Part shown: in pieces, positions 1-64,000 of the stretch
How the letters are laid out: each line of letters opens with the position of its first letter
Numbering within the stretch: position 1 is the first letter of the stretch
Source of the DNA: Dehalococcoidia bacterium
GTDB lineage: Bacteria > Chloroflexota > Dehalococcoidia > Lucifugimonadales > G963668185
Reading direction: 5' to 3'
DNA: 64,000 bases
Assembly: GCA_963668185.1 (NCBI GenBank)
Contig: OY764162.1
Span: 852,754 to 916,753 of the forward strand
Program-made: the position numbers and the translations under genes
Notes under the pieces: generated by a model
Told to the model about the DNA's origin: nothing
The model's database searches: none
Seen by the model: only the letters and a program-made list of their open reading frames with translations

Positions 1-1689
1 TACGGCAGGAAGCTCGAAGCCGCCTTCACAGAGCCGAACGGCGAACTGCTGCGCAACGCCATAGACGGCATGTCCAATCCCGTTTACCAGCGTCTGCTGC
101 GCCTGCCGAAAGAGGCCGTGAGAGAGTGGCTTCCCAAGTCGAGCCGGTTCCCGAGGGACATGACTCGCCTGATCGACCGTTGGGACGACGACGAGTTGGT
201 CGATCTGCTGAGCAACCTCGGCGGCCACGACTTCTCGACGCTCAGGGAGGCGCTGTCGCGCGCCACCATCCGCACGGGGCCGCACGTCGTCTTCGCATAC
301 ACCCTGAAGGGCTGGAGGCTCCCCTCCGTTGGCGACCCTCAGAACCACTCCGTGATCCTCTCACGGGAGCAGATGAACAACCTCAGAGTCGGGCTCGGCA
401 TACCGGAACAGGAAGCGTGGTCTCGGCTCGAAGGCGAAGGGCCCGGCGCGGCACTGGTCAGGGAGACCGCGCGGCGGCTCGCTCCCGCCGAAACGCGGCC
501 CGACGTCCCCGCGATCGACGTGCCGGTCGAGCTGGGCTCCGGGTACCGCGGCCACATGTCCACTCAGCAGATCTTCGGCCTCATCCTCACGGAGATATCC
601 CGCTCCGTCCCGCAGGTCGCCGACCGCATCGCCACCGTGAGCCCGGACGTCGCCAGTTCCACCAACCTCGGCGGCTGGATCAACAAGGCCGGCATCTGGT
701 CCCGCACCGGCGGCGAGACCCTGCCCGAAGAAGACATCGTTCGCGCGCTCAAGTGGGACGAGTCCCCCAGCGGCCGCCACATGGCCCTGGGGATCTCGGA
801 GAACAACCTGTTCATGATGCTGGGCCAGTTGGGCCTGACCCACGAGATGGAGGACGAACTGCTCTTCCCTATCGGCACGCTGTACGACCCGTTCGTGCGG
901 CGCGGCTTGGACGCGTTCGTCTTCAGCGTGTACTCCGGTGCTCGCTTCATCGTCGTCGGCACCCCTTCCGGGATCACCCTCGCGCCCGAGGGCGGCGCAC
1001 ACCAGTCGCTGATCACGCCAAGCATCGGCGTGGAGATTCCCGAAGTCGCCTTCTACGACCTGTGCTTCGGACAGGAACTCGAGTGGGTCATGCTGTCCGC
1101 GCTGGAGAACGTTCGCAACAGGTCCCAGTGTTCGTACCTCCGGCTCACCAGCAGGCGGGTGGACCAGAGCATCATGAAGGTCCCCGCGGACGCCGCCGAG
1201 CGCGATGCGCTCCGCCGCCAGGTGTTGGCCGGGGCGCATCGCCTTGTGGACCGTAAAGGCAGCCCCGGCTACTCCCCCGGCGAAAACGTCGTGCACGTCA
1301 TGGCGTCCGGCGCGATCATCCCCGAGGCCGTCGAAGCAAGCAGGCTCCTGCTCGAAGAGGGCGTCTATGCGAACGTCGTCAGCGTTACCGGCCCCGGGCC
1401 CCTCTACCGGCGCTACCAGGCGTCAGTGAAGTCCGCGCATGGCATCCGGCGCGATCTCACCGGCTTCATGACGGACGTGATCCCTCTCGACGACAGCGCG
1501 CCCGTAGTCACAGTCGTCGACGGACATCCGCACTCGCTGGCATGGCTCGGCGCAGCGCTGAACGCGCCGTCGTACCCGCTCGGCGTCTCTGAGTACGGGC
1601 AGTCCGGCGGCCTACAGGACCTCTATCGAGAGTACGGCATAGACACGGACAGCATCATGAACGCCTGCTTCTGCGCCCTGGACTGCTGA
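1..1689 (+). CDS. Pyruvate dehydrogenase E1 component (homodimeric AceE type), C-terminal ~560 aa; the 5' end lies off the window
   Basis: Frame 1 is open from base 1, with no stop before the ATG at 70. The translation has an AceE-like 'DDELVDLLSNLGGHD' segment followed by transketolase-like pyrimidine-binding and C-terminal regions. Confidence 0.7.
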   Translation, partial: YGRKLEAAFTEPNGELLRNAIDGMSNPVYQRLLRLPKEAVREWLPKSSRFPRDMTRLIDRWDDDELVDLLSNLGGHDFSTLREALSRATIRTGPHVVFAYTLKGWRLPSVGDPQNHSVILSREQMNNLRVGLGIPEQEAWSRLEGEGPGAALVRETARRLAPAETRPDVPAIDVPVELGSGYRGHMSTQQIFGLILTEISRSVPQVADRIATVSPDVASSTNLGGWINKAGIWSRTGGETLPEEDIVRALKWDESPSGRHMALGISENNLFMMLGQLGLTHEMEDELLFPIGTLYDPFVRRGLDAFVFSVYSGARFIVVGTPSGITLAPEGGAHQSLITPSIGVEIPEVAFYDLCFGQELEWVMLSALENVRNRSQCSYLRLTSRRVDQSIMKVPADAAERDALRRQVLAGAHRLVDRKGSPGYSPGENVVHVMASGAIIPEAVEASRLLLEEGVYANVVSVTGPGPLYRRYQASVKSAHGIRRDLTGFMTDVIPLDDSAPVVTVVDGHPHSLAWLGAALNAPSYPLGVSEYGQSGGLQDLYREYGIDTDSIMNACFCALDC

Positions 1690-1726
1690 CCTCAAACAAC
1701 CCGCAAGGCCCGGTATCGACGCCCGC

Positions 1727-2455
1727 TCACCACAGCCCCGTCTCCATAGCCTCCGTATCCCGCTCAGGCCAGGCTTGGTGGAACGTCTCGAACGTAAACC
1801 CCGCCTCCTCCATTCGCTCCGCGACCTCAATCGCGTCCTGCTGCGATTGGTACAACCGCAACGCGCTTACCTTGACGCTCATGACCTCGTTGATGTCGAT
1901 CGTCAGAGTCGGCTCCGCCTCCGGGCCCTCCACGCCTAGCCCGAACCTCTCGGCAAGATCCTTCGGAATCGCCACGTAGAAGAGGCGCGGCGCACTCGCC
2001 GCCGTGACCCTGTACCGGTGGAACGCCCTCACGGCGGCCTCGTGCACTGCTATGTGGTCAACGTGCCCGGAGATCCCGTTCGGCCCCCACGTGATGACCG
2101 CGTCCGGCCTGGCCTCGCGCATCACCGCCAGCATACGGTCGGAGACCTCTTCCACGTCGGCCTGGTCAAGCTCCTGGTCCCGGTAGTCGAGCACGACCGG
2201 CTCCCGCGCTCCTATCAACCGCATGACGGCCCGCAACTCCGACTCCCGCACGGAAGGCAGCTCCTCCCGCGTGAAGCTCTTGCCGTCCTGGCCCAGCGTG
2301 CCGAGTTCCCCGCGCGTCGCCGTGATCACCTGCACCCGCGCCCCCCTCGACGCATACATCGCGAACGTGCCGCCGGACGTGGTCGTCTCATCGTCCGGAT
2401 GCGCGAAGATCCCCAGTATGCTCAACTCCGAGTCTTTGCCGTTCCCCAATTGCAC
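1727..2455 (-). CDS. PIG-L / LmbE family N-acetylglucosaminyl deacetylase
   Basis: '[17 protein letters not shown]' (AHPDDE motif). The ORF was trimmed to an in-frame GTG at 2455, because the longer ORF overlaps the divergent PPIase gene. Confidence 0.75.
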
Positions 2456-2548
2456 CCCCTTAAAGAAGGATGCACATTCTATAATAGGCGGACGGTTGCG
2501 CCCGGATTGTGGCCCAGAGGCGGGCCGCGAAATTGGAAGTGTCGGAGG

Positions 2549-3322
2549 ATGAACTTGAGACCTGTGAAGAGAATTGGCGCGATGGGCCTGCTGCTGGCGC
2601 TCCCCATGCTCCTGCTCGTCGCCTGCGGCAGTGACGAAGGAACAGCGCCGGCGGAGACCGACGTCCCAGAGCAGGAGCAGGCCGCGCAAGAGACCCCGGA
2701 TCCCACTACGGAGCCGGCGGACACACCAGAACCTGAGGAAGAAGGAGAAAAAGTGTTGCAGTGGAGAGAACCCCCGAGCATGGAGATAGACACGTCAAAG
2801 GCTTACACCGCCGCGTTCAAGATGGAAAACGGCGCCGAGTTCGTAATCGAACTCTTTGCCGACAAGGCGCCCGTCACGGTGAACAACTTCGTCTTCCTGG
2901 CCCGCCAGGGCTACTACGACAGCATCACCTTCCACCGCGTCATACCCGGCTTCATGGCGCAGGCCGGAGACCCCACGGGGACCGGCGCGGGCGGCCCCGG
3001 ATACACCTTCGATAACGAGTTCCATCCGGACCTCTCGCACGATGGGCCGGGAATCCTCTCCATGGCCAACGCCGGGATTCGGAACGGGAGCGGCACCAAC
3101 GGCAGCCAGTTCTTCATCACATTCACCGCAACGCAGTACCTTGACGGCCTTAACCCGAACGGCACCCCCAAGGACTGCACCGTGAGGGGCGCCTCCTGCC
3201 ACTCGGTGTTCGGCAGGGTGATCGAGGGCATGGACGCGGTCCAGCAGATCTCGCCGCGAGACCCGCAGAGCGCGCGCGAGCCGGGCGACAGGATCGAGTC
3301 CGTGACGATCACCGAGCGTTAG
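2549..3322 (+). CDS. Cyclophilin-type peptidyl-prolyl cis-trans isomerase, lipoprotein
   Basis: Signal/lipobox '[11 protein letters not shown]'. Cyclophilin motifs '[25 protein letters not shown]' and 'NGSQFFITF'. Start taken at the ATG at 2549 inside the long ORF. Confidence 0.9.
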
Positions 3323-3422
3323 CCCGCCGGGCGCAGTTTCCCATCAAGGTCGGCAGCGCAGAAGGGGCCGCCCGCTGGTCGGCGGTCGGCCCCTCTTCTA
3401 GCTCGGTTTCGGCGCGCGTACC

Positions 3423-5510
3423 CTAGTCCGCGCTGGCCTCCGCGAAGACCGGGCTCTCCGAAGTGATGTACGTGTAGAGCTTGCCGTGCGCGCCGATCCA
3501 GGACCGGTCTGCCACGTGCGCGCTGTCAACCAGGGGCTGGTTGTTCACGCGAAGCAGCGAGCCGCCGCCTCTCTGCACGATCTCCATGCCGGTGTTCGAG
3601 AACACGAAGTCCACGCCGTCGAACGCCGCCGCTCCGGTCTCCTCGCCGCCGATCTTGTCCCTTGAGAACAGCGCGAGCATGAACGGCCTCTTCAGTCTCC
3701 CAAAGTCCACGATCAACTCGTTGCGGTCATTGAACAGGCAGCCCTTGGGCTGGGTCCGGGTGGCCCAGTAGGCCAGTATCACCAGCATCGCGAGGACGAT
3801 CACGCCGCCCACCGCTATCCCGGCGATGATGAGCGCCGTCGCCCAGATCGGGAACTCGGCCCTTACGGCAGGCGTCTGCGGCGCGGGCGTCTCCGGCACC
3901 GTCGGATCGTCAAGCTGTAACACTACCGACCCTGTGCCGTGCGTGAAGCTCTGGCCCGCGTAGCCCGTCTCCAGCCAGAACACGAACCTGTGCTGGCCGT
4001 AGTCCGCCGGCGTCAGGAACACATCATAGATCCAGGTCGTGTTGTCCTTGAAGTCCACCTGCGGGACTATGTCGATCTGGCCCTTAGCCGCCGTCGGCCA
4101 CGTGGCGTCGATCGCGATCGCCTCAGGCGCCACAGGGTACGGCTCGTCCTGCACGTGAATCGATAGCGTTCCGACCTGCACTCGCTCGTCCTTGGCAAGC
4201 TCGACCGAGTCCGCCTGCTCGTATCGGAGCGTCGGGAACGCCTGCACCGCGAAGCTCGCGCTCGTGGAGATCGAGTGGTTGTACTCCGGCCACGCCATCG
4301 TCAGCGTCAGGTCGTAGTCCCCCATCTCGGTCAGCTCGGGAATCGTCGTCGAGTGGTAGCCGTCGTTGGCCCTGCGGTCACCGAGCTGGCCCTCGTCATT
4401 GAGCTGGTACATCCGCGAGGAGCCGTCCGGCCCCCTGACCATGCCGAACAGCGTCGTGCCTTCGACGATGGCGTGCTCGTTGTTGTCCAGCACGTGGGCC
4501 ACTACCAGGATCTTCTCGTTGACCGGCGCGTAGTCCCCGATGTCATGCCCAACCGTGTAGCGGTTCTCCGCGTTCTGCCAGAGCGAAGTCCGGCCTGTAA
4601 CCCCCACCGTCTCGATCAGCCACGGCCCCGGCTCCGGCTCGAACAGCCTCATAACCACGATGTGTGGAGACTCCACGACCAGGAAGGAGTCGCTGTCCGT
4701 CCTGGAAATCTCCAGTCCCGCGGGCGTCTCCACCCTCAGGTCGCCGGCGCTGTCCGACTCCTTGAACATGGTGACCGTCACGTGCTGCGTGCCTGGAACC
4801 ACCTTCAGCCTGGAGTTGAGCAGGTCGCCGGACCTGATCGTCGCGCCGGCCAGCTTGCTCATCGACCCTGCGGAGCCGATCTTCAGAATATGGTCGGCCA
4901 CGCCCTTGATTCCATCGTCGGAACCCAGGTGGAACATCTGGCCGTTGGATATCCCGGAAATCTGGGACAGGAACTCAAGCTCTCCAGCCGAAGAGCCGGG
5001 CAGCGCGATGGTGTGTATCGGCCATCCGCTTCCCTGGAATCGGCTCAACGCGGGGCTGATCCGGTCCGCGAGGTTTCCGTAGTCGTTGACACTGCCGCCG
5101 CCGGATAGGAAGTAGACCTCGGATCCGGAGTTGCCGATCTGCTGGCCAATGAAGTTGTGCACTTCGACCAGCGCCTCGAGATGTCCGCCGGGTTGCGGAA
5201 GCCCCCGGCTTCCAATCAAAGCTTGGACCGCGTCATTGGCGGCGGCATATTCCCACTGTGAGATCTCAACAGGGCCTATCACGTTGAGCGGCTCGTCCAT
5301 GGCGACGAACGCGTATCTCCTGTCGGGGTCCAGCGCGGAGGTAAGCGTGTGCACGGAGCGCGCGTAATCCACGCCCTCGTGCGCCGAGTGGATGGCTCCG
5401 CGGTCCACCAACACGACGGCCAGCGACTTTTCGTTGTCCGCTGCCAGCATCGCCGTGGGCACGGCAATCAGCGCAACAGCCGCAATCAAGACCAGAACTC
5501 TTCTCAGCAT
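3423..5510 (-). CDS. Single-pass membrane protein: large extracytoplasmic part (VWA-like, tentative), one TM helix, FHA-like cytoplasmic tail (tentative)
   Basis: 695-aa ORF. The ATG at 5510 is preceded by GGAG; the alternative ATG at 5558 has no obvious RBS. Signal-like 'MLRRVLVLIAAVALIAVPTAMLA' and TM helix 'ALIIAGIAVGGVIVLAMLVILAYW'. The C-terminal ~100 aa '...LLRVNNQPLV...WIGAHGKLYTY' resembles a degenerate FHA domain. Confidence 0.5.
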   Translation of the reverse strand: MLRRVLVLIAAVALIAVPTAMLAADNEKSLAVVLVDRGAIHSAHEGVDYARSVHTLTSALDPDRRYAFVAMDEPLNVIGPVEISQWEYAAANDAVQALIGSRGLPQPGGHLEALVEVHNFIGQQIGNSGSEVYFLSGGGSVNDYGNLADRISPALSRFQGSGWPIHTIALPGSSAGELEFLSQISGISNGQMFHLGSDDGIKGVADHILKIGSAGSMSKLAGATIRSGDLLNSRLKVVPGTQHVTVTMFKESDSAGDLRVETPAGLEISRTDSDSFLVVESPHIVVMRLFEPEPGPWLIETVGVTGRTSLWQNAENRYTVGHDIGDYAPVNEKILVVAHVLDNNEHAIVEGTTLFGMVRGPDGSSRMYQLNDEGQLGDRRANDGYHSTTIPELTEMGDYDLTLTMAWPEYNHSISTSASFAVQAFPTLRYEQADSVELAKDERVQVGTLSIHVQDEPYPVAPEAIAIDATWPTAAKGQIDIVPQVDFKDNTTWIYDVFLTPADYGQHRFVFWLETGYAGQSFTHGTGSVVLQLDDPTVPETPAPQTPAVRAEFPIWATALIIAGIAVGGVIVLAMLVILAYWATRTQPKGCLFNDRNELIVDFGRLKRPFMLALFSRDKIGGEETGAAAFDGVDFVFSNTGMEIVQRGGGSLLRVNNQPLVDSAHVADRSWIGAHGKLYTYITSESPVFAEASAD

Positions 5511-5674
5511 CGCAACATCTCCTGGACCGGCAACTACTACTTCCTGTTTCCTAGACATAACCTAGCCACTGTATAAGAAATAGGTCAACCTGAATTTAGG
5601 TCTCTTTGCGTGTGAAAAAAGGTAGGCAGGCCACGCGCCGGAGGCCCGGAATTCAGGTTTGCGCGGAGCGGCGG

Positions 5675-6202
5675 TTAGCCGCTGGCCAGGAAGTCGTCTC
5701 GACTGCGCTGGGATCGCCGGATCGCGATGGTCACGTACACGCCGCCGCCTATCAGCACGGCCACGAGGCCCGCCCAAAGCGCGGTGCCCAACCGGCCCGA
5801 GTTCGGCTGGTCCTCGGTCACGTCCAGCGTGAACTCGAACTCGCCGACGCCCTCGCCTTCCTTCGAGACGGTGACCTTCAGCGTCCACGTCCCCGTGTGC
5901 CTGATCAGCAGTTCCCCGTGGTAGTGCCTCGGCTCCTCCGGCCTGTTGATGGCGAAGGTGTGGTAGGCCTCCTCGTCCTCCGAACTGGTCGCGAGTATCT
6001 CCACCCGCGCGCCGTCCACCGGCTCGGAGTTCGCGGTGTAAACGGGCGTGACCTTGAAGTGGACAGTGCCGACCTTCGGCTCGGCCGGCTGCACGACCAC
6101 CGTCACCGTGAAAGGCCCGTCGCTGTCCTCCAGCGCCGTCACGCTGTCGTCTTCCGCGTACGCCGGCGCCGCCAGCAGCCACCAACACGCCGCAAGCAGC
6201 AT
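5675..6202 (-). CDS. Secreted/membrane-anchored FixH/YtkA-like Ig-fold protein
   Basis: Start at 'MLLAACWWLLAAPAYA' just after the upstream gene's stop. Beta-rich domain followed by C-terminal TM 'ALWAGLVAVLIGGGVYVTIAI'. Confidence 0.45.
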   Translation of the reverse strand: MLLAACWWLLAAPAYAEDDSVTALEDSDGPFTVTVVVQPAEPKVGTVHFKVTPVYTANSEPVDGARVEILATSSEDEEAYHTFAINRPEEPRHYHGELLIRHTGTWTLKVTVSKEGEGVGEFEFTLDVTEDQPNSGRLGTALWAGLVAVLIGGGVYVTIAIRRSQRSRDDFLASG

Positions 6203-6252
6203 CGCCGCGGCCGTCGCCGTCGCCAGGGATCGGCGGAAAAGGGAGCCGCGCG

Positions 6253-7224
6253 CTACGGCGATGGCAGCACCTCGTTCAGCGCCGACTCCAGTTCCTCTTC
6301 GTTCACGAAGCCCTCGAACTTGCCCGCCACGACGCCGTCCGCGCCGAGCACGAACGTGACCGGCTCCGTCGCCAGCCCCCACTCATCCATCACCGGGCTC
6401 AGCCGCCCGTTGCCCTGGTTCGTGAGCATCTCGTCCGGGTTCTCGTACACCTCAACATGTATGAAGTTCGCGCGCGGCGCGTACCTGTCCTTCAACTTGG
6501 CTATTATGTCCACCTGCGGCCCGCACGTCGCCGTCGAGCAGAACGCGGGAGTCGCAAACGATACTACCGTCGGCAGTCCGCTGCCAACCGCGTCCTCTAT
6601 CGACACCCTGTAAAGGTCCGGGTCAGGCGAAAGGGCGCTCGTCAGCTTGCCCAGTTCCCCCGCCGTGTCCAGCGTCCTGTTCATGCTCGGCGGGACCGTC
6701 TGCCCGATCCCTGGCGAAGAACTCTGCTCCTTGACCGTGACGCCCGTCTGGGCCAGCACCGACTTGCCGTCCTCGTCGGTAAACCGCCCCAGCATTCCCC
6801 AGGGGCCCGCCCGGTCGAACTCCACCAGCGCCGAGTACACGCCCGCGTGGCCCGTCGGCCACTTGCGGAAGACCGCCTCCGCCGTCCGCTCAGCCTGGTC
6901 CTCGCCGCTCAGCGGCAGGTACGCGACATCGATCTTCGACACCCGCACCGGCGCGCGATCCTCGTCGAACACCGCGAAAGCGAACCGGTTAGTCCCGACG
7001 GCTAGGTCGATCGTCACCGGCACGATCCGCAACGGCGCCTCGCCATCCTGTTCGCCCGCTTGGGACGTACCGGCAACCGTCGTCTGCGCAGACGCCGGCC
7101 CGCCCGTCGACGCTCCCCCGCAACCCGCGCCTACGCCGGCCAGGACAACCGCGGCCATGACCAGCGCCGCCGCCGCGCCGCGCAACTCGAAGAACGCCCT
7201 TACCAAGCGCTGCCTCCTCACCAT
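6253..7224 (-). CDS. Thioredoxin-fold (TlpA/redoxin-like) lipoprotein with an N-terminal Ig-like domain
   Basis: Lipobox 'LAGVGAGCGG'. C-terminal 'PTVVSFATPAFCSTATCGPQ...' with a Cys pair in a thioredoxin-like context. Start trimmed to 'MVRRQRL'. Confidence 0.5.
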   Translation of the reverse strand: MVRRQRLVRAFFELRGAAAALVMAAVVLAGVGAGCGGASTGGPASAQTTVAGTSQAGEQDGEAPLRIVPVTIDLAVGTNRFAFAVFDEDRAPVRVSKIDVAYLPLSGEDQAERTAEAVFRKWPTGHAGVYSALVEFDRAGPWGMLGRFTDEDGKSVLAQTGVTVKEQSSSPGIGQTVPPSMNRTLDTAGELGKLTSALSPDPDLYRVSIEDAVGSGLPTVVSFATPAFCSTATCGPQVDIIAKLKDRYAPRANFIHVEVYENPDEMLTNQGNGRLSPVMDEWGLATEPVTFVLGADGVVAGKFEGFVNEEELESALNEVLPSP

Positions 7225-7405
7225 TGCTGCCCATATCCTACATGAGCGCGAACGAAACAGGGTGCGCGGTCGCGCCAACGGCACCGATGACATTCCCCAT
7301 CCTGACAATCAGACGCGCTCTAACCTGACAATTGGCCGTATCGTAATCTGACAATCAGCGCCCTGGACAAGAATCGTCGAAGAGCAGCCACGGCATAGCC
7401 GCCGT

Positions 7406-7435
7406 TTGACAAGACGGCGGTGTTAGTCATACCAT
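7406..7435 (+). promoter_or_regulatory. Possible sigma70-type promoter of the vapBC operon
   Basis: TTGACA at 7406-7411, ~18 nt spacer, then TACCAT-like -10, about 30 nt upstream of the antitoxin start. Confidence 0.3.
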
Positions 7436-7464
7436 TAGCTAAGTTTAACGTAGAAAGGCCTGCG

Positions 7465-7710
7465 ATGGTAACGGTAAACGTCCACGAAGCGAAGACCCAC
7501 CTGTCGCGCCTGCTGAAGCGTGTCGAGGAAGGCGAAGAGGTCATCATCGCCCGGAACGGCAGTCCGGTGGCGCGGCTGGCGCGAGTGGAGCCTGAAGGCA
7601 AGCGGCAATTCGGCGCTTTGAAAGGCAACAAGATGTGGGAGGAGTTGAGCGACATCATCTCCGAGCCTCTGCCGCCGGAGGAGTTGGCCTTGTGGGAAGG
7701 CGGCCCCTAG
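7465..7710 (+). CDS. Phd/YefM-type antitoxin (VapB-like)
   Basis: 'MVTVNVHEAKTHLSRLLKRVEEGEEVIIARNGSPVARL' is a classic Phd/YefM N-terminus. The stop abuts the PIN gene start. Confidence 0.85.
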   Translation: MVTVNVHEAKTHLSRLLKRVEEGEEVIIARNGSPVARLARVEPEGKRQFGALKGNKMWEELSDIISEPLPPEELALWEGGP

Positions 7711-8097
7711 TTGCGGCTGCTGCTCGACACCCATGCCTTCATCTGGTGGGTGAACGGGAGCGAACGCTTGCCGGGGCGCATCCGCCGCGTCATCGACGAC
7801 GGCGCAAACGTTGTATTCGTAAGCGCGGCCTCGGCATGGGAGATAACCACCAAGTACCGCCGGGGCAGGCTGGAAGAAGCCATGCGGATAGCCTCGGACG
7901 TCGCCGGCGTCATCGCTGTCCAGAGTTTCAAGGAGTTGTCCATAACGGTCGACGACGCCGCGCGAGCGGGCGCGCTTCCGGGCCCGCTCCGCGACCCCTT
8001 CGACCGGATGCTCATAGCCCAGGCGCTGTCGCGCGACCTGGTCCTCATCTCGAGCGAGTCCTCCTTCGATCAGTACCGCGTTCGCCGCTTGTGGTGA
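7711..8097 (+). CDS. vapC: PIN-domain toxin VapC
   Basis: 'LLLDTHAFIWW...' with an acidic PIN signature. The TTG start sits directly after the antitoxin TAG. Confidence 0.85.
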   Translation: MRLLLDTHAFIWWVNGSERLPGRIRRVIDDGANVVFVSAASAWEITTKYRRGRLEEAMRIASDVAGVIAVQSFKELSITVDDAARAGALPGPLRDPFDRMLIAQALSRDLVLISSESSFDQYRVRRLW

Positions 8098-8204
8098 GCA
8101 GCCGCCGTACCCGTCCGCCGCCTCCTGCAAGGCCGGCCGGTTGGCGCTCTAGATGGCAGCCATCCAGGGTGTCCGACTTCCCTTTCTAGCAGTAACATAG
8201 ACAA

Positions 8205-11033
8205 ATGACAGTCCGAAACACCGACCCTGAGACAATCCGCGAGGAAGGCGTCAACGTCCTTCTCGCCCAGGCCCTCCGCGCTCACGGTCTGCAGGCCAGG
8301 GCGGAGCGCCGCACGCGCAAAGGCGCGCCCGACGTTCGCGTCGACCTGAAAACCCGCGATAGCTTCGTCCTGGAGTGCAAGTGGGAAGGCGCCGCCGGCC
8401 TCCTCGATACCCAGCTTGATGGCCGCCTCAAAGACTTCCCCGACGCCCTCGGCGTAATCGGCGTCCTCTACCCGGACCGGCTCAAGTTCGAGGAGAACAC
8501 CGACGCCGCTCTCAATACCGCTGACGACCTCAGTTGGTGGCTCCACGGCTCCCGCGGAGTGGCCCTGCCCGAACCGCGCGTCGTCAGAACGGGCTCGGTG
8601 TCCGCGCTCGCCGACCATCTACGAACGATGCCGCTGGAGTTGGAGGGCGTGGACCGCGTACTCGCCGCCGCCGGCGCCATCGAGTACGCGCTCGAACAGG
8701 CGGCGGAGCGGGCCGACGGCCACGCCCGGGTGTCCGGTCGAATCGCCGGAATCATCGCCGTCACGGACCAGGAGAAGAATCGCGCCGCCGCCCTTCGCAT
8801 CGGATGCCTCGTGCTTTTCAACGCCCTTGCCTTTCAGGAGCGTCTCGCCGCCGTCAACGGGGAGGTCCCCACGGTCAGGGAGGCGCTTGCTCAGGGCATC
8901 ACAGGGTTGCGCGACGCCTGGCAGTACATTTGCGAACACATCGACTATGTGCCCGTCTTCGAACTCGCGGCCAACATTCTTGATGTTCTCGAGAACGGTC
9001 CGGACTACGTCCGCATGCCGGTGATCGAGCCCCTGGTCAAGGCGATGGAAGAAACGCACAACCTCGAAGGGCACGACCTGTCTGGCCGGCTGTTCCACAC
9101 TCTCCTGACCGATGCCAAGTTCACAGGCGCGTACTACACCTCGGTTCCCGCCGCCGCGCTTCTCGCCCGGCTCGTTTTCCACGGCTGGCCGCCCCACGTC
9201 GACTGGGCAGACCACGAGTTCCCCGCTTCCCTCAACGTGGCGGACCTCGCCTGCGGCACCGGCACGCTGCTGATGGCCGTCGCCTCCGAGGCCGAGCGCC
9301 TTCACAGGACCGCCGGCGGTACGAAGGCCGCCGACCTGCACAAGGCCATGGTCGAGCAGGCCCTGCACGGCTACGATGTCCAGCTATCCGCCATACACTT
9401 CGCCGCCACCAGCCTCGCCATGCTGAACACCGATATACAGTTCGACCGCATGAACCTCTACGTCATGCCCCTCGGAGTGGAAGGCGCCAGCGTGTCCCTG
9501 GGCTCGCTGGACTTCCTGGGCCGCGATGAGGTCCCGGTCCAGTACTCATTAACCGGCGCGGGCATGGGAGTCCCGGCAAAGGATGCCGAAAAGGTGTCAG
9601 GCACAGGACACGCGGGCGCGGCGAAAGGCGAGACCGCCCGCCTGCCGGAGTTGGACCTTGCCATCATGAACCCGCCGTTTACCCGCTCCGTGGGCGGCAA
9701 TCTGCTGTTCGGCAGCCTGCCCCCGGCGGAGCGGCGCAAGCTCCAGAACGAGCTTTCGCGCCGCCTGAAGTCACACCATGCGTCCGCAACCGCCGGTCTC
9801 GGCGCCGCGTTCGTGGCGGCAGCCAGTCCCAAGCTGCGACCCGGCGAGGGACGCCTTGCGCTCGTGCTGCCCGCCACAGTCTGCACCGGCCCGTCATGGA
9901 AGCAGACCCGTGCGCTCATCGAGCGCGACTACGCGCTCGATATGGTGGTCTCCTCACACGATCCGCAACGCTGGAACTTCTCGGACAGCACCGACCTTTC
10001 CGAGGCGTTGCTGATCGCCACGCGCCGCCCCGCCGTTCCCGGCACAGTCGAACGCCGCACCACGTTCGTGAACCTCTGGCAGAACCCCGACGGCGTGACC
10101 GACGCTCACCGGGTGGCCCAGGCCGTCGCCTCTACCACGCCCGCGAAGTTCGAGGAGACGGGCACCGCCCTGCTCGAAGTGGACGGACGGCACATTGGCG
10201 AAGTCCTGTCCATCCCCGAATCGAGACTCAAAGGCGGCAAATGGTCAGGCGTACAGTTCGCCCGCGCCGACCTCACCCGCAGCGCACTAAGGCTTCTGGA
10301 CGACGGCGAAGTGCGGGTCCCCGGCGAGGAGAAGGTGACCAGCGTCTCACTGTGCCCGCTTGACGACCTCGGCCAGATCGGGCCGGACGTAAGAGATGTC
10401 CGGGATGGATTCGAGCCGACAGACGCCGTGACCGCCTACCCCATGGTTGAGGGAAACGACACTGAGCAGAGGACGCGCTTGGCCACCGGGCCCGACAAGT
10501 ACCTTGCCCCGCTTCCCAATCCCAAGCCCGGTCGCAAACTCAAGCGGGTTGATCAGCTATGGCCCAAGGCAGGCAGACTCCTCATCGCCGAAAGACTGCG
10601 ATTAGGAACAGCTAGAGTCGCCGCAATGCACATCGACGCACCAGTGCTATCTAACGTGTGGTGGCCCGTCAAGGCAGACAGCCGCGCTCTTGAGAAGGCA
10701 ATCGCTGTATGGCTGAACAGCAGCGTCGGCCTGCTTGCCCTGCTGGCGATTCGCAACACTACGGAAGGTAGTTGGATAAAGTTGAAGAAGGCTGATCTAC
10801 GTACGCTCCCCGTCCTCGACGCACGCCAACTCTCCCCAGCGCAGCTTCAAGCCCTAGCAGACCTGTTCGACGAACTCGCCCAGTCCGACTTCGAGCGCCT
10901 GCCAGCCATGGCCCACTGCAAAGCCCGCCGCACCCTCGACAACGGCCTCTCCCGCATCCTGAACCTCCCAGACCTCGCAACCCTCCGCACCCTCCTATCC
11001 ACCGAACCCGTAATCTCCAACCACCGGCTGTAA
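8205..11033 (+). CDS. Fused PD-(D/E)XK nuclease / gamma-class N6-adenine DNA methyltransferase / C-terminal recognition region (Type IIG/IIL-like single-chain R-M enzyme)
   Basis: N-terminal 'APD-x13-ECK'. SAM motif I 'VADLACGTGTLLMAV'. Catalytic motif IV 'IMNPPF'. About 430 aa follow after NPPF. Confidence 0.65.
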   Translation: MTVRNTDPETIREEGVNVLLAQALRAHGLQARAERRTRKGAPDVRVDLKTRDSFVLECKWEGAAGLLDTQLDGRLKDFPDALGVIGVLYPDRLKFEENTDAALNTADDLSWWLHGSRGVALPEPRVVRTGSVSALADHLRTMPLELEGVDRVLAAAGAIEYALEQAAERADGHARVSGRIAGIIAVTDQEKNRAAALRIGCLVLFNALAFQERLAAVNGEVPTVREALAQGITGLRDAWQYICEHIDYVPVFELAANILDVLENGPDYVRMPVIEPLVKAMEETHNLEGHDLSGRLFHTLLTDAKFTGAYYTSVPAAALLARLVFHGWPPHVDWADHEFPASLNVADLACGTGTLLMAVASEAERLHRTAGGTKAADLHKAMVEQALHGYDVQLSAIHFAATSLAMLNTDIQFDRMNLYVMPLGVEGASVSLGSLDFLGRDEVPVQYSLTGAGMGVPAKDAEKVSGTGHAGAAKGETARLPELDLAIMNPPFTRSVGGNLLFGSLPPAERRKLQNELSRRLKSHHASATAGLGAAFVAAASPKLRPGEGRLALVLPATVCTGPSWKQTRALIERDYALDMVVSSHDPQRWNFSDSTDLSEALLIATRRPAVPGTVERRTTFVNLWQNPDGVTDAHRVAQAVASTTPAKFEETGTALLEVDGRHIGEVLSIPESRLKGGKWSGVQFARADLTRSALRLLDDGEVRVPGEEKVTSVSLCPLDDLGQIGPDVRDVRDGFEPTDAVTAYPMVEGNDTEQRTRLATGPDKYLAPLPNPKPGRKLKRVDQLWPKAGRLLIAERLRLGTARVAAMHIDAPVLSNVWWPVKADSRALEKAIAVWLNSSVGLLALLAIRNTTEGSWIKLKKADLRTLPVLDARQLSPAQLQALADLFDELAQSDFERLPAMAHCKARRTLDNGLSRILNLPDLATLRTLLSTEPVISNHRL

Positions 11034-11109
11034 GGAAGGCATGGCGCCCCAACATTGACCGCCCGCCGATGGCGCGCGTATCTTTGAGTAGCAGCGTTGG
11101 CTCCCCACG

Positions 11110-11394
11110 TTGAACTGGAGGACGACTCAATGGCGGCCCGAACGTACAAGCCGGGAGAGACATCAGCCTTGGGCGAGGCAATCGATCGAGAAGCGAGTCA
11201 AGTCCGCAAGAGTCGGGGACTTCGTTGTCATCGACGTTGAGACCGGCGACTACGAAGTCGCCCCCGGCGACGCGATAGCTACTCGCCGGCTCTTGAGGCG
11301 AAGGCCCGAAGCGGCAACTTACGCCGTGCGAGTCGGCCATCGCGCGGCGTACAGCCACGCAGGCGGATTCCGCGTGCCCGTCCAAGATGATTGA
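11110..11394 (+). CDS. Small hypothetical protein of the kind that precedes retropepsin-like aspartic protease genes; start uncertain, possibly decayed
   Basis: 94-aa ORF with only a TTG start. An ATG at 11130 opens a different frame that closes after 36 codons. The 3' end overlaps the next ATG (ATGATTGA). Confidence 0.3.
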   Translation: MNWRTTQWRPERTSRERHQPWARQSIEKRVKSARVGDFVVIDVETGDYEVAPGDAIATRRLLRRRPEAATYAVRVGHRAAYSHAGGFRVPVQDD

Positions 11395-11521
11395 GGGTGA
11401 AGTTACAGAGAACCGCCAAGCCGTTGTCGCAGTCGACATCATTGACGGTCAGGGCCAAGCCCGCACCGTGGACCACAGACGAAATCCCTGCTACGTTTCG
11501 TACACCTCCCCTATCGACTAG
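11387..11521 (+). pseudogene. Truncated clan-AA (retropepsin-like) aspartic protease gene, first ~30 codons only
   Basis: 'MIEGEVTENRQAVVAVDIIDGQGQARTVDH' matches the usual N-terminus of these ~130-aa proteins. It stops before the expected DTG-type motif and runs into the 65-bp repeat at 11501. Confidence 0.45.
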
Positions 11522-11565
11522 ACGGTAGGGCCGAGACCGCCCTTGCGGCGGTCTCTGTCTTTGTC
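11501..11565. repeat. 65-bp repeat, copy 1, containing the hairpin GAGACCGCC-CTTG-CGGCGGTCTC
   Basis: Near-identical to 11632-11696 ('...cccctatcg...ggtagggycgagaccgcccttgcggcggtctctgtctttgtc'). Confidence 0.85.
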
Positions 11566-11631
11566 CTGCCGAGTACGTGCGGCAAGGGCATCACGCCCTT
11601 GACCGGAGTCCCAGTTGACGGTACCATTGAG

Positions 11632-11696
11632 CATACTTCCCCTATCGCTTCGCCGGTAGGGTCGAGACCGCCCTTGCGGCGGTCTCTGTCTTTGTC
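11632..11696. repeat. 65-bp repeat, copy 2
   Basis: Direct repeat of 11501-11565 with the same perfect stem-loop. Confidence 0.85.
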
Positions 11697-11708
11697 TGAG
11701 ATTAGCGA

Positions 11709-12338
11709 TTGATCACCAACCTCTACATCGACGGGTTCAATCTTTACTACCGTGCCCTTAAGGACTCACCGTTCAGATGGCTTGACCTGCGCAAGCTAGC
11801 CGCTAACCTCTTCCCAAACGACAACATCCACAGGGTCTGCTACTTCACTGCCAGACTTGACGCTCGTCCAAGTAACCCAGGCCAACCACGCCGGCAACTG
11901 ATCTACCTGAGAGCCTTGGACACCCTGCCGAACCTCGAAATTCACTACGGTGCCTTCCGGTCCGGCACACAGCGCCGCCCACTGGCTGAGCAGGTCTCAG
12001 GCCTGCCGAGACACGTTCTTGTAAGAGACTCGGAAGAGAAGGGATCGGACGTGAATCTTGCCACCCGTCTCTTGGTGGACGGCTTCAACGGAGAGTACGA
12101 ACAGGCGGCGGTCGTATCCAACGACGCGGACTTCGCCGGCGCCATGCGATATGTGAGAGACGGCCTAGGCCTGCGCGTCACTCTCGTCAACCCGGACTCC
12201 AAGAGAGTCAGTTCTAAAGAGTTAGCAGAGGCTGCGACTTACGTAAAACGACTTTGGAAGAGCCACCTGAGGCGCAGCCTGCTTCCCGATACCCTCACTG
12301 ACGACATCGGTACCATCACCAAGCCCCGCGGCTGGTAA
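11709..12338 (+). CDS. NYN-domain (LabA/DUF88-like) putative ribonuclease
   Basis: 'ITNLYIDGFNLYYRAL...', 'GSDVNLATRLL' and 'AAVVSNDADFAGAM' match the NYN acidic motifs. TTG start. Confidence 0.7.
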   Translation: MITNLYIDGFNLYYRALKDSPFRWLDLRKLAANLFPNDNIHRVCYFTARLDARPSNPGQPRRQLIYLRALDTLPNLEIHYGAFRSGTQRRPLAEQVSGLPRHVLVRDSEEKGSDVNLATRLLVDGFNGEYEQAAVVSNDADFAGAMRYVRDGLGLRVTLVNPDSKRVSSKELAEAATYVKRLWKSHLRRSLLPDTLTDDIGTITKPRGW

Positions 12339-12524
12339 CGCACGCCGATTCCGCGCACCCGCCCAGGACGTTGAGGGCGAAGCCGCCGCAAGCCGTCGCC
12401 CCACACCCCCACATCGACCGCGCCACATTTCGACCCACCCTCTCCCACTCAGCACCCAGCCGGTAACCAAAACGTGTTCATCCAAACCCATCCAGTCCCA
12501 CCCAGTCCCACCCGTTCCCTTCAC

Positions 12525-12635
12525 TCCGACCCCACCGTAGGGCCGAAACCCGCGCGCCCTAACCCCGCCGTAGGGGCGCTTCGCGAAGCGCCCTTCCCCC
12601 GCTCGCCCTGAGCCCGTCGAAGGGGACCGTCAAAC
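12525..12635. repeat. Cluster of GC-rich palindromic interspersed repeats (families A and B)
   Basis: Family A: GGGGCGCTTCGCGAAGCGCCC at 12573-12593. Family B: GCCCTGAGCCCGTCGAAGGGG. The same units recur at 14395-14525, 29626-29655, 59027-59046 and 60559-60585. Confidence 0.85.
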
Positions 12636-12877
12636 CATAAACGCACCGGCCCCTTCCCTTCTGCGAACGAGCGTGCTATTATAGACCCATGATCGCAATA
12701 ACACACATCCGAGGCGTACCGCAGCGCGGCCCAGCGCTGGCCCTCGCGCTCATTCGAGCCGCCCTCCTTGGCTGTCACAAAGTGTCACATCTCGTACGCA
12801 AATTGGCTTATGCAGGCATCATTTCGTACACATTTCGTCCCACGAGCGAACGCTCCCCAGATACGAAAAGTGACAGA

Positions 12878-13342
12878 ATGTTACGGAACGTGACACATCT
12901 TTCAAAAGCCAGCCGCCGCGCTCGCCCCACCGTGCTACGCCTGCCCAGGTACCACCCGCCCACGAAGTCCGAGCGGCCGCCCGGCGAGCGCCTGCTGGTG
13001 TACGACGGCGAGTGCGGCTTCTGCAGCCGGTCCGCCGCGTTCGTGCGTCGAAGGGCGCGCGTGCCGGTGACGCTCGTGCCGTTCTCAGAGCTCGACGGCT
13101 GGCCCGTGCTAACGACGCTGGACCCCGAGCAGGTCGCCCGCAGCTCCCACTACGTCACGCCCGAAGGCGTCGAGTACCACGGCGGCGAGAGCATCACCCG
13201 CTCGCTGCGCCTCGTCCCGTTCGGCGCAGCCGCCGCGCCCCTCGATCTGTGGGGCCTCGCCCTGCTGCGCGAGTTGCTGTACGCGCTCGTCGCCGGAAAC
13301 CGCTCGCTCCTCTCAGTTCCGTTCACCCTGACCCCGCCGTAG
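12878..13342 (+). CDS. DCC-family thiol-disulfide oxidoreductase (DUF393)
   Basis: 'LLVYDGECGFCSRSAAFV' is the DCC motif. Start taken at the ATG at 12878 within the longer ORF. Confidence 0.65.
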   Translation: MLRNVTHLSKASRRARPTVLRLPRYHPPTKSERPPGERLLVYDGECGFCSRSAAFVRRRARVPVTLVPFSELDGWPVLTTLDPEQVARSSHYVTPEGVEYHGGESITRSLRLVPFGAAAAPLDLWGLALLRELLYALVAGNRSLLSVPFTLTPP

Positions 13343-13403
13343 GGTAGTACAATAACGGCATCCTGTAGCCTCAGTGCCTGCCAGATCACAGCAAGGAGCG
13401 GTC

Positions 13404-14393
13404 ATGGAGCAACGGCAATTCGGAGACAGCGACCTCTACACCTCCCCCATCGGTTTCGGCACCTGGGAGATGAGCATCAACTCATACGGCCACATCGACG
13501 TGGACGAGGCGGCGGAGGCGGTCCGCCAGGCTATCGATCACGGCATCACCCTATTCGACACCGCAGAGGTGTACGGCCCGTACCACTCTGAAGAGCTCCT
13601 GGCAAAGGCCCTCGGCGACAGAAGGAAGGACATCGTCCTCGTCAGCAAGGTCGGCTTCGATTACGACGACGAAGGCAAGAACCTGGGTCGCAACTCCAAG
13701 CACGACCACGTGATCGAGCGCACGGAGGGCTGTCTCCGCAGGCTGGAGACCGACTTCCTGGACCTGCTGCTGATCCACTGGCCCGATCACGACACGCCCT
13801 TTGAAGAGACGATGCGCGCCCTGAACAAGCTGAAGGACGACGGCAAGATCCGCCACTACGGGGTGTCGAACTTCACGCCCGAAATGATGGACGAGTGCGA
13901 GAAGTACGGCCACCTCGCCGCCAACCAGGTCGGCTATCACATGTTCGACCGCCGGATGGAGTCGGCAGTCCTGCCTTACTGCCTGGACAAGAAGATCGGG
14001 TTCATGGCGTACGGCTCGCTCGCGTTCGGCCTTCTAGCCGGCGCATTCACCCCGGAAACGACGTTCGGCGAAGGCGACTGGAGAAGCGGAGGCCTCGCGT
14101 TCGAACTGCCCCTGTTCCAGGAAGCGGAGTTCGCCAAGGAACTCAAGGTCGTCGAAAGGCTCAAGACCATCGCCGCCCGTTACGACAGATCGGTCGCGCA
14201 GCTTGCCATAGCCTGGACCGTCGGGCACCCGGCAGTGACCGTCGGCCTCGTCGGCATGCGCAACGAGCGTGAGCTAAAAGAAAACGTAGCCGCCGCCGGC
14301 TGGGAGCTGGACGCCGAAGTCCGCGAAGAGATAGACGCCATCTTCACCGAAGAAGGCGTCCCCACCCACACAGACACGCCCCAAGCCATCTAA
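13404..14393 (+). CDS. Aldo/keto reductase
   Basis: ATG preceded by AAGGAG. 'IGFGTWEMS...', 'FDTAEVYG' and 'LLLIHWPD' are AKR signatures. Confidence 0.9.
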   Translation: MEQRQFGDSDLYTSPIGFGTWEMSINSYGHIDVDEAAEAVRQAIDHGITLFDTAEVYGPYHSEELLAKALGDRRKDIVLVSKVGFDYDDEGKNLGRNSKHDHVIERTEGCLRRLETDFLDLLLIHWPDHDTPFEETMRALNKLKDDGKIRHYGVSNFTPEMMDECEKYGHLAANQVGYHMFDRRMESAVLPYCLDKKIGFMAYGSLAFGLLAGAFTPETTFGEGDWRSGGLAFELPLFQEAEFAKELKVVERLKTIAARYDRSVAQLAIAWTVGHPAVTVGLVGMRNERELKENVAAAGWELDAEVREEIDAIFTEEGVPTHTDTPQAI

Positions 14394-14394
14394 A

Positions 14395-14525
14395 GGGAAA
14401 CCCCGTTCGCCCTGAGCCTGTCGAAGGGCCGAATTCCGTCCACCCTGACCCCACCGTAGGGGCGCTTCGCGAAGCGCCCTTTCCCCGTTCGCCCTGAGCC
14501 TGTCGAAGGGCCGAAGCGCCCCTCC
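14395..14525. repeat. Cluster of palindromic interspersed repeats (B-A-B)
   Basis: TTCGCCCTGAGCCTGTCGAAGGGCCG occurs twice, at 14406-14431 and 14487-14512, flanking GGGGCGCTTCGCGAAGCGCCC at 14459-14479. Confidence 0.9.
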
Positions 14526-16268
14526 CTAGCCGAGCCCGCTCACCGTCACTGTGACGATGTTCACGCCGTGATACTTCTGGTGCCGCACCGAAGACGCGTA
14601 GTGCCTCAACAGCCGGAACGAAATCTCCCGCCCGTCCGTAATCTCCGGAGCGTCCCCCAGGTACGCGAGCTTGTCTTCTAGGTTCTCGCCCTCCGTGCCG
14701 GAGATGAACTCGAGCTCGGCCTCGCCGGCGCCCGCGCGGGCCAGCACGACGAGCCGGCCCGCCCTGCCCTCTTCTTCTAACGCCCCGTCCTCCGACTCCA
14801 AGCTTGTGAGCGTCTCCTCGCCGACAAGTACCAGCCGTTCGGTCGAGGCCGCGTCCCAGCCGGCCCTCGAAGCAAAGCCCTGCAAGAACTCTCCTAGCCT
14901 CGGCAGGGAGTCCGGAGTCAACTCAACCTCCAGCCGCTGGCGGCGGGGGGCCGTTAGCTCCATGAACACCATCATGATGATCGCGACCAGCGCGCCGGAG
15001 GTCATGCCGTTCCCAAACAGCACTCCGAGGAAGCCCTCTCCAAGCAGGTCAGGGAAGATCCACTGGTTCTGGAAACCGACTCCGATCCAGAACGCCAGCC
15101 CCGTAACGGCGGCCTTCCTGTGATCGACGCCGTCCTGGATGACGATCCTCATGCCCTGAACGAACAGCAGCCCGATCAGCACCGTTATGTACGCCGCCGC
15201 CACCGGGCCCGGGATGGCTATCAGCAGGGCCGTGAACTTCGGGAAGAACGCCAGCGCCAGGAACAGGGCGCCAATGACCACTCCGACGCGCCGGGCCCCG
15301 ATGCCCGTGATCTCGGCCAGCGAAATGCTGGAAGAGTAGGTGGTGTTCGGCAGCGTCCCGAGCAGGCCGGACAGGAGGTTTCCCAGCCCGTCCGCATTCA
15401 ACGCGCCCTGCACCACCCTGAAGTCGGTCGCCTGCGGGTTGCGCCTCGACACCCTCTGGATCGCCACTCCGTCGCCGACCGTCTCGATCGCGCCCACCAG
15501 CGTCACCACGATGAATGCCGGCAGGAGCGCCCCGAACGTGGCGTCCGGCGTCACGTCAAGGCCCGGCCAGGATCCAAAAGGAACGCCCACCCACGGCGCT
15601 TCGGCGATCTGATCGACGTCGTACAGCCCGAACGGCGCGCCCACGACGCAGCCCACCACGATGCCGATGACCGGCGACCACAGCCGCAGCGCGGGAGGGC
15701 CGCGCAACACGAGCACGGCCACGGTCACTAGCGTGGCCAGCGCAGCGGCGGGAGCGGCGGCCGTCGATACGCCTTCCGGGGTCTCCCTCAGCGTGTCGAA
15801 CACTATCGGCATCACCGTCGCCGCGATCAGCATGATCACCGTGCCGGACACGACCGGAGTGAAGATGCGCCGGAGCAGCGAGAGCCGGGCGGCCATCGCG
15901 AACTGGAAGATCGACGATATGACGATCAGGCTCGCCATAGTGGACGGCCCGCCCTCAACGAGCGCCGCGACGCACACCGCGATGAACGCGCCGGACGTGC
16001 CCATGATGAGCACGTGCCCCGAGCCGATCCGGCCGACGCGGACAGCCTGGAGGATCGTCGTGGCCCCGCTCACTATCAGCGCCGCGAACACTCCCCATGA
16101 CAGGTAGCCGTCCGGCTGGTCCGCGATGCGGAAGACGATGACCACCGTCAGGACGACGGGCGCAACGATCAGCAGCGCGGCCTGGAGACCCGCGCCGATG
16201 GCTACCGCGTGCGGCGGTATCTCATCCGGCTCGTATCGTACGTTGTCGCTCACGTTTGCCGATGCCAT
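14526..16268 (-). CDS. NCS2 (xanthine/uracil/vitamin C) family permease with a ~135-aa cytoplasmic C-terminal extension
   Basis: Multi-TM ORF with purine-permease-like segments ('...LPNTTYSSSISLAEITG...'). A soluble tail follows the last TM helix. Confidence 0.7.
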   Translation of the reverse strand: MASANVSDNVRYEPDEIPPHAVAIGAGLQAALLIVAPVVLTVVIVFRIADQPDGYLSWGVFAALIVSGATTILQAVRVGRIGSGHVLIMGTSGAFIAVCVAALVEGGPSTMASLIVISSIFQFAMAARLSLLRRIFTPVVSGTVIMLIAATVMPIVFDTLRETPEGVSTAAAPAAALATLVTVAVLVLRGPPALRLWSPVIGIVVGCVVGAPFGLYDVDQIAEAPWVGVPFGSWPGLDVTPDATFGALLPAFIVVTLVGAIETVGDGVAIQRVSRRNPQATDFRVVQGALNADGLGNLLSGLLGTLPNTTYSSSISLAEITGIGARRVGVVIGALFLALAFFPKFTALLIAIPGPVAAAYITVLIGLLFVQGMRIVIQDGVDHRKAAVTGLAFWIGVGFQNQWIFPDLLGEGFLGVLFGNGMTSGALVAIIMMVFMELTAPRRQRLEVELTPDSLPRLGEFLQGFASRAGWDAASTERLVLVGEETLTSLESEDGALEEEGRAGRLVVLARAGAGEAELEFISGTEGENLEDKLAYLGDAPEITDGREISFRLLRHYASSVRHQKYHGVNIVTVTVSGLG

Positions 16269-16269
16269 A

Positions 16270-16752
16270 TCAAAACAGCTTTTCCCCGGGCAACTCCGAC
16301 GCCTGCCGGATCCATCCCGCCACCAACTCTTCGTCTAACTGGTCATCCTCGTGAATATGGAAGTAGCGCACGTCGTCGTGCTTGGACTCGACCGGCGGAA
16401 GCGGACTGAGAGACGCGCCATTGAGGAAAGTGACCTTGATGTACCTCGTAAAGCAATGATAGCCGAGGAACCAGCCCTGGCCTTCGACGCCGTAGAAGGG
16501 CGTGTTCCACCTCACGGCCTTGCGGACGTCGGGCACGGTGCGCACGATGAGGTCGTCGAGGCGGCGCCCTGCGTCGCTCTTCCAGCCGGGCATCGCGGCA
16601 ATATACGCCTGCACCGGGGCGTCGCCGTCGGCCTTCGCTATCTGCGGGTTGCCGCCTGAAAGGAGCGCCGGCTTCGCGCCGTCCCCCTTGGTATCGGCGT
16701 TCTTTGCGGCTTTCGCTGGCTTCTCAGGCGGCTTGCGGACCACTGCGTTCAC
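16270..16752 (-). CDS. DUF1801 (YdhG-like) domain protein
   Basis: 'VQAYIAAMPGWKSDAGRRLDDLIVRTVPDVRKAVRWNTPFYG'. Start trimmed to the GTG at 16752 to avoid overlap with the divergent gene; the start is uncertain. Confidence 0.5.
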   Translation of the reverse strand: MNAVVRKPPEKPAKAAKNADTKGDGAKPALLSGGNPQIAKADGDAPVQAYIAAMPGWKSDAGRRLDDLIVRTVPDVRKAVRWNTPFYGVEGQGWFLGYHCFTRYIKVTFLNGASLSPLPPVESKHDDVRYFHIHEDDQLDEELVAGWIRQASELPGEKLF

Positions 16753-16854
16753 TCCAATTCGCGCTTCACGCGTATGATACCCTCTTAGAGTATCAAAGCC
16801 ACCCGAAAAGAGCGCCCGCAAATGCGCCCGCACCCAATCGCGAGGTCCTCACAA

Positions 16855-17715
16855 ATGAAGCCCCTAATCGTTGCCTTACTGCTGATATGCCTTGCGGTTG
16901 CCGTGTCCGGTTGCGGCGACTCCGAGCCGGCCCCCGAGGGCGGTGACAGCGTAGAACAGACCGCCTCGAACGGCGGGCAGTCCGCGGCATCCTCCGAAGA
17001 CAGTTCAGACGACGACTCGGACGGCGGACAGTCATCGGCGGCATCCTCGGAGGACAGTTCAGACGACGACTCCGACAGCGACCATTCGTCGGCGTCTTCC
17101 TCGGAAGACAGTTCAGACGACGACTCCGACAGCGATCATTCGTCGGCGTCATCGGGAGACGACGACTCGGACAGCGACCATTCGTCGGCGTCATCGGGAG
17201 ACATGGACTCCGACAGCGACGTCAACGGCGACTCCGGCGAGCACGCCTCGGATGACGACGATGTCGTGGCCTTCGAGAACCCGGGAGCCGAAGGGACGCC
17301 TTTCGATAGCAGCCGGAACGACGCGCTCGCCGGCGCCCAGCCCCTTGACGTCGTGACCTGGACCAACGGGCCGACCCTCTCACTGGGCGCGCTGGAGGCG
17401 AGCGGCACGCTCAGCGAGGGCGCGATGCTCTTCAACCCGATGGTGGACGGCGAGGGCGCGGGCTTCATCCTCTACCACAAGAATGTGCCGGATGAGCCGC
17501 TGCTAGTGCTGCTTCCCGACCTAGGCCCCATGTACATCTGGGACACCGACCACACGGTAGCGGACATGGAGCACGAGTTCGAAGGCTCCACGTTCACGTT
17601 CACGGCCTACTCCCCGATGTTCTTCGACACAGGCCCAGGCGACCTGGAACTCCGCGTCTTCGGCTACGACGCGAACGGCGCCGACAGGCTGCTGTCGGTA
17701 GCAACCGTAGAGTAG
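16855..17715 (+). CDS. Lipoprotein with an acidic Ser/Asp-rich repeat linker and a ~105-aa C-terminal domain of unknown function
   Basis: Lipobox '[13 protein letters not shown]'. Repeated '[19 protein letters not shown]'. The C-terminal domain is duplicated at 20117-20431. Confidence 0.75.
17401..17715. repeat. 315-bp direct repeat, copy A (3' end of the 16855-17715 gene)
   Basis: Aligns base-for-base with 20117-20431 with about 10 mismatches; 4 of 105 amino acids differ. Confidence 0.9.
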
Positions 17716-17755
17716 CGCCGCAGGCGGAGAAACCACCCGTCGGCATTGTTCGACG

Positions 17756-20065
17756 ATGCTAAGGAACCGAATCATCGTGTTAGATTCCCGCATCCGCTGG
17801 CCGGCAATCGTGTCGGGGGCTCTATTCATCGTCGCCGTTCTGAACGCATGCGGCGATCCAACGCCAGAGCCCACAACGAATCTGACTCCAGGAGCGACAG
17901 CTACACTCATGGCAACGGCGGTGCCCGCACTGACACTCGAGCCTGCATCAACACCCGCGCCGACTGGTGCTCCCACACTTACGCCGGAACCGACGGCAAC
18001 TCCTACGCTTACGCCGGAACCGACGGCAACTCCCACACCTACGCCGGAACCGACGGCAACTCCTACGCTTACGCCGGAACCGACGGCAACTCCCACACTT
18101 ACGCCAGAGCCGACGGCAACTCCCACACCTACGCCAGAGCCGACGGCAACTCCCACACCTACGCCAGAGCCGACGGCAACTCCCACACCTACGCCAGAGC
18201 CGACGGCAACTCCCACACTTACGCCGGAACCGACGCCCGATTCGGTGTTGCCGGCGCCGCCATCCGACCTTGATTTAGACACGTTCTACAAGAAGTATCT
18301 GGACGCTGACGGGCTTCCTATCGTTTCTTCCGCCAAGGTGCCCGACCAGGCCCTATTTCGTGCTAGGGACATCATAGATGAAATGCTCGGCAATCGGCCC
18401 GAGTTGCTAGCAACAATCGCGGGCTCAGGACAAGTTCTGGCAATCGCGGCGCGATCGGAGGTTCTTACTGATATTCCAGGCTACCATGACATCTACGAGC
18501 GGTTTCCTAACGTCAACTTCGATTGGAATGAAAGGCACCGTGGCGGGGGCATAAGCGGTGGAACCATAAGCGAACCAACCGTTGTCTGGGAGCAAAATGT
18601 ATTATGCCATGAGAATGACGTATTCCCGAACGAGGACATCCTCGTGCATGAGTCGGCGCATACTGTGCTCAATCTAGGAATCAAGCAGCAGGAGAGAGCT
18701 ACGGAGTTTCTGGCGCGGCTTGACGCCGCATACCGTAGTGCGATGGACTCCGGCCTCTGGGCTGGTGCCTATGCGGGCGAGAATGTGGATGAGTACTGGG
18801 CAGAGGGCGTCCAGTCATGGTTTGGCTTGAACGACTGGGCTATCCCTGCCAACGGAGTTCACAATCAGATCAACACCCGGCACGAACTAGAGGCTTACGA
18901 TCCGGCCTTGGCCAACTTAATTCGAGAGGTTTTTGGCGAAACGACCATCTCCTCCACGTGTCACGTCGTAGCGGCATCAGTGGATATTCAAGAGGAGCAT
19001 ACAATTGAATTCCTCGGTGATGTATCTCCTGCCAAGAAGGCCGAAATCCGCGCATTGTTCACTGATCTTCGGAATTTCTTTGACGATTACGCTGCTGGCA
19101 AATCAGCACCAGAGCCTCTTCTTGTAGCTTCCTATGATCAAGAGGCGCTGCAGAGAAGATTCAAGGAGATAGAGGGCTACGAACACGCAGGTTCTATATG
19201 CGGAGTCCGATCAGTTAGTCTTTACATTTCCCTGGAGCCGGGATGTGGCAGACCTGCTGTATTCGCACACGAATACTTTCATCACCTGCAAGGAGCAACA
19301 GCGCCGGGCCACCTGCTGCCCGATTATGGCGAAGGATATTCTACCCAGGGTCCATGGTGGTTGACCGAAGGAGCAGCTGTATACAGTTCTCTGTTGTACA
19401 CTGTCGCGAGCGGTATTGAGAGTTACGATGTTGAGCGCGACCGAATGATAAGAAAGGCTTGGGAATCTACTCGCAACCTAGTTGATCTGGAACTGGCAGA
19501 GAGTTTCTTCAATGAACATCCGTTTGGTTCTTATGAAGTTGGATTTCTTGCGGTGGAGTGGCTTGCTCGACATTCGAGCGACGCCTCAATCCTTCGCTAC
19601 TACGAGATACTGCCTCAACACGATACATGGCAGGCAGCGTTCGAGAACGCCTTCGGCATGGCAGTTGACGAATTCTATGAGTCTTTCGAAGGGTATCGCG
19701 ACGGCGTGGCTCCGACCAGAGAAGAATCCTTCAGGATTCAGGGCCGAGTGGTTGGCCCTGATGACCAGCCGTTGGAGGGCATCGGTCTGTGGGCCTGGCA
19801 GGGAGATGCTAATAACAGTGGGGTTGGCAGTACACGCTCGGATGGCAGCTTTGTCTTAGTCGTGCCGGGTGGTTCATTCACCTTGGACGTTTACGCTGAT
19901 TTTGTCGCTGGATGTACCTTTGTTGGCTGGCTAGGCCCGGATGGATTCACCACGTCACATAAAGAAGCCGTTCGTGTGCAAGTGAACGGCGCCAACGTAA
20001 GTGGCATCGTGATCAAGCTGCCCAAGCAACTGGACCAGCTTCCGTTCATCGAACACTGCTCGTAA
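17756..20065 (+). CDS. Lipoprotein with a Thr/Pro repeat linker, two HExxH metalloprotease-like modules and a carboxypeptidase-regulatory-like C-terminal domain
   Basis: Lipobox 'VLNACGDP'. ([10 protein letters not shown])n linker. 'LVHESAHTV' and '[11 protein letters not shown]'. C-terminal '[15 protein letters not shown]...[16 protein letters not shown]'. Confidence 0.75.
17975..18240. repeat. 30-bp tandem repeat, about 8.5 copies, coding for the TP linker
   Basis: Unit ACGCC(G/A)GA(A/G)CCGACGGCAACTCC(C/T)AC(A/G)C(T/C)T repeats head-to-tail with no spacers. Confidence 0.95.
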
Positions 20066-20431
20066 CCCGCATCATCCTCGGAAGACAGTTCCGACGACTC
20101 CTCCGGCAGCGACACTAGCGGCACGCTCAGCGAGGGCGCGATGCTCTTCAACCCGATGGCGGACGGCGAGGGCGCGGGCTTCATCCTCTACCACAAGAAT
20201 GTGCCGGATGAGCCGCTGCTAGTGCTGCTTCCCGACCTGGGCCCCATGTACATCTGGGACACCGACCACACCGTCGCCGACATGGAGCACGAGTTCGAAT
20301 TTTCGACGTTCACGTTCACGGCCTACTCCCCGCTCTTCTTCGACACAGGCCCAGGCGACCTGGAACTCCGCGTCTTCGGCTACGACGCGAACGGCGCCGA
20401 CGCCCTGCTGTCAGTAGCAACGGTGGAGTAG
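20066..20431 (+). pseudogene. Start-less duplicate of the S/D linker plus C-terminal domain of the 16855-17715 gene, in frame directly behind the TAA of the protease gene
   Basis: Codons from 20066 read [31 protein letters not shown]... in the same frame as 17756-20065. There is no signal peptide and only an internal ATG at 20141. Confidence 0.6.
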
Positions 20432-20448
20432 CTCCCCGACCTCAACCG

Positions 20449-20889
20449 CTAGCTTGCCTCGCTGCTTGGAGCAGAGCCGCTTGTCGTCGCGCCCAATGCT
20501 TCGACTACTTCCCTGATCCGCGCCAGACTTGCGGTTGCGTAGTCGGTCGCTTCATACCGCTGTATCTGCTGCTCCTTGAGCCGGAGTCGCTTGGCCAGAT
20601 CTTTCTGGCTCAAGCCTTGAGAAATGCGGGCCTTGATCAGAGTGTACGGTAGTTCGGCAACCACGTTCAGATCCCCCATCTGAAAGTTGCCAGCCTTCAG
20701 AGATTCGTATTCGCGCAACTCTCCCTCAAGGTCTGTTAGCTGACTCCTCAAGGCGTCCTCTTGAGCCTTTGCGATGATGGGATGAACTCCATCCGTCTCA
20801 CCGGAACGCCGCCTGAGACTGTCGAGAGTCTGCGAAAATCGAACTGCCTGCGCCTTGGTGATCCGATATTGCCGCTCGTTCTTGATCAT
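20449..20889 (-). CDS. XRE-family HTH protein, putative antitoxin
   Basis: 'LIKARISQGLSQKDLAKRLRLKEQQIQRYEA' is an HTH_XRE motif, with an N-terminal coiled extension. Its start overlaps the upstream gene's stop by 4 nt. Confidence 0.75.
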   Translation of the reverse strand: MIKNERQYRITKAQAVRFSQTLDSLRRRSGETDGVHPIIAKAQEDALRSQLTDLEGELREYESLKAGNFQMGDLNVVAELPYTLIKARISQGLSQKDLAKRLRLKEQQIQRYEATDYATASLARIREVVEALGATTSGSAPSSEAS

Positions 20890-21326
20890 GCGAGGTCTCC
20901 CAAGTCTATGGCGATAATCCCTTTGAGCCTCCCGGTATCCTTGTCCGTCTGGAAGAATTCAAGAAACGAAAGACCGCCCGTGTCGGCAATGATCGAAGCG
21001 GGGAACAGTTCTCCCATGTACTTGGCCTTTTGCGCCGCTCTTCCCTCGTCAAACGTCAGGAGCACGGGATCGAGTGCAGTCGGATCCACGCCAGCCTCTT
21101 CCCAGCAGGCGTCATAGTCGTTGGGCATAGCCTTGCGCGTCACGAAGCTCCCATTGAGATAGACGGTTTTGCAGCCTGCATCCTTCAAGTTATCTATGGC
21201 GGCCCTGAACCCCGTCGCGAGAAGCAATCTCCATGGGTTGTTCCCAAATCTATCCATCAACTCGCTCCAGCCAGCCCAGTGGACTCCCGGCGGTAGAAAC
21301 CCGTCCGTATCAAACTCGGGTATCAC
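20886..21326 (-). CDS. Minimal nucleotidyltransferase-fold protein (DUF6932-like), putative toxin
   Basis: 'VYLNGSFVTRKAMPNDYDAC' fits the pol-beta NTase G-S-x10-D-x-D signature. GTG start. Toxin-first order with 4-nt overlap to the HTH gene. Confidence 0.55.
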   Translation of the reverse strand: MIPEFDTDGFLPPGVHWAGWSELMDRFGNNPWRLLLATGFRAAIDNLKDAGCKTVYLNGSFVTRKAMPNDYDACWEEAGVDPTALDPVLLTFDEGRAAQKAKYMGELFPASIIADTGGLSFLEFFQTDKDTGRLKGIIAIDLGDLA

Positions 21327-21327
21327 A

Positions 21328-21347
21328 ACACAATAATACTATTGTGT
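21328..21347. promoter_or_regulatory. Perfect palindrome ACACAATA-atac-TATTGTGT immediately upstream of the NTase/XRE operon (candidate operator)
   Basis: 8-bp arms with a 4-bp spacer, 2 nt from the GTG start. Confidence 0.45.
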
Positions 21348-21363
21348 GTACGCCGCATCAAGA

Positions 21364-22494
21364 TGTACTCGTTCAGTACATATGGGACAGTTTTGGCGAG
21401 ACCATGTCCGGGTGGTGATGCTGAAGATACTCGGCCGGAGTGCGCCCGTCCAGTGAGTGGTGTGGGCGGACAGTGTCGTATAGGCGCTCCCATTCCAGAA
21501 GCGCTCTGTTGAGTGGCGCCATCTCGAGGTCGCCGTCATACAGTTCGTAGAACTCCTCAGTGTGGGTACGCTGCGCCCTCTCTACGTGGCCATTGAGCTT
21601 CGGGGATCGCGGCGGCAACACAAACAGTCTGATCCCGTAGTCCCGGCACGCTGCCTCGAACTCAGCCATGAACTCAGAACCCCCATCGACCTGCACCGCC
21701 TTGATCGGAAACGGAAAGCGCCGACGCATTGAGTCCAGGAACCGCGCCGCCAACGTCGACGTGGCTCGCGTGTGTACCTCGATCACGTCCCACCGCGACA
21801 CCACATCCCTCGCAGTGAAGTGCTTGAGCACCATACCCGGAAGGGGGCGGACATCCAGCGTGTCCACCTGCACTATGTCGCCCGGATTGACGGCCTGGTA
21901 CTCCCTGGGCTTGCGCACCGCATAGGGACGGGCACGGGCGCGCTTACGCGCCGCTACACCCTGTCGCGGAGGTTCCTTGAGTACGCCGCGAACCTTCAGA
22001 CTGGCCAGGATGCGGCCCACCATCGAAGTGGACACCTGCCAGCCCTCTCGCCTCAGCATCACCACCAACTTGTCCTTGCCCCAGCGTGGATACCGCTCCC
22101 TCATCTCCATCACCGCCTCGGCCAACTCCACGCTCCACGTAGGACCGCGTACCCTGTGAGGACGACGGCTCTTGGCACACAGGCCGGCCGGTCCCTCTTC
22201 CCTCAGCGCCCTGTCCCACCTGTACAGCGTCGAGCGGGCCATGCCCAATGCTTCAGCCGCTTCGGAGCCGGACAGTCCCCGCCGTCTCAGCGCCTGCCAG
22301 CAGTTCACCATGCGCAATCGCTCCTGCGCTTCGGCAGGCAGGTCTGTCAGTGTAGCCTTGGCAAGCTGGTAGAATGGCTTGGGTAGACCTACTACCCGCA
22401 TACAGGGACCTCCTTGGTTTGTCTCACCCAAAGGATGGTCCCTTTCTCTTTCCCTTACAACTCCCCCTGTCTCACATCTATCTGAACGAGTTCA
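21364..22494 (-). mobile_element. IS481-family insertion sequence, copy 1 (1131 bp)
   Basis: Ends TGTACTCGTTCAG / CTGAACGAGTTCA form a 13-bp imperfect IR. Flanked by a 5-bp direct duplication CAAGA (21359-21363 and 22495-22499). Sequence-identical to 42282-43412. Confidence 0.9.
21373..22401 (-). CDS. IS481-family DDE transposase (HTH plus rve integrase core)
   Basis: ATG preceded by AAGGAGG. '...LSGSEAAEALGMARSTLYRW...' (HTH) and 'DIVQVDTLDV...VQVDGGSEF...NGHVERAQRT' (DDE core). Confidence 0.9.
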   Translation of the reverse strand: MRVVGLPKPFYQLAKATLTDLPAEAQERLRMVNCWQALRRRGLSGSEAAEALGMARSTLYRWDRALREEGPAGLCAKSRRPHRVRGPTWSVELAEAVMEMRERYPRWGKDKLVVMLRREGWQVSTSMVGRILASLKVRGVLKEPPRQGVAARKRARARPYAVRKPREYQAVNPGDIVQVDTLDVRPLPGMVLKHFTARDVVSRWDVIEVHTRATSTLAARFLDSMRRRFPFPIKAVQVDGGSEFMAEFEAACRDYGIRLFVLPPRSPKLNGHVERAQRTHTEEFYELYDGDLEMAPLNRALLEWERLYDTVRPHHSLDGRTPAEYLQHHHPDMVSPKLSHMY

Positions 22495-22544
22495 CAAGAA
22501 CGACACGCGCCCCGGCCTCAACCGCTAGCCCCGGCGCGGTCGCG

Positions 22545-24338
22545 TCACTCGCCGATGCCCTCGTACCACCCGGCCCCGAAGACCAGGTTGCCCCGGCGCA
22601 CGACCCACGCGTGCTTGCGCGCTTCCTGCCCCGTCTCCGGGTGGGTGAACAGGTAGCTGACCCACTCGCCGCCACCCTCCTCGGTGACCGCGGCGAACGC
22701 CTTCCCCAGGTCGAAGCCGCTGGAGTCGATGCGCTCGCGAGTCGTCCCCACCCTCTCGGGGTGTAAGGGGTTGGCCGCGGCGTACAGATCGCCGCCCCGG
22801 TCCTCCAGGATGAAGACGTACCACGGGCCGTCCAGGCTCTCCGGCGAGTTGTAGCGCTCCAGGGTAGCTTCCATGCCGTGGTCTTCGTGCATCGTGAGCG
22901 CGCGGCCCACCAACAGACGCGCGTACTCCGCCGGTTGCTCCTTCGTTGGCGGCGGCGCGTACCAGCCGCTGGCGAAGATCAGCCCGTCCTCCAGCGCCGC
23001 GTAGTAGTTCTTGACCTCCTCGACCGCCGAGTGGAGCGGGTTCTCCTCGTCCACGCTGGGCGAGGCGATGTAGTTGCGAACGAAGACACCCTCAGGCGTA
23101 GCCCTCATAAGGTCGGCGGCATAGAAGTACCCCGTGTCGTCGTACGCCTCCCTGTACGTCAGGTCCTGGCCTACGGACTCCGCCGCCGGGTGGGCCAGCA
23201 CAACGCCTTTCTCGGCGTCCAGGATGAAGGTGTACCAGCGGCCATCGACGCTCTGCGGCGAACTGTGGTAGGCGATGGTGGCGTCGTACCCCTCGGCGCG
23301 GTAGCGTTCGACCGCGCGGTTCACGGTCGCCACCGTGAAATGGGCCTGCTCGCACTTGGACGGCAGCAAAGAGTGGTGCTCGGGCGGCTCGTGCCAGCCG
23401 GAGCCGATGATAATGTTGCCCCTGCGCACGGCCCACGAGTGCCTGGCCTCGCAGTTGCCGCTCGCCGGATTTGTGAAGTAGTAAGACTTCAGCCACCTGC
23501 CCGCTTCCGTGACCTCTAGGAACTCCGGCCCGAAGCGGTTGCCCACAAGGTCGAATCCTGCCCGCCCCCGTACGTTCCGGCCCACCAGCTGCTTGGTCGT
23601 GGGATGAGCCAGAAACGTCCCGTCTGAGTCGATCACGTAAACGTACCATTGGCCATCAACGCTCTCCGGGTCGTTGTACTTGCGAAGCAGCGCGTCCAGG
23701 CCCTCGACGTCGTACACGTCCACCGCGTCCTGCACGAACCACTGCGTATAGCCCGCCGGGTCACCGTCCTTGGTGGGCAGCGGGACGACGTTCTCGTACC
23801 AGCCGGACCCGAAGATCAGCCCGTCGTGGAGCTTGAGCCAGGTGTGCTTGTCCCCCTCCTCCACGGGCGTGTCGCCGTCGTAGGTCCGGTAGAAGTAGCT
23901 CACCCACTGCCCTTCCTCCGTGGTCTTGAGCATCTCCGCGCCGTAGGCGTAGCCTCTGGGGTCCCGCCTCTGGGCGGACTTCGCGCCCAGCAGCGCCTGG
24001 TTCGGATGCAGCGCCAGCTCATCGACGCTCGTGTCGATGATGAACAGGTACCAGCGTTCGACGGCGCTCTCATCGGAGAAGTAGTGCTCGAAGGTCTTCT
24101 CCCTGCCCTCCGAGACGTACATGTCGATGGCCCGCTGGACGTAGGCCTGTGTGAACTCCGCCGGCTGGCCGGTAGTCGGGGCCGCCGCCGCCGGAGCCTG
24201 GTCCACCGCCGCGGGAAGAGCCGGGGCCGTCGCCGTCGCCGTTCCGAGCAGCGCGACAACGCCAACCGCAAGCGCGGCAAGACCCACGACAAACGCGGCC
24301 ACGCCGATCAGACCGGCATATTCCCGTACAACTCTCAA
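22545..24338 (-). CDS. Membrane-anchored extracytoplasmic protein made of four tandem single-Cache (sCache_2-like) domains
   Basis: N-terminal TM 'LIGVAAFVVGLAALAVGVVALLG'. The pattern 'WY(L/V)F(I/V)(I/L)D...LAHP...G...W(V/L).Y...K..W......(L/I)(I/V)(F/I)GSGW(Y/H)E' occurs four times. Confidence 0.7.
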   Translation of the reverse strand: MRVVREYAGLIGVAAFVVGLAALAVGVVALLGTATATAPALPAAVDQAPAAAAPTTGQPAEFTQAYVQRAIDMYVSEGREKTFEHYFSDESAVERWYLFIIDTSVDELALHPNQALLGAKSAQRRDPRGYAYGAEMLKTTEEGQWVSYFYRTYDGDTPVEEGDKHTWLKLHDGLIFGSGWYENVVPLPTKDGDPAGYTQWFVQDAVDVYDVEGLDALLRKYNDPESVDGQWYVYVIDSDGTFLAHPTTKQLVGRNVRGRAGFDLVGNRFGPEFLEVTEAGRWLKSYYFTNPASGNCEARHSWAVRRGNIIIGSGWHEPPEHHSLLPSKCEQAHFTVATVNRAVERYRAEGYDATIAYHSSPQSVDGRWYTFILDAEKGVVLAHPAAESVGQDLTYREAYDDTGYFYAADLMRATPEGVFVRNYIASPSVDEENPLHSAVEEVKNYYAALEDGLIFASGWYAPPPTKEQPAEYARLLVGRALTMHEDHGMEATLERYNSPESLDGPWYVFILEDRGGDLYAAANPLHPERVGTTRERIDSSGFDLGKAFAAVTEEGGGEWVSYLFTHPETGQEARKHAWVVRRGNLVFGAGWYEGIGE

Positions 24339-24468
24339 TCAGTCAAGCTCCCTGCGCACAACTCCAAGCTGCGGCGCCAGCGATGCTATGCACTGGTCCT
24401 GTGACGGTCAAGGCGAAGTACGCCGATTGGCATGGTACTCACAACGCCCTGCGTCGGATGGCTTCGAG

Positions 24469-27400
24469 CTAGTCACACCATGCCGGCGTGCTCTGGGACG
24501 GGAAGAACCCTGGCTGGACGCCGCTAAGGTCCGCTTCCGCGCCCTGCTCAGGTACAACCCGGCTTTGCTCGCCGAACTCCTGCCACGTTGCGACGCCGTC
24601 GCCGTCCATGTCCGCCTTCAAGGCCGGGTACTGGCCCGCGTTACCGAAGTCCCACAGGTCATCGCCCCACTTGGCGAATATGCCTTCGCCGGCCGTATGA
24701 GACTGCAACTCGGCGGTCGTCGCGCCTTGTGCGCCGTCTGCGTCACCACGGCCGGTCGCTTTCGCTTGCTTGGAGGTCTCCGAATCCCATAGGCCAATGA
24801 CGACCTCACCTCCGTTTTCCCCGATGAGTCCGCCGAGGAAATCCCGACCGGATACGGCCCCAATTGAATAGCTTGAGACCACCTTCCCAGGTGGGTCGTA
24901 TGAGCCGGACATCACGCCACTGTTGTAGCCTACCAAACCGCCGGCCATGTCTAGGCCGATGACGCTGCCGGTGGCGTAGCTGTTGGAAATAGCACTGTTC
25001 TGGCTGTTCCACCCCACCAGGCCGCCTATGCTCTGGCTGCCGCATACATTGCCCGTGGCGTAAACGGCGCTGACCTCGCCTCCATTCGACCCAATCAGAC
25101 CGCCCACGTCCCAGCCGGCATATACGCCGCCTGTTGCGTAGGCGGCGCTAACCTCGCCTCCATTCGACCCGATCAGGCCGCCCACGTGGCCGCCGCCGGA
25201 CACCCTGCCGGCGGCATAGCTTGCCCTGACCTTCCCATCGCTCCTCCCCACGAGGCCGCCTGCGGCATGGCCGCCTCCCGAAACGCTGACATGGGATGAG
25301 CTAGCCGCCACTTCCCCGTGATTGAGACCAACCAGCCCTCCGCCGGTACCATCGACAAAGCCTATGTGCCCCCCGACGTGGCTGTCGATTATCAGCCCAT
25401 TGTTTACCCCCACCAAGCCGCCGATTTTAGCGAGGCCGACAGCCTGCACTTCGGCGAGCGTGGTATTGCGGATGCTGCTTGAACCACCGGTCACGCCGAA
25501 TAGGCCAACGCCCTCGGGGCTGTCGAGAACGGTAAGGCGGTTGATGTACAGGCCGGAAATTGCGTACCCGTTGCCATCGAAAGCAGTATTGAATCCCATG
25601 CCTCCAGACCCGATGGGAAGCCAGCCGCTGCCTGCGGTCCACGACTCGTTGACGACGCCTGATGCGTAATCACCGCCCTCGCGAAAGTCCAGCGCACGGC
25701 CCAGTTCATAGCCCTGGCAGGCTCCATCGCAGAGGCCTGTCGGTGAGACTGTGGGGAAGGCGGCTTCGTAGACAGGGGCGCTGGCGGCCGAGTTTTCGTC
25801 CACTATGCCGTCGCCATCCAGGTCGTAACGGATCGCGTACAACTGCTCCAGGTTGCAAATCTCGATGAGGCCGTCCCCGTCGCTGTCGAGCCCTTCAGGA
25901 TAGACTAGAGTTGGCAATGGCGCGGTGGAAGCAGGGGCAGGAGACGGTTCAGCGGAGACTGAGGGCGGTGGCGACGGCACATCTCTATCCTGATCGCCGA
26001 ACTCCCACCAAGTGGCGACCCCGTCTCCATCGAAGTCAGCCTTCAGAGCCGCGTACTGTGCACTGTCGCCGAAGTCCCAGTAGTCTTCTCTGCCCGTATC
26101 GAGATTGTAATCGCCGTCGGCGTTATCGATGTCCGCCCCCCACAAAACGTAGATGCCGGCGGCTTGGGTGGGCCGCTGCAACTCGGACGTGGTGAAGCCG
26201 GAAATGCCAAGGGTATAACCCGAACTTACGGGAGACCCTTCCCCGGAGACTTGCGTATCCCAGTAGCTCGCGACCGCGGTTCCGAGACTGGCCCCCACCA
26301 GACCGCCAGCCCTCTCCTCGCTGGCTGACGTCCGGCCAGCCGCGTAGCTGGTCATGATCTCGCCGTGGTTATACCCCACTAGGCCGCCCACTTCGCTCCT
26401 GCCGGACACCTCCACCTTAGCGTAGCTGGCCGTAACTGCGCCGGCGCTGTAGCCGCTCAATCCGCCCACCATTGCTTTTCCCGATACCTTGCCTTTGGTA
26501 TATGAAGCCTGGATCGTCCCATGATTTTCTCCGGTCAGCACGCCAGCCCCATATACGGCGGCTACGCTTCCGGTAACGTAGCTGTCGTAGATCCGGCCGG
26601 CATTCAACCCGACCAACCCGCCGGAAATCTCGTAGTTTTTGACTTCCACGTCCACGTCAATCATGCCCACTCTTCGCAAGATGCCCGCTTTGTCAACAAC
26701 CCCAAAGAGACCGACGGCCTTTCGGTCGTCTGCTCCAAGCCTAGCTCTGTCAGCCTCTGTAAGTATGCGCCTGGCATAGAGGTTGCTGATAGTGTGCCCG
26801 CTCCCATCGAACACGGCCTTGTACCCAGATGATGTATCGGGAGGGCTTCCATAAACGAAATGGGGAGCGATCGGCGGCCAACCGTCGCCCGAAATCCACG
26901 CGGGATTGACCGCGCCCGATGCATAGTTGTCAGCGTCTTGGAAGTCCAGAGACCGGGCCAGTTCGTAGCCCGCGCAACCTTCGCAACCTTCCGCCGCCGC
27001 GACTTCCGGGAAGGCTGCGGCGTAGGCTTGAGCGTCCGAACTGAAGTCGGCCCGTCCGTTGCCGTCGAGGTCGTAGCGGAGCGCGTCCAATTGCTCCAGA
27101 CTGGTCACTTCGATGAGCCCATCGCCGTCGGAGTCGTAGCTCGTTGCAGGTCCCGTAGGAAGCGCCGGCATCGGGGCAGGCGTGGACGTATCTACGGATA
27201 GGGGTGTCGGCGTTGGCGCGTATGTATGTGTGACTGTGCAAGTGGACATAGGCGCGGGTGTTTGAATCGGTTGTGCCGAAATCTCAATAGGCGCAGGTGT
27301 TTGTGTCAATTGCGCTGAGATCTCGTTGGGCGTAGGCGTTTGAGTTGGCTGAGACAGTTCTCCAGATTGAGCCTCCTCGCCGCACGATGCCAAACACGCG

Positions 27401-27477
27401 GTGACAACCGCAGACAACAGGCCGGTCAGCGCGACCCGCAGAAACACCGCGCACAGACTATGGGGTTTGGGGAACAT
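24469..27477 (-). CDS. Giant lipoprotein with GLUG-motif repeats and Ca-binding-like DxDGDG segments; internally duplicated
   Basis: Lipobox 'VVTACLASCGEE'. Many 'GGLVG.N.G.I..SYA.G.V.G' (GLUG) units. 'DSDGDGLIE...LEQL.A(L/I)RYDLDG(N/D)G' occurs twice. The ORF's N-terminal extension was trimmed because it runs across a tRNA. Confidence 0.75.
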   Translation of the reverse strand: MFPKPHSLCAVFLRVALTGLLSAVVTACLASCGEEAQSGELSQPTQTPTPNEISAQLTQTPAPIEISAQPIQTPAPMSTCTVTHTYAPTPTPLSVDTSTPAPMPALPTGPATSYDSDGDGLIEVTSLEQLDALRYDLDGNGRADFSSDAQAYAAAFPEVAAAEGCEGCAGYELARSLDFQDADNYASGAVNPAWISGDGWPPIAPHFVYGSPPDTSSGYKAVFDGSGHTISNLYARRILTEADRARLGADDRKAVGLFGVVDKAGILRRVGMIDVDVEVKNYEISGGLVGLNAGRIYDSYVTGSVAAVYGAGVLTGENHGTIQASYTKGKVSGKAMVGGLSGYSAGAVTASYAKVEVSGRSEVGGLVGYNHGEIMTSYAAGRTSASEERAGGLVGASLGTAVASYWDTQVSGEGSPVSSGYTLGISGFTTSELQRPTQAAGIYVLWGADIDNADGDYNLDTGREDYWDFGDSAQYAALKADFDGDGVATWWEFGDQDRDVPSPPPSVSAEPSPAPASTAPLPTLVYPEGLDSDGDGLIEICNLEQLYAIRYDLDGDGIVDENSAASAPVYEAAFPTVSPTGLCDGACQGYELGRALDFREGGDYASGVVNESWTAGSGWLPIGSGGMGFNTAFDGNGYAISGLYINRLTVLDSPEGVGLFGVTGGSSSIRNTTLAEVQAVGLAKIGGLVGVNNGLIIDSHVGGHIGFVDGTGGGLVGLNHGEVAASSSHVSVSGGGHAAGGLVGRSDGKVRASYAAGRVSGGGHVGGLIGSNGGEVSAAYATGGVYAGWDVGGLIGSNGGEVSAVYATGNVCGSQSIGGLVGWNSQNSAISNSYATGSVIGLDMAGGLVGYNSGVMSGSYDPPGKVVSSYSIGAVSGRDFLGGLIGENGGEVVIGLWDSETSKQAKATGRGDADGAQGATTAELQSHTAGEGIFAKWGDDLWDFGNAGQYPALKADMDGDGVATWQEFGEQSRVVPEQGAEADLSGVQPGFFPSQSTPAWCD

Positions 27478-27500
27478 CAAGCCAAAGCCTTCGTTGGGGG

Positions 27501-27575
27501 TGGTGGGCTCGGCAGGATTCGAACCTACGACCAATCGGTTATGAGCCGACCGCTCTGCCGCTGAGCTACGAGCCC
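27501..27575 (-). tRNA. tRNA with CAT anticodon (Met, or Ile2 if lysidine-modified), CCA encoded
   Basis: Hand-folded cloverleaf: GGGCTCG/CGAGCCC acceptor, GCTC/GAGC D stem, GTCGG-CTCATAA-CCGAT anticodon arm, GTAGG-TTCGAAT-CCTGC T arm. Confidence 0.85.
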
Positions 27576-27930
27576 TGAGCACCAAACTAGCGTAGGTTAG
27601 GCCCCACAGGCTGTCAAGCTCCCACGCGCGGGTTCCGTTTCGCTCATGGTGAGCCTGCCTTACGACATCTTCCGGGAGCACGGGGCCAGATCATACCCGC
27701 GTTCGAGCCGGGCCAACACACCGTAACAGCCGTGCGGCTGCCCCAAGACCCTGGCGCGGCGGGCCGTGCGACGGACACGAAATCGACGCAGCGGGTGGCG
27801 TAACGACCCGTAAGCCCACTGCAGGACTTGGGATCCATTCGAAGGTTACCCATGTCAACCGGAACCCTCTGCGTATCTGGTACAGTTGCCAATTGTGTAA
27901 GACTGCCGCCATGTACTGGAGGCATCGATC

Positions 27931-29547
27931 TTGAAATCGATCGCAAGCTGGTTGATTATCAGCGTGATTTTCGTCGCCATGCTTCAAGCAGGCTGCTCCA
28001 GTGAACCGACCCCTACGAGGATAACCGGAACCCTGCCGAGCCCCACTCCCGCGTCCACGCCCACTGCAACAGAAACTTCCGCCCCCACTCCCGCGTCCAC
28101 GCCCACTGCGACAGAAACTCCCGCCCCCACTCCGACGCTCACTGCCGTGCCGACACCCACACCTACTCAGGCCGCCACACCCACACCGACATCCAAGCCC
28201 ATCCCGTCTAACAGAAGGTTCGTCTCCGTAAGTGCCGGAGGGTGGCACACCTGCGGAGTGATGCGGAACGGCTACGTAGTTTGCTGGGGTCGTAACAAGT
28301 CTTGGAGCGGTTACGTTATCGGAGACCTTGGCCAGGCCGCGCCGCCGGCCGGGGAGTTCTCCTCGGTCGACGCCGGAGATATGCACACCTGTGGGGTGGG
28401 GCTGGACGGCTCCGTCGTCTGTTGGGGTGATAGTCCCGATGGGCCAGCCGGGGAATTCGCCTCCATCAGCGCGGGTCTAAGTCACACTTGTGGTGTTAGA
28501 ACCGACGGTACCGTGGCCTGCTGGGGTTATACTCCATCTTATGGCGGGGCCGCGCCCCCGGCCGGGGAGTTCTACTCCGTCAGTGCCGGAGGCTGGCATA
28601 CCTGTGGGTTGCGCATGGACCGCTCCGTCACATGCTGGAATAGCAATACAGATTTGGTTGATAACGAATTCGGCCAGGCTACGCCTCCTGCAGGAGGATT
28701 CACCTCAGTCAGTGCTGGGCATGAGCACACTTGCGGTATAAGGCTTGACGGCTCCGCGGCCTGCTGGGGCAGTGATGCATTTGGCCAGGCTAGGCCGCCG
28801 GACGGGAAGTTCGCATCCATCAGTGCCGGGTTTGAGCACACCTGCGGTATAAAGCTTGACGGCTCCGTAACCTGTTGGGGCAGGAACCTCGATAGTCGAT
28901 CCTCGCCGCCAACTGGGGAATTCGCATCCATCAGTGCCGGTAGGTACCACACCTGCGGGGTTAGCATAGATGGCTTGGTAGCCTGCTGGGGCCAGGATGA
29001 AGACGGCCAGTCCACGCCGCCTGACTGGGTGTTGGCCTCCGTCAGCGCCGGAGGGTACCAGACTTGCGGGTTGAGGTCGGACAGACTCGTCCTCTGCTGG
29101 GGAGGTATTTTTGGAGAGGCTGATCCGCCTCCCGGGCAGTTCACTTCCGTGAGCGCCGGTGTTGAGCACACATGCGGGGTAAAGCTTGACGGCTCCGTGG
29201 CCTGCTGGGGCCTTGACTACTATGGCCAAGCTACGCCCCCGGACGGGAAGTTCGCATCCGTGAGCGCTGGGTATGGGCACTCATGCGGGGTGAGGGTGGA
29301 CCGTTCCGTCGTCTGCTGGGGAAATGATGAATTTGGCCAGGCTACGCCGCCATCCGGCGAGTTCTTCTCCGTAAGCGCCGGGGCCACCCATACTTGTGGG
29401 ATGATGCGGGATGGATTCGTGGCCTGCTGGGGCTGGGGCGAAACGGGTGAGGCCACGCCGCCGTCTAACGTGAGGGCCACACCCCCTCCAAACACAAAGC
29501 CCACGCCCACTGCCACGCCGACACCTCAAGCAACGTCCACACCGTAA
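27931..29547 (+). CDS. RCC1-repeat (beta-propeller) lipoprotein
   Basis: Lipobox 'MLQAGCSSEP'. TP-rich linker with a direct repeat. About 11 units of 'F.S(V/I)SAG..HTCG(V/I)..DG.V.CWG'. TTG start. Confidence 0.85.
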   Translation: MKSIASWLIISVIFVAMLQAGCSSEPTPTRITGTLPSPTPASTPTATETSAPTPASTPTATETPAPTPTLTAVPTPTPTQAATPTPTSKPIPSNRRFVSVSAGGWHTCGVMRNGYVVCWGRNKSWSGYVIGDLGQAAPPAGEFSSVDAGDMHTCGVGLDGSVVCWGDSPDGPAGEFASISAGLSHTCGVRTDGTVACWGYTPSYGGAAPPAGEFYSVSAGGWHTCGLRMDRSVTCWNSNTDLVDNEFGQATPPAGGFTSVSAGHEHTCGIRLDGSAACWGSDAFGQARPPDGKFASISAGFEHTCGIKLDGSVTCWGRNLDSRSSPPTGEFASISAGRYHTCGVSIDGLVACWGQDEDGQSTPPDWVLASVSAGGYQTCGLRSDRLVLCWGGIFGEADPPPGQFTSVSAGVEHTCGVKLDGSVACWGLDYYGQATPPDGKFASVSAGYGHSCGVRVDRSVVCWGNDEFGQATPPSGEFFSVSAGATHTCGMMRDGFVACWGWGETGEATPPSNVRATPPPNTKPTPTATPTPQATSTP

Positions 29548-29668
29548 GTTTGTCTCCGTCGGCGCAGGGGAGAACTACTAAGAAGGGCAGCCAGAAGACC
29601 AGCCTGGGACTGAGCCTGCCGTAACCGTTCGTGGTGAGCCTGTCGAACCATGAGCGGGGCGCCCGCCC

Positions 29669-32155
29669 CTAGTTAGCGCCTCCGAAGTCGAAGTCGTCCA
29701 GCATGCAGCCGGTGTCGTACCCGCCCGGCGGGAACCAGATCGGTATGCACCAGGGATCGTACGCGGCTATCTTCCCGCCCGACACTCTCACGTCGTAGCT
29801 GCCGTCCGCGTTCTTCGTCACGCTCACCGTTACCCCGCCGCCTATGCTCCTCGACTCCCCGTCCGCGATCACCGAGAAGTCGTCTAGTCCGTAGCCCACG
29901 TCCGACTCGTAGTCCGGGTTGGCCGCGTTGTGCAGCGCCGGGCCGGTCCGCGCGTTGTAGCCCGTGCCGGTGGTCTGGTCGTACCGGCTCACCATCACGC
30001 CCTCGTATCGAATGGGCCGCCGCCGGTTCGGGCTCGCCGGGTCATAGACCACGGCGTGGGTGTCGCGATAGACGGCGTTCCGTTCGTCCAGCACCTCCAG
30101 AGTGGTGAAGGCGCCGGCCCGCCCGGAGTGAACGACCAAGAACTGGTATCCGCTCTCCAACGGCCTGGCCAGCGTGTAGGTTGCCTCGTCCGAAAGGTGC
30201 AGCGCCACGTCTTCCGGCTCGATCCAGCCGGCGGCGTACCGGTTGACGGCCAGCGTGGCCGGCATGTCCTGGTACCAGCCGGCGGGCCTGGCTGGAGTCA
30301 GCTCGGACATGAAGTCGTGGCGGTTGCTGTAGAAGTTCGGCCTCTTGTACGGCTTGTTGGCGTCCGGCCTCCAGGGAAGCTCAACATAGGAGTGCGGCCA
30401 GAACATCCAGGCATGGCCGATTTCGTGCACCAGCGTAGGCATTACGGCGTGTCGCACGGTGACAAGCCCAAGGTCGGCGTAGCCGTTCCACGCCGACCCG
30501 AGGGAGTAGCCTCCGACGTCGTTCAGGAAAAGCCGGTTCAGCGCCCCCGGCGTCCCCCATCGGCAGCCGGGCCTGCCCGGGTCGTCCGGGTCGCATCCCA
30601 CGACGCCGATCAGGGCCAGCCACTCGTTCTCCACGTCCTGCGGGGTTGCCCGTCCGCTCGCGTGAAACTCCTCGCCGGCGACGAAGGTCATCCGCAGCTT
30701 GCCCTGGGAGATCTTGCGAAAGTATGCGGCCACGTTGTCGTTGAGCGCATCGACCGCGCCGGCCATGCTCATGTCCACCCGGGAGCCGTCGTCATTCGGC
30801 CATTCCGAAGCGCCTGCAGGCACCCTCGCGATGTCCACGGCTATCTCCAGATCGCCCAGGGAGTAGTACGTGGGGTCCAGGGGTATGTCCAGATGGGTGC
30901 GTTCGGGATGCTTGCCCATGAAGGTGCATCCCTCGAATCCCATGAGGCCGTAGCGGACATAGCTGCCGTTGCCGAAGTAGCGTATGAGCGACAGCGGGTC
31001 CTGGCCGTCCAGGTCCGGCATCCCCGCGGCCGTCCAGGGCGAATCGGGGTTGGGCGGCGGGTCGCAGTCGTAGGGGTTGGACGGTCTCCACCAGGGCATT
31101 GGCGTCGCCAGCCACTCGTGGTCGTTCCATGACTCGTAGTTCTGGACAGGCGGTATGGTGGGGACGGGAGTGGGGGTGATCGTGGGATTGGCCGCCTGCT
31201 CCGCCGACGCGTCCGCCGCGGCTTGGCGCGCCGCTTCGGCAGCGTCCGCGATGGCCTTGGCCGCGGCCAGAGCGTTGGCCTCCGACACGGCGTTGGCGGC
31301 GTCTATGGCTGTCCCGACATCCAGGTTGGGAAAGCCAACGGGGTTGCTCAGGACCTGGTACAGAGTCGTGGCCACGTCATTGGCGTCGGCGCCGGTCGTG
31401 GAGACGGCTTGGGCCACGGCCCCCGATATGTCGTTGGGATTGACGATGATGTGCTCCAGGGCCAGGGTCACTGCCGCGGTCAGTGCCTCGGACATGCCTT
31501 TAGCGGCGGGATCGACGGGGACGGGAGTGGCTCCGCCGAAGCTGCTCATGACCTCGTCCATTGCCCTCCTCACGGCGTCGGCATCGGCGTTGGTCATGGA
31601 GACAGCGTGGGCTATGGATCCCTCCAGATCGTCGCGATATGGGCCGTTGAAGTAGGAGTCCAGCGCTATGCCCACGGCATCGGACAGGGCCGCGGCATCG
31701 GCGTTGATTTTGGCTATCTCCTCAGGAGTGAGGGTAGAACTGGAGTCGGGAGTAGGATCGGCTACGGCTGTGCCGATGTTCTCGGGAGTAGGCATGGGAG
31801 TGGGAGCAACCGCGGCCTCGGCCAACGCCGCGGCGACTGCCTCAGCTATCGCTTTGTCAATGTCCTCGGCAGTGGGCGCGTCGGGGTCTGGAGTCGCATC
31901 GGCTGCGACCTCCGTCAACGCCGCGGCAACGGCCTTTGCTATCCGCTCTTCGAGTGTGGGCGTAGGCTCGGCTGCTGGCGCCGCAACCGCCTCAGCCGTG
32001 GCCGTGGCGATGCTCTCCGAAGCGGGCGCAGGCGTGGAGGCAGCCGGCTGATCCTCTCCGCCGCAGGCCGCCAGAGACAGCGCCAGCAGGACCGAAGCCG
32101 CAACCAAGACCGGCAGACGCTCTCTAACGACAGACGTTATCGAATACAAGCTCAT
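29669..32155 (-). CDS. Secreted lipoprotein with an Ala-rich N-terminal half and a C-terminal HExxH zinc-metalloprotease domain
   Basis: Lipobox 'LSLAACGGEDQ'. 'TLVHEIGHAWMFWPHSY'. Confidence 0.7.
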   Translation of the reverse strand: MSLYSITSVVRERLPVLVAASVLLALSLAACGGEDQPAASTPAPASESIATATAEAVAAPAAEPTPTLEERIAKAVAAALTEVAADATPDPDAPTAEDIDKAIAEAVAAALAEAAVAPTPMPTPENIGTAVADPTPDSSSTLTPEEIAKINADAAALSDAVGIALDSYFNGPYRDDLEGSIAHAVSMTNADADAVRRAMDEVMSSFGGATPVPVDPAAKGMSEALTAAVTLALEHIIVNPNDISGAVAQAVSTTGADANDVATTLYQVLSNPVGFPNLDVGTAIDAANAVSEANALAAAKAIADAAEAARQAAADASAEQAANPTITPTPVPTIPPVQNYESWNDHEWLATPMPWWRPSNPYDCDPPPNPDSPWTAAGMPDLDGQDPLSLIRYFGNGSYVRYGLMGFEGCTFMGKHPERTHLDIPLDPTYYSLGDLEIAVDIARVPAGASEWPNDDGSRVDMSMAGAVDALNDNVAAYFRKISQGKLRMTFVAGEEFHASGRATPQDVENEWLALIGVVGCDPDDPGRPGCRWGTPGALNRLFLNDVGGYSLGSAWNGYADLGLVTVRHAVMPTLVHEIGHAWMFWPHSYVELPWRPDANKPYKRPNFYSNRHDFMSELTPARPAGWYQDMPATLAVNRYAAGWIEPEDVALHLSDEATYTLARPLESGYQFLVVHSGRAGAFTTLEVLDERNAVYRDTHAVVYDPASPNRRRPIRYEGVMVSRYDQTTGTGYNARTGPALHNAANPDYESDVGYGLDDFSVIADGESRSIGGGVTVSVTKNADGSYDVRVSGGKIAAYDPWCIPIWFPPGGYDTGCMLDDFDFGGAN

Positions 32156-32337
32156 TCCCCTTGGCTGCTCGCCGCGTGTTCCAAGCTCTGAGCTTGGGCG
32201 ATTGTATCAGGCGCCTTCATCACTGGGGATTGACCCAAGGCCCCTCCGCTGAGCGCGGCGGCTGGACGCGGCGATCTAGGAGAACCTGGCGCGGCTGGGG
32301 TTCGGGAGTTGATTTCGGGGCTGGCCAGCGCAATAAT

Positions 32338-32358
32338 CTAGCCAGTATTGCTGGCTAG
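32338..32358. promoter_or_regulatory. Inverted repeat CTAGCCAG-tattg-CTGGCTAG upstream of the second Phd/VapC operon (candidate operator)
   Basis: Perfect 8-bp arms ending 11 nt before the ATG at 32370, overlapping the GGAGGTG RBS region. Confidence 0.45.
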
Positions 32359-32369
32359 GAGGTGCAGGC

Positions 32370-32630
32370 ATGGTGGAATGGTCATTGCAAGACGCCAAGA
32401 ATCGCTTCAGCGCGGTGGTCAACGCGGCATTGGACGGCTCGCCCCAAATGGTCACGCGCAGGGGCGTGCCTGCCGTGGTCGTTTTGGCTGTGGACGATTA
32501 CGAAAGGCTTTGCCAGGCGGAGAAGTCCGCCGCGCCCGACTTCATCGAACACCTCCTGGCCATCCCCAAGGGCGGGCCGGAAGACCTGTTCGAGCGTGTC
32601 CCGATGAGGCTTCGAGACGTGGAGTTGTAA
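32370..32630 (+). CDS. Phd/YefM-type antitoxin
   Basis: 'MVEWSLQDAKNRFSAVVNAALDGSPQMVTRRGVPAVVVLAVDDYERL'. Confidence 0.85.
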   Translation: MVEWSLQDAKNRFSAVVNAALDGSPQMVTRRGVPAVVVLAVDDYERLCQAEKSAAPDFIEHLLAIPKGGPEDLFERVPMRLRDVEL

Positions 32631-33034
32631 TGTATCTGCTGGATACTAACGTGGTGTCCGCGCTGCGCCGACCGGATCGCCACCCTGGGCCGGCCTCGTG
32701 GCTGCAAGTCCAACGGGCCTCCGACGTGTACATCAGCGTCGTGACGCTTGGAGAAATAGAACGGGGAATCGCTCAACAGATTCCCCGGAACCCGGACTTT
32801 GCCCGCGACCTTGCCCTGTGGTTTGAACGAATCCTGGCATGGTTCGCGGACCGCGTCCTGCCGGTGGACGTGGCGACGGCGCGACGCTGGGGCCGCCTCT
32901 CGGCCTCCGTCGGCAACCGGGACGTCGATCTCGTCATCGCAGCAACCGCGCTCGAACATGGCCTCACCGTCGTTACCCGCAACGTACGCCATTTCGAGCC
33001 GGCGGGGGCGCCGGTCCTCAATCCATTCGGATAG
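32630..33034 (+). CDS. vapC: PIN-domain toxin (VapC/FitB-like)
   Basis: 'MYLLDTNVVSALRRP...' The ATG overlaps the antitoxin TAA (TAATG). Confidence 0.85.
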   Translation: MYLLDTNVVSALRRPDRHPGPASWLQVQRASDVYISVVTLGEIERGIAQQIPRNPDFARDLALWFERILAWFADRVLPVDVATARRWGRLSASVGNRDVDLVIAATALEHGLTVVTRNVRHFEPAGAPVLNPFG

Positions 33035-33076
33035 TCACTATAATTACGGCATCGCCGAGTAACAGAGGGGCAACGC

Positions 33077-33367
33077 ATGACTAGACCGGTTGAAGTTGAG
33101 CCGCGAGAGGGCTTTCGCATCTGGTTGCGATACTCGGACGGGACTGCCGGCGAGGTTGACCTGTCGGACGTCGCCGGGCAGGGCGTCTTCGAGCCGTGGG
33201 GCGAGCCGGGATTCTTCGACCGTGTCCACATAACCCCGCATAGGTCCATCGCTTGGAACGATGATATCGAACTCTGCCCGGACGCTCTTTACATGGAGGT
33301 CACCGGCAAGTCGTGGAGCGAGTTATCGCCTGAGACTGATGCCGAAGTGACTGTCCACGATGCCTGA
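33077..33367 (+). CDS. DUF2442-domain protein
   Basis: 'VEPREGFRIWLRYSDGTAGEVDLS...' is typical of DUF2442. It overlaps the next gene by 8 nt. Confidence 0.6.
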   Translation: MTRPVEVEPREGFRIWLRYSDGTAGEVDLSDVAGQGVFEPWGEPGFFDRVHITPHRSIAWNDDIELCPDALYMEVTGKSWSELSPETDAEVTVHDA

Positions 33368-33620
33368 GCTATGCCGCTTTTACGGCATCGTCATCCGGAT
33401 GTATTCCAGGGAACATGCGCCGCCCCACTTTCACGCGGAGTACAGCGGGCAAGAAGCTTCAATAGCAATCAACGATCTTGCCGTGACTCGCGGCCGCATT
33501 CCCACGCGCGCTCACAGGCTTGTAATGGAGTGGGCCTCTCTTCACCAGGATGAGCTTCGAGAAGCCTGGGACCGGGCGCAACGCATGGAGCCACCCGGAA
33601 AGATAGCGCCGTTGGAGTGA
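33360..33620 (+). CDS. DUF4160-domain protein
   Basis: 'FYGIVIRMYSREHAPPHFHAEYSGQEA' is typical of DUF4160. Confidence 0.6.
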   Translation: MPELCRFYGIVIRMYSREHAPPHFHAEYSGQEASIAINDLAVTRGRIPTRAHRLVMEWASLHQDELREAWDRAQRMEPPGKIAPLE

Positions 33621-33634
33621 GCAAGGAGGACACA

Positions 33635-33883
33635 GTGACCGTAAATGAGTTGATACGACTGCTGGAGAAGCACCCGCCCGGCCTGCGCGTCATGGTGCAG
33701 GGTTACGAGGACGGGCACGACGACCTGGAGGCCAAGTGCGTCGTTGCGGGGGAGGCGAGGCTGGACGTCCACTCGGCGTGGTATTACGGACGGCATGAGC
33801 AGGCGCTGAGGGGCGATGAGCCAAGTCGCCATGAGATCGTGCCGGCGCTGTTCCTTCACCGCCCGTGGCACGACAGGACGTAA
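33635..33883 (+). CDS. Hypothetical 82-aa protein
   Basis: In-frame GTG at 33635 preceded by AAGGAGG (33623-33629). The stop lies 2 nt before the hsdS ATG. Confidence 0.45.
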   Translation: MTVNELIRLLEKHPPGLRVMVQGYEDGHDDLEAKCVVAGEARLDVHSAWYYGRHEQALRGDEPSRHEIVPALFLHRPWHDRT

Positions 33884-33885
33884 CG

Positions 33886-35172
33886 ATGGCAGATCAGTGG
33901 TGTGAGGTGACCGTCGAAGAGATTGCCGAGAAAGTCGCCATGGGGCCTTTTGGGTCGTCTATCAAAGTCGAGACGTTCGTGCCGGAAGGTGTGCCGATCA
34001 TAAGCGGGCAGCACCTGCACGGCTTCAGAGTTGATGACACGCCGGGGTTCAACTTCATCAGCTCTGAGCACGCCCAAAAGCTCGCGAATGCCAATGTCCA
34101 CAGAGGTGACGTTGTATTCACTCATGCAGGCAACATTGGGCAAGCCGCGTACATCCCAGAGGGCTCACAGTTCGAACGTTATGTAATCTCACAGCGCCAG
34201 TTCTACCTGCGATGTGATCGGTCCAAGGCACTGCCTGAGTTTGTCACGTTGTACTTCAGGTCGCCTGAGGGGCAGCACCAGCTTCTGGCCAATACATCGC
34301 AGGTGGGGGTTCCATCTATAGCGCAACCCGTGACCTACCTGCGCACGATACGGATTCCTCTCCCGCCCCTTGACGAGCAACGCGCCATCGCCCACGTCCT
34401 GGGCACGCTGGACGACAAGATCGAGTTGAACCGGCGCATGAACGAGACGCTGGAGTCGATGGCGCGGGCGCTGTTCAAGTCGTGGTTCGTGGACTTCGAG
34501 CCAGTGCGCGCCAAGATGGAAGGCCGCTGGCGCCCCGGCCAGTCCCTCCCCGGCCTGCCGTCGGACCTCTACGACCTGTTCCCGGACCGGCTGGCGCCCT
34601 CAGAACTGGGGGAGGCGCCGGAGGGGTGGGGGGTGAAGGCGCTGGGGGATGTGATAGAGATTCACGACAGCAAGCGCGTTCCCTTGAACAGTCGAGAGCG
34701 CATGGAGCGACAGGGGCGTTATCCTTACTATGGCGCTGCCGGCATCATGGATTACGTGGATGACTATCTCTTTGACGGCGTTCATGTGCTGATCGGTGAG
34801 GATGGATCAGTGGTCGATGACGAGGGTTATCCAGTGGTGCAATACATCTGGGGGCAGTTCTGGGTCAACAACCATGCTCACGTGCTCAAAGGAAGGAATG
34901 GGTTTGGCGACGAGCATCTGTACTTGCTGCTGAGGCAGATGCCCATCATGGCGTACGTGACCGGCGCGGTGCAACCCAAGCTAAATCAAGGGAACCTGAA
35001 ATCCATCCCTATCATCTTCCCGGGTCCGCCAGCGTGCAGAGCGTTTTCTGATAGGATTGCTCCAATGTTCCAGAGAGTACGTGACAATGCGGACGAGATC
35101 GAATCGCTGGTGGGTCAGCGTGACGCGCTGTTGCCGCGGTTGGTGAGGGGGGAAGTGGGAGTGGCACTCTGA
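33886..35172 (+). CDS. hsdS: Type I restriction-modification specificity subunit HsdS, full length with two TRDs
   Basis: Central conserved 'LPPLDEQRAIAHVLGTLDDKIELNRRMNETLESMARALFKSWFVDFEP' and C-terminal 'LVGQRDALLPRLVRGEV'. Confidence 0.9.
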   Translation: MADQWCEVTVEEIAEKVAMGPFGSSIKVETFVPEGVPIISGQHLHGFRVDDTPGFNFISSEHAQKLANANVHRGDVVFTHAGNIGQAAYIPEGSQFERYVISQRQFYLRCDRSKALPEFVTLYFRSPEGQHQLLANTSQVGVPSIAQPVTYLRTIRIPLPPLDEQRAIAHVLGTLDDKIELNRRMNETLESMARALFKSWFVDFEPVRAKMEGRWRPGQSLPGLPSDLYDLFPDRLAPSELGEAPEGWGVKALGDVIEIHDSKRVPLNSRERMERQGRYPYYGAAGIMDYVDDYLFDGVHVLIGEDGSVVDDEGYPVVQYIWGQFWVNNHAHVLKGRNGFGDEHLYLLLRQMPIMAYVTGAVQPKLNQGNLKSIPIIFPGPPACRAFSDRIAPMFQRVRDNADEIESLVGQRDALLPRLVRGEVGVAL

Positions 35173-35331
35173 GAATAGAGGTCGCCGTGGGGTTTCGTGA
35201 ACATCTGGTCGTTGGTGAATGAGAACTGATATACTGTTGCTTAGTCGTCCTCACCCCACGGTGGCGCAACCGCGGAGGGAGGGCGTAGGAGAGACAGACG
35301 CATACGACGCAGCCAGAGGCAGTAGCAGATC

Positions 35332-35823
35332 GTGACGCTCACCCCTAACATGCAGATGTCACAACTTTCCCTGGCCTACATATCGGCGGTCGCCTCCCAT
35401 GCCGGCTACGAGGTTTCGGAGCCGAGGCTAGACTTCGACAGTGTGGACGGCACGCTCAAGTCGAGTTCCGGCGGCCGCCCACGGATCGAATTTCAGGCCA
35501 AAGCCACCACCCAGGACATCCTGCGCAGCGGACAGTTACACTTTCCCCTGCCGGTCAAGAACTACAACGACCTGCGAGCCCCCACTATGGTGCCTCGCTT
35601 GCTCATAGTGATGCTCATGCCTGTAGAGCGGGAAGAGTGGCTCACGCAGTCAACTGAGCAGCTTTGCTTACGCAAGTGCGCCTATTGGTATTCCCTGGAG
35701 GGCAAGCCCACCACCAGCAACACGTCCAGCGTCACTCTTTACATCCCTACGCAGAACGAGTTCAATGCGGCACAGTTGACCGCGCTCTTACAGAAGGCAG
35801 ACCAAGGGGTGTCGTTATGCTAG
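35332..35823 (+). CDS. DUF4365-like PD-(D/E)XK-fold (restriction-endonuclease-like) protein
   Basis: 'LAYISAVASHAGYEV...DFDSVDGTL...RIEFQAKAT' follows the D...(E/Q)xK pattern typical of DUF4365. The start is either GTG at 35332 or ATG at 35350. Confidence 0.55.
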   Translation: MTLTPNMQMSQLSLAYISAVASHAGYEVSEPRLDFDSVDGTLKSSSGGRPRIEFQAKATTQDILRSGQLHFPLPVKNYNDLRAPTMVPRLLIVMLMPVEREEWLTQSTEQLCLRKCAYWYSLEGKPTTSNTSSVTLYIPTQNEFNAAQLTALLQKADQGVSLC

Positions 35824-36941
35824 TGCAGATCAGAGACCGAAAGGCATTGTCGTCGCTCTCCCTCAGCGCTCTGCGCGCCTACTTGGGAGTGCGGGGGTGG
35901 AAGGATGAAGGTCTGTGGGGCAGCCGCCCGGCCAGCATCTTTACCGCTGGCGACGAGGCCAACATGGAAGTTTTGGTGCCCACGCGGGACACTGTCGCGG
36001 ACTATGCGGAGGCCATGGCGGAAGCGGTGGCGGTTCTCGCACTCCACGAGGACCGATCGCAGATAGAAGTGTTCCACGATTTGCAGGGAGCCAAGTCCGA
36101 CGTAATACGGTTGCGCTCCTCGAATGGACTTGCCAACGAGCGGCTGTCACTCAGTCAGAGCGCGGAGCTGCACTCCAACGCTTACAGGCTGCTTGCCGCC
36201 AGCGCACGAGCCGCCGAGAGGCCCCAACCTGCCTATCGCGGACGGCCTAGCGCGAAAGTCGAGGACTTCCTCAACAAAGTACTGCCTCTACCCAGTCAGG
36301 GCGGATACGACTTGACGCTCCATTCACCCGTCGCGTCGGACATCGGCGGCCAATCCGACATGGGCGATGAGTTCCACGTCCCATTCTCCCGGCAAGTCAC
36401 CCGCAAGCTTGATGAGGCTTTGACATACACCGTATCCGCCATTGAGGATGCGCTCGTGAAGGACACGCTGGACACCTTCAAGACGCATGTGAACAGAGGG
36501 GTCAGCGCGAATTTGTGCGCCTCAGTGTCTGAGTTGGCTACAAGAGGCCAGGGAGTCACCATAGACTTGGGATGGGCTGATGTCAGGCCATCCGACCGCG
36601 TTGACTCGCATTTCCCCTTTACCGTTGATTCGGCTGAAGTCCTATTGCAGGCTTCAAGGTCATTGAGCAGGACTGAACCGTCCATGGATGAGCAGATCGA
36701 GGCCCAGGTTGTGCAACTCGCCAGAGAACCGGATCAGTTCGACGGCAGGGCTACACTCGTTTCTACTTGGGAGGGACACCCAATCAGGTTGTCGGTACAG
36801 TTCGAACAGTCCGTCTATGACACCGTGATCCATGCGTTCAAAGACCAGTCCTACGTGAGTCTGCTGGGCGACATTTACCCAACTGCCAGAGGCTATGAGT
36901 TGCGCGCCCCCCGCAACTTGTTGGTAGTGTTGGAAGAGTAA
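35817..36941 (+). CDS. Hypothetical 374-aa protein, no recognisable motif
   Basis: The ATG at 35817 overlaps the upstream stop by 7 nt. Long ORF with normal composition. Confidence 0.6.
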   Translation: MLVQIRDRKALSSLSLSALRAYLGVRGWKDEGLWGSRPASIFTAGDEANMEVLVPTRDTVADYAEAMAEAVAVLALHEDRSQIEVFHDLQGAKSDVIRLRSSNGLANERLSLSQSAELHSNAYRLLAASARAAERPQPAYRGRPSAKVEDFLNKVLPLPSQGGYDLTLHSPVASDIGGQSDMGDEFHVPFSRQVTRKLDEALTYTVSAIEDALVKDTLDTFKTHVNRGVSANLCASVSELATRGQGVTIDLGWADVRPSDRVDSHFPFTVDSAEVLLQASRSLSRTEPSMDEQIEAQVVQLAREPDQFDGRATLVSTWEGHPIRLSVQFEQSVYDTVIHAFKDQSYVSLLGDIYPTARGYELRAPRNLLVVLEE

Positions 36942-37048
36942 CTCCCCTCGCCACGCTCACCAAGGCGGCGCTTGGGTGGGCCATCGCGCACGGGCTGGAG
37001 ATCGCGCCGGACAGGCTCGCAGTAAACCTTCGGAATAGATGAAGCGCA

Positions 37049-37261
37049 ATGCACAAGTACGAGATCATCATCTGCTGGAGCGATGAAGACGGCGTCTTTG
37101 TTGCGGAGGCGCCGGAGCTTGCGGGATGCGCGGCTCATGGTGAGACTCAGCAGGCGGCGCTGGAGAACATCAACGAGGCCATGGACCTTTAGCTGGAGAC
37201 GGCGCGGGAGTTCGGAGACCAGATCCCCAAGCCCAAGGGCGAACAGCTGGCGCCGGCATGA
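37049..37261 (+). pseudogene. HicB-family antitoxin gene with an in-frame TAG
   Basis: 'MHKYEIIICWSDEDGVFVAEAPELAGCAAHGETQQAALENINEAMDL*LETAREFGDQIPKPKG'. The TAG at 37190 sits where HicB proteins usually have Trp (TGG). Confidence 0.6.
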
Positions 37262-37401
37262 CCACCCTCCCCAAAGCCGCCGTCGAGCAGGCCGCCCTCG
37301 AATTGCTGTCAGACGCCGGCTGGCAACTCGCGCACGGGCCGGACATCACGCTGGGGCAGACGCTCCGCCGCTACCGGAACAGGGCCATCGAGGCAGCGTA
37401 G
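37258..37401 (+). pseudogene. Probable hsdR stub (N-terminal and C-terminal fragments joined, 47 codons)
   Basis: 'MTTLPKAAVEQAALELLSDAGWQLAHGPDI' resembles HsdR N-termini. '...LRRYRNRAIEAA' resembles the conserved HsdR C-terminal segment. Confidence 0.45.
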
Positions 37402-37523
37402 GCGGTCAAGACTGGGCGACCCCCAATTCCTACTCGCCGCGCCCAGCCGCCTGCTAGAATCTGGTACTTGGGCCAGTCAGCCTTCAAATCCGCCGCGCCG
37501 CGCGCCGAGGACCCTGAGACCGC

Positions 37524-38663
37524 TTGTTACGCAACACCACCCGTACTTGGAAATACGCCGGAAACCCGTGGGGCGAACGCATCGGGTGGGCGCTCGTTGT
37601 CGTGACAATAGTCGTCGTCACGATCGTTTCATTGGACGCGTACGACCGTTGCACCCCAGGCGACGCCGTCCCCGGCCACGTGTACGCGTTAGACTCGACC
37701 ACCGGGGAGGAACTCTGGCAACGCAAGGTCGAAGGCGGCGTCATCACCACGCCCGCCGTCGGCTTCGGCGGCGTGTACGTCGGCACGTTCGAGTCCAAGC
37801 TCTACGCCCTGAACGAGACCACCGGCGAAGTCAACTGGGAGTTCGATACCGGCGCGCAGATCAGCAGCTCCCCCACCCTCGCCGATAGCTCCGTCATCTT
37901 CGCCAACTGGGACGGCGCCGTCTTCTCCGTGAACGCCATCACCGGCAAGGAAAACTGGCGCTTCCAGACCGAAAGCGGCGAGGTCATCAACTCGACTCCG
38001 GCCGTGCTGAACGGCACCGTTTACGTCGGCAGCAACGACTTCAACGTTTACGCGATAGACCAGCGCACCGGCGAAGAGGTCTGGCGGTACGAGACCGGCG
38101 CCCTGATCCTAGGCTCCACGCCGATCTACGACAACACCCTGTACGTCGGCAGTTCCGACTCCCGCCTCTACGCGCTCGACGCCGGGAACGCCTCCGAAGT
38201 CTGGACCGCCGACACCCGCAACCGCGTCAAGAACACTCCGGCGGTAGCGTCCGACGCCGTCTTCTTCAGCAACGATGACAGGTTCATGATCGCGGTTGAC
38301 AGAGTCACGGGCGAGGAGCTTTGGCGCGTCAGGAACGCGGACAAGGTGTCCTCCCCGGCCGCCATCGCCGGCAACCTAGTCGTTTACGGGACGCAGGACG
38401 GATTCGTGACCGCGCTCGACGCCGACAACGGCAGGGTCGAGTGGCTGTACCACGCCCGGGACAAGGTCGTCGGGACGCCGCTCGTCCACGAAGGCCGGAT
38501 CTACGTCGGCACCAACGACAACAGCGTGTACGCCCTCGACCCGGCGACCGGCGAGGAACTGCTGGCGTTCGAGGCCAACGGCGCCGTACGCGGCGGGGTC
38601 GCAGCCTCCGGTGACCGCATCTTCTTCGGCACGTACGACGGCTTCATACCCCCGGACAGATAG
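37524..38663 (+). CDS. PQQ-like (BamB-like) beta-propeller repeat protein, membrane-anchored
   Basis: N-terminal TM 'WALVVVTIVVVTIV'. Repeated 'G.(V/L)(Y/F)(V/A)G(T/S).D..(L/V)YA(L/I)D..TGEE.W'. TTG start. Confidence 0.8.
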   Translation: MLRNTTRTWKYAGNPWGERIGWALVVVTIVVVTIVSLDAYDRCTPGDAVPGHVYALDSTTGEELWQRKVEGGVITTPAVGFGGVYVGTFESKLYALNETTGEVNWEFDTGAQISSSPTLADSSVIFANWDGAVFSVNAITGKENWRFQTESGEVINSTPAVLNGTVYVGSNDFNVYAIDQRTGEEVWRYETGALILGSTPIYDNTLYVGSSDSRLYALDAGNASEVWTADTRNRVKNTPAVASDAVFFSNDDRFMIAVDRVTGEELWRVRNADKVSSPAAIAGNLVVYGTQDGFVTALDADNGRVEWLYHARDKVVGTPLVHEGRIYVGTNDNSVYALDPATGEELLAFEANGAVRGGVAASGDRIFFGTYDGFIPPDR

Positions 38664-38694
38664 CCAGCCTCGCGCCGGGGAGACCTTTGTACAA

Positions 38695-38800
38695 CCGTCA
38701 TTCCCGCGAAGGCGGGAATCCAGGGGTGGCCTGGGCGGGGCCTCTGGCCTCTTCCCCAGTCTGCTGGGGAAGACTGAGATGGGGTAATAGCGGCTATTAC
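38695..38800. repeat. Palindromic repeat cluster (families D and C plus GGTAATAGCGGCTATTACC)
   Basis: CATTCCCGCGAAGGCGGGAATCC and CTTCCCCAGTCTGCTGGGGAAG. The ~65-bp segment 38735-38800 recurs inverted at 58165-58232. Confidence 0.85.
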
Positions 38801-38806
38801 CGCAGC

Positions 38807-40114
38807 CTAGATCGTCAGCGAGTAGTCCGCCATGTCGCCCTCCTCGAAGCGCGAGTACCGCAGCGGCCCGATGTCGATCGTCGTCTCGCCGTCCAGGATC
38901 AGTTCCGACAGCGTGAACCCGGCGCCAGGCCCCAGCGCGAACCCGTGCCCGCTGAACCCCGTGCCGATATAGAAGCCGCGCACCCCCGGCGCTTCTCCCA
39001 TCACGGGCACAGCGTCCGGCGTAGCGTCGATCCTGCCGGCCCACGTCCGCAGCACGCCAACGTCGGCAAGCGACGGCACAAGCCGTTTGAGGTTCCGCAT
39101 CGTGGCCTCCACCGTCTGGCGGTTCGGCTCCGGCTCCACTCCCACCGTGTGCGCGAACGGCCGCCGGCGCGCGCCGGACCACGGCATCGCCCGCAGCACG
39201 TCTCCCGCCAGCGCCGACCCGATCCTCACACGAAAGCTTCTCCTCGCCCGCATGAAGTTCGGCAGGAACCATCGCAACTGCCGGAAAGATTCCAGATCCA
39301 CGTCGTAGTCACCGCTTCCCCCGCCCGCCACGTACAGCGTCCCGTCCCTCTTCTGCCGGAACGCCACGCCGTCGCCCCAGACCACCGTGTGAGTGAACAC
39401 CGGCGCAGGCGTCGTGCAGGCCACCGTCGCCCGCACCGCCCTCTGCGGCAGCCGTAGCCCGACCATTCGCGCGACCCGGCTCGCCCACGCCCCTGCCGCG
39501 CACACCACGACCGGAGCCTTCACGTCGCCCCGCTCGGTGATGACCTCCTTCACCGCGCCGTCGCGCACCTCGATCCCCTCCGCCGCGCACCCGGTTACCA
39601 CGCTCGCGCCCATCGCCGCCGCGGCCTCCGCCACCGCTCGCGTGGCCTTGCGCGGCTCCGCCTGCCCGTCCGACGGCGTGTACGCGCCGCCCAGGAACGG
39701 CCCGTCCAACTGCGGAATCAGGCCCTTCACCTCATCCCGCGACAGTAGCGACGACTCCAGCCCCAACTCGCGCGTCGTGTCCACCCACGCCTGTTGCCTC
39801 GCCAGTTCATCATCGTCATACGCCAGCCGGAGCGATCCCTCCTGGATGCGCTCGATGTCCGCGCCCAACTCCTCGGCGAGCTCATTCCACTTCAGCCGCG
39901 ACAGCATCGCCAGCGGGATCTCCCGCGGGTTCCGCCCCTGCTGCCTCGTCCAGCCCCAGTTGCGGCCCGACTGCTCGTCCGCGATCTCGCCCTTCTCCAC
40001 GAGGACGACCTTCGCGTTTCGCCCCGCCAGGTAGTACGCTGTCGAGGCCCCGACGATCCCGCCGCCGATGACGACGACGTCCGCCTCGCCCGGCAGCGCC
40101 GATGCGAAGCTCAA
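38807..40114 (-). CDS. FAD-dependent oxidoreductase (DAO/sarcosine-oxidase-beta-like)
   Basis: 'DVVVIGGGIVGASTAYYLAGRNAKVVLVEKG' is a Rossmann GxGxxG. The TTG start overlaps the amidase TGA (TTGA). Confidence 0.8.
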   Translation of the reverse strand: MSFASALPGEADVVVIGGGIVGASTAYYLAGRNAKVVLVEKGEIADEQSGRNWGWTRQQGRNPREIPLAMLSRLKWNELAEELGADIERIQEGSLRLAYDDDELARQQAWVDTTRELGLESSLLSRDEVKGLIPQLDGPFLGGAYTPSDGQAEPRKATRAVAEAAAAMGASVVTGCAAEGIEVRDGAVKEVITERGDVKAPVVVCAAGAWASRVARMVGLRLPQRAVRATVACTTPAPVFTHTVVWGDGVAFRQKRDGTLYVAGGGSGDYDVDLESFRQLRWFLPNFMRARRSFRVRIGSALAGDVLRAMPWSGARRRPFAHTVGVEPEPNRQTVEATMRNLKRLVPSLADVGVLRTWAGRIDATPDAVPVMGEAPGVRGFYIGTGFSGHGFALGPGAGFTLSELILDGETTIDIGPLRYSRFEEGDMADYSLTI

Positions 40115-41520
40115 GACGCCTCCGCCGCGAACGCAGCCGCCAGCCGCCAGCCCCCGAACGCCGACTCCAGCGCCGCGGCCAGCGCGAGGCACACGTCCTC
40201 CCGCCACGGTCGCCCCACGACCTGCGCCCCGATCGGCAGCCCGTCGCCTGACGTGCCGACGCGCACGACCGCCCCCGGCCAGCCGGTCTTGTTGTACACG
40301 CTCGTGTAGCTGAACGAGCCCTTGTTGTAGTCCTCCCGCCACGTCCCGTGCGGGATCGCCTCCACAGCCGCCGGCGGGCACAGGATCGCGTCGTAATCCT
40401 CCATGAACGCCAGCATCTCCGCCCGGAACTCGTCAATCCGCTCCAGCTTCGCCGTGTACTCCCCAATCGGCATCACTTTCCCCTCGGCGCGGGCCATCCC
40501 GGCGCTGTTCCAGTGATGCGTTTCCTCCGTCCCTACCGCGTCGAGCTTGCGCTGGAACCACGCCATCCCGTCGGCGTCCAGCACCCCGAGATCGACTCCC
40601 CACTCAATCGCCGCCGGCCTGTCCTCCACCACCGTCACGCCCGCGTCCCGCAGCGCGTCGGCTGCGGCGCAGGCCGCCCCGATGATGTCGGCGGTCGGCG
40701 CCGATACGCCGTTGTCGGGGTGAAACGCCACCCTCAGCGAGGTCACGTCCACGTCTTTCGGATCCCTCATCGGCACGGGCATGATCGCCGGGTCCACCCA
40801 GTCCGGCCCCGCGATTATGGGCAGCACGAGCGCGAGGTCGCTAACGTACCTCGCCATCGGCCCGATCTGCGTCAGCGAGTCGATCGCCCCCATGCCGTGG
40901 GGCACCGCGTGGCCGGTCCTCGGCACCCGGCCCGACGTCGGCTTGAGCCCGGCGGTGCCGCAGAAGTGCGACGGCTGCCGGATGCTCCCGCCCGTATCGC
41001 TGCCCAGATCGAGCGGCGAGCCGGCCGCCGCCACTATCGCAGCCGCTCCCCCGCTGCTCCCGCCGGAGGTCCGGTTCGTGTCGTACGGGTTGCTCGTCCT
41101 GCCATAGACCAGGTTGTCGGTTTCGAACGCCATCGTGAACTCCGGCGTGTTCGTCTTGCCAAGCACGATCGCGCCGGCCTGCCGCAGCCTCGCCGCGACG
41201 GTCGCGTCCCGTTCGGGGACGTGCCCTGCCCGCCCCTGCGTGCCGTACGTCGTTACGATGCCCTCGGTGTCGATCGAGTCCTTAAGCGTCACCGGCACGC
41301 CGTGGAGCGGCCCGGTCCGCTCCCCCTTCGCTATCGCCTCGTCCGCTCGCGCCGCCTCGTCCATCGCGCGCTCCTCCGCGAGCGCCACCACGGCGTTCAG
41401 CGCGGGGTTCACCTGCTCGATCCGCCCCAGGTGCGCCGAGACAACCTCGACTGACGACATCTCCCTGTTCCGAATCGCCTCCGCGATTCTGCCCGCCGAC
41501 CATGAGCATATCTCGCTCAT
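40111..41520 (-). CDS. Amidase-signature family amidase
   Basis: 'GGSSGGAAAIVAAAGSPLDLGSDTGGSIRQP'. Confidence 0.9.
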   Translation of the reverse strand: MSEICSWSAGRIAEAIRNREMSSVEVVSAHLGRIEQVNPALNAVVALAEERAMDEAARADEAIAKGERTGPLHGVPVTLKDSIDTEGIVTTYGTQGRAGHVPERDATVAARLRQAGAIVLGKTNTPEFTMAFETDNLVYGRTSNPYDTNRTSGGSSGGAAAIVAAAGSPLDLGSDTGGSIRQPSHFCGTAGLKPTSGRVPRTGHAVPHGMGAIDSLTQIGPMARYVSDLALVLPIIAGPDWVDPAIMPVPMRDPKDVDVTSLRVAFHPDNGVSAPTADIIGAACAAADALRDAGVTVVEDRPAAIEWGVDLGVLDADGMAWFQRKLDAVGTEETHHWNSAGMARAEGKVMPIGEYTAKLERIDEFRAEMLAFMEDYDAILCPPAAVEAIPHGTWREDYNKGSFSYTSVYNKTGWPGAVVRVGTSGDGLPIGAQVVGRPWREDVCLALAAALESAFGGWRLAAAFAAEAS

Positions 41521-41646
41521 TGCAAAGGCTCCTTAGCTTGCGCCATGTTTGGCCGTTCTGCCCGGCTCAGACGGTACCAGACTTGCGTATACTGGTTCCA
41601 GCGCGCCTGCCTGAACCCGCAATACAAGGAGGCTGACCGTCCGCCC

Positions 41647-42270
41647 ATGATCGAGTGGCTGCTTATCAGGCACGCGGAGACCGCGTGGAACATGGCTCGC
41701 CGTATCCAGGGCCACTCGGACGTTCCTCTGAACGCGAACGGCATGCAGCAGGCCCGGCTGATCGCCGAGCGCCTCTCAGACATTGACCTTGCCGCCATCT
41801 ACTCCAGCAACTCTTCCCGTGCGTTCGTGACCGCCCGCATGATCGCCGACGCGAACGGGGCGGGAGTGACCGTCCGCCCTGAACTCCGCGAGAAGTCCTA
41901 CGGAGAGTGGGAAGGCATGACGGGCCCGGAGATCCAGGCCGCGCACCCCGAGGAGTTCGCCCTCTGGCAGGACGTGCGCGACCCGGCCTTCTCCGTGACG
42001 GGCGGCGAGTCCGACCTGGACGTCCGGGCGCGCGTCCGCCTCCTGATCGAAGACCTGCGCTCCGCCCACGAAGACGGCGAGCGCATCGCGCTGGTCGGTC
42101 ACGGCGGCTCGCTCCGCGCGATAGCGAGCGAGCTGCTGGGCATCCCGCCGACCGCCGGGACCATGCTCTGGCTCGCCAACACCAGCGTCTCCACACTGCG
42201 CCTCCACGACCGCTTCACCGCCCTCCACAACTGGAACGATGCCTCCCACTTGCGGAACCATAATGGCTAA
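41647..42270 (+). CDS. Histidine phosphatase (phosphoglycerate-mutase-like) family protein
   Basis: 'LLIRHAETAWN...RIQGHSDVPLN' is the RHG motif. Start at the ATG at 41647. Confidence 0.85.
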   Translation: MIEWLLIRHAETAWNMARRIQGHSDVPLNANGMQQARLIAERLSDIDLAAIYSSNSSRAFVTARMIADANGAGVTVRPELREKSYGEWEGMTGPEIQAAHPEEFALWQDVRDPAFSVTGGESDLDVRARVRLLIEDLRSAHEDGERIALVGHGGSLRAIASELLGIPPTAGTMLWLANTSVSTLRLHDRFTALHNWNDASHLRNHNG

Positions 42271-42281
42271 TGGCAACTGTC

Positions 42282-43412
42282 TGAACTCGTTCAGATAGAT
42301 GTGAGACAGGGGGAGTTGTAAGGGAAAGAGAAAGGGACCATCCTTTGGGTGAGACAAACCAAGGAGGTCCCTGTATGCGGGTAGTAGGTCTACCCAAGCC
42401 ATTCTACCAGCTTGCCAAGGCTACACTGACAGACCTGCCTGCCGAAGCGCAGGAGCGATTGCGCATGGTGAACTGCTGGCAGGCGCTGAGACGGCGGGGA
42501 CTGTCCGGCTCCGAAGCGGCTGAAGCATTGGGCATGGCCCGCTCGACGCTGTACAGGTGGGACAGGGCGCTGAGGGAAGAGGGACCGGCCGGCCTGTGTG
42601 CCAAGAGCCGTCGTCCTCACAGGGTACGCGGTCCTACGTGGAGCGTGGAGTTGGCCGAGGCGGTGATGGAGATGAGGGAGCGGTATCCACGCTGGGGCAA
42701 GGACAAGTTGGTGGTGATGCTGAGGCGAGAGGGCTGGCAGGTGTCCACTTCGATGGTGGGCCGCATCCTGGCCAGTCTGAAGGTTCGCGGCGTACTCAAG
42801 GAACCTCCGCGACAGGGTGTAGCGGCGCGTAAGCGCGCCCGTGCCCGTCCCTATGCGGTGCGCAAGCCCAGGGAGTACCAGGCCGTCAATCCGGGCGACA
42901 TAGTGCAGGTGGACACGCTGGATGTCCGCCCCCTTCCGGGTATGGTGCTCAAGCACTTCACTGCGAGGGATGTGGTGTCGCGGTGGGACGTGATCGAGGT
43001 ACACACGCGAGCCACGTCGACGTTGGCGGCGCGGTTCCTGGACTCAATGCGTCGGCGCTTTCCGTTTCCGATCAAGGCGGTGCAGGTCGATGGGGGTTCT
43101 GAGTTCATGGCTGAGTTCGAGGCAGCGTGCCGGGACTACGGGATCAGACTGTTTGTGTTGCCGCCGCGATCCCCGAAGCTCAATGGCCACGTAGAGAGGG
43201 CGCAGCGTACCCACACTGAGGAGTTCTACGAACTGTATGACGGCGACCTCGAGATGGCGCCACTCAACAGAGCGCTTCTGGAATGGGAGCGCCTATACGA
43301 CACTGTCCGCCCACACCACTCACTGGACGGGCGCACTCCGGCCGAGTATCTTCAGCATCACCACCCGGACATGGTCTCGCCAAAACTGTCCCATATGTAC
43401 TGAACGAGTACA
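42282..43412 (+). mobile_element. IS481-family insertion sequence, copy 2 (1131 bp), inverted relative to copy 1
   Basis: Identical to copy 1 wherever I compared bases, and every six-frame ORF is reproduced residue for residue. The flanks (ACTGTC | TCCTAT) show no direct duplication. Confidence 0.9.
42375..43403 (+). CDS. IS481-family DDE transposase
   Basis: Identical protein to 21373-22401. Confidence 0.9.
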   Translation: MRVVGLPKPFYQLAKATLTDLPAEAQERLRMVNCWQALRRRGLSGSEAAEALGMARSTLYRWDRALREEGPAGLCAKSRRPHRVRGPTWSVELAEAVMEMRERYPRWGKDKLVVMLRREGWQVSTSMVGRILASLKVRGVLKEPPRQGVAARKRARARPYAVRKPREYQAVNPGDIVQVDTLDVRPLPGMVLKHFTARDVVSRWDVIEVHTRATSTLAARFLDSMRRRFPFPIKAVQVDGGSEFMAEFEAACRDYGIRLFVLPPRSPKLNGHVERAQRTHTEEFYELYDGDLEMAPLNRALLEWERLYDTVRPHHSLDGRTPAEYLQHHHPDMVSPKLSHMY

Positions 43413-43417
43413 TCCTA

Positions 43418-43447
43418 TTGACGGCGCATTGGAGACGCACGTAAAAT
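43418..43447 (+). promoter_or_regulatory. Possible promoter of the tRNA-tuf operon
   Basis: TTGACG, 18 nt spacer, TAAAAT. The motif CATTGACGGCG recurs at 43519. Confidence 0.35.
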
Positions 43448-43551
43448 GGTTGGTCGGTATGGCTAGTAGCCGGACCGCCTGGCGACTAGCCTCGCTTTGT
43501 AAGAGGCGGACTGGCAAGCATTGACGGCGGCGCAAGCCTTGCGGCAACTGG

Positions 43552-43625
43552 GCCCCAGTGGCGCAATCGGCAGCGCAGCCGATTTGTAATCGGCAGGTTA
43601 GCGGGTTCGAATCCCCTCTGGGGCT
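43552..43625 (+). tRNA. tRNA-Thr (TGT)
   Basis: GCCCCAG/CTGGGGC acceptor and GCCGA-TTTGTAA-TCGGC anticodon arm. My hand fold gives one C-C mismatch in the T stem and a 6-nt variable loop. Confidence 0.7.
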
Positions 43626-43695
43626 TCTGTGGCTCGGCTACGCCGACCGTATGGACAGAGAAAACCGGTGTGCTAAACTTACGATGCGAAATCCC

Positions 43696-43783
43696 GGAGG
43701 GGTGGGAGAGTGGTTAAATCCACCAGACTGTAAATCTGGCGCCCTGACGGGCTACGCAGGTTCGAATCCTGCCCCCTCCACCA
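43696..43783 (+). tRNA. tRNA-Tyr (GTA), class II with long variable arm, CCA encoded
   Basis: CCAGA-CTGTAAA-TCTGG anticodon arm. Overall pattern very close to E. coli tyrT. Confidence 0.9.
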
Positions 43784-43812
43784 GAAGAAGGCAAACAAAA
43801 AACACAGACCAG

Positions 43813-43888
43813 GCCCACATAGCTCAGTAGGCAGAGCGCGTTCTTGGTAAGAACGAGGTCAGCAGTTCGAGTCTGCTTGTGGGCTCCA
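43813..43888 (+). tRNA. tRNA-Thr (GGT), CCA encoded
   Basis: GCCCACA/TGTGGGC acceptor and CGTTC-TTGGTAA-GAACG anticodon arm. Confidence 0.9.
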
Positions 43889-43908
43889 CAACCTGGGAGG
43901 ATAGATAG

Positions 43909-45102
<1,194 letters not shown>

Positions 45103-45126
45103 CCCAACATAAGGACTTGGATTGCG

Positions 45127-45151
45127 CACAGCCCGCCGCGCGCGGGCTGTG
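45127..45151 (+). terminator. GC-rich hairpin between tuf and rpmG (attenuator or processing structure; no U tract)
   Basis: CACAGCCCGC-cgcgc-GCGGGCTGTG, a perfect 10-bp stem. Confidence 0.4.
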
Positions 45152-45172
45152 TGCTGAAGAAGGAATTGCCTG

Positions 45173-45340
45173 ATGGCAAAGCGTTCCGCCGTTCGAACTC
45201 TGATTACGCTCGCATGCCCCGACTGCAGGGAGCGGACGTATGAGACGGAGAAGAACCGCCGCAACGACCCGCAGCGGATCGAGGCCCGCAAGTACTGCCC
45301 CAGATGCCGCGTGCACACACTTCATAGAGAGGTGCGATAG
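45173..45340 (+). CDS. rpmG: 50S ribosomal protein L33
   Basis: 55-aa ORF below the track cutoff: '[55 protein letters not shown]'. Confidence 0.9.
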
Positions 45341-45343
45341 CTA

Positions 45344-45592
45344 ATGGCCCGCAGCGCAAGGAGCGGTTCGGGGCCCGGCGCCCGCGCGACGGCGTCGGAA
45401 GTAAGGCGAGGCTTCAGCACCCGCTTCATCTCTGAAGTCATCGGGGAGTTGAGGCGCGTCACCTGGCCAAGCAGGGAAGAGGCCATGAGGCTGACACTCA
45501 TGGTCATTGCGGTATCGGCGGCCATTGGACTCTTCCTGGGGCTGATCGACATGGGATTCGCCCGGTTGTTCGACGTGATCTTGGGGAACTGA
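45344..45592 (+). CDS. secE: Preprotein translocase subunit SecE
   Basis: 'EVIGELRRVTWPSREE' followed by a single TM helix. Canonical position between rpmG and nusG. Confidence 0.9.
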   Translation: MARSARSGSGPGARATASEVRRGFSTRFISEVIGELRRVTWPSREEAMRLTLMVIAVSAAIGLFLGLIDMGFARLFDVILGN

Positions 45593-45597
45593 TTCAG

Positions 45598-46167
45598 ATG
45601 ACAACAGCCAGACGTACCGAAGAGCCTGAAGCCGAGTGGTACATCATCCATGCCTACGCGGGGCATGAGATGCGCGTCAAGCAGAACCTCGATCAGCGCG
45701 TCACGACCATGGACATGAAGCACAAGATCTTCGATGTCGTCGTGCCGACCGAAGAGGAGGTCGAGATCAAGGGCGGGCAGCGTAAGCCGCGGGCGCGCCA
45801 GATCTTCCCGGGCTACATCCTGATCAATATGGTCATGGACGAAGAGAGTTGGCACGTTGTCCGGGACACTCCCGGCGTCACGGGATTCGTCACAACCGAG
45901 GATGAGACGGAGCGCCGCCCGAAGCCGGTGCCCCTCGACCAGAGAGAGGTCGACAACATCCTGAACCAGATCCAGTCGGACGAGCCCAGGGTCCGGGTAG
46001 GGTTCGCGAAGGGTGAAACGGTGAGGATCACGGACGGGCCGTTCGTGGATTTCATGGGAGGCGTGGACGAGGTCTTCCCGGAGCGGTCGAAGGTTCGCGT
46101 GCTCGTTTCGTTCTTCGGGCGCGAGACGCCGGTGGAACTGGACTTCCTTCAAATCGAGCGAGTGTAG
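45598..46167 (+). CDS. nusG: Transcription termination/antitermination factor NusG
   Basis: 'WYIIHAYAGHEMRVKQNL' (NGN domain) and a C-terminal KOW domain. Confidence 0.95.
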   Translation: MTTARRTEEPEAEWYIIHAYAGHEMRVKQNLDQRVTTMDMKHKIFDVVVPTEEEVEIKGGQRKPRARQIFPGYILINMVMDEESWHVVRDTPGVTGFVTTEDETERRPKPVPLDQREVDNILNQIQSDEPRVRVGFAKGETVRITDGPFVDFMGGVDEVFPERSKVRVLVSFFGRETPVELDFLQIERV

Positions 46168-46215
46168 GGCAGGGCGCGCCTTACTCGGCGCGCGCAGCAG
46201 GCAGAGGCAAAGAAG

Positions 46216-46647
46216 TTGGCCAAGAAAGTAATGACGGTGATAAAGCTCCAGATCGAAGCGGGGAAGGCCACGCCCGCCCCGCCGGTTGGCCCGGCGCTCG
46301 GGCAGCACGGCGTTAACATCATGCAGTTCGTGAAGGAGTACAACGAGCGCACCGCCTCTCAGGCGGGAAACATCGTTCCCGTTTCACTGACCGTTTTCCA
46401 GGACCGCTCCTTCAGCTTCGAGATTAAGACACCTCCCGCCTCAGACCTGCTTCGCAAGGCCGCGGGAGTGGAGAAGGGGAGCGGCAGCCCCAGGTTGGAG
46501 AAGATCGCGACGATTCCCCGCTCCGCCGTTGTGGAGATCGCGGAACAGAAACTTCGCGACCTGAATGCCGCCGACGTGGACGGCGCCGTGCGGATTATCG
46601 AGGGCACGGCCCGCAGCATGGGCATCCAGATCGACGCGAACGCATAG
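46216..46647 (+). CDS. rplK: 50S ribosomal protein L11
   Basis: '[37 protein letters not shown]'. TTG start. Confidence 0.97.
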
Positions 46648-46662
46648 AGGAGGTCTTCACAA

Positions 46663-47376
46663 GTGCCAAGACACGGCAGAAGGTACGCGGACGCGCGGGG
46701 CCTCGTCACCGAAGACAGGGAGTACCAGCCGGAGGAGGCGGTCGCTCTCGCCAAGGAGACGGCGACGGCCAACTTCGATGAGACCGTGGAGCTGCATCTC
46801 CGCACGGGCTGCGACCCGCGCCACGCGGACCAGTTGGTGCGCGGCGTGGCGGTGCTGCCGCACGGAGTGGGAAAGCAGGTGCGCGTGATGGCGTTCGTGC
46901 AGGGCGAGACCGTCGCGCTGGCGCAGGAAGCCGGCGCCGACTTCATCGGCGACGATGAGACGGTAAAGAGAATCGAGGGCGGTTGGACAGACTTCGACGT
47001 CTCAGTGGCAACGCCCGACATGATGGGCAAGATCGGTAGGCTGGGGCGGGTGCTTGGACGCCGCGGCCTTATGCCGAACCCCCGGACCGGCACCGTCGTG
47101 CCGCCGGAAGACGTGCCTCGCGCGATCGAGGAAGCCAAGAAGGGCAGGGTAGAGTACAGGCTGGACCGTACGGCCCTCATCCACGTCCCCATCGGTCGCG
47201 CCAGCTTCGAGGACGAGCAGCTTATGGACAATATGACCATGCTCATGGACAACATCGTGAGGTCGCGTCCGAGCGGTGTGAAGGGCCAGTTCATTCGCTC
47301 CGCATTCCTGACAACTACGATGGGTCCAAGCATCCCGATGGACGTGGGCGCCGCAACCGCGCTTAAAGTAGAATAG
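46663..47376 (+). CDS. rplA: 50S ribosomal protein L1
   Basis: L1 signature regions and canonical position. GTG start. Confidence 0.95.
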   Translation: MPRHGRRYADARGLVTEDREYQPEEAVALAKETATANFDETVELHLRTGCDPRHADQLVRGVAVLPHGVGKQVRVMAFVQGETVALAQEAGADFIGDDETVKRIEGGWTDFDVSVATPDMMGKIGRLGRVLGRRGLMPNPRTGTVVPPEDVPRAIEEAKKGRVEYRLDRTALIHVPIGRASFEDEQLMDNMTMLMDNIVRSRPSGVKGQFIRSAFLTTTMGPSIPMDVGAATALKVE

Positions 47377-47544
47377 AGTCGCAGACTCGACACGGAAACA
47401 TCCGGCGCCAGAGGTTCTAATACAGCAAGAGCAACAAACAGAATAGCTTCAAGCCGCAGACAGCAGGCTCCCGTTACAGGGATTAAAACTTCAGCCTGCC
47501 CAGGCCGGCGCCGCAAGGCGTAGCAGCCACCCTGTCACAACAGG

Positions 47545-47574
47545 CCCCGAGTCTGCGGCTCGGGGTTTCTTCTT
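47545..47574 (+). promoter_or_regulatory. Terminator-like hairpin plus T tract in the rplJ leader (L10-leader-type attenuator candidate)
   Basis: CCCCGAG-tctgcgg-CTCGGGG followed by TTTCTTCTT, 19 nt before the rplJ ATG, inside a 216-nt leader. Confidence 0.5.
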
Positions 47575-47592
47575 GGGAAAGAATCGGAAGAT

Positions 47593-48126
47593 ATGCCTAC
47601 CGAAAAGAAGATACAGAGCGTAGAGAGAATCAAGAACTGGCTTCAGAACGCCACGATCGTCATCGCGACCGATCCGACGGGCATGGGTGTGAGCCAGATG
47701 ACGGATCTTCGCCGCGCTCTCCGCGAGAGTGGCATCGAGTACCGCGTGATCAAGAACACGCTGGCGCACCTTGCGGCGGACGCGGCGGGCACCCCGTGGG
47801 TGAAGGAGATCGTGGAAGGGCCCACCGGGATAGTGCTCGGCTACGGTGACGCGAGCGAGCCGGCGAAGATCCTCGACGGATACATCAGGGCAAACCGCAG
47901 CCCCCTGGCAATCAAGAAGGCGGCCTTTGAGAGTCGCGTGCTGTCAGCCGAGCAGGTCAGGACTCTGGCGACCCTGCCGTCCAAGGAAGTGCTGATTTCC
48001 CAACTCATGGGACAGTTGAACGCGCCGATTCAGGGCCTGGCGGGAGTGCTCAACGGGCCAGTGGGCGGATTCGCGCGAGTCCTACAGGGCCTGGCGGACC
48101 AGCGGGGTCAGGCGCAGGAGGCGTAG
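47593..48126 (+). CDS. rplJ: 50S ribosomal protein L10
   Basis: Canonical position and L10-like sequence. Confidence 0.93.
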
Positions 48127-48211
48127 CTTCGCGCCATTGGCAACTTTCCGGCTCGATCGAGTGGCATACGAATTGCATCAGGTTTCAAGGAAAACACAGG
48201 AGGCAGCAGAA

Positions 48212-48604
48212 ATGACGATGACCAAAGACGACATCATGACAGCCATCAAGGAGATGTCCGTCATGGACCTTGCCGAGCTCGTAAAGGAGCTTGAGGACAC
48301 GTTCGGCGTCAGCGCCGCGGCGCCGGTGGCGGTTGCCGCCGCTCCCGCCGCTGCCGGAGCGAACGGCGCGGCAGAGGCGGCCGAGGAGGAGAAGACCGAG
48401 TTCACGGTCACGCTCAAGGAGATCGGCGCCAACAAGATCAACGTGATCAAGGCTGTCCGCGCCATCACGCCTCTGGGCCTCAAGGAGGCCAAGGAGCTAG
48501 TGGAGAGCGCTCCCACGACGATCAAGGAAGAGGTCCCGCAGGACGAAGCGAACGAGGCTAAGGAGAAGCTGGAGGAGGCCGGCGCCACCGTCGAGGTGGC
48601 ATAG
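48212..48604 (+). CDS. rplL: 50S ribosomal protein L7/L12
   Basis: ATG at 48212 preceded by AGGAGG. '[26 protein letters not shown]', Ala-rich hinge, '[24 protein letters not shown]'. Confidence 0.95.
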
Positions 48605-48615
48605 CTAACCGTGCT

Positions 48616-48639
48616 TGCGGCGCTGGCAACGGCGCCGCA
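48616..48639. terminator. Hairpin between the convergent rplL and peptidase genes
   Basis: TGCGGCGC-tggcaacg-GCGCCGCA. Confidence 0.45.
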
Positions 48640-48642
48640 GTC

Positions 48643-49719
48643 TCACTCCGTCAGCAGCGTCTCGCACAGGTGGGCGCAGTCCACGAGATCCGGAATAGTG
48701 ACGAACTCGCGGACCGTGTGCATGCCCGTGTCCGCCATGCCGACCACCACCGAACTGATCCCCCGGAGGCGGAACACGTTCCCGTCCGTTCCGCCTCCGG
48801 ACGGCAGCATCGTGGGGACGAGGCCCAGCTTTCCAAGCGCGTCCTTCACCAGCATCGTTGCCGGGTCGTCGTCCGTGAGCGTGTACGTCTCGAACTCGGT
48901 GTGGATGTGCTCGTCGATTACCCCTTCCGGGAAGGTTGCCCTCACGCGGTCCAGCGCCTCCTGGATCTGAAGCCGGACACCGTCCAGCGTCTCGATGTTC
49001 CTTGACCGGAACTCGCCTCGAATCACGGCGTTCTCAGGCACGGCGTTTCGCACCGTGCCGCCTTCGATCGTCCCCACGTTGAACGTCGTCTCATCGTCCA
49101 GCCGGCCCTGCGGCAGCCGCGTCAGTATCTCGGCCGCCATGCGTATCGCGGAGAGGCCCTTCTCAGGCTCGACTCCCGCGTGCGCCGCCCGTCCGGTGAT
49201 CTCGATGTCGAAGCCCACGTAGGTCGGGCTGGCCGACGTGATGCGGCTGCAGGGGCCCTCGCCGTCGAAGATGATCGCCTCCTGCGCCTTGAGGGCCGAG
49301 AAGTCCAGGTTGCGCGCTCCTACCAGGCCGATCTCCTCCTCCCGGGTGAACGCGACCTCTATGGCCCTGTGCTCCCGCTCGTCCTCCTTTATCGACTCCA
49401 GCGCCTCCAGTATCGCCGCCAGCCCTGCCTTGCAGTCTCCGCCGATGATCGTCGTGCCGTCGGACACTATCCGGTCCCCGTCGATGGAAGGCTTCACGCC
49501 CCGGCCAGGCTCCACGGTGTCCATGTGCGCCGAGAGCAGGAGCGGATTATCGCCGCCGTCGTTGGCGATGACGTTGCCGTAGTCGTCTCTGAAGACGTTG
49601 AGGCCCAGCGCCTCCAGCCGTTCCACGAGATGAAGTGCGATCTCCTCCTCCTCGCTTGAAACGGAGTCGATCCTGGCGAGGTCGCAGAACGTGCGCACGA
49701 GCCGGTCACGGTTGATCAT
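48643..49719 (-). CDS. M20/M42-type metallopeptidase (tripeptidase/deacylase-like)
   Basis: 'DRLVRTFCDLARIDSVSSEEEEIA...LLLSAHMDTVEPG'. Confidence 0.75.
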   Translation of the reverse strand: MINRDRLVRTFCDLARIDSVSSEEEEIALHLVERLEALGLNVFRDDYGNVIANDGGDNPLLLSAHMDTVEPGRGVKPSIDGDRIVSDGTTIIGGDCKAGLAAILEALESIKEDEREHRAIEVAFTREEEIGLVGARNLDFSALKAQEAIIFDGEGPCSRITSASPTYVGFDIEITGRAAHAGVEPEKGLSAIRMAAEILTRLPQGRLDDETTFNVGTIEGGTVRNAVPENAVIRGEFRSRNIETLDGVRLQIQEALDRVRATFPEGVIDEHIHTEFETYTLTDDDPATMLVKDALGKLGLVPTMLPSGGGTDGNVFRLRGISSVVVGMADTGMHTVREFVTIPDLVDCAHLCETLLTE

Positions 49720-49885
49720 CGAGGTCTCCTAATGGACTTGACTTGGTAGCAGGGCATCGGAATTGTAAGTTTGTCCCGAATGGGTAGGCAACCCCGAAAC
49801 TTCAGATAGCCGCCATCCGACACCGGTTTTATGGCCGAATCAGACAGGCGGACGTTAAACTAGCTGTACGTCCCTAACATGCACA

Positions 49886-50620
49886 TTGCCGGGGCTGGGG
49901 AACTTCGATTTGTCCGACAAAGACGCAACTCCATACACCACGCAGATCCGTGACCTACCCATTACCGAGCGCCCCCGCGAGCGTCTCCGTGAGGTGGGGC
50001 CTTCGGCGCTGAGCGACTCCGAGTTGCTGGCGATTCTGCTGAGCACCGGACGCAAGGGCAGAAGCGTGCTCGACGTCGCCACCAATATGGTGGCTAACGG
50101 CGGCGGCTTGAGCGGCCTGGCCGGCGCGTCCCATGCCGAGTTGTGCGAGTTTGACAGCGTCGGCGACGCCAAGGCCTGCACGATTCTCTCGGCCTTGGAG
50201 CTTGGCAAGCGGGCGCTTGCCGTTCGCAGGGACAACCGCGTGAGGATCAATTCTCCGCTCGACGTCTATAACCTGCTTGGGACTGAGATGGCGTTCCTGG
50301 ACCAGGAGAGCCTCAAGGTGCTGCTGCTGAACACCAAGAACGAGGTGTTGAGCGTGACGGAGGTGTACAAGGGCACTGTGGACTCGTCACTCGTGAGGGT
50401 GTCCGAGGTGCTGAGGCCGGCGATACGGGAGAACTGCCCGTCGATCATCATCGCGCACAATCACCCATCCGGCGACCCCGCTCCCAGCGCCGAGGACGTC
50501 TCGATCACGCGCCGCATCAGGGACGGCGGAGACACGATGGACATCAAGCTCCTAGATCACATCGTGATCGGCATGGGAACGTTCGTGAGCATGAAGGACA
50601 GGAACATGGGCTTCGACTAA
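49886..50620 (+). CDS. radC: RadC-family JAB/MPN domain protein
   Basis: 'ERPRERL...LSDSELLAILLSTG' and 'IIAHNHPSGDPAPSAED'. Start uncertain (TTG). Confidence 0.85.
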   Translation: MPGLGNFDLSDKDATPYTTQIRDLPITERPRERLREVGPSALSDSELLAILLSTGRKGRSVLDVATNMVANGGGLSGLAGASHAELCEFDSVGDAKACTILSALELGKRALAVRRDNRVRINSPLDVYNLLGTEMAFLDQESLKVLLLNTKNEVLSVTEVYKGTVDSSLVRVSEVLRPAIRENCPSIIIAHNHPSGDPAPSAEDVSITRRIRDGGDTMDIKLLDHIVIGMGTFVSMKDRNMGFD

Positions 50621-50664
50621 CGCGCGGTCTCAAGTCGCCGCCCGGTCAAAGAAGGAGTTAGAAC

Positions 50665-50970
50665 ATGTCAGTAGTTGATGGCCCCCTCGGGGAGATAGCG
50701 AGCGTAGTGCTGTACGAGAACGACGCGGTCCGCATCTGGAATCTGATCGTCGAGCCCGGCGAGAGCAGCGACTGGCACTTCCACGAGAACGACTACGTGA
50801 CCGTGGTGCTGGAGGGCGGCGGCCTGACCGTCGAGTACGACGACGGCTCGCGCGAGGATGGCTCCGCGTCGGTGGGCGACTGGCGCTTTCACGGCGAACA
50901 CCGGACACATCGCGTGCATAATCCCACCGACACCAGGTTCAAGAACCTGCTCATAGAGCTCAAGTCCTGA
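50665..50970 (+). CDS. Small cupin-domain protein
   Basis: 'GESSDWHFHENDY...HRVHN' are cupin His motifs. Confidence 0.6.
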   Translation: MSVVDGPLGEIASVVLYENDAVRIWNLIVEPGESSDWHFHENDYVTVVLEGGGLTVEYDDGSREDGSASVGDWRFHGEHRTHRVHNPTDTRFKNLLIELKS

Positions 50971-51070
50971 TTTGCCGTCATTCCGGCGTAGGCCGGAATT
51001 CATAGGATGTAGCAGTTCGCTCCTCAACTCTGAACGGCTACATCCTGAACCCATAGCCGGAGGCGAACAA

Positions 51071-52681
51071 GTGAAGATAACCATCATGGGGACCGGCGGC
51101 GTCGGCGGCTACTACGGCGGCCTGCTGGCGAAGGCCGGCCAGGACGTGACGTTTGTGGCGCGCGGCGAGCATCTGGAGGCGATCCTGGAGCGCGGGCTTC
51201 ACGTCGTCAGCCGGTCGTCCGGCGAGTTCACGGTGAAAGCTAAGGCCACGGCCACGCTGGACGGCACCGAGTCCGCCGATCTGATCATCTACTGCGTCAA
51301 GGGCTATGACAATGATGTAGCCATAGACCTCATTCGCCCTGCCGTGGGGCCTGACACGTCCATCCTCACCTTGCAGAACGGCATCGGCAGCGGTGACATG
51401 CTGGCGGCAGCCTTCGGCTCAGAGGGCATACTGCTGGGCGCTTCTTACGTTGACGCTCGTAAAACCGGCCCCGGTGAGATCGCAGAGATCGGCTTCGACC
51501 CAAGCATAGTCTTTGGCGTGGCCGGCGGAGGGGTAACGCCAACAGCGGAGCGTGTGCTCGAAGTTATGAAGGACGCGGGAATCCCGGCGACCCTGTCGGA
51601 AGACCCGGACCAGGTCATCTGGAGCAAGTTCATTTACATCTGCGGGCTGAGCGGCATGTTGTGCATCACCCGAGCCACTTTCCCCGAAATCATGGGATCC
51701 CTGGAGACGCGCGCCATGACGGAACAGGTGCTGCGAGAGGCGGAGGCGGTAGGCATCGCTAAAGGCGTGAGCGTACCGTCCAATCTCGTCGAAGACGTTC
51801 TCGCAGAGTTTGACGCAACCGGGGAGGACGACGGTTGGTCGTCCATGCGCACGGACCTCGATTCAGGCAACCGTCTCGAAGTCAGTGTGATCAATGGCGC
51901 AGCGGCGAGGATTGGCAGGGAAGTGGGCGTGGATACGCCCGCCAACGCGTTCATTGCAGCGTCCCTCGCGCCAGCTCACAACAGGGCCGTCGCTCAACTG
52001 GAGAGCTTGAAGGCCCAGGAGGTCATCGAGTCCTGGAACGAGATCTGGGAGGATGCCGACCACGCCTCCGCCGTCCACGACAAGGCGCTGGAGGAGATCG
52101 CGGGCAAGCTGACGCCCGGCCGCGCGCTCGAGTTCGGCTGCGGCGTGGGCGGCAACGCCCTCTGGCTGGCAGAGCAGGGCTGGGATGTGACAGCGCTCGA
52201 TTACTCGGACGTTGCCATTAGGAAGGGACAGGAGTTGGCCGCAGAGCGCGGCGTGGACGTGGAGTTCGTCGCCGCGGACGCAACCTCGTACCGCCCGGAC
52301 CGCCAATACGACCTCGTCGCGTCGTTCTACATCCAGCTTCCGCCGGAGGACCGGGCGCAGATGCTGTCCGCATCGGCAGACCTTCTTGCCCCGGGCGGCA
52401 CGCTGCTGTTCGTGGGCCACGACAAGACCGCTCCGCCACCTGGATGGAACGCCGAGGACCTGGAGTCTCTGACGACCGTTGAAGAAGTGACCGCCGAACT
52501 GCCGGGGCTGGAGATCGTCAGCGCCACGCTGATCGAGGACGACGGCGCACACATGGCGCACATGCGGGACCCGGACGAGGACCAGGGCCACGAGGACAGC
52601 AAGTCCCACGATGGGCACGACCACGACGAGGGCCACTCGCATGGCGCCAGCACTGCCGTGGTTGCTCGTAAGCCGGACTAG
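51071..52681 (+). CDS. Fusion of ketopantoate-reductase-like (ApbA/PanE) domain and class I SAM-dependent methyltransferase, with a His/Asp-rich tail
   Basis: 'VKITIMGTGGVGGYYGGLLAKAG' (GTG start at 51071). Later 'ALEFGCGVGGNALWLAEQGWDVTALDYS'. C-terminal 'DEDQGHEDSKSHDGHDHDEGHSHG'. Confidence 0.7.
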   Translation: MKITIMGTGGVGGYYGGLLAKAGQDVTFVARGEHLEAILERGLHVVSRSSGEFTVKAKATATLDGTESADLIIYCVKGYDNDVAIDLIRPAVGPDTSILTLQNGIGSGDMLAAAFGSEGILLGASYVDARKTGPGEIAEIGFDPSIVFGVAGGGVTPTAERVLEVMKDAGIPATLSEDPDQVIWSKFIYICGLSGMLCITRATFPEIMGSLETRAMTEQVLREAEAVGIAKGVSVPSNLVEDVLAEFDATGEDDGWSSMRTDLDSGNRLEVSVINGAAARIGREVGVDTPANAFIAASLAPAHNRAVAQLESLKAQEVIESWNEIWEDADHASAVHDKALEEIAGKLTPGRALEFGCGVGGNALWLAEQGWDVTALDYSDVAIRKGQELAAERGVDVEFVAADATSYRPDRQYDLVASFYIQLPPEDRAQMLSASADLLAPGGTLLFVGHDKTAPPPGWNAEDLESLTTVEEVTAELPGLEIVSATLIEDDGAHMAHMRDPDEDQGHEDSKSHDGHDHDEGHSHGASTAVVARKPD

Positions 52682-52752
52682 CCAGCCTCTCACATGCGGA
52701 GTGAGGGCCGTCCGACGGCGCCGGCAATGAACAGACCGATACGGAGGTAAGC

Positions 52753-53106
52753 GTGTCGTACTTCTACAGCATGGACGAGTTGGACCGCAAGGAGCTCGTG
52801 CCGGGCGTCCATCTCCGCACCGTCTGGGGCGACAAGGTCATGCTGAGCCTCGTGGACATCGCTGCGGACGGAGAGGTGCCGGAACACACCCACCCGCACG
52901 AGCAGGCAGGCCTGATAATGCAGGGCGCCGTGGACTTCACGATCGGAGGCGAGACCCGCCGCCTGCGACCCGGCGACGCGTACGTCATTCCGGGCGACGT
53001 GCCGCACCGCGTTGTACCGGTTGACGGCCCGGCGCAGGCGCTCGACATCTTCAGCCCGCCGCGCGAGGAGTACAAAGGAGACTCGGTCGGCCTCCGGACG
53101 GACTGA
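52753..53106 (+). CDS. Cupin-domain protein
   Basis: 'GEVPEHTHPHEQAGLIMQG...GDVPH'. GTG start preceded by GGAGG. Confidence 0.7.
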   Translation: MSYFYSMDELDRKELVPGVHLRTVWGDKVMLSLVDIAADGEVPEHTHPHEQAGLIMQGAVDFTIGGETRRLRPGDAYVIPGDVPHRVVPVDGPAQALDIFSPPREEYKGDSVGLRTD

Positions 53107-53142
53107 TCGCACGCATCCTCTCCCGTTGAGTCCCACGCTACG

Positions 53143-54606
53143 TTGAGCGCCGACCGAACTGCACCGGGCGCGGGCGTTCGCCGTCCGACGCTTGGTTCGC
53201 CCGGCAAGTGGCTCGTCTTGACCGTCGTGTCGATCGGCACGCTGATGACCACGATCGACAGCGGCATAGTCAATGTCTCGTACCCCGCGCTGGTGGAGGC
53301 ATTCGACAGCGACGCCTCGACTGTGCTGTGGGTCAACGTGGCGTACTGGGTCACGGACATTGGCCTGCTCTTGACGCTCGGCTGGATAGGCGACGTGGCT
53401 GGCCGCCGGCGCGTCTTCGCCATGGGTTTCGTCGTCTTCACCGCCGGCGCGCTTCTGTGCGCCGCCTCTCCCACGATCTGGTTCCTGATCGGCGCCCGCG
53501 TCGTGCAGGCCGTCGGCACCGCGATGATCCTCGCCAACACGTACGCGATCATCACTTCGGCCTTTCCGTCAAACGAGCGGGGCAAGGCCATCGGGGTCTC
53601 GATCGCAGTGGTAGGCCTGGGGCTTTCGACCGGGCCGTTCATAGGCGGCGTACTGCTCGATGTCCTGGACTGGCGCGCGCACTACTACGTCCGCGCGCCG
53701 GTTGGGGTGCTAGGCGTGGTCATGTCGTTGTGGCTGCTGCCCAGGGACGCCACGTCGGCCGGCGACAACCGGATGGACTATCTCGGCGCGGCGACGCTGT
53801 TCGCCGCGATGGCCACCACGTTGCTGGTGGTCAACCAGGCCGGCCGCCTGGGATTCGGCTCCACGCCGATAATCGGCCTCTCCGCCGCGGCCGTCGTGAC
53901 CATGGCGATGCTCGTCTGGTCGCAGAGGCGGTCCGTGCGCCCGATCCTCGACTTCGGCCTGTTCAGGATTCGGGGTTACACGCTCGGCCTTGCCGTCTCG
54001 GTTGCGCACTACCTCTCGCACGGCGGGGTGATGCTGGTAGCGCCGTTCTTCCTGATCACCGCCATGGGTTTCTCCTCCACCAAGATGGGCGGCTTCATTG
54101 CGGCGTTCTACGTCATGCGGATGGTGGTGGGGCCGCTTTCGGGGCGGCTGTCGGACCGTGTCGGCGCAAAGCTGCCGCTCGTGATCGGCAACGCCGTGAC
54201 CCTGCTGGGGTTGCTGTGGCTGAGTCGCCTGGGGACAGGCGCGCCCGACATTGCCATACTCGGCAGCCTGCTGCTGGCAGGAGTGGGCTCGGCGATGTTC
54301 GAGCCGGCCGACACCAGCGTGATCATGGGATCGGTGCCGGTCGGGCGGCTCGGCACCGCCTCGGCGTCCGTGGCCACCGCGCGCCACGCCGCCTTCGCCG
54401 GAGGAGTAGCCCTCGCGGGCGCGGTGTTCGCCATCAGGGAGCGCGCTTACCTGGCGTCGTACGACCTCGGCTTCGTTTCGGCAGCGACCGCGCAGGCGGA
54501 GTCGATAGCCCGCGCCTTTGGCGACGTCATGCTGGCTGGCTGCGTACTCCTGCTGCTGGCGATCGCCCTGTCGGCGATGCTGCGGGGACGGGAGCGCGAG
54601 CCCTAA
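53143..54606 (+). CDS. MFS transporter, DHA2 (14-TMS, EmrB/QacA-like)
   Basis: 'LVLTVVSIGTLMTTIDSGIVNVSYP...GWIGDVAGRRRVF' and about 14 hydrophobic segments. Confidence 0.8.
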   Translation: MSADRTAPGAGVRRPTLGSPGKWLVLTVVSIGTLMTTIDSGIVNVSYPALVEAFDSDASTVLWVNVAYWVTDIGLLLTLGWIGDVAGRRRVFAMGFVVFTAGALLCAASPTIWFLIGARVVQAVGTAMILANTYAIITSAFPSNERGKAIGVSIAVVGLGLSTGPFIGGVLLDVLDWRAHYYVRAPVGVLGVVMSLWLLPRDATSAGDNRMDYLGAATLFAAMATTLLVVNQAGRLGFGSTPIIGLSAAAVVTMAMLVWSQRRSVRPILDFGLFRIRGYTLGLAVSVAHYLSHGGVMLVAPFFLITAMGFSSTKMGGFIAAFYVMRMVVGPLSGRLSDRVGAKLPLVIGNAVTLLGLLWLSRLGTGAPDIAILGSLLLAGVGSAMFEPADTSVIMGSVPVGRLGTASASVATARHAAFAGGVALAGAVFAIRERAYLASYDLGFVSAATAQAESIARAFGDVMLAGCVLLLLAIALSAMLRGREREP

Positions 54607-54770
54607 AGAATCCACATCGATGCTTTCTAAGGGTTCTGTGAAACATCCATATTCAAAGTTGCCCCAGTCGCCATGGCTTTGGTAACATCTATACAAATAC
54701 GCCCTGCCGTCCGGTTCGAATTAGATCGACGCACTGCAGGTTAGAAATTTGGGGAGGCATCGATTGTTCG

Positions 54771-55352
54771 ATGTCTCCCCTTTCTCATTGGCGGGAGGCT
54801 ATGGCCGAACGAATTGCGATCTTCATCGACGGTGCATACTTACAGCGCGTCCTGAAGGACGAGTTCAATGAAGCACGGATAGACTTTGAGGCCCTCTCAA
54901 GCACTATAGCAAGTGGGCAGGAAGTGCTTCGCACTTACTACTACAACTGCCTCCCCTACCGGAGCAACCCTCCTACTGGTGCGGAGACAGAAAGGCATAG
55001 AAGAGCGAGAAGTTTCCATGCTCGTTTGGAGAGGTTACCACGCTACGAGGTTCGATTGGGACGTCTCGAGTTTCGTGGTATGGATTCAAGTGGTCGGCCC
55101 AGATTCGAACAGAAGCGAGTCGACATCCTCTTGAGCGTGGACATGGTCCAGCTTGCTGCGCGAGGACACATTCGCCAAGCGGTGCTCATTGCGGGCGACA
55201 GCGATTTCATTCCCGCAGTCGACGTTACCAAGAATGAGGGAGTGGTTGTTTCCCTCTATCACGGCAGCAACTGCCATTCGGACCTGCTCGCCAAGGTTGA
55301 CGAGCGGGTGAGAATAGACCAAGCGCTGATCGACTCGGTCACGCTTCGCTAG
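54771..55352 (+). CDS. NYN-domain (LabA-like) protein
   Basis: 'RIAIFIDGAYLQRVL...EQKRVDILLSVDMV...AVLIAGDSDFIPAV'. Alternative start at ATG 54801. Confidence 0.75.
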   Translation: MSPLSHWREAMAERIAIFIDGAYLQRVLKDEFNEARIDFEALSSTIASGQEVLRTYYYNCLPYRSNPPTGAETERHRRARSFHARLERLPRYEVRLGRLEFRGMDSSGRPRFEQKRVDILLSVDMVQLAARGHIRQAVLIAGDSDFIPAVDVTKNEGVVVSLYHGSNCHSDLLAKVDERVRIDQALIDSVTLR

Positions 55353-55378
55353 CGCAGGAGTCTGAGACTTAGCTCAGG

Positions 55379-55840
55379 CTACGTCCCGAAGCGGGCCTCT
55401 GCTACCGGGTCGCTGTACTCGATGCCTTTGGTGGCCCAGAAGGTGGCGGCGATGTCGTCCACAGCAGCGACGAGGCTGTCGGCGTTCTCCATGCTCACGC
55501 CCTGCTTGCACTGGCCGGCGAGCTTGAGAGCGGCGTTGAACTTGGCGGCGAGGTCGTTGGCGTCGGTGTCCGGCCACGCATAGTCGGCCCAAAGGATGGC
55601 CAGCTCGCGCTTGCACAGTTCGGCGTGCTCTTCCTTGACCGTGATGTAGCGGGCCATCGTGTTGGCGAAGGCGCTGTGGTCGTCGCCTTCCTCCAGACTC
55701 TGCATCCGCAGCACCATCTTCTTGACGGTCTGCGCGGCGATCTTCGCGGCGATGGGGTCGTAGATGCCGCAGGGAATGTCGCAGTGGGCATGGGCGGTCC
55801 GGACGGGCGACAGGCTCTTGACGAAGGACAGGATGGACAT
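55379..55840 (-). CDS. sodN: Nickel superoxide dismutase precursor
   Basis: Ni-hook 'HCDIPCGIYDP' after an 18-aa propeptide 'MSILSFVKSLSPVRTAHA'. ATG at 55840 preceded by AGGTGA. Confidence 0.9.
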   Translation of the reverse strand: MSILSFVKSLSPVRTAHAHCDIPCGIYDPIAAKIAAQTVKKMVLRMQSLEEGDDHSAFANTMARYITVKEEHAELCKRELAILWADYAWPDTDANDLAAKFNAALKLAGQCKQGVSMENADSLVAAVDDIAATFWATKGIEYSDPVAEARFGT

Positions 55841-55911
55841 CTTGTGAGTCACCTCTGGATTGAAGTTCAGACAGGGGAAAGGGTACAGGAACGGGCCTTG
55901 CGCGGGCAACA

Positions 55912-57156
55912 TTAGGCGGCGCTCCGATGCGCGGCTGGTGCGGGCAGGGCGCCGGCCGCGGCCACGAGCACGGCGCCGGCCGCGAACATGGCGGCGACTA
56001 TCGAGAACGCGAGCGTGTAGCTGCCCGTGGCGTCGTACGTAAGGCCCACGAGCAGCGGCCCGCCGCCGAACGACGCCACCATTGCCAGCGTGATCACTCC
56101 CATGATCGAGCCGAAGCTGCGGACGCCGAACGTGTCCAGCACTACAAGCTGAAACAGGGAGCCGAACGCGCCGGTGAAGAACCCGAACACGGGTATCACG
56201 GCCCAGGCCGCCCGCGGGTCGGAGAACACGGTCATGGCGACCAGGAAGCCGGACATGCCGGCGAAGTCGGCCACGAGCGCGAGCCGGGAGGAGATGCGTT
56301 CGGCGGCGAAGCCCATCGCGAACTTGCCGACCATGCCGAACACGGCGAACGCGGCCAGGATGATCGAAGCCGTTCCCAGGGATGCGCCGTTGTCCGTCTG
56401 GTGCGTGATCACGTGGGGCATGATCGACGCGTACACGAATGTGCCCAGCACCACCGACAGGGTGAGGGCGTAGAACCTCGGGCTGGCGAGCGCTTCGCCC
56501 AGGGACACGCCGGCCAGTTCGTGCGTTCCTCCGGCCGGCGCGTCCGCAAGCTCGTCGCCGAGTTCCTCACGCGACGGGAAGTCGCGAATGGCGAGCAGCG
56601 CGAACACCGCGATGCAGGCGGTGACGCAGGCAAGCACGACGTACGCGCCTTCCCATGACAGCAGCGGCAGCAGCGCGCCGAGCATGGGCGGCATCACCAG
56701 CCCGCCGAAGTTGTTGCCCATCCCCGTGACGCCAATCACGCGGCCCCTTCTGCGGTGGAACCAGACGCCTATCAGCTTGCCGGTGATCGGCGAGGCGGCG
56801 CCGGCGAACCCGGCGTACTGCATGAAGCTGAGCGCGTACCACTGCCAGAGATCGGCCATCAGGGGCCGGAGCGCGAACCCGGCGGCGATCAAGACGAGCG
56901 ACGCCGCCATCACGGGCCTCGTGCCGTGCCGGTCCACGATTCCGCCGAGGAAGGGGCCGAGGAGGTTGCCGATCGCCGCGAACGAGAGCGAGGCGCTGAT
57001 CTGAGCGCGATTCCAGCCGAACGCGTCTTCCAGAGGCTCGATGAAGACGCCGAAGCCATAGACTCCGGAGCCGGTGCAGACGGCCGACGCCATGAACACC
57101 GCCGCCGCGCCCCACCAGCCTCGATAGACCTTCAGGCTATGCAGTCGTTCTATCAC
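55912..57156 (-). CDS. MFS transporter (oxalate/formate-antiporter-like); start uncertain
   Basis: 'YRGWWGAAAVFMASAVCTGSGVYGFGVF' and 12 hydrophobic segments. Candidate starts are GTG 57156 and ATG 57282/57297. Confidence 0.7.
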   Translation of the reverse strand: MIERLHSLKVYRGWWGAAAVFMASAVCTGSGVYGFGVFIEPLEDAFGWNRAQISASLSFAAIGNLLGPFLGGIVDRHGTRPVMAASLVLIAAGFALRPLMADLWQWYALSFMQYAGFAGAASPITGKLIGVWFHRRRGRVIGVTGMGNNFGGLVMPPMLGALLPLLSWEGAYVVLACVTACIAVFALLAIRDFPSREELGDELADAPAGGTHELAGVSLGEALASPRFYALTLSVVLGTFVYASIMPHVITHQTDNGASLGTASIILAAFAVFGMVGKFAMGFAAERISSRLALVADFAGMSGFLVAMTVFSDPRAAWAVIPVFGFFTGAFGSLFQLVVLDTFGVRSFGSIMGVITLAMVASFGGGPLLVGLTYDATGSYTLAFSIVAAMFAAGAVLVAAAGALPAPAAHRSAA

Positions 57157-57321
57157 AAGGTCACGTATCCTACTCTTCCTCAAGACGGGCGAGAAGGAAT
57201 CGGGATGGCCCGTTGCGCCGGTGGGTTCGTATAGAATCGCGTGCGATAGTTCAAGATCTGTCCTGCTTCTGACCGCGAACATGACTACTACGAACATGAG
57301 CCACTTTGCCGAGAGGCCGAC

Positions 57322-58137
57322 TTGGACCAGGCCGTAGTCCTGGGGCTGCTCCAGGGGACGCTGGAGTGGCTGCCCGTAAGCTCGCAGGGCATCGTGGCGG
57401 CGGTGTATGCGCTCGTGTTCGGCGGCGACGCGGACGACGCGGTCAGCTACTCGCTCTGGCTGCACGTGGGGACGGCGCCGTCCGTGCTGCTGGCTTTCCG
57501 CGCCGAGGTCGCGCACGTGCTGCGGGAGCTCTTCACGCGGCCGGCGTCTGTTGCGTCCAGAGTGCGCGGGGCCGGAGGGCCGCAGGGCCTGACCGCGTTC
57601 CTCGTTCTGGCGACGACTATTAGCGCCGTGGCAGGGCTGCCTCTCGTGCTGTTACTGGACGACCTGTCGGAACAGGCAGGCTCCGCAGCGATGATCTTCG
57701 TTGGCGCGGCGCTGCTCGTGACCGGCGCGGCGCAGCTACGGCGTCCGTCCTCCGGCGAGCGCACCCGCGATGACCTTGGCCTGCGCGACAGCCTGCTGGC
57801 CGGCGTGGCTCAGGGCCTGTCGGTCATACCGGGGCTGAGCCGGTCCGGCCTTACCGTGGCCTCGCTGCTCTGGCGCGGGTTCGATAGGCGTGAGGCGCTG
57901 GTCGCGAGCTTCCTGATGAGCGTGCCGGCCAGCCTGGGCGCGGTGCTGCTGGTCGCCCTGCGCGGCGACGTGGCATTCAACGCCGAGTCCGTGGTCGCCG
58001 CGGCGGTCGCGTTCTGCGCCGGCCTGGTCACGATCAGGGCGCTTGTCGCCGTGGCCCAGCGCGTGAACTTCGGCGCGTTCGTGCTGCTGGTCGGCGCGGC
58101 TGTGGTCGCAGGCGCGGCCTGGCAGGCGGCGGGGTAG
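57322..58137 (+). CDS. uppP: Undecaprenyl-diphosphate phosphatase (BacA/UppP family)
   Basis: 'LQGTLEWLPVSSQG' and 'PGLSRSGLTVASLL'. TTG start. Confidence 0.8.
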   Translation: MDQAVVLGLLQGTLEWLPVSSQGIVAAVYALVFGGDADDAVSYSLWLHVGTAPSVLLAFRAEVAHVLRELFTRPASVASRVRGAGGPQGLTAFLVLATTISAVAGLPLVLLLDDLSEQAGSAAMIFVGAALLVTGAAQLRRPSSGERTRDDLGLRDSLLAGVAQGLSVIPGLSRSGLTVASLLWRGFDRREALVASFLMSVPASLGAVLLVALRGDVAFNAESVVAAAVAFCAGLVTIRALVAVAQRVNFGAFVLLVGAAVVAGAAWQAAG

Positions 58138-58164
58138 GGCCGGGCGTAAGTGTTCAGAGTTGAT

Positions 58165-58232
58165 GTGGCGGCCAGGCAATCGCCGCTATTACCCCATCTC
58201 AATCTTCCCCAGCAGACTGGGGAAGAGGCCAG
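58165..58232. repeat. Inverted copy of the 38735-38800 repeat
   Basis: 'gccgctattaccccatctcaatcttccccagcagactggggaagaggccagagg' matches the reverse complement of 38735-38800. Confidence 0.85.
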
Positions 58233-58361
58233 AGGAGTACGAAGTCTGAACAGTTACGGCCGGCCCCGCATATTGACGCGCATTCGGCCTTCAAATATCG
58301 TTTCGTTCCCTGATAGGCTTTACGTGATTTACCCGAACTCACGACCGAAGGGGGAAGCAGG

Positions 58362-58958
58362 TTGCATGGACTAAGTGTGCTGGCGGTCGTCCTGGCGCTC
58401 TCCCTCGTCCTGGTCGCGTGCGGCGGGTCAAGCGAGGAGGATACTGGCGAATCGCCCTCGGAGGCGCTTGCGACCACCCAAGCGACCGTCGCTCCCACTC
58501 CGGAGACGCCCACGGCTACGCAAGTAGCCGCCGACGCCGTTGAGGAGGCGACCGCAACTCCTGAGGCCACCCCGGCTGCGGCCACAACTCCGGAGGCTGC
58601 TGCCGATGACGCCGACTCCGCCGAAAGCGACGGCGGCGCCGATATCGTCGAGCACCTCAGGCAAAGGACGATGAACCTGTGGGAGGTCTATAACACTTAC
58701 GACGTGGACGGGCTAAAGGTCTTCTACGAGGAGAATTATTGGAGCGAGCAGGAAGAGATTCTGCGATTGAACATGAAGTCTTTTGAGAGCAGGGACGCCA
58801 AGATCACCGCGGAGGAAACGTCCGCTCCGACGGAGATAGAGCCGGGCAAGTGGGAGACGCGACACAGCGCGAGCTTCTCGTTCGGTTCGGTCAAGATGGT
58901 GTTCATCTACGAGCAGTTCGACGGCGAGTGGCTACTCACGTACGCGGAGGCCCAATAG
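58362..58958 (+). CDS. Lipoprotein with a C-terminal NTF2/SnoaL-like domain
   Basis: Lipobox 'LVLVACGGSSEE', acidic/Ala-Thr linker, about 100-aa C-terminal domain. TTG start. Confidence 0.55.
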   Translation: MHGLSVLAVVLALSLVLVACGGSSEEDTGESPSEALATTQATVAPTPETPTATQVAADAVEEATATPEATPAAATTPEAAADDADSAESDGGADIVEHLRQRTMNLWEVYNTYDVDGLKVFYEENYWSEQEEILRLNMKSFESRDAKITAEETSAPTEIEPGKWETRHSASFSFGSVKMVFIYEQFDGEWLLTYAEAQ

Positions 58959-59061
58959 TCCGGGACGGCAGCGCGCGGATGCCTCGGGGGACTCAGGGCA
59001 GGCTGTCGCGAACGGATTGTAGCGGTGGGCGCTTCGCGAAGCGCCCCTACACCTGAGGGGA

Positions 59062-60372
59062 TCAGGGCGGGTTCTCTGCCGGGGTGGGGGATGGGTCATC
59101 GGGGGGTTCGGCGGCGGAGGACCCCATCCCTGCCTTCCCCAGCAGACTGGGGAAGGGGTCAGACGGGTCGGGTTCGTTCCCTCGAGGGACTCGGGACAGG
59201 CTCTCGGTCGGTTCGGGCGGATGGATTCCCGCCTTCGCGGGAATGACGGAGGGGTTGTCGGAGGACCCCATCCCGGCCTTCCCCAGCAGACTGGGGAAGG
59301 GGTCAGACGGGTCAGGTTCGGTGTCGGGGGCGTGCGGGTCATCGGGGTGTTCGGCCCAGGGGTCGGATTCACAGTCGCAGGAGGCGGTGCCGTGGGGGCA
59401 TGCGAGGCGGATGGGGCCGCGGCATGAGTCGCGGATGCGCCTGACCGCGTCCATGATTTCGCCGGCCGCTATGGACCTTTCGACGGCCGGCCGGGCGTGT
59501 TCGCTGAAGTAGTGCTCCTCTCCGTTGTGTATGATGATGCTGCCGCGTTTGCTGGGGTAAACGACTCTGGGGTCCGGGGGCGTCGGGCGCCTGCCGACGG
59601 CGTCCAGCAGGGCGTCTGTCGCTTTGGAGACGGCTCGATTGTCGAAGCCGGTGTCTTCGCTGTGGCCGTATGTGTTGGAGTACGGGGGTTCGTAGCCGGC
59701 GAGGATGTCGGGAGCCCCATCCCGGCCTTCCCCAGCAGACTGGGGAAGGGGTTTGAGGGAGGCTCCAGCAGACTGGGGAAGGGGGTTTAGTTCTGCGTCG
59801 GCGTAGGTGTCGTGGTGGAGGGGGCCGGGTGCGTCGTCGAAGCCTCGGCGCAGTAGTTCTTTGGCGGCGTCTATGCGGTGGTGTGGGCCGAAGCCGGGCA
59901 TGAAGCCTAGCATGACGTCTATGAGGAATCGTATGGCTTGTCGGCCTCCGTCGGTCTCGGCTCGTATGAAGCGTGCGAGGTCGGGGTTTAGGCCGGTGGT
60001 GTCCAGGGTGTCTGTGGGAACCCCATCCCTGCCTTCCCCCTCGAGGGACTCGGGGCAGGCTCCGCCAGACTGGGTAAGGGGTTTGAGAGCGCGTTGGGCT
60101 GCGGAAGGCGGAACCCCATCCCGGCCTTCCCCAGCAGACTGGGGAAGGGGTTGGAGGGCTTCTTCGAAGCCGAGTTTGATGAGTTGGCGTGCGGCGTCTA
60201 GCCTGTGGTAGGGCTTGGCGTCGCGAATCTGGTCCTGCATGGCTGCGACGAGGAAACGGACGATGAGTCTGCCGTCGTGGGTTTCTTCTCGGACGATGCG
60301 TTGTATTGGTGATATGGTGTGCGCTTCGGTATCCATGGGTTCTAGGATAGCGGGCGCGTACTGGCGTGTCAA
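59062..60372 (-). CDS. Repeat-riddled ORF. The N-terminal part has two copies of a ~45-aa helical module; the rest may be non-coding or pseudogenised
   Basis: 'IVRFLVAAMQDQIRDAKPYHRLDAARQLIKLGFEEA' and 'AIRFLIDVMLGFMPGFGPHHRIDAAKELLRRGFDDA' are separated and followed by at least 6 in-ORF copies of the CCTTCCCCAGCAGACTGGGGAAGG repeat. Confidence 0.35.
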   Translation of the reverse strand: MTRQYAPAILEPMDTEAHTISPIQRIVREETHDGRLIVRFLVAAMQDQIRDAKPYHRLDAARQLIKLGFEEALQPLPQSAGEGRDGVPPSAAQRALKPLTQSGGACPESLEGEGRDGVPTDTLDTTGLNPDLARFIRAETDGGRQAIRFLIDVMLGFMPGFGPHHRIDAAKELLRRGFDDAPGPLHHDTYADAELNPLPQSAGASLKPLPQSAGEGRDGAPDILAGYEPPYSNTYGHSEDTGFDNRAVSKATDALLDAVGRRPTPPDPRVVYPSKRGSIIIHNGEEHYFSEHARPAVERSIAAGEIMDAVRRIRDSCRGPIRLACPHGTASCDCESDPWAEHPDDPHAPDTEPDPSDPFPSLLGKAGMGSSDNPSVIPAKAGIHPPEPTESLSRVPRGNEPDPSDPFPSLLGKAGMGSSAAEPPDDPSPTPAENPP

Positions 60373-60399
60373 GAGGGTGGGGGAGTGGATAGTGGTTGG

Positions 60400-60880
60400 G
60401 GGCGGGAGGTTTAAGATTCTTCGCTGCGCTCAGAATGACAGTGGGGGGCGGCTTGGGGTGACGGTTGGCTGGCCCCTGCCCCGCTGGATTCCGGCTGGCC
60501 CCGGGTTCACGCTGGCGCGTGAATGCCGGAATGACGAGTGGGGGTTGGTTGACGGGGGCGGCCCTTCGACAGGCTCAGGGCGAACGTAGTGGAGGGCGTG
60601 AGGCTGTAGGTTCCCCTCGCGGGATTCGGGGCAGGCTCTTGCGAACGGCCCCTACGTCGGAGGGTTGGCCCCACCTTGATCCTTCGAGGGACTCGGGGCA
60701 GGCTCTCTCTCGCTTCGCTCGATCGGAATGACAGGGGGCGCGGCGCACCGGGGCGCGGCGTTGATGCCATGCGAGAAGTCCTAGATTCCTCGGGGGACTC
60801 GGAATGACAGGAGGAAGGGCGGTGGCCCTACCCGCCCTGCTGGATTCCGGCTGGCCCGGGTTCGGGCTGAGCGCGACGGA
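60400..60880. repeat. Dense array of mixed GC-rich palindromic interspersed repeats
   Basis: Units present: CTGCGCTCAGAATGACA; CTGGATTCCGGCTGGCCC (twice); CCCTTCGACAGGCTCAGGGCGAACG; (C/T)TCG(A/C)GGGA(C/T)TCGGGGCAGGCTC (three times). All have relatives elsewhere in the window. Confidence 0.85.
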
Positions 60881-60887
60881 CAGGGAG

Positions 60888-63797
60888 CTAAGTGATCAGT
60901 CGTGCGCCTTTGGGACGCCTCTTGCCGCCGTGGACGGACGGTTCAGCGCACCACTTGGCGGCCAAGCGGCGTACGGCACGGTAGGTGTCTTCGTCGAAGC
61001 CGAGCAGGTCACAGACCACGCGCCGGTCCAAGTAGGCGCGGTTTGGGTCGGCGTCGGCGAGGTAGGCGGGCTTGAGTTCCTTTTCCCGGAAGTCGTCGAA
61101 GATGTTTTCTGCGGTGCGGAGTTGCTCGTCGGTGAGGGTGCGGAGGTCAAGGACGGGTAAGGACTCAATCGCGAATATGGTAGTACGTCCTCTGCCGTCA
61201 TGTTGTCTACTGGCACACCACCAGTACAATAGTAGTCCCAACGTAGAGTTACACCATAATGTGAACGCAGCATCAAATCTGGCATCATCGAAGAGTATGT
61301 TCGGCCAAGCCGTTCCGCCTATAGCCTTCTCGTCTGTTAGTGCGGCAGCGAGAGGTTGCGAAGTAAAACGGAAGTCAAGAGTAAGGTGAGATCTGCTGGC
61401 AGTAGCCCAAAGTTTGCCAGCTCTCTCCTCCATGCCAGGCTTAACTAACATTTGAGAGTCTGGCTCGCAGACCATATATGTTTCATTCTTAGCATTGTGG
61501 TTCCACAAAGCCGGGTATGTGGCCGTTGGGCTTGCGGCTTGTTTAGTGAACGGCGCTGAGTGCGCATTGCTCACAAAGAATTGGTGGTCTAATCCACGTT
61601 TGCCAACTTGATTCAAGAATGTCATAGCTACTTTGGATCGTTCCGGTCTTGCAGGTAGCCAAAGCTCACCACCGGTCAGCGAATGTGCGACTTGAGCCAA
61701 GGAGGCGTCAAGTACTCGTCCCGCACCCCATCCCATCTTGAAATCTCCCAATGATGCATCGAGGATTCCTCCCGCGGGAGAGTCTCCGGAGTAGATGGGA
61801 GTTGCACCGTACGGCCCATCTTCAAGGCGGCGAGTTGACGTACCATTCTTGATCGCTCTCGAGAACTCCGACGCTTCCACGAAGCTGGCCGGCCTGGTTT
61901 GCAGTGAAACGAACTTCGCACGGTCATTGGGATCTTCGTCCTTCGTCTTTTTGCGGCCAATGACAAGACATTCCGCCATTCCTGTGTCAGAAGAGAACGA
62001 CATGTCCTTGCCATTGGCTGCAATGCTCAGGACGGTCAAGTCCGTGTACTCGGTTGTCATAAGCTCCCTGAATCCAGCCCAGGATGCTCCGCTGATCGCC
62101 GTGAAAGGCAGGACAAGCGCGACCATGCCGTTCGGGCGCAACTTCCTGTCGGCGAGGGCGACGAAGGCGGAGGCAAGGCCCGCATGGCCGTGATAACAGG
62201 TGTCTCTGGACATCCGCTTCATTCGTTTCGCCATGTCTGATTGGTCTTCTTCCGAGGCGTCAAATGCGGCGAAAGCGGCGGCCAGTGTCCCGGAGTCCGC
62301 GTCTCTGTGCTTGGTGTTGCTTGTGAACGGCGGGTTCATGATGATGAGGTCGAAGCCTTCGTCGGGGATGTCCGCGACGACGTAAGCAGCCGTCTCCTCA
62401 CCGATCCGCCCCGTTCGCTTTGCCGGATCGCTGGTGTTGAACAGCGTCATCGCGGAGGACGACTGGAGCAACTCGAGAGAGCCGATCTTCACGCTGCCGT
62501 CTTCCTGTCTGCCGTAAGGCAGGGTGTACAGGCGCGAACCGTTGAACTCGACTTCCGGGTATGCGCCGGACAGGGTTGCGCCTGTTATGTGAACGGCAGA
62601 TGGCATAACGTCACAGCCGAACAGGACATTCTCCATCATGGGGGCATGAAGCTTTTCCGGGTCGCCGCCGGCGCGCTCGTGGCGCGCGGCGATCTGCTCA
62701 TAGACCGCCGAGAGCAAGGCGCCGGTCCCGCAGGCGAAGTCTCCGACCCGCAGCTTGCCGACAGCCTCAGCGTCCGACCAGTCCACGCCGTCCATCCCTG
62801 CGACGGCGATCCTGGCCAGCAGGGCCGCCGAGGCGGGCAACGTGTAGAAGGTGGCAAGATACTTGCGGTCTGCTATGAGCTTCTGGAAGATGCGCCCCGT
62901 GAGATGGTGAGCGTTCTCAATGCCGGTTGCGTTCACATCTCCAACGGTAAGCTCCAGTGTGCGCAGTACCCTGGCCGCGTAATTAGCCGGCAGTTGTCTG
63001 AGGATGTCTCTCCCTACGGAGAAGATGGGGAAGTAGTTGATTTCAAGGATGGCTGACCATTCGGCAAGCGTTTCCCTCTGCGGATTCGGAACGTCGTGAC
63101 CGCACACCAGATTAAGCGGCCTGATGTTGATCGCGTGTTTGGTCCCGGCGATGCGCTCATGGAAGACCATGGCGTTGGCGATGATGGCGCACGCCATGCG
63201 TCGGGTCTGTGCGACGTTGGCCATTCCGAGCAGGCGGGCAATCACGGCGTTGACGGCTGGTCTCGCAGTGTCTATCTCGTCGAGAATGGCCGCAACCCTG
63301 TCAATGCCCTGCTGTAGCGCGTCCGCGGCAGCGTCGACTGCCTTCTCGGGCACGGACACGAGCTTTACGAGATCGGCCAGATCCTCAACAGAGCCGGTCA
63401 GCCATCCCGACTCCGGGAAGCGGCTGACTCCGGGGGATTCGTCCCTGAATACGCAGTATGAGAGCCGGGCGTCCAATAGTGCGGACGCCAGGTTGTTAGA
63501 GTCTGCAATGGCGTCCGGGTACTTGAGCGCCACGACCGCCTCCACGCTGCGCCGGCCGTCAACTACCTCCAGTCCGAGGCGGGACCTGGCCTCATCTTCG
63601 ACGGTTCGAGCGGGCTCGTACTCTGCTTCAACTATCACGGGCGAGCGGCCGGGCTCTGTGATGACAATATCCGGCTGCAGACCGGGCTTGTCCACGATGG
63701 CGCGGACGTTTTCGGAGCGTACAGTCCACGCGCGCGCCATCGGCTGAAGCAACGCGCCGAGGGCGTTGTTCACGCTAGGCTCGGTCTGACGCGGCAT
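60888..63797 (-). CDS. Second fused PD-(D/E)XK-like / gamma-class N6-adenine methyltransferase / recognition-region protein (divergent paralogue of 8205-11033)
   Basis: N-terminal 'QPD-x13-EAE'. Motif I 'VGDFACGTGALLSAV'. Motif IV 'IIMNPPF'. Same architecture and spacing as the 942-aa protein. Confidence 0.65.
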   Translation of the reverse strand: MPRQTEPSVNNALGALLQPMARAWTVRSENVRAIVDKPGLQPDIVITEPGRSPVIVEAEYEPARTVEDEARSRLGLEVVDGRRSVEAVVALKYPDAIADSNNLASALLDARLSYCVFRDESPGVSRFPESGWLTGSVEDLADLVKLVSVPEKAVDAAADALQQGIDRVAAILDEIDTARPAVNAVIARLLGMANVAQTRRMACAIIANAMVFHERIAGTKHAINIRPLNLVCGHDVPNPQRETLAEWSAILEINYFPIFSVGRDILRQLPANYAARVLRTLELTVGDVNATGIENAHHLTGRIFQKLIADRKYLATFYTLPASAALLARIAVAGMDGVDWSDAEAVGKLRVGDFACGTGALLSAVYEQIAARHERAGGDPEKLHAPMMENVLFGCDVMPSAVHITGATLSGAYPEVEFNGSRLYTLPYGRQEDGSVKIGSLELLQSSSAMTLFNTSDPAKRTGRIGEETAAYVVADIPDEGFDLIIMNPPFTSNTKHRDADSGTLAAAFAAFDASEEDQSDMAKRMKRMSRDTCYHGHAGLASAFVALADRKLRPNGMVALVLPFTAISGASWAGFRELMTTEYTDLTVLSIAANGKDMSFSSDTGMAECLVIGRKKTKDEDPNDRAKFVSLQTRPASFVEASEFSRAIKNGTSTRRLEDGPYGATPIYSGDSPAGGILDASLGDFKMGWGAGRVLDASLAQVAHSLTGGELWLPARPERSKVAMTFLNQVGKRGLDHQFFVSNAHSAPFTKQAASPTATYPALWNHNAKNETYMVCEPDSQMLVKPGMEERAGKLWATASRSHLTLDFRFTSQPLAAALTDEKAIGGTAWPNILFDDARFDAAFTLWCNSTLGLLLYWWCASRQHDGRGRTTIFAIESLPVLDLRTLTDEQLRTAENIFDDFREKELKPAYLADADPNRAYLDRRVVCDLLGFDEDTYRAVRRLAAKWCAEPSVHGGKRRPKGARLIT

Positions 63798-64000
63798 CTA
63801 TCGTCTCCCTGTTACGCGCATTTGGTTATCAGATGTGGCGGTCTCTTGATGAGACCACTATCTTAGTACGAGTGTTCGCGGAATGCAACAATTTGGGATG
63901 CCGTTCGCTTGGTACGGTTTAAGCCGCCGTCCGTATCTGACCGCTGCGCCGCCTGTGTTACCATTTCGGGGGTTGCTGGGTTGGGCGGAGGATCACTTCA

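Follow-up and report, generated by a model that had tools for sequence, protein, structure and literature searches.

Two genes in the 64,000-nucleotide stretch of DNA analyzed here (the window) quite probably each encode a self-contained type IIG/IIL restriction-modification enzyme, with nuclease, methyltransferase and recognition domain on one polypeptide. The first, copy 1 (8205..11033, forward strand), is an intact reading frame of 942 aa, and the second, its paralogue copy 3 (60888..63797, reverse strand), is an intact frame of 969 aa. In copy 1, a scripted motif search places P42-D43-x13-E57-C-K59 at nt 8328-8381, methyltransferase motif I, D347-LACGTG, at nt 9243-9263 and motif IV, NPPF (residues 489-492), at nt 9669-9680, all on the forward strand. 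In copy 3, it finds P42-D43-x13-E57-A-E59 at nt 63621-63674, DFACGTG at nt 62721-62741 and NPPF at nt 62325-62336, all on the reverse strand. Both the list of open reading frames and the motif search confirm the frames and motifs given in the initial annotation, which had also described the same order of parts and the same PD-x13 spacing in two strongly diverged proteins. Indeed, copies 1 and 3 align end to end at 28% identity (E=1e-75), but copy 3 carries ExE and not ExK, and we refer to the ExK and the ExE subfamily below. Each copy has thousands of homologues, the best 120 of each being of equal length and 64-80% identical, and for this reason we regard both as real genes rather than chance reading frames.

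Each protein consists of four parts, namely an N-terminal domain of ~130 aa that carries PD-x13-E-x-(K/E), a connector made of helices, a methyltransferase, and a C-terminal DNA-recognition region that closes with a helical bundle. In copy 1, the PD-(D/E)XK-like nuclease domain covers approximately residues 1-130 (8205..8594, forward strand, as are all parts of this gene), as judged from the domain model, fold matches and invariant residues. The all-helical connector (approximately residues 131-300, 8595..9104; helices H132-302 in the model) corresponds to the connector of RM.BpuSI (175-289) and the spacer of MmeI (156-300) (PMC3185434, PMC4833311). The part containing motifs I and IV (9105..10079) is supported by motif positions, alignment and Foldseek, and the recognition region (10080..11030), with boundaries that, like those of the connector, are approximate, comprises an alpha/beta portion (~626-860) and the helical bundle (~861-942) according to the secondary structure of the model. 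The AlphaFold (AF2) model of copy 1 itself has a pLDDT of 83.8 and a pTM of 0.78. Its best Foldseek match, over the whole length, is the type IIG enzyme BpuSI (PDB 3s1s, E=1.1e-18), and the type IIL enzyme DrdV (PDB 7lo5/7lvv) is likewise significant (4e-12); further matches are to PglX (8e-12), to CamA and M.BseCI (TM 0.66-0.71, target-normalised) and to TaqI-type enzymes. BpuSI shares with the proteins studied here the order nuclease, helical connector, gamma-class N6-adenine methyltransferase and recognition, and its boundaries (6-174 / 175-289 / 293-579 / 580-876) are comparable to those of copy 1 (PMC3185434). Those of MmeI (PDB 5HR4; 1-155 / 156-300 / 301-620 / 621-825 / 826-919) are near-identical, the five-domain layout of nuclease, helical spacer, methyltransferase, recognition and C-terminal helical bundle being present in the AF2 model as well (PMC4833311). 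At the domain level, the modelled nuclease-type domain and the methyltransferase, joined in one reading frame, constitute a type IIG architecture.

The initial annotation had assigned a PD-(D/E)XK fold to the N-terminal region and suggested that it be modelled. When modelled in isolation, this domain (pLDDT 91) is predicted to adopt the alpha-beta-beta-beta-alpha-beta core topology of the PD-(D/E)XK superfamily, with elements H13-26, E30-33, E44-47, E53-60, H61-77 and E83-89, with D43 just ahead of strand E44-47, and with E57 and K59 inside strand E53-60. Its best fold matches, which include Hjc, the SPARDA nuclease, NucS/EndoMS, VRR-NUC, Cas4-family proteins, lambda exonuclease and HincII, are almost all PD-(D/E)XK nucleases and agree with this topology, each match being weak and none individually significant (all E>=0.015, the best being E=0.015); there is also a weak match to Vsr (PF03852) at residues 12-62. 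What is more, the putative catalytic residues of copy 1, i.e. E13/E14, E34, D43 (nt 8331-8333), E57 (8373-8375) and K59 (8379-8381), are invariant in all 120 relatives examined in the ExK subfamily, as are D43, E57 and E59 in the 120 relatives of copy 3, and the nuclease motif is also retained in homologues of 35-43% identity and in those found on plasmids. That acidic and lysine residues are kept so strictly points to selection for a metal-binding active site. The catalytic residues of BpuSI are E21/D60/E76/K78, within PD-x15-ExK (PMC3185434). A glutamate in the first helix followed by PD-x(13-15)-ExK is therefore common to that enzyme and to copy 1, although the nuclease domain of BpuSI is longer (~170 aa vs. 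~130 aa). The canonical lysine is missing from the ExE subfamily.

That said, by sequence these proteins belong to neither the MmeI nor the BpuSI family; they are most likely solitary type IIG/IIL-like enzymes of an unnamed family. Structural alignment with BpuSI gives 13% identity, and NPPY of BpuSI is replaced by NPPF in copy 1. MmeI is not among the best 50 fold matches of the copy 1 model, and its nuclease motif, D70-x9-E80-x-K82, differs from the PD-x13-ExK of copy 1; MmeI cleaves at a distance of 20/18. Searches of PDB chains with both proteins and with a 48-sequence profile returned no match to MmeI or DrdV at E<=10 and did not find BpuSI, and no MmeI-family Pfam domain was detected at E<=0.1 in 48 family members. 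Because the PDB-chain matches are motif-level only (PglX, TaqI, BsaXI), the family cannot be placed by sequence alone. Clustered at 50% identity, it comprises ~3,000 groups, and its labels in Pfam, NCBIfam and PADLOC are weak or missing.

Turning to the genomic site, copy 1 lies in a variable chromosomal spot (7247..12930), defined by DNA synteny with G001-G003, in which VapBC, copy 1 and NYN stand between conserved flanks. The neighboring toxin-antitoxin pair, outside the enzyme itself, consists of a Phd/YefM antitoxin (7420-7710) and a PIN toxin (7711-8097), both on the forward strand and identified by Pfam. A reading frame of 94 aa (11110-11394) is the only part of the spot that same-genus genomes have in common at this site. 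The site is occupied in G001 by a 1117-aa protein with N6_Mtase, Eco57I and Type_ISP_C, another single-chain methylase, and in G003 by a pentapeptide-repeat protein. The VapBC pair is absent at the site in same-genus genomes and adjoins the gene in none of 51 related loci. Clustering of reading frames over these loci detected no conserved partner gene, and VapB, VapC, NYN and the 94-aa frame were checked again by tblastn, since the crude caller took some antisense frames in GC-rich DNA. Consequently, of the defence-island context proposed in the initial annotation, the variable hotspot stands, but the association with VapBC and NYN does not: they are linked to the gene nowhere else and are chance neighbors in a variable spot. 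No sigma-70-like promoter was found immediately 5' of copy 1, the sole one being upstream of VapB and uninformative. On the other hand, the claim that neither gene has a companion methylase or specificity gene is borne out, none being adjacent in the window, at the paralogue loci or in the 51 related loci. In this respect the genes resemble those of the MmeI family (type IIL), which are likewise solitary. BpuSI, by contrast, works with separate companion methylases, and copies 1 and 3 have no such methylase beside them.

How exceptional is it to find two such genes within 64 kb? The initial annotation had called this unusual, a view that we do not share: the genome carries four paralogues and one C-terminal fragment, and genomes of the lineage carry 1-6 matches, the family having multiplied in sponge-type Dehalococcoidia, so that two copies within this distance are nothing special. 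Copies 1 and 3 did not arise by local duplication and fall into different subfamilies. Local duplication can also be ruled out as the origin of copy 1 and its closer paralogue, copy 2 (76% identity), because these have unrelated flanks and unlike GC3 (0.80 and 0.62), and genes from other genomes are closer to copy 1 (78-79%) than copy 2 is. The flanks of the paralogues hold housekeeping genes (DinB, DUF1989, RraA-like, peptidase S51), and the distribution of the family is patchy, same-genus genomes being without the ExK subfamily. Between the 76% paralogues, divergence is greatest in the recognition region and has been slower in the methyltransferase, with 56-60% identity over residues 700-900 vs. 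92-94% over methyltransferase residues 300-400.

Would it suffice to regard these proteins as solitary DNA methyltransferases and nothing else, i.e. as orphan epigenetic or anti-restriction methylases on mobile DNA, with an N-terminal domain that is silent, DNA-binding or regulatory? We find this unlikely, but several observations speak for it. Namely, many homologues of ~750-790 aa begin at query residue ~190 and thus have no N-terminal domain, and in one homologue (P0181) the PD motif is gone, which means that methylation alone is viable for relatives of these enzymes; the ExE subfamily, moreover, does without the canonical lysine. In addition, both plasmid homologues lie in plasmid-transfer-type regions, that of pSTJ1 with PRTRC proteins and that of pUSP4 with a zincin-like metallopeptidase and a lytic transglycosylase, where, in our own reading, a protective methylase could be expected. 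(The pUSP4 homologue, 36% identical, is that of Aminobacter sp. MSH1 substrain DK1; pUSP4 is absent from substrain MK1, and no methylome of the strain is reported in PMC8460812.) However, a silent domain is hard to reconcile with acidic and lysine residues kept without exception in 120 relatives of each subfamily, and ExE in place of ExK is found in BamHI, an active enzyme. Finally, the variable hotspot, the patchy distribution and the faster-diverging recognition region are more in keeping with defence genes than with housekeeping methylases.

The ExE subfamily raises another possibility, which we hold to be rather improbable. In particular, the family could be a separate lineage of single-chain restriction-modification enzymes with a minimal Hjc-like nuclease module, in which ExK and ExE subfamilies reside together in the same genomes and the latter either has a different cleavage chemistry (e.g. 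nicking, or a BamHI-like site with two glutamates) or cooperates with its paralogues (e.g. in mixed nuclease dimers). If this were true, the ExE chemistry or the paralogue cooperation would amount to a new rule for two-strand cutting by one-chain enzymes.

There is very little chance, in our estimate, that the gene products serve as methyltransferase subunits in a multi-gene defence system (BREX PglX-like, MADS MAD2-like or DISARM DrmMI-like) whose partners are elsewhere in the genome. The nearest sequence matches do come from such systems: weak profile matches of the methyltransferase part of copy 1 are to MAD2 (NF047738, E=1.6e-6), PglX and MTase_II, PglX/BrxX is nearest by motif I, the best PDB match of the 48-sequence profile is motif I of PglX (8c45, E=2.6e-4), and PglX structures occur among the Foldseek matches, the architecture of methyltransferase plus recognition region being related. 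Still, the scores are far under the curated cut-offs for BREX or MADS membership (26.7 bits vs. 720 for NF047738 and 18.8 vs. 900 for NF033454), and the matches span the methyltransferase motifs only. PglX/BrxX and MAD2 need partner proteins for defence, but the family genes have no brx or mad genes beside them, a conserved neighbor is present in 0 of 51 loci, and the paralogues are flanked by the housekeeping genes named above. Also, neither PglX/BrxX nor MAD2 is known to have an N-terminal PD-(D/E)XK nuclease domain.

As for a methyltransferase that acts on RNA or protein (HemK/PrmC-like or rRNA m6A-like) and has unrelated extensions, weak matches to MTS and Methyltransf_25, Pfam families of small-molecule/RNA methyltransferases, and to PrmC (E=0.01) are under threshold and confined to shared SAM-binding motifs, and with the whole fold matching BpuSI, CamA, M.BseCI and DrdV the probability of this reading is close to nil. 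The DNA methyltransferase named in the initial annotation is supported by the Eco57I and N6_Mtase families, both over threshold: PF07669 on copy 3 (E=2.3e-8) and PF02384 on some homologues of ~40% identity, copy 1 itself being under every Pfam threshold. Motif I (DxxCGxG) is followed by motif IV (NPPF) and then by the recognition domain, the order of a gamma-class N6-adenine methyltransferase, and both motifs are invariant in the homologue alignment.

We therefore retain the type IIG/IIL reading put forward in the initial annotation, which is supported by the fold matches to BpuSI and then DrdV, the PD-(D/E)XK topology, the invariant residues and the solitary position in 51 loci. If it is correct, a short asymmetric DNA site would be gripped between the C-terminal recognition region and the gamma-class methyltransferase, and its target adenine would flip out into the NPPF pocket. 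In DNA of the host, this adenine would be N6-methylated with S-adenosylmethionine, while on unmethylated foreign DNA the PD-(D/E)XK domain, held on the helical connector, would cleave away from the site, a step that probably takes two enzyme molecules. Because a second methylase is absent, methylating a single strand would probably be enough to protect the host, as it is for MmeI. The genome's four paralogues may represent separate acquisitions with differing specificities.

Both proteins most likely methylate the DNA of their cell and cut foreign DNA that lacks the mark. As a kind, such proteins are well-known, ordinary bacterial defence enzymes, but these two belong to a large unnamed family. 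Since Pfam, NCBIfam and PADLOC labels are weak or missing, censuses of defence in sponge and coral symbionts probably under-count it, and one characterised member would provide annotation for thousands of genes currently called 'hypothetical protein'. Of all restriction enzymes, the single-chain type IIG/IIL ones are the easiest to re-engineer in specificity, and the family could supply new recognition specificities.

Both open reading frames, and the motifs and domain order that the initial annotation had read in them, were checked, and frames and motifs were found as claimed, except that the last residue of the nuclease motif PD-x13-E-x-(K/E) is a glutamate, and not a lysine, in the second protein. 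Namely, the 942-aa gene (copy 1; 8205-11033, plus strand) is intact and carries, as located by script, P42-D43 ... E57-C-K59 (nt 8328-8381), motif I as DLACGTG (residues 347-353, nt 9243-9263) and motif IV as NPPF (residues 489-492, nt 9669-9680), and the equally intact 969-aa gene (copy 3; 60888-63797, minus strand) carries P42-D43 ... E57-A-E59 (nt 63621-63674), DFACGTG (nt 62721-62741) and NPPF (nt 62325-62336). The two align end to end in BLASTP at 28% identity (E=1e-75); we call their subfamilies, after that last motif residue, ExK and ExE.

The AlphaFold check of the N-terminal region, on which the proposal of a PD-(D/E)XK nuclease chiefly hung, speaks for it. In a model of residues 1-138 alone (40 sequences, pLDDT 91), the elements H13-26, E30-33, E44-47, E53-60, H61-77 and E83-89 follow the order of the alpha-beta-beta-beta-alpha-beta core of these nucleases; helix 1 is predicted to carry E13/E14, strand 2 to open with D43 and strand 3 to contain E57 and K59. 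Nearly all top Foldseek matches of this domain, each of them weak (best E=0.015, TM 0.38-0.52), are nucleases sharing that fold, including archaeal Holliday-junction resolvase Hjc, SPARDA nuclease, NucS/EndoMS, VRR-NUC, Cas4-family proteins, lambda exonuclease and HincII, and a faint sequence match to Vsr (PF03852) over residues 12-62 agrees with it. What is more, 120/120 ExK relatives keep E13, E14, E34, D43, E57 and K59 without exception, 120/120 ExE relatives likewise keep E6, N10, E29, D43, E57 and E59, and the signature REE..N / PE / PD-x13-14-E-x-(K/E/R) is kept in homologues of 35-43% identity and in those on plasmids. The verified catalytic residues of BpuSI (E21, D60, E76 and K78; PMC3185434) form the same pattern as these putative ones.

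The AlphaFold2 model of the whole copy 1 protein, computed from a 48-sequence alignment of both subfamilies, is confident (mean pLDDT 83.8, pTM 0.78). Judging from its secondary structure, approximately residues 1-130 form an alpha/beta domain and 131-300 are entirely helical; a Rossmann-type methyltransferase (301-625) follows, then a second alpha/beta region (626-860) and, at the end, a helical bundle (861-942). These boundaries are nearly matched by those published for MmeI (1-155 / 156-300 / 301-620 / 621-825 / 826-919; PMC4833311) and BpuSI (6-174 / 175-289 / 293-579 / 580-876; PMC3185434). Its top PDB fold match in Foldseek is type IIG BpuSI (3s1s, E=1.1e-18, whole chain aligned), followed by CamA and M.BseCI, which combine a methyltransferase with a recognition domain (target-normalised TM 0.66-0.71); type IIL DrdV (4e-12) and BREX PglX/BrxX (8e-12) are matched as well.

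At the level of sequence, such relations fade. Copy 1 matches generic methyltransferase models of Pfam only, all below threshold; copy 3 exceeds that of Eco57I (E=2.3e-8), and some homologues of ~40% identity that of N6_Mtase (PF02384). Models of MAD2, PglX, MTase_II and type IIG enzymes in NCBIfam and PADLOC match the methyltransferase core weakly, all far below cut-offs. Searches of the PDB by sequence and profile get no further than motif I of PglX/BrxX (E=2.6e-4); matches to TaqI and BsaXI have E>0.3. None of 48 family members matched any MmeI-family Pfam domain. By sequence, then, the family is a lineage of DNA N6-adenine methyltransferases far from every characterised single-chain enzyme.

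Both genes are real and belong to a large family: when 1.84 billion cluster representatives were scanned exhaustively with HMMER, 3,051 clusters reached E<=1e-3, and 943 of them E<=1e-30. A word-indexed search gave copy 1 more than 2,000 matches, of which the best 120 are all 70-79% identical, ~941 aa long, unnamed and nearly devoid of precomputed Pfam domains; the equally populous copy 3 subfamily (64-80% identity) has Pfam Eco57I and is labelled by NCBI 'hypothetical protein [Dehalococcoidia bacterium]'. In a search of genome contigs, close relatives lie nearly all in metagenome-assembled genomes of Dehalococcoidia/Chloroflexota, some bearing isolate names (SB066x, Plut) that we take to denote sponge or coral symbiont bins, and a few at 36-40% identity occur in Fervidibacter, Planctomycetota and NC10.

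The initial annotation held two copies within 64 kb to be unusual. This is unremarkable, given that the 2.78-Mb genome has four full copies and a fragment, and that matches occur in 16 of 41 genomes from the order at 1-6 apiece, mostly in larger ones (2.4-3.7 Mb). The remaining copies, on contig C1, are a paralogue 76% identical to copy 1 (C1:2729273-2732089), an ExE-type fourth copy (C1:1144639-1147281) whose methyltransferase core is 46% identical to that of copy 3, and a 99-aa fragment (G000:C1:261280-261576) that matches the C-terminus of the 969-aa protein at 43% identity and is probably what is left of a decayed fifth copy. A 292-aa ORF without Pfam match (locus L004 429-1307; G000:C1:1143567-1144445, minus) begins 37 nt past the stop of the fourth copy on the same strand, as partner or by coincidence. 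Between copy 1 and its 76% paralogue the flanks are unrelated, GC3 differs (0.80 versus 0.62) and identity falls from 92-94% over methyltransferase residues 300-400 to only 56-60% over 700-900, the pattern expected if recognition specificity had diverged. Copy 1 is slightly nearer to genes of other genomes (78-79%) than to this paralogue; the ExK subfamily is absent from all three same-genus genomes, and a copy 3 orthologue (80%) is present in only one. Several relatives are broken, and in Dehalococcoidia genome OZ241751.1 two ExK copies (63% and 65% identical to the window protein) stand in direct tandem (L020 4766-7897 and 8001-10817). Such copy number, patchiness and decay are the flux typical of restriction-modification genes.

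As the initial annotation had noted, the genes lack a companion methylase or specificity gene: no neighbour recurs consistently across 51 related loci. The genes around the other paralogues are ordinary ones (DinB-family, DUF1989, RraA-like, peptidase S51), and copy 3 lies next to BacA, an MFS transporter and a hairpin-repeat-rich stretch. Compared with three same-genus genomes, 3400-7246 and 12931-16249 are conserved, and in place of 7247-11058, with VapBC and copy 1, these genomes have other cargo: in G001 (L064 4127-7480, G001:C1) another single-chain protein, of 1117 aa, which combines N6_Mtase, Eco57I and the C-terminal specificity domain Type_ISP_C and whose N-terminal ~330 aa are unassigned, and in G003 a pentapeptide-repeat protein. 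The copy 1 site is thus a variable hotspot that has repeatedly received single-chain methylase/restriction genes. Of the proposed defence island, then, the variable site stands, but VapB, VapC and NYN adjoin the gene at none of the 51 related loci and are chance companions.

Several other features of the window deserve mention. The sole part of the variable spot common to the same-genus genomes is orf94, a 94-aa ORF without Pfam match (11110-11394), of which the genome has two more paralogues, 68% and 35% identical. Between it and the NYN gene lie two 62-nt direct repeats (11504-11565 and 11635-11696; 90% identical, 131 nt apart), each containing a 9-bp GC-rich hairpin (GAGACCGCC-CTTGC-GGCGGTCTC) and, after it, a T-rich tail; the pair may serve as tandem terminators or represent a small dispersed repeat. 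REP-like palindromic repeats are densely clustered over 58980-60860, directly downstream of the 969-aa gene; one of them, CCTTCCCCAGCAGACTGGGGAAGG, occurs four times, several other repeat families are present too, and a 436-aa ORF there (59062-60372, no Pfam match) is probably a product of these repeats. Short repeats similar to those of this cluster (about 14402-14512) have dozens of copies in the same-genus genome G003. Elsewhere are a 769-aa ORF without Pfam match (17756-20065), which may be foreign (GC3 0.55, atypically low against about 0.85 in host genes), an IS-type rve integrase/transposase gene (21373-22431), a 1070-aa GLUG-motif protein (24469-27681) and an RCC1-repeat protein of eukaryote-like type (27931-29547).

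The best-supported reading is that the copies are solitary single-chain restriction-modification enzymes working like BpuSI, MmeI or DrdV, and it draws on architecture, fold, motif invariance, solitary context and mobility. In particular, the type IIG/IIL-like architecture proposed earlier is upheld by the BpuSI and DrdV fold matches, the invariant motifs and the solitary context. The proteins fit the architectural class of type IIG and resemble type IIL in layout and lifestyle, but by sequence they fall outside the MmeI family and are unrelated to BpuSI. An asymmetric site would be recognised by the recognition region and methyltransferase together and methylated at one adenine, and DNA lacking this mark would be cut at a distance by the tethered PD-(D/E)XK domain; methylation, cleavage and its distance, a need for two sites and one-strand protection are what we infer for these proteins.

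A role in methylation only seems to us unlikely: N-terminally truncated homologues exist, one homologue has lost the PD motif and annotations of plasmid-transfer type surround the plasmid homologues, but the putative active site is invariant. That the proteins are subunits of BREX, MADS or DISARM is more doubtful still, with no conserved partner genes among the related loci and scores far below cut-offs, and that they methylate RNA or protein is hardly credible. Homologues of ~36% identity reside on plasmids of cultured Proteobacteria, namely pSTJ1 of Sulfuricystis multivorans and pUSP4 of Aminobacter sp. MSH1, the latter annotated 'N-6 DNA methylase'. Since pUSP4 is present in substrain DK1 and absent from substrain MK1 (PMC8460812), such cultured hosts, DK1 with the plasmid versus MK1 without it, offer an easy experimental route to this family.

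Follow-up and report, generated by a model that had tools for sequence, protein, structure and literature searches.

The window considered here is the whole 64,000-nucleotide stretch analysed from the chromosome of a Dehalococcoidia bacterium. An intact lipoprotein gene (gene A) is followed in it by a protease gene, by a short Ser/Asp-rich (S/D) leader and by a repeat of the gene A 3′ end. The segment within gene A is called copy A, and its duplicate behind the protease gene copy B. Coordinates are collected in Table 1.

Table 1. Features of the lipoprotein-protease locus, in window coordinates.
Feature	Position	Strand	Description
Lipoprotein gene A, intact	16855-17715	+	286 aa from ATG 16855; ORF list, 286-aa form present in protein collection
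Ser/Asp-rich 54-nt repeats of gene A	about 16926-17230	+	S/D repeat families D3/D4/D6
C-terminal β-sandwich domain of gene A	17257-17712	+	~150 aa; AF2 model
Repeat copy A	17401-17715	+	last 104 codons of gene A plus TAG; repeat search, alignments
Spacer	17716-17755	+	40 nt, gene A TAG to protease start; unique in genome; A/B homology ends at its left edge
Protease lipoprotein gene	17756-20065	+	769 aa; TAA 20063-20065, native stop as judged from homologues
Protease 3′ flank	20066-20075	+	~9 nt CCCGCATCA, matching CCTGCTTCC in L029; overlaps S/D unit start (GCATCC); joint J1
S/D repeat unit	20069-20113	+	86-88% identical to gene A units at 17042-17135; same frame as gene A
Filler bases	20114-20116	+	ACT; joint J2
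Repeat copy B	20117-20431	+	apparent 5′-truncated remnant; domain residues 49-152 of 152, plus TAG
96-aa ORF within copy B	20141-20431	+	called in public gene annotations; no signal peptide, domain incomplete
23-nt direct repeat	20431-20453		starts at last base of copy B TAG; repeat D11

The lipoprotein gene and its partial copy

Gene A encodes a signal peptide with the lipobox VSGC, then the 54-nt S/D repeats and the C-terminal domain; an alternative start at the upstream ATG 16822 would give 297 aa. This architecture is common to 62-63 homologous clusters (50-83% identical). Homologues align over residues 1-150 of the 152-aa domain query, and family members carry either one domain or two complete tandem domains. 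With its signal peptide and Cys, its Ser/Asp/Glu-rich linker and its domain, gene A is a full member of the acidic-linker lipoproteins of the Dehalococcoidia and other Chloroflexota. Copy B departs from that family: it has no lipoprotein signal, little of the linker and none of the first 48 domain residues.

The domain is modelled by AF2 as an Ig-like β-sandwich (pLDDT 91, pTM 0.85), with strands at residues 12-15, 33-42 and 45-52 and a helix at 19-23. The sequence-only reading had proposed such a prediction as a way to recognise an anchoring or sorting module, and no specific module of either kind could be named from it. The family is uncharacterised, without a match in the Pfam copy searched. 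Comparison of the domain profile with the PDB by sequence gave low-complexity matches only, Foldseek against the PDB gave a weak likeness to Ig V-domains (TM 0.43-0.46, E about 1e-3), and the NCBIfam search gave just a low-complexity S/D match to ClfB, far under its cut-off. A profile-guided search of JGI metagenome contigs found no relatives of the domain. In the collections searched, this lipoprotein family was seen almost only in Chloroflexota MAGs; it is a by-product of the analysis that may merit more attention than the duplicate itself.

The recurrence of 17401-17715 at 20117-20431 was borne out by repeat search, pairwise alignment and whole-genome BLAST (94.6% identity, E 7e-140), and these are the only two copies of the tail in the 2.78-Mb genome. 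The homology starts abruptly at 17401/20117 and ends one base (C) beyond the common TAG stop. Seventeen nucleotides differ, not the ~10 first counted; the accompanying count of 4 amino acid differences was correct, and at the protein level copy B matches the last 104 residues of gene A at 96% identity. The S/D-rich leader described ahead of copy B is indeed present and consists of one repeat unit like those of gene A, the limits of the match lying at 20069/20073 (BLAST). Translation of 19976-20434 agrees with the reported frame: the S/D unit and copy B share that of the protease, with TAA 20063-20065 as sole separator, and the frame stays open for 121 codons past this TAA.

Copy B had been described as devoid of a signal peptide and of any plausible start. 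The former holds, and no lipobox was found either; the latter does not, given an in-frame ATG at 20141 with GAGGG 5 nt upstream. In copy A, this ATG encodes an internal Met. It is the start taken by gene callers, and the 96-aa product is already in NCBI/ENA-derived collections. Lacking a signal peptide and part of the domain, the annotated ORF is probably a spurious call, i.e. a fragment rather than a gene.

A foreign protease gene with its own stop

The 769-aa protein comprises a TP-rich linker, a core of ~590 aa with two HExxH motifs, and a CarboxypepD_reg/TTR-like β domain (weak Pfam matches only). From these motifs, it is a putative double-HExxH zinc metallopeptidase of an unnamed family. 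Peptidase M9 (collagenase) was tried and rejected: PF01752 reached 19.0 bits, below its cut-off of 26 (E 9e-4), over the C-terminal part of the model only. The low-GC protease core occurs behind many different N-terminal architectures and, like the lipoprotein family, is a by-product that may merit more attention than the duplicate.

The G+C content of the genome is 64.2%. GC3 is low across the whole protease gene (0.55-0.56), compared with 0.82 in gene A, about 0.88 in the tail copies and 0.885 in copy B. By its composition, the protease gene is foreign and appears horizontally acquired, and both tail copies look native.

Ten homologues of the protease, 61-80% identical, were read at their C-terminal ends. 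Seven stop at the identical residue (...CS*), and the stops of the remaining three lie only a few residues away. The ending ...LP[RF][IVA][EAG][WH]CS* is common to P0066-P0070, P0072, P0075 and the gene of genome G026. The codon used at that position is TAA in the window and in L029, TAG in L030, and TGA in L008 and L032. All the architectural variation in the family is N-terminal. In the closest homologue, L029, ~9 nt past the stop are in common with the window, and divergence sets in where the S/D homology begins. We conclude from these comparisons that TAA 20063-20065 is the protease's own conserved stop; the gene should not be annotated as interrupted.

Fusion to the domain, a check suggested by the sequence-only reading, was looked for in two very large collections, and no protein joining the domain to such a protease was found. 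Among 1.84 billion representatives, 63 clusters match the domain; these comprise proteins of 63-463 aa, the majority small lipoproteins, and five larger proteins with multiple repeats, and none of the 63 has the protease architecture. No hit came from a word search that used the read-through product as query and targeted the size range 490-1559 aa. In species-representative genomes, none of the 35 domain loci has the protease core within 4 kb, and in the two other genomes with both genes (G026, 2.99-Mb MAG) these are unlinked, with over 1 Mb between them. Searches of three same-genus genomes did not find the domain; synteny with them stops at the NCS2 permease (window ~16250), and they provide no empty-site comparison. 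Neither the DNA downstream of copy A nor that downstream of copy B matches the flanks of the closest lipoprotein orthologues (L031; G026/L004), and an exact search of JGI metagenome contigs for joint J1 gave no match.

Copy B as a probable rearrangement remnant

In the AF2 model, the three strands and the helix listed above fall wholly or mostly within the first 48 domain residues, so that copy B is missing three to four strands and a helix. A near-invariant Gly, present in at least 90% of homologues, is changed to Phe in copy B by GGC>TTT, and no σ70-like promoter was found in 17300-20700. Truncation, loss of the parental signals and a position not conserved in relatives, three marks of a gene remnant, are present. 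Copy B is apparently a truncated, non-functional remnant of the S/D-repeat lipoprotein gene, and would yield no useful expressed product.

Because the tail is preceded by the native, conserved stop of an acquired protease gene, the arrangement is an ordinary rearrangement scar and not a split or read-through protein. Of the explanations put forward in the sequence-only reading, a duplication leftover tied to insertion of the protease module is thus the one favoured by the evidence. Probably, copy B was left when the foreign gene was placed beside the lipoprotein gene through microhomology joints. The protease gene, which spans about 2.36 kb and brings a signal peptide, a linker and a stop of its own, now lies between intact gene A and a patchwork in which one S/D unit precedes the last 104 codons of the lipoprotein gene. 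Three joints delimit the pieces. At J1 (about 20069-20075), the protease 3′ flank meets the S/D unit in a GCATC(C) microhomology; at J2, this unit meets lipoprotein codon 194 with the three filler bases, skipping about 170 nt of gene A (17230-17400) that include the first 48 residues of the folded domain; J3 lies just beyond the TAG, at the end of the A/B homology. Such a pattern is typical of illegitimate, microhomology-mediated recombination or of template switching, either of which would have accompanied acquisition of the protease. Alternatively, single-crossover integration of a circle carrying the fragment could produce the same layout. We infer this order of events and this mechanism from the joints; the simple models each require at least two steps, or a donor already bearing the fragment.

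The locus resembles the remnants known to flank DNA acquired by microhomology or Campbell-type events: a truncated copy of a native gene lies beside foreign DNA, the joints show microhomology and filler, copy B is devoid of a family-fitting start and signal peptide, and the arrangement is absent from relatives. It differs from them in that the duplicate ends within one base of the stop and both joints are in frame. If copy B is a remnant, its tail falls in the protease frame by chance (1 in 3), and keeping the frame both at the S/D-to-tail joint and in the protease-to-S/D relation has a probability of about 1 in 9, which argues against this reading. The lack of a clear excess of decay in copy B also counts against it: relative to two outgroups, 3 codons are derived in copy B versus 7 in copy A, counts too small to separate relaxed from purifying selection, and the frame is intact. 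The pairwise A/B dN/dS is roughly 0.35 (a hand count on small numbers), with the copy B frame open. Read as a remnant, the locus provides a clean, datable example of a foreign gene patched into a Dehalococcoidia chromosome at microhomologies, leaving a partial duplicate of the neighbouring gene.

Other explanations and the downstream insertion

The differences between the two copies affect 12 codons, are clustered (codons 52-54, 62-63 and 96-103) and comprise three multi-nucleotide codon changes, which look more like exchanged tracts than independent point mutations; moreover, copy B is nearer to the outgroups than copy A is. Both observations would suit a pilS-like silent donor for homologous recombination with, or gene conversion of, the gene A 3′ end; the intact frame and the ORF reported by gene callers would also suit expression of the 96-aa ORF alone. 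We consider either proposal unlikely. The cassette is single and differs by just 4 amino acids, neither a recombinase nor a recombination signal accompanies it, and none of the 35 domain loci in other genomes has such a cassette beside this gene family; the 96-aa product, for its part, would have neither a signal peptide nor a third of the fold. The silent-cassette idea was weighed and rejected on these grounds. There is likewise only a slender chance that copy B is alive, as a promoterless partner in tract exchange or through low-level translation on the protease mRNA, by re-initiation at ATG 20141 or by read-through. A live exchange partner would explain both the clustered multi-nucleotide differences and the more ancestral state of copy B.

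An assembly artefact, in which lipoprotein 3′ ends from two strain haplotypes were concatenated, deserves mention as the genome is a single-contig MAG with an estimated contamination of 4.3%, and the copies differ by 5%, as is typical of strain variants. It is very unlikely, because concatenated haplotypes would not create the specific joints observed (S/D unit, ACT filler), and 2.4 kb of unique sequence lie between the copies.

Low-level or programmed read-through of the TAA, adding the S/D linker and the partial domain to some protease molecules, had also been proposed; in its favour are the continuous frame and the 121 codons left open after the stop. Programmed read-through is known in some viruses and eukaryotes, and in bacteria from selenocysteine insertion at UGA; among bacterial stop codons, TAA is in general the one least prone to leak. 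The locus shares with such systems the open in-frame stretch behind the stop. It differs from them by its TAA, by an extension that is not conserved, by the incomplete domain (two thirds of the β-sandwich only), and by the lack of both a suppressor tRNA and a known stimulatory element: none of the 51 tRNAs found by ARAGORN in the genome has the ochre-suppressor anticodon UUA, and the Rfam search over 16500-22600 gave no match. The protease-tail arrangement was found in this genome only, and therefore nothing indicates selection for read-through. Without any fused homologue either, the proposal found no support and is highly improbable.

Almost no credit can be given to a recent nonsense mutation, in which a sense codon such as TCA became TAA in a protease that once ended in an S/D linker and domain: the TAA does line up, in frame, with TCA (Ser) in the S/D unit when the leader is laid on the gene A units, and the frame is continuous across it, but homologues end at or near the same residue with three different stop codons, the nearest one has the same bases after its stop, no fused relative was found, and the appended piece is an incomplete domain. 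The related suggestion of a cassette-borne stop is correct insofar as the stop belongs to the incoming protease gene; no once-longer protein was split by it. Finally, a surface-protein gene whose 3′ end is repeated almost identically, as non-genic sequence, a few kb away recalls the template and variable repeats of diversity-generating retroelements (DGR). This candidate was rejected: only 5 of the 17 differences involve adenine in copy A, the others including T/C, G/C, C/G and GGC/TTT changes, and a Pfam scan of seven neighbouring ORFs, among them those for the HTH protein, DUF6932, the IS481-type transposase and a Cache protein, showed no reverse-transcriptase domain.

The 23-nt direct repeat that starts at the end of copy B has a partner at 22507-22529 (91% identical). 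The pair brackets a DUF6932/HTH gene pair and an IS481-family element, a later insertion adjoining copy B.

The duplicated tail and its frame

The tail of the S/D-repeat lipoprotein gene (gene A) recurs behind the gene of a putative zinc metallopeptidase lipoprotein (the protease), and this second copy, copy B, is the scar of an ordinary rearrangement, a shortened duplicate of the neighbouring gene that stands in frame behind a native stop by happenstance. The repeat, found with the ORF list, repeat finder, pairwise alignment and BLAST, corresponds to the final 104 codons and TAG of the 286/297-aa lipoprotein gene, with 94.6% identity. The recurrence and the 4 amino acid differences of the sequence-only reading were recovered, but its count of about 10 nucleotide differences has to be raised to 17. 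Exactly two copies of the tail are present in the whole 2.78-Mb genome (BLAST). In the pairwise alignment, homology starts abruptly at 17401/20117 and ends just beyond the common stop (TAG plus one base, C). The short S/D-rich stretch seen earlier in front of copy B was found again, and matches individual 54-nt S/D repeat units in intact gene A at 86-88% identity (repeat finder, BLAST). Translation of 19976-20434 reads through this unit and copy B, ending ...VE*; both are therefore in the protease frame, parted from it only by the TAA, as already described.

Positions of the features discussed, in window coordinates
Feature	Position	Remark
33-nt direct repeat	14401-14433 / 14483-14515	perfect
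~110-nt element	14402-14512	the 33-nt repeat belongs to it
Gene A	16855-17715	+ strand
~150-aa domain	17257-17712	in gene A
Copy A	17401-17715	tail of gene A
Proposed foreign segment	17716 to about 20072	starts directly 3′ of gene A TAG
Protease gene	17756-20065	769 aa
Protease core	18290-20065	~590 aa, two HExxH
Protease stop	20063-20065	TAA
S/D unit	20069-20113	5′ of copy B
Proposed joint J2	20114-20116	filler ACT
Copy B	20117-20431	duplicated tail
96-aa ORF	20141-20431	inside copy B
Partner of 23-nt direct repeat	22507-22529	

The 12 codons that differ between the copies were polarised with two outgroups, L031 (83% amino acid identity) and G026 (76%). Copy A has the derived state at 7 of them (5 synonymous, L>M, A>R) and copy B at 3 (V>A, G>F, one synonymous), 2 being ambiguous; thus decay of copy B is not visibly faster. 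The differences fall in adjacent codons (52-54, 62-63, 96-103; 17443-17709 versus 20159-20425), with three multi-nucleotide replacements (GGC/TTT, ATG/CTC, AGG/GCC). For this small set of 12 codons, allelic divergence imported by recombination would explain the clustering no less well than separate point mutations.

Alignments to homologues span residues 1-150 of the 152-aa C-terminal region in gene A, which is more than the last 104. AlphaFold2, given 38 homologues, models this region (pLDDT 91, pTM 0.85) as a beta-sandwich of ten strands and two short helices. Copy B begins at domain residue 49 and, on this model, is an incomplete domain, without strands 12-15 and 33-42, helix 19-23 and most of strand 45-52. 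Its GGC>TTT change puts Phe in place of a Gly that 90% or more of the aligned homologues share. Foldseek returned only a weak Ig V-like resemblance (TM 0.43-0.46), and Pfam, NCBIfam and PDB sequence searches gave no specific match; there is therefore no basis for naming it an anchoring or sorting module. The 96-aa ORF is listed among the predicted proteins of NCBI/ENA-derived collections, where it shares a 90%-identity cluster with the intact 286-aa lipoprotein; this CDS of public gene calls is most likely spurious, an annotation artefact.

The protease gene and its stop

Among the explanations first offered, a leftover of duplication is the one to which the incomplete domain, the native protease stop, the acquired-looking protease gene and the native composition of copy B all point. 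GC3 is 0.55 in the protease core and 0.56 in its signal-peptide and TP-linker part, compared with 0.82 in gene A and 0.875 and 0.885 in the two tail copies. The whole gene, core and N-terminal part, therefore looks acquired and copy B looks like native DNA; the matching N-terminal value argues against a mosaic of native N-terminus and foreign core. The core lies at 49-58% G+C in a sliding-window profile (64.2% genome-wide).

In the window and at four other loci (L008, L029, L030, L032) the core has 53-57% G+C; it is below its local context (58-65%) in three of those four, the exception being L029, with surroundings at 54%. It is found behind very different N-termini (TP linkers, LRR plus TolB-like repeats, CARDB, a 540-aa extra region), and looks like a horizontally spreading module.

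A search with the core gave full-length relatives at 55-80% identity, 10 of which were read as proteins, the G026 gene also from DNA. Their architecture varies solely N-terminally (extra domains, LRR, CARDB, TolB-like repeats). Seven of the 10 (61-80% identity) have the same final residue, ...LP[RF][IVA][EAG][WH]CS*, P0067 being identical to the window protease over its last 17 residues, and the remaining three stop no more than a few residues away from this point. The homologous stop codon is TAA in L029, TAG in L030 and TGA in G026 and L032. Judged from these sequences, the window TAA is the native stop. The proposal that a recent nonsense mutation split a longer protein fails on the same grounds, and the TCA-to-TAA alignment that lends such a mutation its plausibility is a coincidence.

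Joints and flanks

About 9 nt directly after the stop are common to the window (CCCGCATCA) and L029 (CCTGCTTCC), beyond which L029 diverges and the window runs on into the S/D unit, which starts GCATCC in gene A; thus the joint between protease and lipoprotein DNA lies a few bases past the stop, at a short microhomology. In the proposed patchwork, the protease flank would be joined to the S/D unit at GCATC(C) (J1), the S/D unit to codon 194 (J2), and a third joint (J3) would lie just beyond the copy B TAG. Microhomology-mediated template switching would leave such a layout, as would integration, by a single crossover, of a circular molecule with an S/D-tail fragment on it. A 23-nt direct repeat begins at J3; between it and its partner lies a later insertion, a DUF6932/HTH gene pair plus an IS481-type element. 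Orthologue flanks match the downstream DNA of neither copy, and synteny with same-genus genomes stops at the permease gene.

The ~110-nt element, which lies in the gap that separates the aldo-keto reductase gene from the permease gene, has dozens of matches in the same-genus genome G003 (72-77% identity), some in tandem arrays; its 29-nt ends are identical. It may belong to a REP/MITE-like repeat family.

Fused relatives and read-through

No protease fused to the domain, as sought on the earlier suggestion, was found. With the 152-aa region as query, HMMER run in full over 1.84 billion representative proteins matched 63 clusters (50% identity), none with the protease architecture: 58 are of 63-463 aa, the longer ones read combining a signal peptide and Cys with an acidic Ser/Asp/Glu linker and the complete domain, single or as a tandem pair, and five are larger multi-repeat proteins (507-4984 aa). 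A word-based search using the read-through product, targeting the tail and proteins of 490-1559 aa, gave no match. Scanning one genome per prokaryotic species yielded 35 domain loci (L034-L068), nearly all in Dehalococcoidia/Chloroflexota MAGs, none with the protease core within 4 kb. The two genes are more than 1 Mb apart in both other genomes with close copies of each, and a search of three same-genus genomes did not reveal the domain. This small family is uncharacterised; in L052, L067 and L068, all Dehalococcoidia MAGs, the lipoprotein domain is broken into two or three tblastn pieces, either long-read-assembly frameshifts or genuine pseudogenes.

Low-level read-through appending the domain finds no support, as the extension is conserved nowhere, no UUA anticodon occurs among the 51 tRNAs of the genome (ARAGORN) and Rfam has no match within 16500-22600. 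ARAGORN also called two tRNA-Sec genes (anticodon TCA) outside the window, at G000:C1:766476-766576 and 2184642-2184740 of the genome under study.

Follow-up and report, generated by a model that had tools for sequence, protein, structure and literature searches.

Two overlapping genes lie between hsdS and the remains of hsdR in the window, by which we mean the whole 64-kb stretch of DNA analyzed here. What do these genes encode, have they been described before, and do they depend on the Type I restriction-modification (R-M) operon around them?

Two genuine, translationally coupled genes

Gene A (positions 35332..35823, + strand) begins with a GTG at 35332 and encodes 163 amino acids, while gene B (35817..36941, + strand) begins with an ATG at 35817-35819 and encodes 374 amino acids. 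A first-pass annotation of this DNA had described the two as co-oriented and overlapping by 7 nucleotides. Indeed, they share the sequence ATGCTAG, in which the start codon of B runs into the TAG stop codon of A (35821-35823), and the same junction is found in the homologous loci L002, L005, L006, and L010. Both are genuine genes and not chance open reading frames of GC-rich DNA, as seen from the Pfam match of A, the more than 300 database homologs found for each protein (E ≤ 1e-5), and the low dN/dS ratios. Relative to the L002 copies, which are 79 to 80% identical, dN/dS was 0.14 for A and 0.15 for B as an average across the entire divergence from L002, a comparison by which both genes are shown to be under purifying selection.

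The overlap had been read as a sign of translational coupling, and the wider family bears this out. Overlap is seen at all 53 non-redundant A-B junctions and measures 4 nucleotides at 48 of these. The first-pass annotation had also proposed looking for the two families together in other genomes. In all 73 informative metagenome loci, that is, loci with at least 216 nucleotides upstream of B, A was the gene immediately preceding B, at B identities of 27 to 53%. The same was true of every genome and plasmid locus examined, and in L001 and L004, A is present although no gene had been called for it. By these comparisons, the pairing is strict and translation of the two genes is coupled.

The pair is a member of PDC-M02

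The first-pass annotation, which had regarded an existing catalog entry as evidence against its proposal, was unable to match the pair to any named system. Such an entry does exist. With the models of PADLOC-DB v2, PDC-M02A (PDLC04278) matched A at an E value of 2.3e-56 (residues 1-159 of 163, profile positions 1-164 of 167), and PDC-M02B (PDLC04298) matched B at 7.6e-96 (residues 1-371 of 374, profile positions 1-374 of 380). All 25 PADLOC matches listed for A were to PDC-M02A, and all 25 listed for B were to PDC-M02B. PDC-M02 is multi-gene candidate no. 2 of a "guilt-by-embedding" search (Payne et al., bioRxiv 10.1101/2024.01.29.577857), where it appears in Table S8 as cassette CAS_00021, FAM_01850>>FAM_00842, with a count of 894 and the remark "assign as candidate." The arrangement here, A then B, adjacent and both on the + strand, is that of the cassette. 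Judged by profile matches and gene order, the pair almost certainly belongs to PDC-M02, a catalogued two-gene phage defense candidate. It shares with that candidate the full-length models, the gene order, the orientation, and the embedding in a Type I R-M locus, and so represents one more instance with no structural difference, unusual only in that its host R-M operon has decayed. The proposal of an uncharacterized defense module therefore stands as to "uncharacterized," but the module is not uncatalogued, and the embedding logic used to propose it is exactly that by which PDC-M02 was discovered.

The family is large, with 3,876 clusters at 50% identity (E ≤ 1e-3), and is spread over several phyla, plasmids, and temperate phages. 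A scan of genome contigs with the single B protein returned one locus, and the relatives include a Dehalococcoidia metagenome-assembled genome. Our literature search found no experimental test of PDC-M02 for phage protection, and the string "PDC-M02" was absent from the main texts in the literature searched. Other candidates of this class, PDC-M63 and PDC-S04, failed in tests (PMC12409345), as did four of eight cold-seep candidates (PMC12881386), which speaks against a defense role for PDC-M02.

Gene A encodes a stand-alone DUF4365 nuclease domain

The D...(E/Q)xK pattern of DUF4365 had been noticed in A, and the motif was quoted correctly. Pfam DUF4365 (PF14280) matched residues 11-155 with 69.1 bits (gathering cut-off, 24.3; E = 5e-19). 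Across 58 homologs of A, residues D34, D36, D39, R49, and K57 are invariant, and Q55 is conserved in at least 90%. The protein consists of DUF4365 only, with no further domain for sensing or targeting. From its sequence, A is a stand-alone DUF4365 predicted nuclease of the PD-(D/E)xK type (Mrr-like), with D39 and Q55-x-K57 as catalytic-type residues. In the SPARDA protein TmuRE, mutation of the active-site residues Q62/K64 gave an inactive mutant (PMC10810196); Q55 and K57 of A were assigned as their equivalents from the motif and the published alignment (PMC10810196), not from structure. A sequence search of A against solved structures returned nothing, and NCBIfam gave no family for A or for B.

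Gene B encodes a protein with three predicted domains, one of them an OB fold

The first-pass annotation had recognized no family in the 374-amino-acid protein, and in our searches B likewise matched neither a Pfam nor an NCBIfam family. A lenient Pfam scan of 72 B homologs gave no family in more than 3 members, and a sequence search of B against solved structures gave only noise. The AF2 model of B was confident (pLDDT 86.3, pTM 0.82) and predicts three domains: an N-terminal alpha/beta domain (residues 1 to about 105), a helical domain in the middle, and an OB fold at the C-terminus (residues 289-370). The helical domain contains a GVSANLC motif (residues 228-234) that is invariant family-wide. 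In the OB unit the order of elements is b1-b2-b3-helix-b4-b5, which Foldseek likens to class IIb aminoacyl-tRNA synthetases (aaRS), RPA, Stn1/Ten1, and HIN-200, the closest being the anticodon-binding domains of the class IIb enzymes (AsnRS, LysRS, AspRS). These matches were weak, with E values of 5e-3 to 3e-2 over about 90 residues, and apart from a full-length match to gp37 of phage LE1, they were the only ones returned by Foldseek with B. On the predicted fold, the C-terminal domain most likely binds nucleic acid. A separate model of residues 1-288 (pLDDT 49.8) was too poor for a fold search. The idea that A is akin to the N-terminal domain of B, so that the two would form a heterodimer of active and inactive nucleases, was dropped on the basis of an hhalign probability of 0.4%.

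Two readings of the pair start from these domains. The first is Type IV-like restriction, in which B would aim the Mrr-like A at modified or foreign DNA, the invader being cut and the cell surviving; the pair would then complement the Type I system. In E. coli K-12, mrr and mcrBC flank hsdRMS. The restriction-endonuclease-like fold of DUF4365 (Pfam; PMC10810196) is in keeping with this reading, as are the makeup of the module, which comes without a methyltransferase, the repeated linkage of the pair to R-M genes, and the putative nucleic-acid-binding domain of B. However, none of the known modified-base reader folds was found in B at the sequence level, and the characterized DUF4365 effector is non-specific once activated (PMC10810196). 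We consider Type IV-like restriction improbable.

The second reading makes PDC-M02 a tRNA-directed nuclease, a PrrC analog assembled from unrelated parts, in which B would present a tRNA anticodon loop to A. PrrC itself is a tRNA-Lys anticodon nuclease. The suggestion arises from the aaRS-like OB fold of B, from the location of the pair in the slot also used by PrrC, and from the SPARDA DUF4365 effector, which the SPARDA literature describes as a DNase/RNase (PMC12205087). Of the readings considered here, this one seems to us the least likely, and far from probable.

The host Type I R-M island has decayed

The locus had been called a dead Type I R-M locus with an intact hsdS at 33886-35172 and an hsdR stub at 37258-37401, and this description proved accurate, with further relics added to it. 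On the left, tblastn with residues 519-537 of the L003 HsdM identified the last ~19 codons of an hsdM gene (32253..32309, + strand; 84% identity, E = 8e-4); the former Type I R-M island has its left edge here. Apart from it and the hsdR remains described below, the 64-kb window contains no matches to HsdM or HsdR. Several small genes, all on the + strand, are embedded in the former operon: a Phd/YefM antitoxin gene (32370-32630; Pfam PhdYeFM_antitox, E = 7.6e-14), a PIN/VapC toxin gene (32630-33034; Pfam PIN, E = 6.7e-17), and a DUF2442 gene (33077-33367; Pfam, E = 1.2e-11) paired with a DUF4160 gene (33360-33620; Pfam, E = 2.6e-23). L004 also has DUF2442 genes within or close to its R-M operon. 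The orphan hsdS (33865..35172, + strand; alternative start ATG 33886) is intact and encodes two target-recognition domains. PADLOC Specificity_I matches its product over residues 8-433 (E = 1.5e-118), and Pfam Methylase_S matches it in two stretches.

What is left of hsdR amounts to two 5' relics and a 20-codon fragment. The first relic (about 36950..37025, + strand; translation TKAALGWAIAHGLEIAPDRL) directly follows the stop codon of B, forms an 85% direct repeat with 37328-37354, and has a tblastn match to the hsdR N-terminal fragment of L003. L002 and L003 have an intact hsdR at this point, starting 11-13 nucleotides after B. Next comes a HicB-like antitoxin pseudogene (37049..37252, + strand) interrupted by an in-frame TAG at 37190-37192; it is 74.6% identical to the L003 HicB over 67 amino acids spanning the stop and has weak Pfam matches to UPF0150 and HicB. 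The second hsdR relic (37258..37410, + strand), recognized by tblastn with the HsdR proteins of L002 and L003 and by residue-level comparison, joins codons 1-30 in frame to codons ~913-932 and then terminates at a stop, having lost some 880 codons in between as well as the C-terminus. With hsdS alone intact, the host locus has no functional Type I R-M system.

The first-pass annotation had suggested that a 160-bp gap upstream of A might hold a promoter of its own. The gap between hsdS and A is real, at 159 nucleotides, and much of it is a conserved, non-coding leader of the A-B module (35205..35331, + strand) in which a GGAG/AGAGG-rich stretch precedes the start codon. Aligned across the gap, it is 81% identical overall to the L002 leader, with the highest identity just upstream of the A start, despite the adjoining hsdS proteins of the two loci being only ~33% identical. 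The leader may contain a promoter or a 5' untranslated region. As for the promoter itself, the gap showed no match to a sigma-70-type promoter beyond chance, and a promoter and terminator scan of 33500-37600, which is unsuited to non-sigma-70 promoters, gave nothing above chance.

Related pairs occur both inside and outside R-M operons

That the pair sits in the slot between hsdS and hsdR, where PrrC is also found, holds here for hsdS and the hsdR relics, and in L002 and L003 for intact flanking genes. The same slot is occupied in about a quarter (7/27) of deduplicated metagenome loci, hsdR lying downstream of the pair in 7/27 and hsdS upstream in 7/26. Such placement invites a comparison with PrrC, which Payne et al. 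(bioRxiv 10.1101/2024.01.29.577857) describe as occurring almost only in embedded positions within Type I R-M. The pair could thus be an R-M accessory or guard that fires when a phage anti-restriction factor inhibits HsdMSR, or that adds cleavage to the translocating complex. Its fixed position and orientation, the short distance to hsdR in L002 and L003, the R-M relics beside some seemingly free copies, and the recurrence of the pair after an R-M gene in temperate phage LE1 all favor a link of this kind. If it were so, the pair in this window would be a non-functional leftover. However, the R-M gene in LE1 encodes an unrelated enzyme of the MmeI type, both reading frames here are intact in a dead operon with low dN/dS (a value averaged over the L002 divergence), and ~70% of informative loci, plasmid and prophage copies included, have no R-M gene nearby. 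PrrC, moreover, carries an ABC-ATPase-like N-domain and an anticodon-nuclease C-domain on one polypeptide, whereas the pair here comprises two genes whose products, one of them a predicted PD-(D/E)xK nuclease, are unrelated to it; Pfam and NCBIfam revealed no ATPase domain in A or B, and the PADLOC matches listed were to PDC-M02 only. Because most PDC-M02 copies are unembedded, dependence on an R-M enzyme is unlikely, and we give a PrrC-like accessory role little credence.

Many of the free-standing copies lie among housekeeping genes and not in defense islands, a point against the defense reading. One pair is encoded by Gluconobacter pGS1191_1 (A0U94_RS14320 and RS14325). In two M. abscessus prophages the pair is at the left end, on one conjugative plasmid it adjoins Fic and RelE, and at one variable site the genes upstream of it alternate between a Schlafen-like ATPase and HigBA. 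Neither a scan of IMG/VR viral contigs nor a tblastn search of B against GenBank phages found a PDC-M02 copy; the phage copies came from the B fold match (LE1 gp37) and from searches with A.

Mobile locations of this kind also bring to mind an addiction module of the toxin-antitoxin (TA) type, in which A would be a toxic nuclease and B its neutralizer, the pair stabilizing islands, plasmids, and prophages without phage sensing. The copies on plasmids and prophages and the tight coupling of the genes fit this explanation. So does the surrounding island, which is rich in classic TA pairs (Phd/VapC, HicB, HigB), and so does the persistence of an intact pair amid decaying R-M genes here and beside R-M relics in L004, L005, and L024. 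B, however, is an odd antitoxin: at 374 amino acids and three domains, including an OB fold, it is far above the typical size, and neither Pfam scans nor the B model showed an HTH or RHH DNA-binding domain. In L099 and L100, furthermore, an intact A precedes a gene that was called N-terminally shortened (313 amino acids), a shortening that should not be tolerable in an essential antitoxin. We judge a pure addiction module unlikely, if less so than the Type IV-like and accessory readings. TA behavior and abortive defense can coexist.

A proposed sensor-licensed nuclease as the best explanation

Overall, we moderately favor an autonomous nuclease effector with a nucleic-acid-sensing partner that has outlived its R-M host operon. 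Here, the pair is intact while hsdM, hsdR, and the HicB-like gene are dead, and in L004, L005, and L024 intact pairs lie beside R-M relics, both of which we count toward autonomy. Since the decay of an R-M host has left the module standing more than once, it likely acts on its own, independently of R-M.

In this explanation, A would be a minimal DUF4365 nuclease effector and B its obligate partner, the levels of the two being matched through translational coupling. B would keep A inactive, or direct it, and would license cleavage by A upon meeting an infection-specific nucleic acid, for example, phage single-stranded DNA or replication intermediates. The invader might be destroyed directly, or DNA might be degraded collaterally and the infection aborted, the latter being the effect of this nuclease domain in SPARDA. 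The module would work alone, though Type I R-M operons often carry it between hsdS and hsdR. That A and B form a complex, that B is a sensor, what triggers it, and that the pair defends at all are our inferences. A defense role for PDC-M02 is, in our estimation, probable, while the specific sensor-licensed mechanism is offered more tentatively, at something short of an even chance.

Two known systems share the nuclease domain. SPARDA, a short prokaryotic Argonaute with a DUF4365/DREN-APAZ effector, has the DUF4365 family and the QxK residues in common with A, and the logic proposed for the pair is that of SPARDA, in which a non-specific nuclease is released for action by a partner that senses. 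The pair here, however, has no Argonaute and no APAZ: Pfam detected neither in A or in B (lenient scan of 72 B homologs), each of the island open reading frames scanned matched a family other than Argonaute or none, and a bare 163-amino-acid nuclease is joined instead by an unrelated OB-fold partner. There is no indication of guide nucleic acids in PDC-M02, unlike in SPARDA. Divona, a single-gene anti-phage system of Vibrio chromosomal integrons, has DUF4365 fused to crr6 (bioRxiv 10.1101/2024.07.02.601686). It thus shares the nuclease domain of A within one fused protein, whereas A is separate from its 374-amino-acid partner, and neither A nor B matched crr6 (PF08847).

This window in itself carries little weight, since anyone running PADLOC as a matter of routine would see the pair labeled PDC-M02, already known as a two-gene anti-phage candidate. 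New are the strict A-B pairing and coupling, the contexts beyond the R-M slot, the dN/dS of ~0.14, the D...QxK motif retained by A, and the predicted OB fold and the GVSANLC motif of B. It is the family that merits attention, being large, present in several phyla, and equipped with a B protein that has no Pfam family or solved relative. If PDC-M02 does defend its hosts, then a DUF4365 nuclease of the SPARDA type would be controllable by a sensor other than Argonaute.

The gene pair is a member of PDC-M02

Two co-oriented genes on the plus strand, recognized in the first-pass annotation as an overlapping pair, were confirmed in the window sequence at the same coordinates. Gene A runs from a GTG at 35332 to a TAG at 35823 and encodes 163 amino acids, gene B runs from an ATG at 35817 to a TAA at 36941 and encodes 374 amino acids, and the two share the junction ATGCTAG. 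The assignment of A to DUF4365 held as well, with a Pfam DUF4365 match of 69.1 bits (cut-off, 24.3). Both are genes and not chance ORFs of GC-rich DNA. Each has more than 300 database homologs at an E value of ≤1e-5, and both are under purifying selection, with dN/dS values of 0.14 (A) and 0.15 (B) measured against L002, the closest locus sampled (~80% nucleotide identity to the window pair). The GTG start of A is supported by the L002 ortholog, which begins at the identical position with an ATG, and the 163-aa product is also present in a public protein collection.

The pair had been described as matching no named system, which proved wrong. A profile search of PADLOC-DB v2 matched A to PDC-M02A (E, 2.3e-56) and B to PDC-M02B (E, 7.6e-96), both over their full length, and no other system name was among the matches listed. 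PDC-M02 derives from Payne et al. (bioRxiv 10.1101/2024.01.29.577857), who took BREX, DISARM, and Type I R-M loci, gathered the genes found embedded within them, searched for the cassettes in RefSeq, and retained 145 "phage defence candidates"; their Table S8 gives cassette CAS_00021 (FAM_01850>>FAM_00842, count 894) as "Assign as candidate PDC-M02." Every sequence-level feature that defines PDC-M02 was tested and found in the pair, which on this basis is a member of that family. The assays of Payne et al. covered Hma-embedded candidates only and no PDCs (bioRxiv 10.1101/2024.01.29.577857). PDC-S01, S02, S05, S09, S27, S70, PDC-M05, and HEC-01 were assayed in PMC12881386, and PDC-M63 and PDC-S04 were assayed in PMC12409345. 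Our search of the literature, including later PDC-testing papers, found no experimental test of PDC-M02, so the earlier description of the pair as uncharacterized stands.

The pair lies within a decayed Type I R-M island

The surroundings had been read as a dead Type I R-M locus with an intact hsdS and an hsdR stub, and a search of the window with intact HsdM, HsdS, and HsdR proteins from two related loci showed this to be correct, since it recovered relics of hsdM and hsdR on the plus strand. The hsdS gene (plus strand, 33865/33886-35172) is full length (PADLOC Specificity_I; E, 1.5e-118), while of hsdM only the last ~19 codons remain (32253-32309). Two pieces of hsdR remain, a degenerate 5' end directly 3' of the B stop codon (~36950-37025; translation TKAALGWAIAHGLEIAPDRL) and the stub at 37258-37401, in which HsdR residues 1-30 are fused in frame to residues ~913-932 and followed by a stop. 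Between them lies a HicB-like gene with an in-frame TAG. Other embedded genes of the former operon encode Phd/YefM with a PIN toxin, DUF2442, and DUF4160, and an 88-aa ORF without a Pfam family (33617-33883), directly upstream of hsdS and overlapping its GTG start, is probably another. The relics span ~32.25-37.41 kb, and the island has a GC content of 0.604, lower than that of its flanks (0.635 and 0.656). The flanking genes are unrelated to defense, encoding a 538-aa RCC1-repeat protein with Thr/Pro-rich linkers (27931-29547), an 827-aa protein without a Pfam family (29669-32155, minus strand), and a PQQ/BamB-like beta-propeller protein (37524-38663).

The borders of embedded cassettes repeatedly carry copies of the hsdR 5' end (the first ~30 to 56 codons). 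The window copies (36950-37025 and 37258-37347) flank the HicB pseudogene; the related locus L003 has a 77-aa hsdR N-terminal fragment (9286-9519; Pfam HSDR_N, E 8e-5) between HicB and gene A, with an intact hsdR 3' of B; and L092 carries a fragment of hsdR residues 2-55 just upstream of A (4-165). This recurrence suggests that the hsdR 5' end serves cassettes as a site of entry or of recombination and is duplicated in the process. Separately, an 18-nt inverted repeat with one mismatch, GGCGGCTGGACGCGGCGA, lies at both edges of the relic island (32257-32274 and 37434-37451), with one arm within the 3' relic of hsdM and its counterpart just past the hsdR fragment. Chance predicts 0.06 matches in the 64-kb window, which holds no further copy; the repeat may be a coincidence.

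The non-coding leader upstream of A (35205-35331) is 81% identical to that of L002 (~9390-9515) across the aligned gap, with conservation peaking just upstream of the A start. Coding identity between the two loci is ~79%, with a dS of ~0.86, and the comparison suggests that the leader is a conserved regulatory element traveling with the module. A scan of it gave no sigma-70 consensus.

A minimal nuclease and a predicted nucleic acid-binding partner

Protein A consists of the nuclease domain only. The D...(E/Q)xK motif noted earlier is well conserved: all 58 homologs compared carry D34, D36, D39, R49, and K57, and conservation of Q55 is at least 90%. The counterpart of the QxK pair is Q62/K64 in TmuRE, a DUF4365-APAZ effector for which Q62A/K64A served as the inactive mutant and whose active complex degrades DNA non-specifically once a target is recognized (PMC10810196).

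Protein B has no detectable similarity to A. Consistent with the earlier statement that it lacks a recognizable motif, no family or relative was found by sequence in Pfam, NCBIfam, or solved structures. Its own family comprises 3,876 clusters (50% identity; E ≤ 1e-3), nearly all of ~375 to 390 aa. An AlphaFold2 model built with 72 homologs was confident (pLDDT, 86.3; pTM, 0.82) and divides into an alpha/beta domain at the N terminus (residues 1 to ~105), a helical domain in the middle (~112-286), and a b1-b2-b3-helix-b4-b5 unit at the C terminus (289-370). A Foldseek search of the PDB returned no full-length match, but for ~90 residues at the C terminus it gave repeated matches, with weak scores (E, 5e-3 to 3e-2), to OB folds, among them the anticodon-binding domains of AsnRS, LysRS, and AspRS as well as RPA, Stn1/Ten1, and HIN-200. 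Since these matches stand alongside a strand order that, by our reading of the model, is the canonical OB order, we assign the unit to the OB fold with moderate confidence and give no subtype. In a set of 72 diverse sequences, whose median identity to B of the window is 30%, D62, E78, R80, D88, D95, and R98 are conserved charged residues of the N-terminal domain, and GVSANLC at 228-234 is invariant.

The evidence best supports a system of two parts, in which a minimal nuclease, A, is made together with an obligate partner, B, that would regulate or target it by binding nucleic acid. The two proteins would associate physically, B would act as a sensor, and the outcome would be either abortive or direct. 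A rival reading takes the pair as a Type IV-like restriction enzyme. The logic of the nuclease-partner system would resemble that of SPARDA with a different sensor. SPARDA and Divona have the DUF4365 effector domain in common with the pair; as identities both were rejected, as the pair has neither the Argonaute and APAZ of the former nor the crr6 fusion of the latter.

Pairing and genomic context among relatives

Co-occurrence of A and B, a check proposed in the first-pass annotation, was examined in a profile-based scan of metagenome contigs that gave 80 loci with B at 27 to 53% identity. Every one of the 73 loci with at least 216 nt of upstream sequence had a DUF4365 gene immediately before B; in the remaining 7, which gave no DUF4365 match, the contig ends within 213 nt upstream of B. 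The two genes overlap at each of the 53 non-redundant junctions. The overlap is 4 nt (ATGA, GTGA, or TTGA) at 48 of them, 1 nt at 3, and 7 and 10 nt at one each. Translational coupling of the pair is taken as shown.

In L002 and L003, whose B proteins are 82% and 62% identical to that of the window, the operon reads hsdM, a group of small embedded genes, hsdS, DUF4365, B, and hsdR, with an intact hsdR (~1,050 aa) beginning 11 to 13 nt past B. Among deduplicated loci, hsdR follows the pair in 7 of the 27 with at least 1.5 kb downstream (one more has a 47-residue hsdR relic alone), hsdS precedes it in 7 of 26, and their orientation relative to the pair is identical in every case. Such a fixed slot favors a rival reading, in which the pair would guard or assist the R-M enzyme in the manner of PrrC; the R-M-free majority of pair copies disfavors it. 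PrrC itself was rejected as an identity, as it shares the genomic slot but its proteins are unrelated.

Outside intact R-M operons, pairs sit among housekeeping genes (L005 and L010), among transposases, a PIN gene, and RhuM (L098), and at one chromosomal site where the pair is kept and the upstream genes alternate between a Schlafen-like ATPase and HigB-HigA (L006 to L009 versus L101 to L103). A conjugative Gluconobacter plasmid carries the pair adjoining Fic and RelE, a Pigmentibacter plasmid carries one copy, and in two M. abscessus prophages the pair lies at the far left end as genes 1 and 2. In the temperate Leptospira phage LE1, it is gp38/gp37, directly after gp39. The genomic context suggests that the pair serves defense against phages or plasmids.

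LE1 gp39 (L093, 993-3776), annotated merely as a hypothetical protein, has all five MmeI-family R-M domains and is a complete MmeI-family (Type IIL/IIG) R-M enzyme; LE1 is accordingly a temperate phage with an R-M gene adjoining a PDC-M02 pair. L005 holds two divergent pairs ~4 kb apart (7513-9143 and 12473-14079) flanking an ABC transporter operon, as do L095 to L097; A of the second pair is 40% and B 29% identical to the window proteins, and in L005 this second pair has an hsdS 3' relic before it and a DUF433 gene after it. In the transposase-rich L099 and L100 (7001-8622), A is intact and the next gene, called at 313 aa and starting ~195 nt past A, may be an N-terminally truncated B.

Some "free" copies are formerly embedded ones, because R-M relics lie beside intact pairs: L004 and, at its second pair, L005 have an hsdS 3' fragment upstream, and L024 has an hsdR 5' fragment after B. 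A further rival reading, an addiction (TA-like) module, would also account for the survival of the pair through decay of the R-M genes. In the window, too, the module has outlived its host R-M operon, and the locus is a new instance of an already catalogued candidate whose family is itself widespread.
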